A stretch of 35,530 nucleotides of DNA, taken from contig CAYZLT010000002.1 of assembly GCA_964479175.1 (NCBI GenBank), positions 12,255-47,784 of the forward strand, written 5' to 3'. This stretch comes from an uncultured Solibacteraceae bacterium (lineage in GTDB: Bacteria; Acidobacteriota; Vicinamibacteria; Vicinamibacterales; SCN-69-37). Made by a program: the position numbers and the translations under genes. Position 1 is the first letter of the stretch; each line of letters opens with the position of its first letter. The notes beneath the pieces are model-generated. The model had not been told where the DNA came from. It saw nothing but the letters and a program-made list of their open reading frames with translations, and did not search any database. Of this stretch, positions 1-35,530 are shown one piece after another.

Positions 1-46
1 ACGCGCGCGCCAGCGTGATCGCCTCGCGCATGAACGTGTCGTGCAT
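1..46 (-). CDS. N-terminus of a probable nucleoside/guanine deaminase (CMP/dCMP deaminase family); runs off the window edge
   Basis: ATG at 46, 8 bp after the OMP stop, reads MHDTFMREAITLARA. FMREAIxLA resembles the first helix of GuaD/TadA-type deaminases. Only 15 codons are visible. Confidence 0.45.
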   Translation of the reverse strand, partial: MHDTFMREAITLARA

Positions 47-54
47 CGACGTGT

Positions 55-696
55 TCAGCGCCCGATCGACACCATGACGCGCACAGACACGCCGCCCAGG
101 TCGTCCTCACCAAACGCCTCGAGCGAGCCAGCGGGATCCTTGACCTTGGCCGTGCGCCAGGCCACCTCGGCTCCGGCCGAGACAAAACGCCAGACCGACA
201 CATCGATACCACCAAACACCACGGCGCCCGTGTAGGTCTCGTTCACGCGTTCCGAGCCCACGTCACCAGTGGACGTCTCGCGATATTTCATCCACAACGC
301 GCCCGCTCCGGCATACGGCACCAAACGCCCACCCACCGGCGCGAATCGCCACCCGGCGCCGAGTTCAATTGGCGTCATCGTAATCTCGAGCGGAATCCCC
401 AGCGGAAACACGGTGCCGTCAAACACAAAGAGTCGTTCGCCATCGGCCATCATGCTCGAGACCGATCCACGCACAAACACCCCGCGCCAGAGACGATGGA
501 CTTCCGCCCCGCCACCAGCCCCCGACATCGTCGCCGCGCCGGTCACCGCATCAAACGACTCCTTGGCGGTCATCTGCTGCCAGTCGCCCCAGGCAAACAC
601 GCGACCGCCAATGCCCTCACGGGTCGTCTGTGCGAACACGGGCGCGGCCGTGATTAACAGAGCCAATACGCCCAACACCACTCGTGTCCGCATCAT
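55..696 (-). CDS. Outer-membrane beta-barrel protein (small OMP, OmpW/OmpA-barrel-like)
   Basis: Signal peptide (…AAPVFA/Q) and alternating amphipathic strands (LVPYAGAGA, GAVVFGGIDV, GGVSVRVMVSIGR). Start overlaps the upstream TAA stop (TAATG). Confidence 0.75.
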   Translation of the reverse strand: MMRTRVVLGVLALLITAAPVFAQTTREGIGGRVFAWGDWQQMTAKESFDAVTGAATMSGAGGGAEVHRLWRGVFVRGSVSSMMADGERLFVFDGTVFPLGIPLEITMTPIELGAGWRFAPVGGRLVPYAGAGALWMKYRETSTGDVGSERVNETYTGAVVFGGIDVSVWRFVSAGAEVAWRTAKVKDPAGSLEAFGEDDLGGVSVRVMVSIGR

Positions 697-2189
697 TACC
701 TCACCATCCCGAACCCACGCAGCGCCGCGCGCGGCTGGATCAATCCGGCACCAAAATCGTTATCGCGCCCGGCGGTGCCCAAATCCAGCGCGGTGCGCGT
801 GATGATGGCTTCAACAGCAGCCGGCGACGTGATGCCCTGACTCATGATCAACGCCGCAAGACCGGCGACATGCGGCGAGGCCATCGACGTGCCCTGGATC
901 GCGACGTCCGAGTACCGATCGAATCTCGGAAAAATGATGACCTCGGGGTCGTAGTCGGTGAAGAAGATCCCGGCCTGCCAGATGAGACCCGCTGACCCAC
1001 CGTCTCTGCCGTTGCCGCCGGGCGCGACGATCTCCACAAAACTCCCGGTCGTGGAATACGGCGCCCTGGTGTTCGACCGCCCCACCGCACCCACCGACAT
1101 GGCGCCCTGAATCGATGGAGCATACGAGGCCGGGTACGTCGTGGGATTGCCATCCTCAAATTCGTTGCCAGCCGCCATCGCGATAAACACACCGCGACTG
1201 ACCGCGTAGTTGAGCGCATCCACATACGACGGAGACGGGTTGGTGCCACCAAGACTCAGATTAATGACCTTCGCGCCATTGTCAGCGGCGTAGCGAATGG
1301 CGGAGATCACTGCAGAGGTGGGACAGAAGTCCGAGTTGAGTGCCGCGTATCCGGGCACACCCTGCTCGGACCTCAGAATCTGCACATCCCAGAAGCTGAG
1401 GCACGCCTTGAGCGGCATCACCTTGGCGTTGTAGGCCATGCCCGCGAATCCGAGGTTGTTGTCGGTGGACTGGCCCACGGTTGCCGACACATGCGTCCCA
1501 TGTCCGTCACTGTCGAGCACCGGCCCGGTCCAGAACACGAAGTCTCTTCCGGGGGCGATCCGTGCCGCAGCAAAGTCGGGACTAATCGCAAACGGCATCT
1601 CGTCTGTCACGATCGCCGAGCCGCTCCAGGTCTTGAACCCGTAGGTCGCCGTGACACTGGTCATGCCGGTATCGATCACCGCCACCGTGATGCCCGCACC
1701 GCCGGGATTGACGTCCCAGGCCCCGGGCATGTTGATGGCCGTGAGGTTCCACTGTCGCAGCCCAAACGACGTGTCGTTGGGCACCAGCTTTGGCTTGAGC
1801 AACCAGTTCGGGTGCGCGTATTCGACCTCCGGCTGCCGCGACAGCGCCGCCGCGATCGCAGGGCTGTCTACATCCCCGTCGACCTGCAACCGCGCAGTGC
1901 GGTCGCTGATCCACTGCAGGCGATCAGCCGTCGGTCGGGAACGCAACGCGTCGAGTGCACGCGTCTGCCCCGCAACGGTGGTGCCCTGCCGGAACTTCAC
2001 GATCACTTCGCCTGGGATGTAGTCGAGCCCACGCACCGCCGCGAGTTCAATCGCTTCGCGCTGCGCGGGTGTGGTGAGAAACTCCGGCCGCGGCGCCTGC
2101 TGCGCAGCGACAGTCGGCAGGGACAACCCGGCCGCAAGGACCAGGCCGGGCAACAACAATGTGCGGACAATCGGTTTGGGCAAGGACAC
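696..2189 (-). CDS. Secreted S8 (subtilisin-family) serine peptidase with prodomain
   Basis: Catalytic motifs VAVIDTG, HGTHVSAT, oxyanion AAGNE and GTSMASPHVAG; prodomain PGEVIVKFR; signal peptide. Start uncertain (GTG 2189, TTG 2183, or ORF start 2216). Confidence 0.93.
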   Translation of the reverse strand: MSLPKPIVRTLLLPGLVLAAGLSLPTVAAQQAPRPEFLTTPAQREAIELAAVRGLDYIPGEVIVKFRQGTTVAGQTRALDALRSRPTADRLQWISDRTARLQVDGDVDSPAIAAALSRQPEVEYAHPNWLLKPKLVPNDTSFGLRQWNLTAINMPGAWDVNPGGAGITVAVIDTGMTSVTATYGFKTWSGSAIVTDEMPFAISPDFAAARIAPGRDFVFWTGPVLDSDGHGTHVSATVGQSTDNNLGFAGMAYNAKVMPLKACLSFWDVQILRSEQGVPGYAALNSDFCPTSAVISAIRYAADNGAKVINLSLGGTNPSPSYVDALNYAVSRGVFIAMAAGNEFEDGNPTTYPASYAPSIQGAMSVGAVGRSNTRAPYSTTGSFVEIVAPGGNGRDGGSAGLIWQAGIFFTDYDPEVIIFPRFDRYSDVAIQGTSMASPHVAGLAALIMSQGITSPAAVEAIITRTALDLGTAGRDNDFGAGLIQPRAALRGFGMVR

Positions 2190-2254
2190 CTCGGCCCCAA
2201 GCTTACCGACTACCACGCCCTTCGCCTAGAGCAGTTTTCGGTTGGGTGTCGTAC

Positions 2255-2307
2255 GTAGCGTGACCTTCAGGTCCGCCAAGATGGCGGGGCTGAAGCCCAC
2301 GCCCTAC
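2255..2307. repeat. Inverted pair of GTAG-type REP-like palindromes
   Basis: GTAGCGTGACCTTCAGGTCCGCC on + and GTAGGGCGTGGGCTTCAGCCCCGCC on -. Each is GTAG plus a GC stem with a TTCA loop, facing each other across a 5-nt spacer. Confidence 0.7.
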
Positions 2308-2349
2308 AAAGGCATCGATCGGTACGCGACACGCATCTGACAACCGCCT

Positions 2350-2580
2350 AGTCCCGGCACAAGGCAAGGTCGGCGAACGGCCCTTCGCCGCGCATACGGG
2401 TGCCAAACGTCGAGTCCTTCAACTCGCCGTCGCGACGGCGGCTTCCAGGATCGCGGGCGCCTCGTGATCGGTCAGCCCCGGACTGATCGGCGCCACCATG
2501 ACACCGACTTGTATCCCTGCGTCGCGCAACTTGCGCACGGCCTCGAGTCGCATCGCGGGGCGTGACGCGCGCGGCTCCAG
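2350..2580 (-). pseudogene. Fragment of a PA0069/Rv2578c-type (SPL-like) radical SAM gene, 5'-truncated, internally deleted and frameshifted
   Basis: One frame reads LEPRASRPAMRLEAVRKLRDAGIQVGVMVAPISPGLTDHEAPAILEAA and another continues RDGELKDSTFGTRMRGEGPFADL. Both match C-terminal blocks of that family; the CxxxCxxC region is absent. Confidence 0.8.
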
Positions 2581-2647
2581 TCCAGCCGGATTCGCCTGCG
2601 CACCACGGATCACTCAGATAGTATTTTCGCTCAACCTTCGTCTCGTT

Positions 2648-2679
2648 GGAGTTCAGGAGTCCAGGAGTCCAGGAGTCCA
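2648..2679. repeat. Octamer tandem repeat (GGAGTYCA)x4
   Basis: GGAGTTCA GGAGTCCA GGAGTCCA GGAGTCCA read directly. Confidence 0.9.
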
Positions 2680-2684
2680 AAGAC

Positions 2685-2786
2685 GCGCGAGTGCCAGGTC
2701 AGGCGCGAGCCGAGCGAACGGAGTGGGGAGTAAGGGGCCCCACGAGTGAAGCTCGTCGGGGGTCCGGCGGGGCGAAGCCCCCCGGA
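2685..2786. repeat. Multi-hairpin structured element 3' of the tRNA (dispersed-repeat/MITE-like)
   Basis: Stems GTGGGG/CCCCAC, ACGAG-TGAAG-CTCGT and TCCGG-C-GGGGC-GAA-GCCCC-CCGGA. Confidence 0.55.
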
Positions 2787-2794
2787 TCAATGTT

Positions 2795-2871
2795 TGGTGC
2801 GCCCTGCAGGATTCGAACCTGCGACCTCCTGGTTCGTAGCCAGACGCTCTATCCAGCTGAGCTAAGGGCGC
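2795..2871 (-). tRNA. tRNA-Arg (anticodon ACG)
   Basis: GCGCCCTTAGCTCAGCTGGATAGAGCGTCTGGCT-ACG-AACCAGGAGGTCGCAGGTTCGAATCCTGCAGGGCGCACCA; 77-nt cloverleaf with encoded CCA. Confidence 0.98.
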
Positions 2872-2884
2872 TAAGAACCTGCGA

Positions 2885-2893
2885 ATTATATCA
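2885..2893 (-). promoter_or_regulatory. Extended -10 promoter of tRNA-Arg
   Basis: TGaTATAAT on the minus strand, 13 nt upstream of the mature tRNA 5' end. Confidence 0.75.
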
Positions 2894-2916
2894 GGTTCCC
2901 TGATCCGGCGAACGAC

Positions 2917-4776
2917 TCAGCGGACTATTCCGAAGCCCACGTTAAAAAATCCGGGCAAGGTGATGGGCAGACGACCGGTGATTGGGGCCTCCCCAGCCAG
3001 CGCTCGGACGGCGGACAACTCGGCCTGATCGTAGAAGTCGTAGGTCAGCAGCACCGCGGGCAATTCGGGCATGAACATCGGCACGTACGGATTGCCGAAG
3101 AACATCGTCACAAACGGCTTCGGGGTGTTGGCGGTCATGCGCGCCAGGTCCTGCAGCAGTCGCGACACGGGCGGCGCCAGGTCCATGCGACCACTGCCCG
3201 ACGACGCGCGCACAAAGACGGAGACGACGATGGCGTCGTAGCGCATGGCGGTGGCGCGGACGAGATCAATTTCCGATGGGGTTGACCGATCCGACAATTC
3301 GACCGACGTCAGCGACGGCCAGCGTTGTCGCAACTCGGGGATGACCGTACGACTTGGTGACGCAATGCGCCACCCTGATGGATAGTCGAGCACCGAGAGA
3401 TACAGGACCGCCGCTTCACGCGATGCGCGCAGCGGGATTTGATTGCGATCGTCCTTGAGCAACGTGATCGAGCGCTGGCTGGCGTCGCGCGCAATCTTCG
3501 CGTGTTCGCGCCCGCCAACCAGGGCCGGCAGATCGTCGAGCGACACCCGTTTGTTGCGGTGCAGTCCGAGGCGTGCCTTCGTCCGGAGGATCCGGCGCAC
3601 GGATTCGTCGACCTGCGCCACCGGAATCTGCCCGTCTGTGATCGCCGCTTTCACTGCCGCAATGGCCGCGGCGTCATCGGGCGACTGCAGAATCAAGTCG
3701 TTCCCCGCGAGCACCGCGCGGACCGCCGCTTCGCCGGGCGTCAACCTCCTCGACACGGCGTCCATCGTCATCGCATCGGTCACGATGAGGCCGTTGAACT
3801 TCATCTCTCCGCGCAACAGACCCGTGATAATCGGACGACTTAACGTGGATGGACTGAACTCACCAGGGTCGAGCGCCGGCAGTTGAATGTGCGCGGTCAT
3901 GATGGCGTCTGCGCCGGCCGCAATGCCTGCGCGAAACGACGGGAGTTCCACCGCCTCGAGGCGTTCGCGCGGATGCGCAATGATCGGCAGTCCGATGTGC
4001 GAGTCCACGTCGGTGTCGCCGTGACCGGGGAAGTGTTTGAGGGTGGACAACATGCCGCCCGCTTTGAGCCCGCGGATGTACGCGGCATTCAGGGTGCCGA
4101 CCGCCGTGGGCACCTCGCCAAACGCCCGTGTGTTGATCACGGGATTGCGCGCGTTGTTGTTCACATCCGCGACCGGCGCGAAGTTGAGATGAACGCCGAG
4201 GGCGCGACCTTCCTTCGCGGTGATGCGCGCGGCCTCGAACGCCAACTGCTCATCAGCCACGGCACCAAACGCCATCGCCCTGGGAAAGCCGGTCGCGCCG
4301 GCGATGCGCATCGCCACACCGGTCTCAAAATCCGCCGCGTTCAGCAACGGGATGGCCGACGCGTCCTGCAACCGGTTGAGCGTCGACGCCACCGCAAACG
4401 GTTGGCCGAGGGTGACGGTGCCGTAGGTGTTGTTGAGCAGCACCGACGGCGCGCGCTCTGATCCACCGAACGCAATGATGCCGCCCACCTTGAGCGTCTT
4501 GATCTTCTCCACCAGCGCGTCGAATCGATCCGTATCCGATGCGAGGTACATCGAATCAATCGACGTCATGAACAACTGCCCGACCTTCTCGTCCAGCGTC
4601 ATCCGTTTGAAGGTCTCGTCCACCCAGCGCTCGGCCTGTCGGTCCAGCGTGTCGGGAAGCGCGGCGGCCGCGACCACCGGTGCCGGGCGGGGCGGTGTGA
4701 CTTGGCGCTGCGTGGCGACAGCGGTTCCGCCGGCCAGCACGACGCCGACCAGCACTCCGTGAATCGTTCGTGTCAT
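2917..4776 (-). CDS. nagZ: Exported glycoside hydrolase family 3 beta-N-acetylglucosaminidase
   Basis: NFAPVADVNNNARNPVINTRAFG, NagZ signature KHFPGHGDTDVDSH, nucleophile VTDAM, GH3 C-terminal domain and a signal peptide. Confidence 0.9.
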   Translation of the reverse strand: MTRTIHGVLVGVVLAGGTAVATQRQVTPPRPAPVVAAAALPDTLDRQAERWVDETFKRMTLDEKVGQLFMTSIDSMYLASDTDRFDALVEKIKTLKVGGIIAFGGSERAPSVLLNNTYGTVTLGQPFAVASTLNRLQDASAIPLLNAADFETGVAMRIAGATGFPRAMAFGAVADEQLAFEAARITAKEGRALGVHLNFAPVADVNNNARNPVINTRAFGEVPTAVGTLNAAYIRGLKAGGMLSTLKHFPGHGDTDVDSHIGLPIIAHPRERLEAVELPSFRAGIAAGADAIMTAHIQLPALDPGEFSPSTLSRPIITGLLRGEMKFNGLIVTDAMTMDAVSRRLTPGEAAVRAVLAGNDLILQSPDDAAAIAAVKAAITDGQIPVAQVDESVRRILRTKARLGLHRNKRVSLDDLPALVGGREHAKIARDASQRSITLLKDDRNQIPLRASREAAVLYLSVLDYPSGWRIASPSRTVIPELRQRWPSLTSVELSDRSTPSEIDLVRATAMRYDAIVVSVFVRASSGSGRMDLAPPVSRLLQDLARMTANTPKPFVTMFFGNPYVPMFMPELPAVLLTYDFYDQAELSAVRALAGEAPITGRLPITLPGFFNVGFGIVR

Positions 4777-5276
4777 CGGGCGGTTTCTCTAACGATGTGG
4801 CCGAGTTCGGGGAGGATAAGTCGTCGCATGGCAAGACGGACCGCGTCCTCGGAGCGACGGCGCACGAACACGATGGCACCGCAGACCACTCCGGCACAGG
4901 CACGACTGAGCATCGCCGCCGCGCCAATCTCCTCGAAGCTGAGCATGCGGAACAGCTCGCCGAAGCCGTCGAGCTGTTTGTCAAAGAGCGCAGTCACGGC
5001 TTCGTAGGTGTTGTCGCGCCGGGTGATGCCGGTGCCGCCCGTGGTGATCACCGCGCGGACGTCTTTGCGGCCGAGGTGCGCGCGGATGGCATCGGCGACT
5101 TTCAGGGGATCGTCCGGCACCAGTTCGCGCGCCACCACGGTGTGGCCTGCGGCGATCAGCAGGTCGGCGATGGCCTGGCCACTGGTGTCGGTGTCGGGGG
5201 TTCGGGTGTCGCTGACCGTCAGGACGAGGCACGGCACGGACACCGGAGCGTCAGCACGATGGGCAGTCACAGACAT
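4773..5276 (-). CDS. moaB: MoaB/MogA molybdopterin adenylyltransferase-family protein
   Basis: VLTVSDTR, DTSG, TTGGTGITRRDNTYEA, GFGELFRMLS, AMLSRA. True start is ATG 5276. The LPGS motif is anomalous (see findings). Confidence 0.9.
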   Translation of the reverse strand: MSVTAHRADAPVSVPCLVLTVSDTRTPDTDTSGQAIADLLIAAGHTVVARELVPDDPLKVADAIRAHLGRKDVRAVITTGGTGITRRDNTYEAVTALFDKQLDGFGELFRMLSFEEIGAAAMLSRACAGVVCGAIVFVRRRSEDAVRLAMRRLILPELGHIVRETAR

Positions 5277-5282
5277 GGGCCG

Positions 5283-5292
5283 ATGATAACGT
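5283..5292. promoter_or_regulatory. Bidirectional overlapping -10 boxes (leaderless moaB and moeA)
   Basis: TGaTAACGT (+) lies 7 nt before the moeA ATG; TATCAT (-) lies 6 nt before the moaB ATG. The intergenic region is 23 bp with no clear SD. Confidence 0.7.
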
Positions 5293-5299
5293 CTTTTGC

Positions 5300-6508
5300 A
5301 TGCGCCCATTTGCCGGCACCCTGCCCTTCGACGCTGCCTATCGTCTCGTCCTTGACGCGGCACGGGCCACGGACCGAGTCGAGCGGATCGCTGTCGAACT
5401 CGTCGATGGCCGGGTGCTGGCCACCGCCATCCTGGCCGATCAGGACGTGCCGGCGTTTGATCGCGCGGCCATGGATGGATACGCGGTGATCGCGTCGGAC
5501 ACGGCGCCCGCGTCGCCAGATGCTCCCGTGGCGCTGCGCCACATCGGACGGGTATTCACGGGTGAAACCAGCGACGCGTTCGTTGTGTCGGGCACCTGCA
5601 TCGAGGTCGCCACCGGCGCACCACTGCCGCCTGGTGCCGACGCCGTCGTCATGGTCGAACACACGACACGTGACATCACGCACGTCTTTGTGAGCAAGCC
5701 CCCGGCGCCGCGGCAACACGTCGGTCCACGCGGTGGAGACATCCGCGAGGGGGAATCCCTGCTCGAGGCTGGAGCAGTCTTCAACCCGGCGCGAATCGGC
5801 GCGGTGACGGCCATTGGTCAGACGCACGTCGAGGTGTTCGCGCGACCGCGTGTCGCGATCATGTGCACGGGCGATGAGGTGGTGAGCCCGGGACAACCGC
5901 TGCAACCAGGCCAGGTCTACAACGTCAATCGCTACACCCTCGAGGCGCTCGTGCGTCGCCACGGCGGTGAGCCGGTGATCATTCCGACGACCGGCGATTC
6001 GCTTGAGGCGCTGGACCGGTCACTGGCGGTCGCCCGCACGTGCGACATCATCGTGACCTCCGGCGGCAGTTCAGTTGGCGAGCACGATCTGGTCATCGAC
6101 ATGCTCCGCACCCACGGCGAGGTGATTTTTCACGGCATCGCGATCAAACCGGGCAAGCCAACCGTGTTTGGCCGCATCGGAGACACGATCCTGCTCGGAC
6201 TGTCGGGCTACCCGACGTCGTGTCTGTCGAATGCGCATGTGTTGCTGGTGCCACTGTTGCGACTGACCGCTCGCCTCCCCGAATGGACGCCTCGTACGGT
6301 CACGGTGCCGCTGGCTCGGCGGATCACATCCGCACCGGGCCGCCTGCAGTTCTACACCGTGCGCCTGGAGGGGGGCCACGCCGTTCCTGCGTTCAAGGCG
6401 TCGGGCGACATCACCTCCATGGCACACGCGGACGGCTACGTCGTGATCCCGTCCGACGTCGAGACGGTCGAGGCAGGGGCGATGGTGACGGTCACGTTTT
6501 ACGATTAG
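5300..6508 (+). CDS. moeA: Molybdopterin molybdenumtransferase MoeA (gephyrin E-like)
   Basis: PAFDRAAMDGYAV, TGAPLPPGADAVVMVE, TGDE, SGGSSVGEHD, IKPGKP, GLSGYPTS. Confidence 0.95.
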   Translation: MRPFAGTLPFDAAYRLVLDAARATDRVERIAVELVDGRVLATAILADQDVPAFDRAAMDGYAVIASDTAPASPDAPVALRHIGRVFTGETSDAFVVSGTCIEVATGAPLPPGADAVVMVEHTTRDITHVFVSKPPAPRQHVGPRGGDIREGESLLEAGAVFNPARIGAVTAIGQTHVEVFARPRVAIMCTGDEVVSPGQPLQPGQVYNVNRYTLEALVRRHGGEPVIIPTTGDSLEALDRSLAVARTCDIIVTSGGSSVGEHDLVIDMLRTHGEVIFHGIAIKPGKPTVFGRIGDTILLGLSGYPTSCLSNAHVLLVPLLRLTARLPEWTPRTVTVPLARRITSAPGRLQFYTVRLEGGHAVPAFKASGDITSMAHADGYVVIPSDVETVEAGAMVTVTFYD

Positions 6509-6515
6509 ATCGTTT

Positions 6516-6581
6516 TACAGAGAGACACAGGGCCAACGGAGTTTTACTGACAATGCTCCGTGTTTCCGTGGCTCCCTGTGA
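6516..6581. terminator. Imperfect inverted repeat between convergent moeA and nrfA (possible bidirectional terminator/REP-like)
   Basis: ACAGAGAGACACAGGGCCAACGGAG … CTCCGTGTTTCCGTGGCTCCCTGT; degenerate stem with no clear U-tract. Confidence 0.45.
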
Positions 6582-6603
6582 TTGATACCCGCGCGAGGCC
6601 GTG

Positions 6604-7959
6604 TCAGCGCTGAAACAACGCGCGCTGGCCCTTGCGGGTGTGTTCGATCGAGAGGCCGAGGATGCGCATGGATTCCTGTGGCGCGTGGAAGCCCATCGAA
6701 TTTTCTGCTTCGATGAAGTCGAGCAGAAACTGCGCGCGGCGCTGAGCGGTCTGGGCCGCGGTCACGGCGCTGACCGATGTGCCGTCTGATCGCGCCAGTT
6801 TCAGATCGCCGATCAACTCCACGAGCGCATCCATCGCCACGTTGCGCATCTGGTAGGTGCGATCTTGAATGGTGAACACGCGCTCTCGAAGCTCCTCCTC
6901 AGGCATCGTGTGGCACACCTGGCAGGCGTTGTTGATGTTGAGCAGCGGGCTGCGCACGTGATGGTCGCTCACCTTGAGCGCGCCCTGGCGCATGTAGGGC
7001 ATGTGGCAATCCGCGCACGTCACACCGGACTTGGCGTGGATGCCCTGGTTCCACATCTCGAACTCGGGGTGCTGCGCCTTGAGATTGGGCGCCCCGGTGT
7101 CCGCGTGGGTCCAGTCCTTGAACCCGTTCTCCTCGTAGTAGGACAGGATTTCGTCGGCCTTCAAGCCCTTGGTCCAGGGATACGTCAGCCGCTTTTCCGG
7201 TCCCTTGAAGTAATACTCGACGTGGCACTGACCGCAGACAAACGACCGCATCTCCTGATGGGTCGCTGACGCGTTCACGTCGTAGTTTTCGATGCCCTGC
7301 GACGCCTTGTAGGCCTTCATGCCCTCAAGGAACCCGGGGCGCGTCACCCGCAGTTTCATGTTCGTTGGATCGTGACAATCGATGCACGTCACCGGATGCT
7401 CGACGAGCGTACGCGCTTGTTTGTAGGGCATCTTGTTCATCGCTTCAAAGCCGGCGACAAGATCTCCCTTCCCGAGACGTTTGTACGGCAGATACACCGA
7501 CGCGTGACAATGCATGCACGTCCCTGGCTGGGTCACGACCTGCTGCCGCTCGGTGAACGTCTGATCCTCGAGCATGTAGGCGTGCCCGCGTTCTTCACGA
7601 AAGTCCACCGCGAACGCGTACCCGTTCCACATGGTCTTCAGGCGGGGATCCTCTTCGAGACGGGACTGCGCCACGATCGATCGCGGATCGGCCTGCGTCG
7701 GCGTCCGCTGAATCGCTTCACTCCCGCCATACCGCGTCCGCATTTGGTCCACGGTCCTCAGGTAACTGTCGTACTGGAACGGAAAGTTTTTCCCCCACAC
7801 TGCCGGGTCGTCAATCTCGTCGGTCAGCTCGACCACGCGGAAGAACGGGTCGCGCGCCTCCTGCTTGCGCTCCATGATGTTGACCAGAAGGGCCGTCATG
7901 CCCGCGGCGGCGGCGGCCGCCACCAGTGCCGTCACGAAGATCAGTTTGGGAGATTTCAT
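6604..7959 (-). CDS. nrfA: Ammonia-forming cytochrome c nitrite reductase, catalytic subunit c552 (CXXCH-type heme 1)
   Basis: Five heme motifs CMHCH, CIDCH, CGQCHVEYYF, CADCH, CQVCH; REERGH; KAQHPEFE; ENSMGFHAP. ATG 7959 overlaps the nrfH stop (ATGA). Confidence 0.95.
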   Translation of the reverse strand: MKSPKLIFVTALVAAAAAAGMTALLVNIMERKQEARDPFFRVVELTDEIDDPAVWGKNFPFQYDSYLRTVDQMRTRYGGSEAIQRTPTQADPRSIVAQSRLEEDPRLKTMWNGYAFAVDFREERGHAYMLEDQTFTERQQVVTQPGTCMHCHASVYLPYKRLGKGDLVAGFEAMNKMPYKQARTLVEHPVTCIDCHDPTNMKLRVTRPGFLEGMKAYKASQGIENYDVNASATHQEMRSFVCGQCHVEYYFKGPEKRLTYPWTKGLKADEILSYYEENGFKDWTHADTGAPNLKAQHPEFEMWNQGIHAKSGVTCADCHMPYMRQGALKVSDHHVRSPLLNINNACQVCHTMPEEELRERVFTIQDRTYQMRNVAMDALVELIGDLKLARSDGTSVSAVTAAQTAQRRAQFLLDFIEAENSMGFHAPQESMRILGLSIEHTRKGQRALFQR

Positions 7960-8393
7960 TGCGGGTGTCCTATCTTGCCGTGGCATTTCACACAGCCGGT
8001 CTGCGTCTCATGGCCTGGCATCATCGTGCGCGTCAGCGGTTCATGGCACTTGAGACACGCCTCTTCCGCCACCTTGTGGTTGCGGGGCGTGATCTGAATG
8101 TTGTCGGGAAAATTGCCGGTCGTGAAATAAAACGAGTGCCAGAACCCGTTGTTGGCCTTCGTGACGTACTTGGGAATGAACCCTTTGGGCGTGTGGCAGT
8201 CGTTGCACACCGCCACCGACCGGTGACTCGACCGCTGCCACTTCACGTAGTAGTCGTTCATGACGTGGCAGTTGGCACACGCCGCCGGATCATTGGTGAG
8301 GTAGGAGGATCCCCTGGCGTAGATGAAGGTGTACCCGCCGATCCCCATCACGAGACCAGTCAACACCCCCAATACCAACAACCATCGGGCCAT
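7956..8393 (-). CDS. nrfH: Cytochrome c nitrite reductase small subunit (NapC/NirT-family quinol dehydrogenase)
   Basis: N-terminal TM helix, SYLTNDPAACANCHVM and four CXXCH motifs; directly upstream of nrfA. Confidence 0.93.
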   Translation of the reverse strand: MARWLLVLGVLTGLVMGIGGYTFIYARGSSYLTNDPAACANCHVMNDYYVKWQRSSHRSVAVCNDCHTPKGFIPKYVTKANNGFWHSFYFTTGNFPDNIQITPRNHKVAEEACLKCHEPLTRTMMPGHETQTGCVKCHGKIGHPQ

Positions 8394-8414
8394 CGTCGGC
8401 ACAGCATGGCATTA

Positions 8415-8480
8415 AATGAGGCAATGAGCCAATTTTCATCTTCTCATTGCCTCATTGGCTCATTGCATCATTGGCTCATT
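8415..8480. repeat. Octamer tandem repeats in inverted arrangement
   Basis: AATGAGGC AATGAGCC AAT … CTCATTGC CTCATTGG CTCATTGC ATCATTGG CTCATT, filling most of the sodA-nrfH gap. Confidence 0.9.
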
Positions 8481-9077
8481 TCAGAACCGCGCGGCGACCG
8501 CGTCCCAATTGACCACACTCCACCACGCGGCGAGGTAGTCGGGACGACGGTTCTGATACTTGAGGTAATACGCGTGTTCCCACACGTCGATGCCCATGAT
8601 GGGGCGCTTGCCTTCCGACATCGGGTTGTCCTGGTTCGCCGTGCTTTCGACGACGAGCTTCCCGCCGCTCTCCACGAGCCAGACCCAGCCGCTGCCGAAA
8701 CGACCGGCGCCGCCCTTGTTCATCTGCTCCTTGAACGCATCAAAACTGCCGAAGGCACCGTTGATGGCCTCAGCCACCTTGCCGGTCGGCACACCGCCGC
8801 CGTTGGGTCCCATCAGCTGCCAGAACATGGTGTGGTTCACGTGGCCACCACCGTTGTTGCGTACGGCGGTCCGAATGCCTTCGGGGACCGCGTTGAGGTC
8901 CTTGATCAGGTCCTCGGCGCTTTTGCCCTGGAGTTCGGGATGCTTTTCGAGCGCCGCGTTCAGGTTGTTCACATACGCGGCGTGATGTTTGCCGTGGTGA
9001 ATCTGCATTGTCTGCATATCGATGTGCGGTTCGAGTGCGTCAAATGCGTACGGCAGAGGGGCGAGTTCATGTGCCAT
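8481..9077 (-). CDS. sodA: Superoxide dismutase [Mn/Fe], Mn-type signatures
   Basis: [43 protein letters not shown] at 9087-9092. Confidence 0.95.
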
Positions 9078-9094
9078 TGTCAAAGTCTCCTTGG

Positions 9095-10225
9095 TCAGGT
9101 GGTTGCCAACATTCTATCAAGTGCGACACGCGCCCACCCCTTTGTGGGCTCGGGCACGACGATCTGATTCGGGACCTCACCTCTCACGAGGCTGTCGAGA
9201 ATCCACAACAAATGGTTCGGCGACACGCGGAACATCGTCGAACACAGACAGCCGAGCGCATCGAGGGTCACCACCGTGTGCGTCGGCGCCAGACGATGCG
9301 CGAGACGATGGACAAGGTGCACCTCGGTGCCGACAGCCCAGACCGACCCGACGGGACTGTCCGAGACGGTCCGGATGATGTATTCCGTGGACCCCATCTC
9401 GTCTGCCGCCTGGACCGTCTCGAACGTGCATTCAGGATGCACGATCACCCGCCCGGAGGGGTGTTGCGTTTTGAACTGTGCAATTTGCGCGGGGCTGAAA
9501 CGGGTATGGACCGAACAGTGCCCCGCCCACAGGATCAGCCGGGCCTGGTGCAGCGCCTCGCGGGTCACCCCACCGTAGGGCTGATGGGGATCCCAGACGA
9601 CCATCTCGTCCAGGGGCACGCCCATGGCGAAGGCGGTGTTCCGGCCGAGGTGCTGGTCGGGCAACATGAGCACTTTGTCGCCACGGTCCCAGGCCCAGGC
9701 CATGACCTGTGCGGCGTTGCTCGACGTGCAGACACTGCCGTGGTATTCGCCACAGAAGGCTTTGATGCTCGCGGCCGAGTTGATGTACGTGATCGGAATC
9801 ACGCTGCTGGCGCCGAGCTGGCGCAGTTCGTCCCAGCAGATCTCCAACTGGTCGATCGCCGCCATGTCGGCCATGGAACACCCGGCCGCCAAGTCGGGCA
9901 GGATGACCTGCTGATTGGGTGCGCCCAGCACGTCCGCGCTCTCCGCCATGAAGTGCACGCCACAAAACACGACGTAGTCCGCGGACTGCCTGGTCGAGGC
10001 GTACTGTGCGAGCTTGAGCGAATCGCCGGTGACGTCGGCGAACCGGATCACTTCGTCACGTTGATAGTGATGGCCCAGGATCAAAAGGCGATCACCCAGC
10101 GTCGCGCGGGCGGCCGCAATCCGTGCCGCCATCACCTCGTCGTCGAGACCGAGATACACGTCCGGCAACGACTGCCGTGTGGACAGCTGGGACTTTTCGT
10201 AGGCTGTCAGGAGTTGCACGTCCAT
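9095..10225 (-). CDS. nadA: Quinolinate synthase (Bacillus-type NadA)
   Basis: [63 protein letters not shown]. Confidence 0.95.
9111..9119 (-). promoter_or_regulatory. Extended -10 promoter for sodA inside the last codons of nadA
   Basis: TGaTAGAAT, 33 nt upstream of the sodA ATG and followed by the SD. Confidence 0.6.
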
Positions 10226-10234
10226 AATCAGCGA

Positions 10235-11362
10235 TCAGGCAGCGTCGGGCGGAGTCACCACGTTGTAGAGGGTGTCGCGTTCAACGGCGAGGCGACCGGC
10301 GTTTTTGATGAGCTGTCGAATACGCGTCGTCGTCAGAATCTCCGGCGTGCGCGCACCGGCCATGTGGTAAATCTTTTCTTCCTGCACGGTGCCGTCGAGA
10401 TCGTCCACACCGTACCAGAGCGAGATCTGGGCCACGTCGACACCGGTGGCGATCCAGAACGCCTTGACGTGCGGAATGTTGTCGAGCATCAGACGCGAGA
10501 CCGCGTGCACACGCAGCGTGTCGGACGCGGACGGCGCGGGCAACTTGCGCATCTGGTTGTTGTCGGGGTGGAACGCGAGTGGGATAAACGCCTGGAATCC
10601 CCCGGTCTCATCCTGCAACCCACGCGCGCGAATCATGTGATCCACGCGCTCCGCCATCGTCTCGATATGGCCGTAGAGCATCGTCACATTCGAGCGCATG
10701 CCGAGGCGATGCGCGATCCGGTGTACATCGAGGTAGCGATCGGCGTCGGCCTTGTCGTGGGAGATCTTCTTGCGCACACGGTCCGCGAAGATTTCGGCGC
10801 CGCCGCCGGGCAACGAATCGAGGCCGGCCGCCATCAACTGGCGCAGCACCTCCTCGTCGGTCATCTTGTAGAGGTCGGAGAAAAACGCGATCTCCACAGC
10901 CGTAAAACACTTGAGGTGAATCCCCGGGCGAATCGCCTTCAGGCCCTTCAGGAGGTCCGTGTAGTAGTCAAACGGCAGATCGGGGTGCAGCCCGTTGACG
11001 ACGTGGACTTCGGTCAGCGGTTGATGTGCGCGTTGGCGAAGTTTGTCGAAGACCTGTTCGAGCGTCATCGTGTACGCCTGCGCGTCGCCGGGCTTGAGCC
11101 GCGAGAACGAGCAGAACAGGCACGTGGCTACGCAGACGTTGGTTGCCTCCAGGCGCAGGTTGTAGTTGTAGAAGGTGTGACCGCCGTGGCGCTTTTCGCG
11201 TTCACGGTTTGCCAGCCAGCCGAGGGCATGCAGGTCCGGGCACTCGAACAACCGCACGCCGTCTTCGAGCGAGAGGCGTGCGCCAGCGTCCAGACGTTCG
11301 GCGATATCTGCCAGGCCGAGCGTGTGCAGCCGGGCGATCATGGTGCCCCGGTCTTCAGACAA
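10235..11362 (-). CDS. mqnE: Aminofutalosine synthase MqnE (radical SAM, futalosine menaquinone pathway)
   Basis: CVATCLFC cluster motif, LPGGGAEIF, SNVTMLYGHIET, FIPLAFHP, RLMLDNIPHVKAFW, EEKIYHMAGA. Start TTG 11362 or ATG 11341. Confidence 0.88.
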   Translation of the reverse strand: MSEDRGTMIARLHTLGLADIAERLDAGARLSLEDGVRLFECPDLHALGWLANREREKRHGGHTFYNYNLRLEATNVCVATCLFCSFSRLKPGDAQAYTMTLEQVFDKLRQRAHQPLTEVHVVNGLHPDLPFDYYTDLLKGLKAIRPGIHLKCFTAVEIAFFSDLYKMTDEEVLRQLMAAGLDSLPGGGAEIFADRVRKKISHDKADADRYLDVHRIAHRLGMRSNVTMLYGHIETMAERVDHMIRARGLQDETGGFQAFIPLAFHPDNNQMRKLPAPSASDTLRVHAVSRLMLDNIPHVKAFWIATGVDVAQISLWYGVDDLDGTVQEEKIYHMAGARTPEILTTTRIRQLIKNAGRLAVERDTLYNVVTPPDAA

Positions 11363-11873
11363 TGCCCACCACCTGTAAACGCAGCGTGCGCGTCCGTGGG
11401 CCGTCGAGTTCCGCCACCATCACGCGCTGCCACTGTCCGAGCACGAGTTCCCCACCGCTGACCTGCAGAGTGAGGCAGGGAGACATGAGCAGGGCGCGCA
11501 GATGGGAGTCGCTGTTCCGGCGGTCGCAATCGGACTGGGCGGGGTCGTCGTGTTTCCAGGACGCGTCGGGGTCGATGACTGCGGCCAGGAAGGTGGCGAA
11601 GTCGGAGCACAAGGCGTCCTGGCTTTCGTTGACGAACACGGCAAGCGTGGTGTGCAGCGACTGCAGGGTGGCCACACCCTCGCGGACGCCAAGGTCCCGT
11701 GCCCGGGTCATCACATCGTCTGTCACGTCCACAATCTGGAGGCGGGCGGACGATTCGAGCGAAAAGTGCTCGGCACGGACGTGTATGGGGCCCGACTCGG
11801 CGACGACCGGTTCAACCGGCTGAAGACGAACGGTGCTCAGGGAACTCCTGCGTACGGTGTCCAAGCCACTCAT
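11355..11873 (-). CDS. yjbQ: YjbQ/UPF0047 (secondary thiamine-phosphate synthase-like) protein
   Basis: HTTxxxxxNE, NSDSHLRALL, LVLGQWQRVMVAELDGPRTR. Confidence 0.9.
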   Translation of the reverse strand: MSGLDTVRRSSLSTVRLQPVEPVVAESGPIHVRAEHFSLESSARLQIVDVTDDVMTRARDLGVREGVATLQSLHTTLAVFVNESQDALCSDFATFLAAVIDPDASWKHDDPAQSDCDRRNSDSHLRALLMSPCLTLQVSGGELVLGQWQRVMVAELDGPRTRTLRLQVVGIV

Positions 11874-11879
11874 TTTGCC

Positions 11880-11889
11880 ATGCTATATT
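11880..11889. promoter_or_regulatory. Bidirectional overlapping -10 boxes (leaderless yjbQ; riboswitch-btuB leader)
   Basis: TAGCAT (-) lies 6 nt before the yjbQ ATG; TGcTATATT (+) lies just before the cobalamin riboswitch. Confidence 0.65.
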
Positions 11890-11894
11890 GACCA

Positions 11895-12105
11895 AGACAA
11901 CCGACGCTTGCCCGGCGGCCATCGGGAAGTGGGTGCAGATCCCACACGGTGACGCCACTGTTAGCGGGGAGTCGCGTGTTCATTTTGTGGTGAGCGAGGG
12001 CTGAGCTTGTCGAAGCCCGAGTTGAACCACCGTCACTGTCCTGAGCAAGGGTGGGAAGACGCGAACACACGGCGTTGATCCGCAAGTCAGGATACCTGGT
12101 CTCTG
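11895..12105 (+). ncRNA. Cobalamin (AdoCbl) riboswitch
   Basis: ATCGGGAA-GTGGGTGCAGATCCCAC-ACGG…GCCACTGT…GTCACTG…TGGGAAG…AAGTCAGGATACCTG (B12 box), upstream of a TonB receptor/ABC uptake operon. The 5' boundary is approximate. Confidence 0.92.
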
Positions 12106-12173
12106 GGCTCGTCCTTTGCTGTCGTCGCATACCGCGACGCCAGACCGGCGCGTACACGCCGGAAAAGGAGCCC
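12105..12173 (+). promoter_or_regulatory. Riboswitch expression platform: anti-SD/SD sequestering helix
   Basis: GGGCTC-GT-CCTTT (12105-12117) can pair with AAAGGAGCCC covering the SD (12165-12170), enclosing two small hairpins. Confidence 0.6.
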
Positions 12174-12178
12174 ACCCC

Positions 12179-14413
12179 GTGATCCGATCACGTCTGTCTG
12201 CCTGCACATTTTCTCTCTGTTCACTTTTTTTCATGTTTTTTGTCCCGGCGAATGCGCTGGCTCAGGCGCCGATCCGCGGTGTGGTGTCGGACAGTTCCGG
12301 CGCGGCCATCGCTCGTGTTCCCGTGCGGCTCGTTGATTCGGCCGGCACCACGCGGTCGGCCACGCTGACGGACCGCGACGGGCGATTCACGTTCGCCGTG
12401 TCGTGTGCGTCCTGCACGGTGGTGGCGGCGCTTCCCGGCTTCCTGACGTCCACGTCGACACCAACGCCGGACACCCGCATCGTGCTGGCGCTCGCGCCTG
12501 TGCAGGAGACGGTGGTGGTGAGTGCGACACGCGGCGCGGCCCCCTCGAGTCAGGTGGGTGCCAGCGTCACCGTGTTTGACGCGGCGGCGATAACACGTCG
12601 CGGTGACGCCCTGGTCGGCGACATTCTGCGGCAGGCGCCCGGGGTGGCCGTGGTGCAGAACGGCGGCCGCGGCAACGTCACCTCGTTGTTTGTGCGTGGG
12701 GGCGAGAACAACTACACCAAGGTCCTGCTCGATGGCATTCCACTGAACGAGCCCGGCGGGTCCTTCAATTTTGGTGGACTGACCAGCGGGCATTTTGAAC
12801 GAATCGAACTCGTGCGGGGCGCGCAGTCCGCCGTGTTCGGGTCGGACGCCATGGCCGGCGTCCTCCAGTTGGTCACGGCGCGGGGGCGGCTCGGCGCACG
12901 TCCGGCGTTTGCGGCGGAACTGTCGGGCGGTGGCTACGGGTCACAGCAGATGAGTGGTCGCGTCTCGGGCGGCACGTCGAAGTTGGACTACTCCGTGCAC
13001 GGTCAGCGGTACGTGACCGACAACCGCGATCCGAACAATCGATTTGAGTCGACCGCTTTTTCGCTGAGCGCAGGCGCTGCGCTCTCACCGAACCTCAGCC
13101 TCAGGGTTGTTGGCCGCGTGGAAGACGGCAACGCCGGCGCGCCGGGTCAGACGGCGTTTGGCCGACCTGACCTCGACGCGTCGTTCAGCCAGAGTCACAC
13201 CGTCGGCGGCGCAACGCTCGAGCACCGGACCGTGCGATTCACGCAGCGGGCGACGTATGCGCTGGCGATCTCCGAACAGCGTTCCACCAACCTGATCCTC
13301 GACGCGCCGTACACCCCGACGTATGGCCGCAGCCAGTCCCCGTTCGAGTTTTACGACTTTGCGTATGACAGCGGATCGCAGTTCCGGCGGCATCACGCGA
13401 GCTACCAGGCGGACCTCAGGCTCGCCCACGGCGGCGCCCTCGCCGGGGTCGAGATCGTCACGGTAGCGCTCGACTGGGACGGCGAGCGAGGCACTCTGGA
13501 GGACTTTCTCAACGGCGGAGTCACCACGCCCTCGCGCAACAACGTTGGCGCTACCCTGCAACACCAGCATGTGAGCGGACGTCTGGCCGTCACCACTGGC
13601 GTGCGGTTCGAGAACAACGCCAGCTTCGGCAGTTCCGTGGTCCCCCGGATTTCAGCGGCGCTGCTCGCACACGCGGGCGGCACGACATTGGGACGGACGT
13701 GGGGCACCACCAAACTCAAGGCCAACGCCGGCACCGGGATCAAAGAGCCGACCCTCCGGCAGTCGTTCAGCTTGTCGCCGTTTGATTTTGGCAATCCCGG
13801 ATTAAAGGCCGAGCAATCACGCACCTGGGATGTGGGCGTTGAGCAGCGGCTCTTCGACGACCGCGCCAAGGTCGAGGTGGTCTGGTTCGACAACGCCTTC
13901 ACCAACCAGATCAACACGCGTACCATCAGCTTCTCGCCCTATACCGCGCAGTACTTCAACGTGGGCAAGACCGAGGCGCGCGGCCTTGAGGTGGTGCTCG
14001 ACGTGGCGCCGGTCGACGGCGTGCGTCTCTCGGCCAGTCACACCGTCGTCAATTCCGAGATCATCGACGCGTCGTCCGAGTTCAGCGAGGTGCTCGCCGC
14101 CGGCCAGTGGGCGCTTCGTCGCCCGCGTCACTCCGGTCAGGCGCAGGTGCTGCTCGACCGTGGCCGACTCTCCGCGGATCTCGGCGCGTCCTGGATTGGT
14201 CGCCGCAATGACAGCGACTTCTCGGCGCTGGCACCGGCGATCACGGCCACCGACGGCCACACGTTGTGGCGCGGGCAATTGGCCTGGCGCGTGGCGTCAC
14301 AGGCCACGGCGTTTGTCCGCGTGGACAACCTCACCGACGTGGACTACATGGAACCGCTTGGATACCCGGCATGGCGTCGTGCGGTGCACGCGGGATTGCG
14401 ACTGAAATTCTAG
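12179..14413 (+). CDS. btuB: TonB-dependent receptor, probable cobalamin transporter, with N-terminal carboxypeptidase-regulatory-like domain
   Basis: ETVVVSATR, plug motifs LFVRGG…VLLDGIPLN and ERIELVRGAQSAVFGSDAMAGV, C-terminal LRLKF. GTG start 8 nt after AAGGAG; B12 riboswitch upstream. Confidence 0.88.
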   Translation: MIRSRLSACTFSLCSLFFMFFVPANALAQAPIRGVVSDSSGAAIARVPVRLVDSAGTTRSATLTDRDGRFTFAVSCASCTVVAALPGFLTSTSTPTPDTRIVLALAPVQETVVVSATRGAAPSSQVGASVTVFDAAAITRRGDALVGDILRQAPGVAVVQNGGRGNVTSLFVRGGENNYTKVLLDGIPLNEPGGSFNFGGLTSGHFERIELVRGAQSAVFGSDAMAGVLQLVTARGRLGARPAFAAELSGGGYGSQQMSGRVSGGTSKLDYSVHGQRYVTDNRDPNNRFESTAFSLSAGAALSPNLSLRVVGRVEDGNAGAPGQTAFGRPDLDASFSQSHTVGGATLEHRTVRFTQRATYALAISEQRSTNLILDAPYTPTYGRSQSPFEFYDFAYDSGSQFRRHHASYQADLRLAHGGALAGVEIVTVALDWDGERGTLEDFLNGGVTTPSRNNVGATLQHQHVSGRLAVTTGVRFENNASFGSSVVPRISAALLAHAGGTTLGRTWGTTKLKANAGTGIKEPTLRQSFSLSPFDFGNPGLKAEQSRTWDVGVEQRLFDDRAKVEVVWFDNAFTNQINTRTISFSPYTAQYFNVGKTEARGLEVVLDVAPVDGVRLSASHTVVNSEIIDASSEFSEVLAAGQWALRRPRHSGQAQVLLDRGRLSADLGASWIGRRNDSDFSALAPAITATDGHTLWRGQLAWRVASQATAFVRVDNLTDVDYMEPLGYPAWRRAVHAGLRLKF

Positions 14414-15229
14414 GTGTTGGCCGCCACCGACCTGTCGTTCGCTTTTGGTGATCAGCGCGTCCTCTGGGACGTGTCGCTGAACGTCCAGGCGGGCGGCATG
14501 GTCGGTGTGCTCGGCCCGAATGGTTGCGGCAAGACGACGCTGCTGCGATTGCTCGCGGGGGCGCTGAAGCCGGCGAGGGGCTCCATCTTGATGGACGGCC
14601 GCCCGATCGGCCAACTGGATCGCCGCACGCTCGCGCGCCGTATCGCGGTCGTTCCCCAGCACACCCAACTGGCCTTTGACTACTCGGTGCTGGAGGTCGC
14701 GCTCATGGGGCGGTATCCGCATCTGGGCGCGTTTGAGGTCGAAGGACCGGCCGATCTGGCGGCCGCCATGAACGCGCTCGGCTCCACCGGGACCGCCCAT
14801 CTGGCGGAGCGCGCGTTCACCACGCTGAGCGGAGGCGAGCAACAACGCGTCGCCATCGCGTCGGCCCTCGCGCAGCTCGACGTGCGTACGTCCACCCGCC
14901 GCACCGAGCCACGGTTTCTTCTGCTCGATGAACCGACGGCCTCGCTCGACCTGCGGTATCAGGTGGAGATTGCGGCGCTCGTGGCCCGTCTGCATGACGA
15001 GGGCCAGGCGGCCGATTCGCCTCTCTCCATTCTCACGAGCACCCACGATCTCAGGTTCGCGGCCACGGTCTGCACGACACTGATTCTTCTGGCGGAGGGC
15101 CGGGTGGTTGCGATGGGGCCACCCTCGCAGGTCCTCACCGCAGACACGCTGTCGTCGGTCTACGGCCTGACACGCGACATGGCCTCATCGTTACTCCCAA
15201 CGGGCATTCCCCGAGGCGTGTGGCGATGA
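14414..15229 (+). CDS. btuD: Cobalamin/iron-chelate ABC transporter ATP-binding protein
   Basis: GPNGCGKTT, LSGGEQQRV, LLLDEPT, THDL. Confidence 0.9.
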   Translation: MLAATDLSFAFGDQRVLWDVSLNVQAGGMVGVLGPNGCGKTTLLRLLAGALKPARGSILMDGRPIGQLDRRTLARRIAVVPQHTQLAFDYSVLEVALMGRYPHLGAFEVEGPADLAAAMNALGSTGTAHLAERAFTTLSGGEQQRVAIASALAQLDVRTSTRRTEPRFLLLDEPTASLDLRYQVEIAALVARLHDEGQAADSPLSILTSTHDLRFAATVCTTLILLAEGRVVAMGPPSQVLTADTLSSVYGLTRDMASSLLPTGIPRGVWR

Positions 15230-16245
15230 CACATCCCCTTCGTCGCGCAATCTCGACCGTGGTGCTCTGCCTGGTGGTCGCAGTCGTCGCGGTGATCGCG
15301 GCGCCGTTCATCGGCCCGACACCCCTCTCGTTTGGCGCCGTGTTCTCCACGCGTCTGCCCTTTGCCGACAACACCGACGCGCAGATCTTTTTTCTGGCGA
15401 GACTGCCGCGCGCGCTCGCGGCGGCGCTTGTGGGTGGCACACTCGCGACCGCCGGTGTCGTGTTCCAGGCACTCCTGCGGAACCCGCTCGCCACGCCGTA
15501 CACGCTGGGTATTTCGGCCGGCGCGTCCTTTGGCGCGATGGTGGCCATCACCTTCGGCTTTGTCCTTCCGTTCGGCCTGCCGATGGGTGGCGTCGCCGGC
15601 GCCAGCCTTGCGGGCGCGGGCCTGGCGGTGATCGTCGTGTATGCGCTGGCGTCCGCGCGCCACTCCGGACTCTCCACCACCGTCCTGCTGCTCGCGGGCG
15701 TGACAATGAATTCGTTTTTTTCGGCGTTGATTCTGTTTGTGCAGTACCTGAGCGATTTCACCGAGACGTTCCGGGCGTTGCGCTGGCTGTTGGGGGATCT
15801 CGACGTCGCCGGCTACGAGCCGATTCTCGCGGGACTTCCGATTATCGCGATCGCGTTGCTGGGTTTTGGATGGCTGGCTCGTCCGCTCAACCTCCTGACA
15901 CTGGGCGCGGATGCCGCAGCCACCCGCGGGGTGGACGTCGTCCGTGCCCAGCGGGTCGCGTTTTTCACAGGCTCCCTCGCGACCGGCGCGGCGGTCTCCA
16001 TCGGCGGCCCGATTGGGTTTATCGGCATCATCGTGCCGCACCTGGTGCGTCTCGTCGTTGGCGCGGACCATCGGCTCGTGTTGCCGGCATCATTTGGCTT
16101 CGGCGCAGCGTTCCTGGTCGGCTGTGACGTTCTGGCGCGCACGGTGTTGTCGCCGATGGAGCTGCCCGTCGGCATCATCACGGCGCTCATCGGAGGGCCG
16201 TTTTTTCTGTACATGCTCATTACCAGAACAAGGAACACCGCATGA
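15226..16245 (+). CDS. btuC: FecCD/BtuC-family ABC permease
   Basis: RLPR, QALLRNPLATPYTLGISAGA, WLLGDL, IGFIGIIVPH, ELPVGIITALIGGPFF; ATGA overlap with the ATPase gene. Confidence 0.92.
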   Translation: MTHPLRRAISTVVLCLVVAVVAVIAAPFIGPTPLSFGAVFSTRLPFADNTDAQIFFLARLPRALAAALVGGTLATAGVVFQALLRNPLATPYTLGISAGASFGAMVAITFGFVLPFGLPMGGVAGASLAGAGLAVIVVYALASARHSGLSTTVLLLAGVTMNSFFSALILFVQYLSDFTETFRALRWLLGDLDVAGYEPILAGLPIIAIALLGFGWLARPLNLLTLGADAAATRGVDVVRAQRVAFFTGSLATGAAVSIGGPIGFIGIIVPHLVRLVVGADHRLVLPASFGFGAAFLVGCDVLARTVLSPMELPVGIITALIGGPFFLYMLITRTRNTA

Positions 16246-17129
16246 CGAGACATGGTCCACGATGCGACAAGGTCCAGGGTCCAGGGTTCCTGCTCGGAGT
16301 CCTCGTTCTGAGTGCGATGGTGCTGAGTGCGGCGACGCAACCCGCGCCGAAAAGGATCATCAGTCTCATCCCGGCGGTCACCGAAATGTTGTTTGCAATT
16401 GGTGCGGGTGACCAGGTCGTCGGGGTCTCCAGCTTCGATACATACCCGGCGGAGGTGGAGACACGCCAGAAAGTCGGGGGACTCTTTGATCCGAACTTCG
16501 AGCGCATCCTGTCGCTTCGACCGGACATGGTCATCACCTACGGGTCACAGGATGAACTGACCACACGTCTCAAGACCGCGAACATCCCATGGTTCTCCTA
16601 TCGCCACGGCGGGCTGGCCGACATCACGTCCACCATTCGCGCGCTGGGCGTACGCACAGGGCATGCGGCGCAGGCACAGACGTTGGCCTCGCAGATTGAA
16701 ACGGAGCTGGCGGCGGTGAAAGCACGGTCTGCAGGGAAAGCACGACCGCGGACGCTTGTCGTCTTTGGACGCGAAGAAGGGTCGCTGCGCGGATTGTTTG
16801 TCAGCGGCGGCGTCGGCTTCCTGCATGACCTGCTGGAATTGGCCGGCGGCGAAAACGTGATGGCCGACGTCGCACGTGAGGGACTCCAGTTGTCGAGTGA
16901 ACAGCTGCTCGGCCGCGCCCCCGACGTGGTGATCGAATTGCGCAATGGACAGGCATGGTCGCCCGATCGGCGCGCGCGCGAGCTGGGCGTGTGGCGGGAC
17001 GCACGCATTCCCGCATCCAGAAACGGACGAGTCCATCTCCTGGCCGACCCGTCCCTGGTCATCCCCGGCCCGCGCGTGGGCCAGGCCGCACGCACGATCG
17101 CCGACGTCATATTTTTGCAAGCCCGCTGA
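16242..17129 (+). CDS. btuF: Cobalamin-binding periplasmic protein (helical-backbone metal receptor)
   Basis: PKRIISLIPAVTEMLFAIGAGDQVVGVS…DTYP, PNFERILSLRPD, PGPR. Confidence 0.88.
   Translation: MTRHGPRCDKVQGPGFLLGVLVLSAMVLSAATQPAPKRIISLIPAVTEMLFAIGAGDQVVGVSSFDTYPAEVETRQKVGGLFDPNFERILSLRPDMVITYGSQDELTTRLKTANIPWFSYRHGGLADITSTIRALGVRTGHAAQAQTLASQIETELAAVKARSAGKARPRTLVVFGREEGSLRGLFVSGGVGFLHDLLELAGGENVMADVAREGLQLSSEQLLGRAPDVVIELRNGQAWSPDRRARELGVWRDARIPASRNGRVHLLADPSLVIPGPRVGQAARTIADVIFLQAR
16254..16290 (+). repeat. 37-bp GGTCCA[CG] heptamer-based dispersed repeat, copy inside the 5' end of btuF
   Basis: GGTCCACGATGCGACAAGGTCCAGGGTCCAGGGTTCC; 32/37 identical to 31168-31204. Confidence 0.8.
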
Positions 17130-17221
17130 TACCGCGAACACCTCTGCCTTCGTCCGTCCACTACGAGTCAGCATAGTTTTTCCCATAACGAAAGAACTTC
17201 GGAAAGTCCCCGAACAAAGGA

Positions 17222-17251
17222 TTGACGGGGGCGAGTGGCCCCGCTTACAGT
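17222..17251 (+). promoter_or_regulatory. Sigma70-type promoter of the large TonB receptor
   Basis: TTGACG - 18 nt - TACAGT, about 85 nt upstream of the ATG. Confidence 0.55.
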
Positions 17252-17334
17252 GCCGAATTCCTGTAAATACGGTACGAAGTTGTCCGACAACGGGCGCTTG
17301 GTCGTTCGGCAATCCAGACTTAGGGGGAGAAGTA

Positions 17335-20300
17335 ATGAAGCAAGGACTCGTCCGGCTCGGCTCGCTCGTCGCCATCATGCTGATGGTCACGACGCTGGCC
17401 TACGGTCAGGGCAGTGTCAGCTCGACACTGACCGGCACCGTACTCGACACCTCCGGCGGCGCCATTCCCGGTGCCACGGTCGTCGCAAAAAACAGCGGTA
17501 CCGGCGTCACGACGGAAGCCATCTCGTCGTCGCAGGGCACGTTCACCATTCCCGCGTTGCTCCCCGGCACCTATTCAGTGACGGTGTCACTGACGGGATT
17601 CAAAACGGCCGTCTATAACGGCGTCATGCTCAACGCCGGTGTCCCGTCGGCGATCGCCGCGCGACTGGAAGTCGGCGGCATCACGGAAACGGTCATCGTC
17701 GAAGGCGCGACCGCGCTGGTCCAGACGGTGTCGTCGGCCGTGTCGTCGACGGTCAACACCAAACAGATTCAGAGTCTGCCGCTGACCTCCCGGTCCGTGA
17801 TCGACTTCGTCACGTTCCTGCCCGGCGTGCAGACGGCCGGCGGCAACCGCGGATCAGCCATCAACGGCCTCCCGCAGGCGACGATCAACATCACGCTCGA
17901 CGGGGTGAACATCCAGGACAACACGCTGCGCAGCACCGACGGGTTTTTCACCATCATCTCTCCGCGTCTTGACGCGATCGAAGAAGTCACGGTGTCCACG
18001 GCGGCCGGCGAATCAGCCGGTGGCGGCTCCGGTGCCGTGCAGATTCGGTTCACGACCCGCTCGGGCACCAATGCCTACACGGGCAGCCTGTACCACTACT
18101 ATCGCGACGACACGTGGAATGTGTTTGGGCAGAAGCTGAACCTGAACATGAACACGTGGTTCAACAATCGCAATGGCGTGGCCAAGCCCAAGCTTCTGCA
18201 GCATCAGCGTGGCGGCCGCCTCGGCGGTCCCATCGTCATCCCGGGTCTGTATGACGGACGCGGCAAAGCGTTTTTCTTCACCAACGTTGAACACTTCCTC
18301 CAGCCCTCGGAGGTCACGCGCACACGGACCATCTTCCATGAACGTGCCCGCGCGGGGTTCTATCGTTACGGCACCGCTGGCGCCCCGACGGAAGTCAACC
18401 TGCTCACACTCGCGGCTGCCAACGGCCAGTTGGCGACGATGGATCCGACGATTCAGAAATTGCTGGCGGATATTCGTCAGGCGACTTCCACAACGGGCAG
18501 CATCACCACCAATGCCAATCCGCAGCACGATACCTACGACTACAACGTGGCGGTGGAATCCCGCCGCTGGTTCCCGACGTACCGGCTCGACTACAACTTC
18601 ACGAACAACCACAGGTTCTCGACGATCCTGAACTGGCACTCGTTCAGTGACTTCCCGGATACCTTGAACGGTTTTGATCCCTCGTTCCCTGGCTTCCCGG
18701 TGTTCGGGTCGCAGTCCTCCAAGCGCCGGTCGTCGAGCAACTCGCTGCGTTCGACGTTCGGCCAAAACGTGGTCAACGAAGCGCGCATTGCGTTCCAGGG
18801 TTCGCCCGTTGAGTTCTTCAACGAACAGTTTGACCCGCAGATTTGGAACCAGCCGTTTGGCGGCCAGGGCGGCTTCCACCTCGCCCTGGGCAACGGGATC
18901 AACAACGCCGGCCCTGCCCCCAATGCGCAGTCGCGCAACGTCGATACCTGGCGGATCGAGAACACGGTGAGCTGGTTGAAGGGGTCGCACAGCTTCAGCT
19001 TTGGCGCGTCGTTTGACCGGGCCAACTCCTGGAACAAGTTCAAGACAACGGTGCCGACCGTCGGCTTCGCCATGTTGCCAACGGACCCCGCGATCGGCAT
19101 GTTCACGACGGCGAACTTCCCGGGCGCCTCGGCGGCGCAGTTGACCGCCGCGCAGAACATGTATGCGCTGCTGACGGGCCGTGTGAACAGCCTGGCAGGC
19201 ACGGCGCGCGTGGATTCGTCCACCGGCAAGTACGTGTTCAGCGGTCTTGGCCTCGAGGAGTCCCGGCTCGACGAGTACGGGGTGTTCGCGCAGGACAGCT
19301 GGCGCGTGCGTTCGAACCTGAGCGTGAACATCGGTCTGCGCTGGGATGTGCAGGCGCCCTTCCGCGCCCTGAACAACTCCTACGCGACGGCCACGATCGA
19401 CAGCGTGTGGGGCCGGTCGGGCTATGCCGCGGGCTGCGACCTCTCCAACGCAACGCCTGAGACGTGCAACCTCTTCAAGCCGGGCCAGATGCCGGGCTCA
19501 CCGACGGTGTACGAACAGTGGAAGGCCGGGACGAAGGCGTACAACGTGGACTGGAACAACGTGGCGCCGAGCATTGGCTTCAACTGGACGCCCGATCGCC
19601 TTGATGGATTCCTGGGCACGCTGATGGGTGCCTCAGGCGACTTCGCCATCCGCGGCGGATTCGCGCGGTCTTTCCAGCGCCCGGCGATGGGCGATCTCCG
19701 CGCACGGTTCTCCACCAACCCCGGTCTCGCGATCGCGGTGGCCAAGAACCAGTCGCTCGGCAACCTCGGCGCGAACCCGCTGCTGTTCCGCGATTCGGCG
19801 AACATGACGCCTGCGACCTTCAACGACACGCCGGTGTTTCCAAACTCCGGTCTGGTCACCAACAGCGTCAACGCATTTGACCCGAATCTCCAGGTGCCGT
19901 ATGCCGACACCTGGACTCTGGGTGTGCAGCGCGGGATCACCAAGAACATGGCAGGTGAAGTCCGCTACGTGGGCACACGTGCCCGTCAGCAGTGGACCAA
20001 CTACAACTACAACGAGCTGAACATCATTGAAAACGGCATCCTCAATGAGTTCAAACTCGCGCAGGCGAACCTGCAGGCCAACGTGGCGGCCGGACTGTCG
20101 ACGCAAGGGTTCCGCTACCGCGGCCCTGGCACGGGCACCTCACCGCTGCCGATCTTCCTCGCGTACTTCAGCGGCGTGGCCGGGGCCAACGCGGGTGATG
20201 CGGCGCGGTACTCGTCGACGCTGTTCACGAATACGACGTTTCTGAACCCGCTGTCGCGACACAACCCGAACCCGTTCACGTTCGGCAATGCGCTCGACAA

Positions 20301-21222
20301 CGATGCCACCCGTCGCGCCAACGCGTTGGCGGCCGGCCTTCCGGCCAACTTCCTGCGCGCCAACCCGGACAAGCTGGGTGGCGCCGTGGTGGGCGGTCAT
20401 GGTGACTTCACCAACTTCAACTCGCTGCAGCTCGAGTTGCGCCGGCGTCTCGCCAACGGCGTGCAGTTCAACGCCAGCTACGTCTGGGGCGTCGGGGAAC
20501 AGTCGATTCGCTACTCGTTCCGCGTCCCGCGTCAGACGGCCAAGCGCACCGGCATCGCCGGTGGCGCCGAGGTCACCCACGCGTTCAAGCTCAACTACAT
20601 GCTGGAACTGCCCTTCGGTCGCGGCAAGCGGTTCATAAGCGATGCGGGGTCCATCCTCGATCGTGTGGTCGGTGGCTGGCAGCTGCACGGCAACGTCCGC
20701 GTCCAGAGTGGTGCGTGGGTCGAGTTCGGCAACGTCAACATGGTCGGCTTCGACGAGAAGGAGCTGCGCAAGATGTTCAAGCTCCGTATCAACGAAAACC
20801 AGCGGGTCTTCATGCTGCCGCAGGCGATCATTGACGAGACCATCAAGGCGTTCAGCACCAGCCCGACGACGGCCAGCGGCTACGGCGCGCTCGGCGCACC
20901 GAGCGGCAAATATTTCGCGCCCGCGATGGGAGCGAACTGCCTGGAAACCATCTCCGCGAACTACGGCGATTGCGGCACGCGGGAACTCTCGGTCCGCGGT
21001 CCGGCCTTCAAGGAAGTGGACATCAGCATCATGAAGCTCCTGCCCATCGTGAAGCGGGTCCAGGCGGAGTTCCGCGTTGAGATGTTAAACGCGTTCAACA
21101 CGGTCAACTACGTCCCCGTGACGGGCGTTGGCAGCACCACGGGAGCGGGCTTCGAAATCGGCGGCCTGACCGGCACCAACACTGCACGCGTCGTCCAGCT
21201 CATCACTCGTATCAGCTGGTAA
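17335..21222 (+). CDS. Large Oar-type TonB-dependent receptor with carboxypeptidase-regulatory-like N-domain (acidobacterial type)
   Basis: SD GGGGGAG before ATG 17335; signal peptide; LTGTVLDTSGGAIPGATV; LDAIEEVTV; TRSGTN; FAQDSWRV; APSIGFNW; FRVEMLNAFN; C-terminal RVVQLITRISW. Confidence 0.92.
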   Translation: MKQGLVRLGSLVAIMLMVTTLAYGQGSVSSTLTGTVLDTSGGAIPGATVVAKNSGTGVTTEAISSSQGTFTIPALLPGTYSVTVSLTGFKTAVYNGVMLNAGVPSAIAARLEVGGITETVIVEGATALVQTVSSAVSSTVNTKQIQSLPLTSRSVIDFVTFLPGVQTAGGNRGSAINGLPQATINITLDGVNIQDNTLRSTDGFFTIISPRLDAIEEVTVSTAAGESAGGGSGAVQIRFTTRSGTNAYTGSLYHYYRDDTWNVFGQKLNLNMNTWFNNRNGVAKPKLLQHQRGGRLGGPIVIPGLYDGRGKAFFFTNVEHFLQPSEVTRTRTIFHERARAGFYRYGTAGAPTEVNLLTLAAANGQLATMDPTIQKLLADIRQATSTTGSITTNANPQHDTYDYNVAVESRRWFPTYRLDYNFTNNHRFSTILNWHSFSDFPDTLNGFDPSFPGFPVFGSQSSKRRSSSNSLRSTFGQNVVNEARIAFQGSPVEFFNEQFDPQIWNQPFGGQGGFHLALGNGINNAGPAPNAQSRNVDTWRIENTVSWLKGSHSFSFGASFDRANSWNKFKTTVPTVGFAMLPTDPAIGMFTTANFPGASAAQLTAAQNMYALLTGRVNSLAGTARVDSSTGKYVFSGLGLEESRLDEYGVFAQDSWRVRSNLSVNIGLRWDVQAPFRALNNSYATATIDSVWGRSGYAAGCDLSNATPETCNLFKPGQMPGSPTVYEQWKAGTKAYNVDWNNVAPSIGFNWTPDRLDGFLGTLMGASGDFAIRGGFARSFQRPAMGDLRARFSTNPGLAIAVAKNQSLGNLGANPLLFRDSANMTPATFNDTPVFPNSGLVTNSVNAFDPNLQVPYADTWTLGVQRGITKNMAGEVRYVGTRARQQWTNYNYNELNIIENGILNEFKLAQANLQANVAAGLSTQGFRYRGPGTGTSPLPIFLAYFSGVAGANAGDAARYSSTLFTNTTFLNPLSRHNPNPFTFGNALDNDATRRANALAAGLPANFLRANPDKLGGAVVGGHGDFTNFNSLQLELRRRLANGVQFNASYVWGVGEQSIRYSFRVPRQTAKRTGIAGGAEVTHAFKLNYMLELPFGRGKRFISDAGSILDRVVGGWQLHGNVRVQSGAWVEFGNVNMVGFDEKELRKMFKLRINENQRVFMLPQAIIDETIKAFSTSPTTASGYGALGAPSGKYFAPAMGANCLETISANYGDCGTRELSVRGPAFKEVDISIMKLLPIVKRVQAEFRVEMLNAFNTVNYVPVTGVGSTTGAGFEIGGLTGTNTARVVQLITRISW

Positions 21223-21245
21223 GCGATAGCGTTTCGTGCATACTG

Positions 21246-21284
21246 GCCCGGGTGGGGACATGTCCCCCCCGGGCTTCTTTTTTT
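21246..21284 (+). terminator. Rho-independent terminator
   Basis: GCCCGGG-T-GGGGACATGTCCCC-CCCGGGC followed by TTCTTTTTTT. Confidence 0.85.
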
Positions 21285-21301
21285 CCACTGGGCCTTTCAC
21301 C

Positions 21302-23077
21302 ATGCGTTCCCTCTTGCTCGCCCTGATTGCGGCCGTGCTCGGCGCGACGTCGTACGCCCAGAGCCCGCAGTTTGTGCTGTCGTCGCGTGACCGCGCGAAC
21401 CTGCTGGCGGTCGACTTCCTCGCCACAGGTCAGGACGGCTCCCCCTTCGACACGTTGGCGCCGGCAGACGTGACCGTCCGGCTAGGGGGCAAGGCACGTC
21501 GGGTTGTGGCGCTCGACTTTGTGCGTGCGCAGGCTCACGACGTCACCTCGGTCGCTGCCCCGTTTGGCGACAACGTCGCACCACTGGCCCCACGATCGCT
21601 GATTCTGATGGTGGACGCCGACACGATCAGACCCGGCCGAACCGCGGCCGTCCGCGACGCCGCACAGCAGTTGCTGGCAGGCCTCGCGCCGCGGGACCGT
21701 GTGGCCCTGGTCACGGTGCCTTTTGGCGGGCTCGCCGTCGACCTCACGACCGATCACACACGAGTGCTCCAGGCGTTGAACGGACTCACCGCGCAGAGCT
21801 CCCGCGGCGAAACAGTGGGCGACGCGCAGTGCCGCACGCTGACCACACTCGCCGCGATGAGCGACATGCTCCTCAGACTCAGCGCGGTGGAGGATCCGGT
21901 GACGGTCGTCCTCTTTTCGAGCCACCAAGCTGGCCCTCAAAACATGATTCGCATGACCGGTGAGGCCTCAGCCGGCGGCGCGTGTGAGCTGCGTGCGTCC
22001 CACTTCACCGATCTGGGACACGCAGCCGCCCGCGCGCGCGCACACTTCTATGTCGTGCATGCCGACCTTGAACAGCGCAGCCGCGGCCTCGATGGCCTTG
22101 AGCACATCTCCGGCGTGACTGGCGGGCCCCTTCTCCACCTGTCGACTGACGACGGCCGCGCGGCCGTGGGACGAATCCTCACGGAAACGTCCGGGCACTA
22201 CGTGGCGCGCATCACACGAGAGCCGTCTGACACTGCGGACCAGGTCCAGAACATCAGCGTCTCGACCTCGCGGTCCGGTGTCACGATCTGGCGGACACCG
22301 CAGTTCCTGGTGACACGCGCGAGTGCCACATCCACCACAGCGCCAACGACCCCGACCACTGTCATCGACTTGATGCGTCAGCCACGGATCGTCAGCGACC
22401 TCCCGTTGCGGGTCACGGCACATGCCTTTCGCGATGAGGACCAGGGCAAGGTCAGACTTGCGGTGACGCTGGACTCGTCGGATCCTGCTGCCGTGCTCTC
22501 GAGCGCGATGATTGGCGTCTTCGATGAACACGGTCAGTTAGTGACTGGCCTCGAAATGTCCTCTGAGGTCCTGGCCCGGCGACCGGTTGTGGCCGCGCTC
22601 TCGGTGCCGACCGGCACCTATCGACTGCGCGCGGCCGCGCTGGAATCATCTGGACGTGGCGGCACGGCCGACCAGACGATCGACGCCGCGCTCACACAGA
22701 TCGGCCCCCTCTACGCCAGCGCCGTGATGATCGGGCTATCGCGTGAGGGTGGATTTGTGCCCGCGCTGGAATTCACCTCGGAACCCACCGCGTTCGCGAT
22801 GCTCGAACTCTACGGCGCGGTGTCGCCGGTGCCGCGCGTGGTCTTCGAAATCGCCGCCACCACCAACGGCCCGGCGGTGTTGACGATGCCGGGGCTGGTG
22901 GAGGCATCGCCAGTCGCGACCCGCGCGGTGGCGACGGCGGTGCTCCCGATTTCCCAATTGGCGCCGGGCGACTATGTGGTCAGGGTCACGGTGACCCCTG
23001 AGGGACGCGCCGGCGGACGCCTGCTCCGGACGTTACGCAAGATCAGCATGCAGCCGATCAAGGAACCGGCCCACTGA
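21302..23077 (+). CDS. Secreted VWA-domain protein (VWFA-related acidobacterial type) with C-terminal Ig-like domains
   Basis: Signal peptide; LLAVDFLA…DGSP; RSLILMVD; PRDRVALV; DLTTDH; ISGVTGG; LAPGDYVVRV. Confidence 0.75.
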   Translation: MRSLLLALIAAVLGATSYAQSPQFVLSSRDRANLLAVDFLATGQDGSPFDTLAPADVTVRLGGKARRVVALDFVRAQAHDVTSVAAPFGDNVAPLAPRSLILMVDADTIRPGRTAAVRDAAQQLLAGLAPRDRVALVTVPFGGLAVDLTTDHTRVLQALNGLTAQSSRGETVGDAQCRTLTTLAAMSDMLLRLSAVEDPVTVVLFSSHQAGPQNMIRMTGEASAGGACELRASHFTDLGHAAARARAHFYVVHADLEQRSRGLDGLEHISGVTGGPLLHLSTDDGRAAVGRILTETSGHYVARITREPSDTADQVQNISVSTSRSGVTIWRTPQFLVTRASATSTTAPTTPTTVIDLMRQPRIVSDLPLRVTAHAFRDEDQGKVRLAVTLDSSDPAAVLSSAMIGVFDEHGQLVTGLEMSSEVLARRPVVAALSVPTGTYRLRAAALESSGRGGTADQTIDAALTQIGPLYASAVMIGLSREGGFVPALEFTSEPTAFAMLELYGAVSPVPRVVFEIAATTNGPAVLTMPGLVEASPVATRAVATAVLPISQLAPGDYVVRVTVTPEGRAGGRLLRTLRKISMQPIKEPAH

Positions 23078-23812
23078 CGCGGGACCGGCCAGTCTGAACT
23101 GAATCAGGTGGTCGTGCGGACGATCGCCGACCCCAATGGACACGCCGCGACCTGTCAGCGTGGCAAACGCATCTTCGTCGGTCCGATCGTCGCCCAGGTA
23201 GACGACGCCGACGCCTGAGGTCGGCCCGATGTCCACCGCCGACCGAATCCACTCCACGGCCTTGCCCTTGTGCCATTCAGCGGCCGGCAGCAACTCCAGT
23301 GCCTGCGCGCCGGGAAGCACCCTCAGAAGATCGGCATCGAGGGCCGGCTGCGCCACCTCGACAAACTGTCCGAGCGCCGTCCCCGCCGCGTCGGGCGAGA
23401 CCTTCCGGACGTGACAGGTCAACGCGTACGTCTTGTCTTCAAGGACGACATCTGGACACCAGGCGAGCGCGAGTCTGGCTCGCGCGAGGATGTCCGCGAT
23501 CACCGGCGCGACACGCGCCAGCGCCGGGTGCAGGAACCCGCCCGTGGGTCCGCTGATTTCCAGGCCGTGCAGTCCTCCCACATACGGGGCCACGTCCGCC
23601 GTCCGCGCGCGCACATCGTCAATACGCCTGCCACTCACCACGGCCAGCGTGGTGCGGGGATGTTCGCCGACAAGGCGCAAGGTGTCGCGCACCTCTGGTG
23701 ACATGACGGCCGTACCGGGCGTCAACGCGAGTTCGGAGAGTGTGCCGTCAAAGTCGGTGACCAGGAGCAGATGGCGCTCACCCAGCCATTGCCGCACCTC
23801 ACGTGCGACCAC
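23033..23812 (-). CDS. otsB: Trehalose-6-phosphate phosphatase (HAD IIB)
   Basis: DFDGTL, VVSGR, GLHGLE, EDK…HVR, HKGKAV, YLGDDRTDEDAF. Start uncertain (GTG 23812 chosen). Confidence 0.92.
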   Translation of the reverse strand: MVAREVRQWLGERHLLLVTDFDGTLSELALTPGTAVMSPEVRDTLRLVGEHPRTTLAVVSGRRIDDVRARTADVAPYVGGLHGLEISGPTGGFLHPALARVAPVIADILARARLALAWCPDVVLEDKTYALTCHVRKVSPDAAGTALGQFVEVAQPALDADLLRVLPGAQALELLPAAEWHKGKAVEWIRSAVDIGPTSGVGVVYLGDDRTDEDAFATLTGRGVSIGVGDRPHDHLIQFRLAGPASVGRFLDRLHADLA

Positions 23813-23834
23813 ATCCGACGTGTGATAGACCCCG

Positions 23835-26546
23835 CTAGTCAGAGAAAAACCCCGAGCCCTTTCCGCGTTCGAGCTGATGCAGAATGTCCGAGGCCCACGC
23901 GAGCACATCGCGACCGGCCACACGCCTCCGCAAGGCCTGCATCCGTCGGCGCACTTCCCACTCCGGCATCTCGACCGCACGCAGCACCGCGTCGGTGAAT
24001 CCGCGTTCGTCGTACGGATTGATGATGAGGGCCTCCTCCAATTCCTGCGCGGCGCCCGCCAACTCGCTGAGAATCAACACGCCGTCGAAGTCGTCCCGCG
24101 CCGCCACAAATTCCTTGGCGACCAGGTTCATCCCGTCGTGGAGGGAGGACACGATACAGAAATCCGCCAGCCGGTACAACGCCACCAGATCGGGCATGGC
24201 AAACGACTGCTTGAGAAACCGGATCGGGCCATCGTCCGGGCCTCGACCGTGCCGAGTGTTGATGTCGGCGATCAGTCGATCGATCTCAATGGAGATCTCG
24301 GCGTAGCCCTGTACTTCCTCGCGCGAGGGCACCCCAATCTGCACAAACACGAATCGAGCGGCCAGATCGGGGCGCGCGTCGAGCGCCCGCCCGATCGCAG
24401 CCATACGCTCAGGGATGCCCTTCGTGTAGTCGAGGCGGTCCACACCGATCCCGACGACCTTGCCCTCCAGCCCCCAGTCGCCGGCCAGACGGGTCATCCG
24501 CGCCGGCAACTCGTCGTCGGCCAGGATCGTCGTGATGCGATCGAAGTCGGCGCCGATCGGGATCGCCGCGACGCGCACCGGACGGTCGCCAAAGTACACC
24601 GTTTCGTTAGAGACGCTGGCTCCGAGTTCGTCCGTCACCGCCTGCAGGAAGTTGCGTTCGTCGCGCGGCAACTGGAACGCCACGAGGTCATTGGCCAACA
24701 TGCCGCGAATGATCTCAACGCGCCACGGACAGATGCGCAGACGATCGGCGTCAGGCCACGGAATGTGCCAGAAGATGGCCGTCCGGAGCCGGGGACGGAG
24801 TTCGCGCAGGTGCTGCCCCACCAACGCGAGGTGATAGTCGTTCAGGAACACGGACGCCTCGGTTGGCGCCTCGGCGGCGGCGGCTTCCGCGAAGCGGCGA
24901 TTGACCTGTTGGTAGGTCTCCCACTCCTCGGCCTTGAACACCGGCCGCACGTGCGCCTGATGACACAACGGCCACAACGCGCCATTGGCAAACCCTGCGT
25001 AGTAGCCGGCCTCCTCTTCCGGGGTCAACCACAGTCGACGAAGTCGATACGACGGCGATTCCGGCGGGACGCCGACTGAATCACGTTCATCGCTGACGGC
25101 CCGATCGGCCGTGCCCGCACCGTGGGCGATCCAGACGCCCCCTCGCTCGCGCATCAGGGCGTCCAGGGCCACCGAGACGCCTCCGGGCGTCGCACGCACC
25201 TTGATCGATCCGTCCGGCGCGTACTCGTGCAGATACGGCTCCCGATTGGACACCACCACAAGACCACCGGCCGACCGGCCCACCTCTCCGGCGGAGACGA
25301 GGGCCGACTTGAACAGAATCGGCCCGATCAATTCGTGCATGGCGATGATCGCCACCATCAACGTCTCGAATCGACCGCCCCACTCCGGGAACTCGGTCGA
25401 CACCAGGATCGTGAGGCTCAACGTGACTCCGGCCTGCGACACCAACCCACGCCACAAGAGCGGCGTCGAGGCCGGCTCGCCGGTCACCAGGCGTGATCCG
25501 ATCATCGATCCTGCATACAGGAGCACCGTGCGGACGGCCACGATCACCAGCGCGATCGCACCGATCGTCGCGAGCGCGTCCACCTGCAGCGACGCACCAG
25601 CCGCGGTGAAGAACAGAATCAGGATCGGTGTGGATCCCCGTTCGATGGCATCGCGCAACACATCGCCTTCGGAGGCCGCGAGATTCCCAACGACCAGACC
25701 TGCGGAGATCGCCGCGATGAGTGCGCCAAAGTGCCACAACTGCCCGACCCCTGTGATGAGGGCACACACGCCGACCAGGACCAGCGTCACTTCACGACCG
25801 ACCCATCGCAGATACAACGCAAACATGGCGCCGACGATCGCGCCGAACGCCACCGACCCCGGAAGTTCCCACAGCAGTGACGCCACAAAGGCCGGAGCAT
25901 CGGCCGATTGCGCGAACACCGCGCGGGCGCCCTCCATCGACAACGCGAACAGCAGAATCAGCGCCAGATCGGCGAGGACCACCACGGCGAGTGTCAATTC
26001 GGCCAGCGATCCACGCGCCCGTGTCTCGGCAATCACGGCCGTCGTGACCGTCGGCGAAAAACCCACCAGCACCGAGGTGACGATGGCGACAATGGCGACA
26101 CGGGGCCAGCCGGCGACGTCCGGAGCAATCGGCAGCCACGGCCACACGACAAACAGCAAGGCGAACAGCACGACGTACGCCAGCAAAATGGTCACGCCGG
26201 CCAGCGTGACGATCGAACGCATGCGCGGCCGCAGGCGGGCGATGTTCAGCTCAAGACCGGCCGTGAACGCGATGATGGCAATCGCCAGACCGTTGATGAG
26301 TTGAAGGTCGCGGGCCATCGGCCGCGTGATGATGTTCAGCACGTAGGGGCCGCAGATCAGGCCAAAGACGAGATACCCCGTGAGCCTGGGCAGGTGCGCA
26401 GACTCGAACAACCATCCCACGATCGAAGCGGCAATCAATGTCACGCCGAGCGCAAGGGCGGTCGCCGAGGCCGTGCCATCGCCCAGGTGGGACACCAGTA
26501 CCCACGCCAGCGCCATGGTGATCGTGAGCGCAGCCAGACGACGCAC
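23835..26546 (-). CDS. otsA: Fusion protein: N-terminal cation/H+ antiporter (CPA) domain plus C-terminal trehalose-6-phosphate synthase (GT20)
   Basis: About aa 1-425 are polytopic with LPRLTGYL…GP, AGLEL, SPTVTTAVIAE…LAD, FFTAAGA and QAGV. From aa 429: VSNREP, NGALWPLCH, DYHL, HIPWP, DRLDYTKG, PSR, DGMNLVAKEF, LSELAGAA, NPYD. One uninterrupted 903-aa ORF. Confidence 0.92.
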   Translation of the reverse strand: MRRLAALTITMALAWVLVSHLGDGTASATALALGVTLIAASIVGWLFESAHLPRLTGYLVFGLICGPYVLNIITRPMARDLQLINGLAIAIIAFTAGLELNIARLRPRMRSIVTLAGVTILLAYVVLFALLFVVWPWLPIAPDVAGWPRVAIVAIVTSVLVGFSPTVTTAVIAETRARGSLAELTLAVVVLADLALILLFALSMEGARAVFAQSADAPAFVASLLWELPGSVAFGAIVGAMFALYLRWVGREVTLVLVGVCALITGVGQLWHFGALIAAISAGLVVGNLAASEGDVLRDAIERGSTPILILFFTAAGASLQVDALATIGAIALVIVAVRTVLLYAGSMIGSRLVTGEPASTPLLWRGLVSQAGVTLSLTILVSTEFPEWGGRFETLMVAIIAMHELIGPILFKSALVSAGEVGRSAGGLVVVSNREPYLHEYAPDGSIKVRATPGGVSVALDALMRERGGVWIAHGAGTADRAVSDERDSVGVPPESPSYRLRRLWLTPEEEAGYYAGFANGALWPLCHQAHVRPVFKAEEWETYQQVNRRFAEAAAAEAPTEASVFLNDYHLALVGQHLRELRPRLRTAIFWHIPWPDADRLRICPWRVEIIRGMLANDLVAFQLPRDERNFLQAVTDELGASVSNETVYFGDRPVRVAAIPIGADFDRITTILADDELPARMTRLAGDWGLEGKVVGIGVDRLDYTKGIPERMAAIGRALDARPDLAARFVFVQIGVPSREEVQGYAEISIEIDRLIADINTRHGRGPDDGPIRFLKQSFAMPDLVALYRLADFCIVSSLHDGMNLVAKEFVAARDDFDGVLILSELAGAAQELEEALIINPYDERGFTDAVLRAVEMPEWEVRRRMQALRRRVAGRDVLAWASDILHQLERGKGSGFFSD

Positions 26547-27725
26547 CTAGCGCGGCTCCCTTCGCCAAAGGGGCAACGCCACCACCGCAAACACTTCAAA
26601 CACCGCCGTGCCGATTGCCACCGCCCACAACAGGGCTTCACCGGACGCCGCGGGAAGGATCTGCCGGAAGTTGAGCGCAAACGCGATCCCAATCACCCCG
26701 GGCGACATCAGATACGCGGCCATGTCACTGGGCCGGACATCCCCGACGATCCGAGCGGAGATCCAGCCGCCGGCCACCTTGCCCGCGAGCCGAAACAGCA
26801 GAAACGGCACCAGCAACCACGCGCCCGCGGCCGACGGTGTCCACAACGCACCGGCCGTGACCAGCAACAGCACCACGAGCGGGTGTTGCAACTTGCCGAG
26901 GTCGTCCTGCACGATGCGGTCGGCGCGGCCAGGGACCATCGTCCACAGCAGTCCGGCCACCAGTCCCACCGACAACGGCGACACGCGCATGTAGGCGGCG
27001 GCGCCGCCCGCCAGCGCGAGCGTGCCAAGCACATACACGCCTCGCTCAGCGACGGACTTCGCGCGTTCAAAGAGCAGCCACCCGATCAGGCCGGTGATGA
27101 GGCCGGCGCCGACGGGTATGAGAGCAATCCACCAGCGATCGGCACCCGTGCCTGTGGCCACGGTGAAGATGCCGGCGGCGACGATGATGGGCAGGATGTC
27201 GTCGAGATCGGCCACACGCGTCGCCACGGCTGCGGCGGGGTCGGCATCCGGATCCGCGGAGGTCGCCGACGAGGCCGACGCGCACAGCCCAAGGGCCAAC
27301 GCGATGATGACCGCCGAGGCATCCAGCGGCAGACCAGTCGACACCACCAGGTACAACGTGGCCCCGGCGACTGCCGCGATCGTCACCAGGCTTTCCAGGC
27401 TGGCCGCCAGCAGCAGCCGGCCGGCGGACGGCACCTCGCGGCCAAAGGCGATGCCGACAAACACGCCGACCAGCGCCAGCGCGAGCGTGACGCTCAGGTC
27501 GAGCAGCGTGCGCATATCGCCGGTGATCAAATTGAGACCGTGGGGCCCGAGCAGCACCCCGAGTGGGAGGAAGACCACCGCCGGTGTGAGCGACGGGGCA
27601 AGGCCCAGCGCCGACCGTGTGCGCAACAGGGAAAACAGCCAGCGCAGAGGCGAAGGTGGCGGTGCACCGAGTCGGCGGTCAATGGGGTCCAGACCGCCCA
27701 GCTCCCGTCGTCGCTGATCACTCAT
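26547..27725 (-). CDS. Divergent CPA-family (Na+/H+ exchanger-like) membrane protein
   Basis: Polytopic, with FLPLGVLLGPHGLNL, ASASS…VADLDD, SPLSVGLVAG and RLAGK. Its stop abuts the GTG of the fusion gene. Confidence 0.75.
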   Translation of the reverse strand: MSDQRRRELGGLDPIDRRLGAPPPSPLRWLFSLLRTRSALGLAPSLTPAVVFLPLGVLLGPHGLNLITGDMRTLLDLSVTLALALVGVFVGIAFGREVPSAGRLLLAASLESLVTIAAVAGATLYLVVSTGLPLDASAVIIALALGLCASASSATSADPDADPAAAVATRVADLDDILPIIVAAGIFTVATGTGADRWWIALIPVGAGLITGLIGWLLFERAKSVAERGVYVLGTLALAGGAAAYMRVSPLSVGLVAGLLWTMVPGRADRIVQDDLGKLQHPLVVLLLVTAGALWTPSAAGAWLLVPFLLFRLAGKVAGGWISARIVGDVRPSDMAAYLMSPGVIGIAFALNFRQILPAASGEALLWAVAIGTAVFEVFAVVALPLWRREPR

Positions 27726-28489
27726 TGGACCCGGAGTGCCTCCACGGCGGCGAGTAACGCAGGCACCCGCGTAATGGCCACGCCGAGATCATCGGGTAAC
27801 GTCATGCCGACCAGCCGACCGTCAAGGGTGTAGATGAAGGCCCCGGCGTTCAGTTGCGGATCGCCACCAACCGACAGCAGCGGCTGTGTCCACCTGGGGT
27901 CGTCGAAGGAATCGACGCGGCCGATAAACAGCGGACGGGCAGCCGGTCCCCCGCGCGCACCTTCAAACACGGCCACGTAGCCCGGGCCGCCGATCCCCTG
28001 GGCGACCGAGCCCAGTCCCATAAACGGGGCGTCTGGCACACGAACGAGCACCAGCCGGCGGTCGGGATCCTCGGTGGCGACCTCGATGCCTGCCGCGGGC
28101 ACGACTCTGAAGCCTGATGGGAGATGGGCGATCGCCAGGTTGATATCGATCCGAAGGGCAGCAACAATCCGCCGATCGGTGGGCGCGGGCGCGACGGGCG
28201 CCGCGCCGCGGCGCGTCGGCGCCGCCGGTGGTGGAATCCGTTCGAGGGTGATCACGGTCAGGGCGGGCTGCACACGCGTCGAGAGATCGCCCATGATGAG
28301 CGCCAGTTCCTCAAACGTGGCTCGCGCCGCCAACCGTTCGATGGGCCCGGCCAGCGGTGACACCACCGCGCGATCGGGTGTCGGATATTGAAATTGCGCA
28401 AGGACGAGCAACACCGCCACGGCGACCATGATCACCAGCAGCAGCAACCGAGTCTCACGGCCACGTCCAGACACGGATGGCGTACTCAT
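27722..28489 (-). CDS. Membrane-anchored hypothetical protein with degenerate trypsin-like fold
   Basis: N-terminal TM, Pro/Ala linker, DPDRRLVLVRV and NAGAFIYTLDGRLVGM, which echo HtrA-type D..DLALL and NSGGPL.NL.G.VIG without the catalytic Ser. Confidence 0.6.
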   Translation of the reverse strand: MSTPSVSGRGRETRLLLLVIMVAVAVLLVLAQFQYPTPDRAVVSPLAGPIERLAARATFEELALIMGDLSTRVQPALTVITLERIPPPAAPTRRGAAPVAPAPTDRRIVAALRIDINLAIAHLPSGFRVVPAAGIEVATEDPDRRLVLVRVPDAPFMGLGSVAQGIGGPGYVAVFEGARGGPAARPLFIGRVDSFDDPRWTQPLLSVGGDPQLNAGAFIYTLDGRLVGMTLPDDLGVAITRVPALLAAVEALRVQ

Positions 28490-28505
28490 CAGGGGCAAGG
28501 TCCTC

Positions 28506-29660
28506 TCATGCGGGCGCGGTCGCCCGCAGGCGTTTCACGACGGCCGCGAACTTCTCAATCGCGTAGTCGATATCGTCGTCGGTCGTAAACCGCCCGAGAC
28601 CAAACCGCACGGTCGCGCCCGGGACGGGGTCGGCACCGCGCAGGGCCGTGAGCACATGCGAGGGCGTGGCGGACGCCGAGCTGCACGCGGACCCCGACGA
28701 GACGGCGATGTCCCCAATGCCGATGATGAGGGACTCACCGTCCACGCCCTCAAATGCGATGTGCAGGTTGTGCGGAAGGCGATGTTCGATCGACCCGTTC
28801 ACCACCACGCCGCCACATTTCTGCCGCAGCCCCTCAAGCAGGCGATCGCGCATCCGCGCCAGTCGCGGCGTTTCGACGGCCATCTCAAGCTTGTCGAGGT
28901 GACAGGCGTACCCCAGACCCACGATGCCGGGCACGTTCAACGTGCCCGAGCGGAATCCTCGTTCCTGTCCGCCGCCCACAATCAGCGGGGCCAGTTCGGT
29001 GCGCTTGCGAACAAACAAGGCGCCACACCCCTTGGGACCGTACATCTTGTGCGCGGTCAGCGACAACAAATCGACTGTGACCTCCGCGAGGTTGACAGGG
29101 ATCTTGCCGACCGCCTGCGCGGCATCGGTGTGCACAAGTGCACCCTTCGCGTGGGCGATCGCGACGATCTCGGCCATCGGCTGCAACACGCCAATCTCGT
29201 TGTTGGCCGACATGATGCTCACCAGCGCTGTCTGTTCGGTCACCACGCCGGCAAGCGTCTCGAGCGAGATGCGACCGTCACGATTCACCGGCAGCACGGT
29301 CACGGACCAGCCGGACTTCTCGAGTGACTTGCAGACTTCGAGCACACACTTGTGCTCGATGGCCGAACACACGATGTGGCGTCGGGTGTCGGGCGATAAC
29401 GCGGCCACGCCCTTGATGGCCCAGTTGTTGGACTCGGTGGCGCCGCTCGTGAAAATCACTTCACGCGCCGAGGCCCCGATCAGTGCGGCGACGCGGCGAC
29501 GCGATTCTTCGACCGCCTCCTGCGCCTTCCAGCCCCAGGCATGGCTCGACGAGGCCGGATTCCCGAAGTTTTCCGTGAAATACGGCAGCATCACCTCAAG
29601 CACCCTTGGATCAACCGGGGTCGTAGCGTGATAATCGAGATACACGGGCGGTCGAGACAT
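28506..29660 (-). CDS. iscS: Cysteine desulfurase, group I (IscS/NifS)
   Basis: YLDYHATTP, FGNPAS, FTSGATESNN, DAAQAVGK, AHKMYGPKG, RSGT, SSGSACSS. True start is ATG 29660. Confidence 0.95.
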   Translation of the reverse strand: MSRPPVYLDYHATTPVDPRVLEVMLPYFTENFGNPASSSHAWGWKAQEAVEESRRRVAALIGASAREVIFTSGATESNNWAIKGVAALSPDTRRHIVCSAIEHKCVLEVCKSLEKSGWSVTVLPVNRDGRISLETLAGVVTEQTALVSIMSANNEIGVLQPMAEIVAIAHAKGALVHTDAAQAVGKIPVNLAEVTVDLLSLTAHKMYGPKGCGALFVRKRTELAPLIVGGGQERGFRSGTLNVPGIVGLGYACHLDKLEMAVETPRLARMRDRLLEGLRQKCGGVVVNGSIEHRLPHNLHIAFEGVDGESLIIGIGDIAVSSGSACSSASATPSHVLTALRGADPVPGATVRFGLGRFTTDDDIDYAIEKFAAVVKRLRATAPA

Positions 29661-29668
29661 GCCTGTTA

Positions 29669-29674
29669 ATTCTA
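29669..29674 (-). promoter_or_regulatory. -10 box of the iscS operon (leaderless or near-leaderless)
   Basis: TAGAAT 8 nt before the iscS ATG, in a 33-bp AT-rich divergent gap. Confidence 0.55.
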
Positions 29675-29693
29675 TTAGATTGAGGGGCTTCAG

Positions 29694-30551
29694 ATGCCGC
29701 GTACTCGCATCGGTCAGATCGCGTTTGTGCTGGCGCTGGCGTTGCTCGTGCCGACACCAGCGGCGGCCCAGCAGACATCCCCGCCACCCGCCGGCACGAT
29801 CTACGAGATGGTGCTCAAAGACGGCACCCGCATCTTCGGCACCGTCGAGCAGGAGACGCCTGATCGGGTCGTCCTCCGGACGACGGGCGGCGCCAGAATG
29901 GATGTGGCCCGGAGTGAGATCGTCACCTTGAGCCTGGCGGAGGGACGCCTGCACTCCGGTCAATTCCGGAGACGGGATCCGAACCCGACCCGCCTGTTTT
30001 TCGGACCCACCGGCCGGTCCATTAAAAAGGGCGAAGGCTACATCGGCGTTTACGAACTGTTTCTGCCCTTCGTGCAGGTCGGTCTCACGGACCGGCTGTC
30101 GATTGGCGGCGGCACGCCGCTGGTGTTTGGCGGAGGCGACCGGCCTTTCTGGATCACCCCAAAGTTCCAGGTCCAAGAGAACACGCGCATCAGCACCTCC
30201 GTGGGTGCGCTCCACTTCCTGAATGTGGAAGACGTCGATCTTGGCATTGCATATGTCGCCTCCACCATCGGCACCACAGACGATGCCGTAACGGTTGGGG
30301 TCGGATGGTCATACGTCAACACCAACAAGAATGACGAGGGCGCGGTGGTGGCGATGTTCGGCGGTGAAAAACGCGTCAGCCCACGGATCAAACTCATCAG
30401 TGAGAACTACGTGTTTAACGGCGGAGGAGTCCTCTCAGGCGGTGTGCGGTTCCTGGGAGAGTCCCTGTCGGCGGACCTCGGGCTGTTCATTCCGCTCGGT
30501 GCGGGTGACGCGATCGCACTGCCGATCGCGAACTTCGTCTGGAAGTTCTAG
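29694..30551 (+). CDS. Exported hypothetical protein: small beta module plus probable outer-membrane beta-barrel
   Basis: Signal peptide (…PAAA/Q), LKDGTRIFG module, amphipathic strands and C-terminal NFVWKF beta-signal; SD GAGGGG. Confidence 0.7.
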   Translation: MPRTRIGQIAFVLALALLVPTPAAAQQTSPPPAGTIYEMVLKDGTRIFGTVEQETPDRVVLRTTGGARMDVARSEIVTLSLAEGRLHSGQFRRRDPNPTRLFFGPTGRSIKKGEGYIGVYELFLPFVQVGLTDRLSIGGGTPLVFGGGDRPFWITPKFQVQENTRISTSVGALHFLNVEDVDLGIAYVASTIGTTDDAVTVGVGWSYVNTNKNDEGAVVAMFGGEKRVSPRIKLISENYVFNGGGVLSGGVRFLGESLSADLGLFIPLGAGDAIALPIANFVWKF

Positions 30552-30554
30552 AAT
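30549..30554 (+). promoter_or_regulatory. -10 box overlapping the upstream stop codon (leaderless lipoprotein gene)
   Basis: TAGAAT 7 nt before ATG 30562; no SD. Confidence 0.55.
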
Positions 30555-30561
30555 GCCCCGC

Positions 30562-31167
30562 ATGCCCAAATCCCTCATCGCCGCCGTCGTGGTGATCTCG
30601 CTCGCTGGTGTGGCCTGCAGCGCAGAAGCGCCTGCGCCGGTCCAGAGCCAGGCCGCCCAGTTCCTGTCAGCCATCGCCGCCATGTGTGGCAATGCGTACG
30701 GCGGACGGATTGCGGCCAATGAGCCCGCAACGCCGAACGATCCCTTCGTCGGCCAGGCACTCGTCATGCACGTGCGCACCTGTGAGCCTGACCAGGAGCG
30801 GGTGCTCGTGCCGTTTCACGTCGGCGAGGATCGATCCCGCACCTGGGTGCTGACGATCCACGGGGACCGCATCAGGCTCAAACACGACCACCGGCATCAG
30901 GACGGTACTGAAGACGAACTCACGCAATACGGCGGTGACAGCACCAGCGTGGGCACCGCGACCCGTCAAGAATTTCCCGTGGATCAGTTTTCGATCGATC
31001 TCTTTACGCGCACCAATCGCACGGTGTCCAACACGAACACCTGGGCGATGGAAGTGCACCCAGGCAAAATGTTCGCCTATGAGCTCTCACGACCGGGACG
31101 ACTGTTCCGCGTGGAATTTGACCTGACGACCACGGTCCCGGTTCCGCCGGCGCCGTGGGGACATTAG
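30562..31167 (+). CDS. Hypothetical lipoprotein
   Basis: MPKSLIAAVVVISLAGVA-C lipobox; globular domain with PFHVGEDRSRTW, LKHDHRHQDG and TQYGG. Confidence 0.75.
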   Translation: MPKSLIAAVVVISLAGVACSAEAPAPVQSQAAQFLSAIAAMCGNAYGGRIAANEPATPNDPFVGQALVMHVRTCEPDQERVLVPFHVGEDRSRTWVLTIHGDRIRLKHDHRHQDGTEDELTQYGGDSTSVGTATRQEFPVDQFSIDLFTRTNRTVSNTNTWAMEVHPGKMFAYELSRPGRLFRVEFDLTTTVPVPPAPWGH

Positions 31168-31204
31168 GGTCCACGGTCCGACAGGGTCCAGGGTCCACGG
31201 TCCC
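31168..31204 (+). repeat. 37-bp GGTCCA[CG] heptamer-based dispersed repeat, intergenic copy
   Basis: GGTCCACGGTCCGACAGGGTCCAGGGTCCACGGTCCC fills the whole gap between two convergent TAG stops. Confidence 0.85.
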
Positions 31205-31656
31205 TACTCGGTTTTGGCGGGTTCCTGCGTGTTGCTGAGAGCCGCCTTGAGGGTGTGCCAGGCGAGCGAGGCGCACTTCACGCGCGCCGGGAACTCGCGT
31301 ACGCCACCAAGGACGGCCAGTTTGCCGACCGCGTCCTCGTTGATCGGCTGATCGATCGGCGTCGTGACCATCTGATGAAACAGATCAAACAGATGCGTCG
31401 CCTCGTCGATCGTGCGCCCCTTGACCGCGTCGGTCATGAGCGAGGCTGAGGCCTTGGAGATCGCGCAACCGGATCCCTCGAACGAGACCTTCTCAATGCG
31501 GTCACCCGCGATTTTGAGCGACAGCGTCAGTTTGTCGCCGCACAGCGGGTTGTGCCCCCGGGCCGACTGCGTCGCATCCGGCAGCGGACCAAAATTTCGC
31601 GGCCGTTTGTTGTGGTCGAGAATGACCTCCTGATAGAGGTCGTGCAAATCCTGCAT
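31204..31656 (-). CDS. sufU: SUF system NifU-family protein SufU
   Basis: LYQEVILDH, NPLCGD, GSGCAISKASAS, FPARVKCASLAW; start ATG 31656. Confidence 0.95.
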   Translation of the reverse strand: MQDLHDLYQEVILDHNKRPRNFGPLPDATQSARGHNPLCGDKLTLSLKIAGDRIEKVSFEGSGCAISKASASLMTDAVKGRTIDEATHLFDLFHQMVTTPIDQPINEDAVGKLAVLGGVREFPARVKCASLAWHTLKAALSNTQEPAKTE

Positions 31657-31658
31657 TT

Positions 31659-32243
31659 TCAGAAAAACCCCAGCGTGAGCTTGGCGGCTTCCGACATGCG
31701 TTCCTTCGTCCAGGCGGGCTCCCACACGATCTCCACGCGGGCGTCGGTCACTTCCGGAAGCGAGCGCACCTTGTGTCGTACCTCCACCGGCAACTGCTGC
31801 GCCGACGGGCACGCGGGACTGGTCAACGTCATGTTGACCAGCACGTTTTTGTCCGTGTCCACGATGATGTCGTAGATCAGACCCAGCTCGTAGATGTCGA
31901 CCGGAATCTCCGGGTCAAACACCGTCTTGATGGCCTCAACGATTTTGCCCTGCAGCGCGGCCGTCTGATCCGGATCGAGCGGACCGACCTGCAATCCGTC
32001 CTGGCTGCTTGCGGGTGCCGGTGCGGGCGGGGCCTGCGCCATCGGTTCGGCCTTCCAGGCGTCGGGAGGCGTGAACGGTGTATCGGTCAGCACGGGCGGA
32101 TACGCCGATGGCGGCGGTGTCGGTGACGGCGGCGGTGTGTCCACCATGCCCTCAGACTCCGCGACCGCGACAGCCTCGGCTGTCTGCTCGGCCGCCTCGG
32201 CCTTTTTGCCTGTCAAGTCCGCGAGAAATGAAAACATGCCCAT
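31659..32243 (-). CDS. sufT: DUF59/SufT Fe-S assembly protein with Pro/Ala-rich N-terminal extension
   Basis: VFDPEIPVDIYELGLIY, MTLTSPACP, VWEPAW…MSEAAKL. Confidence 0.9.
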   Translation of the reverse strand: MGMFSFLADLTGKKAEAAEQTAEAVAVAESEGMVDTPPPSPTPPPSAYPPVLTDTPFTPPDAWKAEPMAQAPPAPAPASSQDGLQVGPLDPDQTAALQGKIVEAIKTVFDPEIPVDIYELGLIYDIIVDTDKNVLVNMTLTSPACPSAQQLPVEVRHKVRSLPEVTDARVEIVWEPAWTKERMSEAAKLTLGFF

Positions 32244-32247
32244 CACA

Positions 32248-33501
32248 TCACCCCAACAGTTCGCGCACGCGACCCAGCGCGTGCACCAATGCATCAATAT
32301 CGTCCGTCGTGTTGTACATCGCCAGCGACGCGCGTGCCGTCGCCGGAATACCAAAGCGGTCCATCACCGGCTGCGCGCAGTGATGGCCAGTACGAATCGC
32401 GACGCCTTCACGGTCAACGATGGTCCCGATATCGTGCGGATGGGCGTCACCCAGCACAAACGACAACACACTCGCCTTGCGCTTCGCCGTGCCAATCAAT
32501 CGGAGTCCAGGGACTTCCTGCAGCCGACGCGTGCCATAGGCGAGCAACGCGGCCTCGTGCGCACCAATCGCCTCAAACCCCACCGACTGAATAAACTCGA
32601 GCGCCGTCCCAAGTACGATCGCGTCGGCAATATTCGGCGTGCCGGCCTCGAACTTGTAGGGCAGCTCGTTCCACTCACTCTTTTCGAAGGTGACGGAACT
32701 GATCATGTCGCCACCACCGAGGAAGGGCGGCATGGCGGCCAGGATCGACTCGCGACCGTAGAGGACGCCAATCCCGGTTGGTCCGTACACTTTGTGACCC
32801 GTGAACACATAAAAGTCCGGATCAAGCGCCTGCACATCGATGGCCATGTGGTACGCAGCCTGTGACCCGTCGATGAGCACCGTGGCGCCAACCGTCCGCG
32901 CCATCGCAATCATCTGCTCGACGGGATTGATGGTCCCCAACGCGTTTGACAAGTGGCTGACCGCCACCATCTTGGTCTTCGGCGACAGGAGACGTTCAAA
33001 CTCGTCAAGAATCACGTCGCCGGCGTCATCAATAGGCGCGACGCGCAGCACCGCACCCGTGCGCGCACACGCCATCTGCCAGGGAACTATGTTTGAATGG
33101 TGCTCCATCGCGGTGATGAGCACCTCATCACCCGCCTTCAACTGCCAGTCACCCCAGGCACGCGCGACCAGATTGATCGACTCGGTCGCATTGCGCGTGT
33201 AAATGATTTCCCGCTCGGACTTCGCATGCACGAACCGCTGCACGGTCGTGCGCGCCTTTTCGAACGCGGCCGTCGCACGCTCACTCAGCGCGTGCACGCC
33301 TCGATGCACGTTCGAGTTGTCGTGCTCGTAGTAGTGCCGCAACGCATCAATCACCACCTGCGGCTTCTGCGTCGTCGCCGCATTATCGAGGTACACGAGC
33401 GGTTTGCCGTGGATCTGCTGATGCAGCGCCGGGAACTGCGCACGAATGGCCGTCACGTCAAACGACGTGGTCGAGACGACCGCCTCAGGGGTGGTGGCCA
33501 T
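32248..33501 (-). CDS. sufS: Cysteine desulfurase, group II SufS
   Basis: YLDNAATTQKP, NVHRGVH, EHHSNIVPWQ, GHKVYGPTG, FEAGTP, RTGHHCAQP. Confidence 0.96.
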   Translation of the reverse strand: MATTPEAVVSTTSFDVTAIRAQFPALHQQIHGKPLVYLDNAATTQKPQVVIDALRHYYEHDNSNVHRGVHALSERATAAFEKARTTVQRFVHAKSEREIIYTRNATESINLVARAWGDWQLKAGDEVLITAMEHHSNIVPWQMACARTGAVLRVAPIDDAGDVILDEFERLLSPKTKMVAVSHLSNALGTINPVEQMIAMARTVGATVLIDGSQAAYHMAIDVQALDPDFYVFTGHKVYGPTGIGVLYGRESILAAMPPFLGGGDMISSVTFEKSEWNELPYKFEAGTPNIADAIVLGTALEFIQSVGFEAIGAHEAALLAYGTRRLQEVPGLRLIGTAKRKASVLSFVLGDAHPHDIGTIVDREGVAIRTGHHCAQPVMDRFGIPATARASLAMYNTTDDIDALVHALGRVRELLG

Positions 33502-34805
33502 CACGTCGGCAGATGCAGTTTTGACACCAGCACGGCCTCAAGCTCCGCGCGAATGGCGTCGTGTTTGATGCCGTTGAGCACGTCGCTCGCGAAGGCGTGA
33601 ATCAGCATGTTCCGCGCGTCGTTTCTGTGGATGCCGCGGGCACGAAGGTAAAACATCTGATTGTCATCGAGCTGTCCGATCGTCGCACCGTGTGTGCACT
33701 TGACGTCATCGGCGAAAATCTCGAGCTGGGGCTTTGTATTGATCGACGCATCACCCGACAGGAGCAGTGCCTTGTTGGTCTGTTTGGCGTCGGTCTTCTG
33801 CGCGTCTGGTCGCACGATGATCTTGCCGTTGAAGACGCCTCTGGCCTTGCCGGTCAGGATGCCCTTGTAGACCTCGTGGCTTGGACAATGCGGCTGCGCG
33901 TGATCGATCGTCGTGTGGGTATCCACCAGCGTCTCGCCGTCGGCGACATACAGACCGTTGAGCGTGCACTCCGCGCCTTCGCCCGCCAGCGTGGCCGAGA
34001 TGTCGTTGCGGGCGATGCGGCCACCAAACGTGATCGCGTGTGAGGTAAACGTGCTCGCACGATGCAGATGCACGAACGTACTCGACATATGAAACGTTGA
34101 GGCCGACTCCTGCTGGACCTTGACGTGGTCCACAATCGCCCCCGGACCGAGCAACACCTCGGTCACGGCGTTGGTCAACACGGGCTGGCCATCGCCACTG
34201 GTGTAGGTCTCCACGATTGAGACCTGCGCCTGTTCGCCGACCACCACAAACACCCGCGGCGACACCATCGTCGGCTCAGCGCCCGGTTCGGCCACACAGA
34301 CGATGTGAATCGGCTCGGTCACGACAGCGTGTGGCGCGATGTGGATAAACAGGCCGTCTTCAAAAAACGCCGTGTTCAGCAGCACAAACGGATGGTCGCT
34401 CTTGAGGCTCGGCCCCTCGTGCGCCGGCATCGTCTCCCACGCTTCCTGCTTGGTCGAAATCGTCACACCTTCGGGGAGCTCGTCCAATGTGGACAACTCC
34501 GCAGACACGCGACCGTTCACGATGACGGCACGGATGGAAACGACGTCGAGTGTCTTTTTCGCACCAGCGCCACTGAAAAAGACACCCGACGTCTTTTTTG
34601 CGCGGTGCCAGTCGATCTGGGCGATCGGGGTGACGTTGGTGAATTTCCACTCTTCGTCGCGGGTGGTGGGAAAGCCACGCTCAAGGAAGCGGCCAAAGGC
34701 GGACGCGCGGGCGGTGCGCAGCCACTCCGGACCATAGGCCGAAGCCGCGCGAAACGCCTCGAAATCAGCGACCAGTGTGCCGTGTCGTTCTGCAAGCTGT
34801 GGCAT
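33501..34805 (-). CDS. sufD: Fe-S cluster assembly protein SufD
   Basis: FPTTRDEEWKFT, VFNGKIIV…AQKTDAKQ, KPQLEIFADDVKCTHGATIG, FYLRARGI. Confidence 0.95.
   Translation of the reverse strand: MPQLAERHGTLVADFEAFRAASAYGPEWLRTARASAFGRFLERGFPTTRDEEWKFTNVTPIAQIDWHRAKKTSGVFFSGAGAKKTLDVVSIRAVIVNGRVSAELSTLDELPEGVTISTKQEAWETMPAHEGPSLKSDHPFVLLNTAFFEDGLFIHIAPHAVVTEPIHIVCVAEPGAEPTMVSPRVFVVVGEQAQVSIVETYTSGDGQPVLTNAVTEVLLGPGAIVDHVKVQQESASTFHMSSTFVHLHRASTFTSHAITFGGRIARNDISATLAGEGAECTLNGLYVADGETLVDTHTTIDHAQPHCPSHEVYKGILTGKARGVFNGKIIVRPDAQKTDAKQTNKALLLSGDASINTKPQLEIFADDVKCTHGATIGQLDDNQMFYLRARGIHRNDARNMLIHAFASDVLNGIKHDAIRAELEAVLVSKLHLPT
34536..34599. repeat. Inverted doublet of 25-bp palindromic units inside the sufD coding sequence
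   Basis: GGAAACGACGTCGAGTGTCTTTTTC - 14 nt - GAAAAAGACACCCGACGTCTTTTTT; the arms are 21/25 complementary. Confidence 0.8.
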
Positions 34806-34807
34806 GG

Positions 34808-35530
<723 letters not shown>

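Follow-up and report, generated by a model that had tools for sequence, protein, structure and literature searches.

A CPA-type membrane domain fused to a trehalose-6-phosphate synthase in Vicinamibacterales, with a predicted cryptic CPA-fold partner encoded upstream

Osmotically stressed bacteria take up K+ first and afterwards exchange it for trehalose or other compatible solutes. The molecular coordination of the ionic and solute phases is poorly understood. The known trehalose-6-phosphate synthases (OtsA) are either soluble or fused to the phosphatase (OtsB/TPP), and these OtsA-OtsB (TPS-TPP) proteins, modelled as NF011071, are the common known GT20 fusion. Among CPA transporters, SLC9C1 (VSD+CNBD) and SOS1 provide a precedent for transport controlled by covalently attached cytoplasmic domains, and in the KefC/KefB-type CPA2 K+/H+ exchangers (8bxg) a short linker connects the CPA fold to a cytoplasmic nucleotide-binding domain of Rossmann type.

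The window analysed here, a stretch of 35,530 nucleotides from an uncultured Solibacteraceae bacterium, contains a gene that unites the two kinds of protein in a single chain (Table 1). An earlier note had claimed an in-frame CPA-GT20 fusion within one 903-aa ORF, with its junction at about 25263-25290, and both points were borne out. The ORF list gave a single frame, and Pfam recognised Na_H_Exchanger (PF00999, residues 38-388, E 2e-19, 70.1 bits against a cut-off of 26.2) as well as Glyco_transf_20 (PF00982, E 6e-108, 362 bits against 32.5, covering model positions 3-472 of 473), so that about 8 residues lie between the CPA-type domain and a complete GT20/OtsA domain. The junction reads AGEVGRSAGG followed by LVVVSNREP, with G428 and L429 at nt 25263 and 25262. 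Linker length was the same in 20 of 21 rows inspected, sampled from 121 fused proteins, and one residue shorter in the remaining row, while stand-alone CPA orthologues end 2-35 residues past the same AGEVG motif. The gene starts with GTG directly behind the TAG that ends its upstream neighbour, UP; its close relatives have ATG at the same position, and their protein begins MRRL. It is virtually certain that the fusion architecture is real, and its product may well be a true membrane protein with two functions. In structure prediction, which the earlier note had suggested as a check, the GT20 half matched OtsA structures. The full-length model placed the two domains relative to each other with low confidence (pTM 0.55) and thus predicts no reliable docking of OtsA against the membrane domain. 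A full-text literature search found no paper describing a CPA-OtsA fusion, in line with the earlier note, whose author knew of none that had been characterised.

Table 1. Positions of the genes and domains discussed, in coordinates of the window
Feature	Position	Strand	Basis or remarks
Fusion gene, CPA-type membrane domain + GT20 trehalose-6-phosphate synthase	23835..26546	-	single 903-aa ORF
CPA-fold membrane domain, residues 1-425	25272..26546	-	PF00999, profile matches, AF2 secondary structure
Junction/linker, residues 421-428 (EVGRSAGG)	25263..25286	-	from CPA C-terminal AGE motif to GT20 strand beta-1
GT20 (OtsA) domain, residues 429-893	23868..25262	-	PF00982, 5jij, 5jio, motifs
UP, 392-aa predicted cryptic CPA-fold paralogue	26547..27725	-	hhalign, AF2 fold, adjacency, complex prediction
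UP2, 258 aa	27722..28498	-	4-nt overlap with the start of UP; conserved ahead of UP-CPA
otsB, trehalose-6-phosphate phosphatase	23033..23812	-	PF02358, TIGR00685; start inferred

The GT20 half looks catalytically intact. The motifs SNR, GG, DYH, HIP, RLDYTKG, PSR and DGMNLVAKE are all present in the window protein and align identically to its best PDB relative, M. thermoresistibile OtsA (5jij; phmmer E 1.2e-88, 36-37% identity). Their roles are those described for E. coli OtsA. In OtsA the arginine of SNR binds the phosphate of glucose-6-phosphate; here it is R435, 7 residues past the end of the linker. Nearly every position of the ten motif blocks checked was unchanged across the 121 aligned fused proteins, with the catalytic-block residues identical in 120-121 of them, which upholds the earlier reading of the named motifs as intact. 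In a Foldseek comparison the GT20 half matched 5jio with an rmsd of 2.5 over 476 columns (E 1.5e-31, TMt 0.91). Of the models for stand-alone synthases, the NCBIfam OtsA equivalog TIGR02400 fitted best, scoring 423.8 bits, which is below its cut-off of 564.85; the other synthase models, GgpS and the E. coli-type PRK10117, scored 303.8 and 224.1 bits. The bifunctional OtsA-OtsB model NF011071 reached 476.4 bits, below its cut-off of 634, and only its positions 3-464 were matched. In this 95%-complete genome the fusion gene was the one GT20 match, and neither TreS nor TreY was matched over cut-off. As the earlier note had it, otsB comes next: the following ORF matched PF02358 (E 1.3e-29, from ORF residue 75) and TIGR00685 (128.7 bits against a cut-off of 68.05). 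That ORF as listed extends to 23980, and we infer a start at the in-frame GTG at 23812, 22 nt past the fusion stop. The adjacent otsB lends support to the pathway. The OtsA domain is very likely active.

The membrane half is more divergent. As a single sequence it matched nothing in the PDB at E<=0.01, and a 17-row profile found only MjNhaP1, over the N-terminal part alone. A 99-row profile of the CPA subfamily matched NHE6 (9s0r, E 8.4e-13), NHE9 (E 5.7e-10) and, over the full length, NapA (4bwz, E 1.7e-9), with NhaP also among the matches. KefC was absent from the sequence-profile matches at E<=1, the CPA2 model TIGR00932 scored 45.1 bits, below its cut-off of 238.3, and Pfam found no TrkA_N/KTN match in the fusion protein. 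Judged by sequence, the domain falls in a divergent subfamily and does not resemble Kef. Among the Foldseek matches listed for the full-length model there were OtsA structures only, so the CPA half is not classified by fold. Its AF2 secondary structure comprises about 13-14 helices, two of them discontinuous (residues 147-160/165-175 and 361-367/374-385, with breaks at 161-164 and 368-373). In the alignment, Asp193 falls on the Asp that binds the ion in the ND motif ('LND') of NHE6, and the unwound-helix motif SPxV pairs with ATDP.

The subfamily is large (1500 cluster representatives at E<=1e-30), and other members bear different C-terminal cytoplasmic domains, a variety that fits a membrane module regulated by, or reporting to, a tail. 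Its stand-alone members share a signature of E99, D193, N288, R339 and Q371, four of which are near-invariant among 95 of them (E99 in 90, D193 in 91, N288 in 93 and Q371 in 92). Among the 121 fused relatives, E99 is replaced by Q, H or R in 88, D193 by E in 83 and Q371 by T, K or M in 103, position 193 remaining acidic (D or E) in 116; the window's own copy retains all four (E99, D193, N288 and Q371). Because these putative ion-site residues are changed in most fused relatives, exchanger function may be altered or lost across much of the fused clade. A candidate fusion-specific cytoplasmic docking patch (R176, R178, R251, E252 and W365) was discarded, since the same residues are kept in stand-alone orthologues of the order.

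The gene directly upstream, UP, encodes what is, by remote homology and predicted fold, a CPA-fold protein. It matched no Pfam or NCBIfam family at E<=0.01, and its profile found nothing in the PDB at E<=10; it has 640 relatives at E<=1e-3, the 120 best of which carry no Pfam domain and, where named, are called 'hypothetical protein'. Comparison of UP with the CPA domain of the fusion by hhalign gave a probability of 96.4 (E 1.3e-9, 273 columns), with the last Asp of an ADLDD motif in UP aligned to Asp193; the DD of this motif is missing from UP in three fused loci (L005-L007). For the AF2 model of UP (pLDDT 81.5, pTM 0.80), Foldseek had 61 matches at E<=0.001; the 42 listed within ranks 1-50 are CPA exchangers without exception (TMq 0.52-0.66), including NapA 4bwz (E 1.5e-7), KefC (rank 16), SLC9C1 and SOS1. 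The earlier note had missed the divergent subfamily of the fusion's CPA domain, the second CPA fold in the upstream ORF and the remodelling of the putative ion site in most fused relatives.

All 22 fused loci have UP as the immediate upstream neighbour, as do 19 of the 22 stand-alone CPA loci. The stop of UP abuts or overlaps the start of the fusion, and natural single-chain UP-CPA proteins occur (P0135, hhalign probability 99.4, E 3.6e-21; P0138, probability 96.1). A complex of UP with the CPA domain was predicted from author-supplied alignments with an ipSAE of 0.68, the best control giving 0.00; solved complexes attained the mark that this pair reached in 58 cases out of 80, mismatched pairs in 2 out of 110. 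Partner pLDDT was at least 72, and at least 85% of contacts agreed between runs. As CPA homodimers have already been solved, the score may reflect likeness to known dimers instead of binding by this pair. We regard a heterodimer of UP and the CPA domain as probable. Two other ways of joining UP to the fusion were rejected. One is read-through of TAG: here the two ORFs are in frame and one TAG apart, but the genes of relatives are in other frames and overlap by TGATG, ATGA or GTGA. The other is a triple fusion, suggested by three relatives with frames that stay open for 1286-1349 aa, but their upstream part is Arg-rich nonsense and the true UP lies in another frame. Further upstream, UP2 was found in 11 of 12 stand-alone CPA loci examined. 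It has a hydrophobic stretch near its N terminus, judged by eye to be a membrane anchor, and no Pfam match at E<=1; its language-model features resemble those of Trypsin_2 proteases, which is a lead only.

The fusion is widespread in the order. The best 120 of 7997 scoring relatives are 870-912 aa long, with 60-94% identity, and each of them has both Pfam domains. In a sample of 101 genomes whose record titles place them in Vicinamibacterales, the order of the present organism, 21 contain an uninterrupted fusion; these span 9 family codes and include single-contig genomes. It is also present in 4 named Vicinamibacterales-type MAGs. Purifying selection acts on both halves: in four close pairs dN/dS was 0.08-0.19 in the CPA part and 0.04-0.085 in the GT20 part. 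The earlier note would have been refuted if relatives always encoded separate genes, which is not so, many of them being fused. Unfused orthologues of both halves do also occur in the same order, so the two need not be joined. The trees are compatible with one old fusion followed by fission and with two fusions. For the CPA tree, an AU test did not reject a single clade of fused rows (p 0.475), the group having been named after seeing the tree and comprising 20 rows versus 21, with P0129 left out; the GT20 tree needs two changes, of which the starred branches force just one. Apparently stand-alone rows within fused clades of the CPA tree proved to be truncated fragments (P0127, P0122) or to have a frameshifted tail (P0129), and a supposed GT20 remnant downstream of a stand-alone CPA gene (G009) was a sirtuin-like gene.

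The explanation that we favour, though as a whole it is somewhat short of an even prospect, is an exchanger-OtsA device in which the state of the synthase gates exchange. Two genes would together encode a CPA-type cation/proton exchanger, one protomer being the N-terminal half of the fusion and the other the highly diverged product of the translationally coupled UP gene, the two pairing via the usual CPA dimerisation helices, as predicted. The C-terminal half would be an active OtsA, separated by about 8 residues from the final transmembrane helix and with otsB in the same operon, taking the role that KTN/RCK, CNBD or other tails play in the Kef, SLC9C1, SOS1 and NHE exchangers. Binding of glucose-6-phosphate or NDP-glucose could then close the GT-B domain and send a signal through the short linker to the exchanger, tying cation (K+ or Na+)/H+ exchange to ongoing trehalose synthesis in osmotic or drying stress. 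It is plausible that ion exchange is coupled to trehalose synthesis, as the earlier note had proposed with either direction in mind, and some allosteric coupling between exchanger and OtsA has about an even chance of being real; that the synthase state gates exchange, and not the reverse, is rather doubtful. A further version, an obligate heterodimeric CPA exchanger in which UP keeps the DD-type site and closure of a working OtsA, driven by its substrates, gates cation/H+ exchange so that accumulated K+ (or Na+) is swapped for trehalose under osmotic or desiccation stress, is improbable; to our knowledge, no obligate heterodimeric CPA exchanger has been described.

Other readings give the membrane domain a different part. 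Together with UP it might serve mainly as a sensor of ions, pH or ionic strength (a 'transceptor') that switches the attached OtsA on, trehalose being made when cytoplasmic K+ or Na+ climbs or pH shifts. The coordinated remodelling of the putative ion site in most of the fused clade (E99 to Q/H, D193 to E and Q371 to T/K, all changing together), at a dN/dS that stays low, looks like a change of function and not decay; the presumed G6P-phosphate ligand R435 lies close behind the linker, and the sole OtsA must be regulated somehow. The window's copy, however, keeps the ancestral site residues of the stand-alone and presumably transporting members, the pTM of 0.55 reflects the lack of any confident interdomain contact in the prediction, and soluble E. 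coli OtsA is reportedly stimulated by K+ directly, so that a 13-helix sensor seems unnecessary; we consider this reading unlikely. The same low pTM would suit a passive tether or a fixed 1:1 expression, in which OtsA is merely anchored at the membrane (making trehalose, for example, beside the bilayer it protects) with no allosteric communication. Fusion between operon neighbours is common, both halves function as separate genes in sister lineages, and in 11 of 12 stand-alone loci examined the UP2-UP-CPA module occurs without OtsA. Yet a polytopic domain of 425 residues makes an expensive anchor to keep under purifying selection, a tether should tolerate variation in the length of a linker that is very short and nearly constant here, and the fusion has lasted across 9 family-level groups or arisen twice; such an arrangement is distinctly unlikely.

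An internal start near the junction, which is compatible with the other readings, could also yield a soluble OtsA and make the fusion matter little for trehalose. GTG codons lie in frame at the VVV of LVVVSNREP, with GGAGAG 22 nt upstream, and unfused orthologues start 15-78 residues before the same motif. However, GGAGAG stands further from GTG than a typical Shine-Dalgarno sequence would, it codes for the conserved AGE motif also found in stand-alone CPA genes, and Rfam matched no family within 22500-31000, so dual products appear very unlikely. The genome is a fragmented MAG of 607 contigs, and some family representatives (P0124-P0126) have frameshifted GT20 tails, which might suggest a chimeric assembly, an indel joining two genes or read-through by gene calling. 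Against this stand the 903 codons free of stops, the selection on both halves and the recurrence of the same in-frame junction in all 120 best relatives, from several sources, and in the order's genomes, single-contig ones included; an artefact is effectively refuted already, and the chance of one is negligible.

In members of an abundant soil order, the sole trehalose-phosphate synthase is attached as a tail to an ion-exchanger-like protein. Physical coupling of the ionic and solute phases can here be tested directly, and the arrangement is a hint that ion balance may be linked directly to the making of a drought-protective sugar. If the exchanger-OtsA coupling that we favour holds, an enzyme joins the known regulatory tails of CPA transporters, with a bearing on how soil Acidobacteriota survive drying and rewetting; if the heterodimer-gating version does, it would supply a mechanism for the long-observed swap of K+-glutamate for trehalose. 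UP exposes an unannotated family of cryptic CPA-fold proteins, apparently paired with a large CPA subfamily, and suggests that heterodimeric CPA exchangers exist. Its identification as a cryptic CPA-fold paralogue and predicted partner is new here.

Compared with OtsA (M. thermoresistibile 5jij/5jio, E. coli 1gz5/1uqu), the protein is alike in its full-length GT-B fold (Foldseek TMt 0.88-0.93), in the conservation of all motif blocks and in having otsB next door, but adds an N-terminal, 425-residue polytopic membrane domain; unlike in the OtsA-OtsB fusions, the phosphatase is a separate downstream gene. The closest sequence-profile matches of the CPA subfamily are the CPA1-type exchangers (NHE6/NHE9/NHE1, PaNhaP, MjNhaP1) and NapA, with Asp193 aligned to the ND Asp, although sequence similarity to the fusion's CPA domain is very low. 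With KefC/KefB the protein shares the general plan of CPA fold, short linker and cytoplasmic domain, and a dimeric architecture that here is predicted only. The motif before its conserved Asp is 'xD' and not of the DD/QD type. The C-terminal regulator is a KTN (Rossmann) domain in Kef and a whole enzyme, with no KTN/TrkA_N, here, and the partner is KefF there and a predicted second membrane protein here. SLC9C1 and SOS1, finally, are eukaryotic and their tails are sensors, whereas the tail of the present protein is a metabolic enzyme.

The locus encodes a conserved protein, under purifying selection, that joins a CPA-fold membrane domain (the exchanger fold) to an intact-looking trehalose-6-phosphate synthase (OtsA, family GT20), with a cryptic CPA paralogue, here named UP, translationally coupled upstream of it. 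The earlier note had described one reading frame with both domains, a short junction and otsB behind it, and was right in every detail checked against Pfam, NCBIfam and the sequence, since the ORF, the family matches, the junction (AGEVGRSAGG joined to LVVVSNREP at nt 25263/25262) and the downstream otsB all agree. Among NCBIfam models, TIGR02400 (OtsA) was the best stand-alone synthase model, scoring 423.8 bits, under its equivalog cut-off of 564.85, while the OtsA-OtsB model NF011071 scored 476.4 bits, and the CPA2 model TIGR00932 matched weakly (45.1 bits). Reading the sequence, the real start of otsB is probably the in-frame GTG at 23812, 22 nt beyond the fusion stop.

Coordinates of the fusion gene, its domains and neighbouring genes (domains in residues of the fusion protein)
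Feature	Position	Strand	Remarks
Fusion ORF	23835-26546	-	903 codons, one uninterrupted ORF
Na_H_Exchanger (PF00999) in fusion	residues 38-388	-	Pfam E 2e-19
Glyco_transf_20 (PF00982) in fusion	residues 429-893	-	Pfam E 6e-108
UP	26547-27725	-	392 aa; stop TAG immediately precedes the GTG start of the fusion
UP2	27722-28498	-	258 aa; overlaps the start of UP by 4 nt
Class-V aminotransferase / cysteine desulfurase, IscS-like	28506-30215	-	PF00266, E 2.3e-82; adjoins the module
613-aa ORF	21236-23077	+	convergent with otsB; weak VWA_2 match (E 8.4e-4), below cut-off
Very large TonB-dependent-receptor-like outer-membrane protein	16945-21222	+	PF25183, E 7.7e-107; also CarboxypepD_reg and Plug; start of the listed 1425-aa ORF probably set too early

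The fusion is genuine, and its relatives are not always separate genes, a possibility the earlier note had raised. A search of 5.8 billion protein clusters was made, and the 120 best-scoring relatives examined were 870-912 aa long, 60-94% identical, and carried both Pfam domains in every case; those with names were trehalose-6-phosphate synthases of Vicinamibacterales or Acidobacteriota MAGs. The automatic JGI name of one representative, P0086 ('trehalose-6-phosphate synthase/Kef-type K+ transport system membrane component KefB'), means that annotation pipelines have registered both halves. The fusion occurs in four named genome records, all MAGs of Vicinamibacterales type. Of 401 genomes sampled from the phylum, six had a match spanning both halves, all six in the window's order, among the best 150 of 223 matches listed, where the fused ones rank top by score. 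A 101-genome sample of the order gave an uninterrupted fused match in 21 genomes and one more, in G461, in two pieces with a TGA; together these 22 span nine family codes. In 16 genomes of this sample an OtsA of that lineage was unfused (59-63% identity), and 22 had a stand-alone CPA orthologue (45-57% identity). An assembly chimera is effectively excluded by the invariable pairing in the 120 relatives, the recurrence in the order and the low dN/dS of both halves, measured against four close relatives (membrane half 0.08-0.19, synthase half 0.04-0.085). In three fused-family proteins that represent 50% clusters (P0124, P0125 and P0126), the sequence turns into Arg/Ala-rich nonsense about 100 residues inside GT20, probably reflecting frameshift errors or pseudogenes of the source assemblies.

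The best solved relative of the synthase half was OtsA of Mycobacterium thermoresistibile (5jij, phmmer E 1.2e-88), and Foldseek matched 5jio (E 1.5e-31, TMt 0.91). The GT20 motifs, which the earlier note had read as intact, are present in the window's protein and near-invariant across 121 fused proteins: the checked positions of SNREP, PGG, WPLCH, NDYH, WHIPWP, DRLDYTKG, PSR and HDGMNLVAKE were unchanged in 116-121 of the 121, the sole exception being E743, the final residue of VPSRE, which was kept in 44. The roles of these residues are presumably those known from work on E. coli OtsA. As the window's genome (95% complete, 607 contigs) gave a single GT20 match, the fusion gene, and no match to TreS or TreY above cut-off, gene content makes the fusion protein the probable sole route to trehalose in this organism.

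The membrane half belongs to a divergent CPA subfamily, and searching with its sequence alone gave no match to a solved structure (E<=0.01). A profile built from 99 members of the subfamily matched NHE6 (E 8.4e-13), NHE9, NapA (E 1.7e-9, aligned over its whole length), NHE1, PaNhaP, MjNhaP1 and SOS1. In the NHE6 alignment, the subfamily's SPxV falls on the ATDP unwound-helix motif of the exchanger, and Asp193 of the fusion on the aspartate of its ion-binding ND motif. In the AlphaFold model of the fusion (mean pLDDT 84.9) two helices are interrupted (147-160/165-175 and 361-367/374-385), which fits the CPA fold. An exhaustive profile search found 6952 cluster representatives with E<=1e-3, of which 1500 reached E<=1e-30. 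Among the best 150, 104 were 400-500 aa long and seven had the GT20 start motif or were cut within it. Others of these 150 have different C-terminal additions: P0229 (1301 aa) has an Ion_trans channel domain of the voltage-gated type, P0174 (1480 aa) an AAA_16 region, and P0189 and P0235 long helical tails lacking a Pfam match. Stand-alone orthologues terminate 2-35 residues past an AGEVG motif that the fusion shares, and the synthase was therefore joined at the extreme end of the membrane module. In a sample of 21 of the 121 fused proteins, the linker had a constant length in 20 and was one residue shorter in the other.

In 95 stand-alone subfamily members, E99 was found in 90, D193 in 91, N288 in 93, R339 in all and Q371 in 92; D193 alone was mapped by the tools to a known site residue, and E99, N288, R339 and Q371 would line the same putative ion site. 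The 121 fused proteins, which are close kin, so that their counts are not independent events, have Q (51), H (32), E (31) or R (5) at position 99, E (83), D (33) or Q (5) at 193, and T (73), K (22), Q (11) or M (8) at 371. Since these substitutions travel in blocks, such as H/Q-E-T or E-D-K, and the window's protein retains all five residues, the site seems to have been remodelled, not to have decayed, across much of the fused clade, and looks ancestral in the window's copy.

UP had no Pfam or NCBIfam match, and its profile found nothing in the PDB; of its 640 relatives at E<=1e-3, the best 120 all lacked Pfam domains and were 'hypothetical' where named. Despite these absent family matches, profile comparison and modelling identify UP as a CPA-fold protein. 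BLASTP aligned its residues 44-128 with residues 53-127 of the fusion (E 4e-4), and an hhalign-type profile-profile comparison with the CPA domain gave a probability of 96.4 (E 1.3e-9, 273 columns). UP's ADLDD aligns on VLADL of the fusion, which places DD of UP opposite AD of the fusion. The model of UP (pLDDT 81.5, pTM 0.80) matched CPA exchangers at all listed ranks, NapA first, followed by SOS1, NHE3, NHE1, SLC9C1, KefC and NHA2.

In relatives, the UP and fusion genes overlap as TGATG, ATGA or GTGA, the usual sign of translational coupling. All 22 fused loci have a UP match directly upstream of the CPA match, as do 19 of the 22 loci with a stand-alone CPA gene (all but G416, G425 and G399). 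Two of the fused loci, in G411 and G421, have only partial UP matches (E about 1e-34). In one fused clade (loci L005-L007, from G375, G122 and G248), UP has ELGV or EFGV in place of DLDD. In some lineages, then, the partner is possibly decaying. Two cluster representatives are single chains with a UP-like N-terminal half followed by the CPA subfamily domain (P0135, hhalign probability 99.4, E 3.6e-21; P0138, probability 96.1). Complex prediction, with the CPA domain and UP each supplied as an alignment, gave an ipSAE of 0.68 (runs 0.67-0.69; best control 0.00). Of solved complexes, 58 of 80 came up to that mark, and of mismatched pairs 2 of 110. Partner pLDDT was at least 72, and runs agreed on at least 85% of contacts. 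The interface would involve helices near fusion residues 26-45, 80-87, 252-269 and 303-310 and UP residues 66-81, 207-247 and 281-286. UP and the CPA domain of the fusion are thus predicted to dimerise, and because CPA homodimers have been solved this pass may reflect likeness to known dimers.

UP2, a third conserved gene, lies upstream of UP-CPA and was present at 11 of the 12 stand-alone loci examined; its product has a hydrophobic stretch close to the N terminus. It had no Pfam match; a language-model search placed it near Trypsin_2 clusters (score 0.96), and this serine protease likeness is a lead only. Since its GNSGG-like motif reads LNAGAF by eye, the catalytic Ser may be missing, and UP2 is possibly a pseudo-protease. 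Trehalose genes recur beside parts of the module even where unfused: a UP2 homologue is divergent to unfused otsA in G399 (L012), an otsB homologue is divergent to UP2-UP-CPA in G228 (L014), and in G425 (C1:394347-398373) about 1.5 kb separates UP from an unfused otsA, the CPA gene being on another contig. In five relatives (L014, L015, L016, L019 and L024), UP2-UP-CPA is flanked by genes whose products resemble IscR, IscS and IscA at the N terminus; this seems to be conserved synteny, and no functional link is evident.

The history of the fusion is compatible with one old fusion followed by fission, or with two independent fusions, both being possible. In a quick-search CPA tree of 42 rows, fused rows form two or three groups with stand-alone rows between, and two of the 'alone' rows that fall among the fused ones represent truncated pieces of fused genes. 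A single fused clade was not rejected by the AU test (p 0.475), for which these two rows were relabelled, P0129 was left out and the group was named after the tree was seen. In the GT20 tree (35 rows), fused rows make two starred clades, one of 13 rows and one of 5, and nine unfused rows are sister to the smaller (unstarred support 93); two changes are needed, only one of them forced by starred branches.

For function, UP and the fusion would form a heterodimeric cation/proton exchanger with which the tightly tethered OtsA could communicate, substrate-dependent closure of the GT-B enzyme gating exchange and tying cation release to trehalose synthesis. In E. coli, K+-glutamate is replaced by trehalose, and K+ stimulates OtsA. 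The reverse direction, in which the CPA part senses ions or pH and switches the synthase, is a live rival, as is OtsA fused as a purely passive tether; the pTM of the full-length model (0.55) lends no support to a fixed interdomain contact.

The full-text literature search, judged from its result listings, returned no paper describing a CPA-OtsA fusion. A preprint reports, in the passages seen, that trehalose biosynthesis is enriched in soil-preferring Acidobacteriota classes (PMC11245096); the term 'antiporter' is absent from its main text and those passages mention no fusion. What appears new here is the domain architecture and the predicted heterodimeric CPA, the kinds of parts being known. 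Regulation of transport by the cytoplasmic OtsA tail is the favoured reading because it would be analogous to Kef, with its KTN domain, and to SLC9C1, SOS1 and NHE, which together set the precedent for cytoplasmic tails on CPA exchangers.
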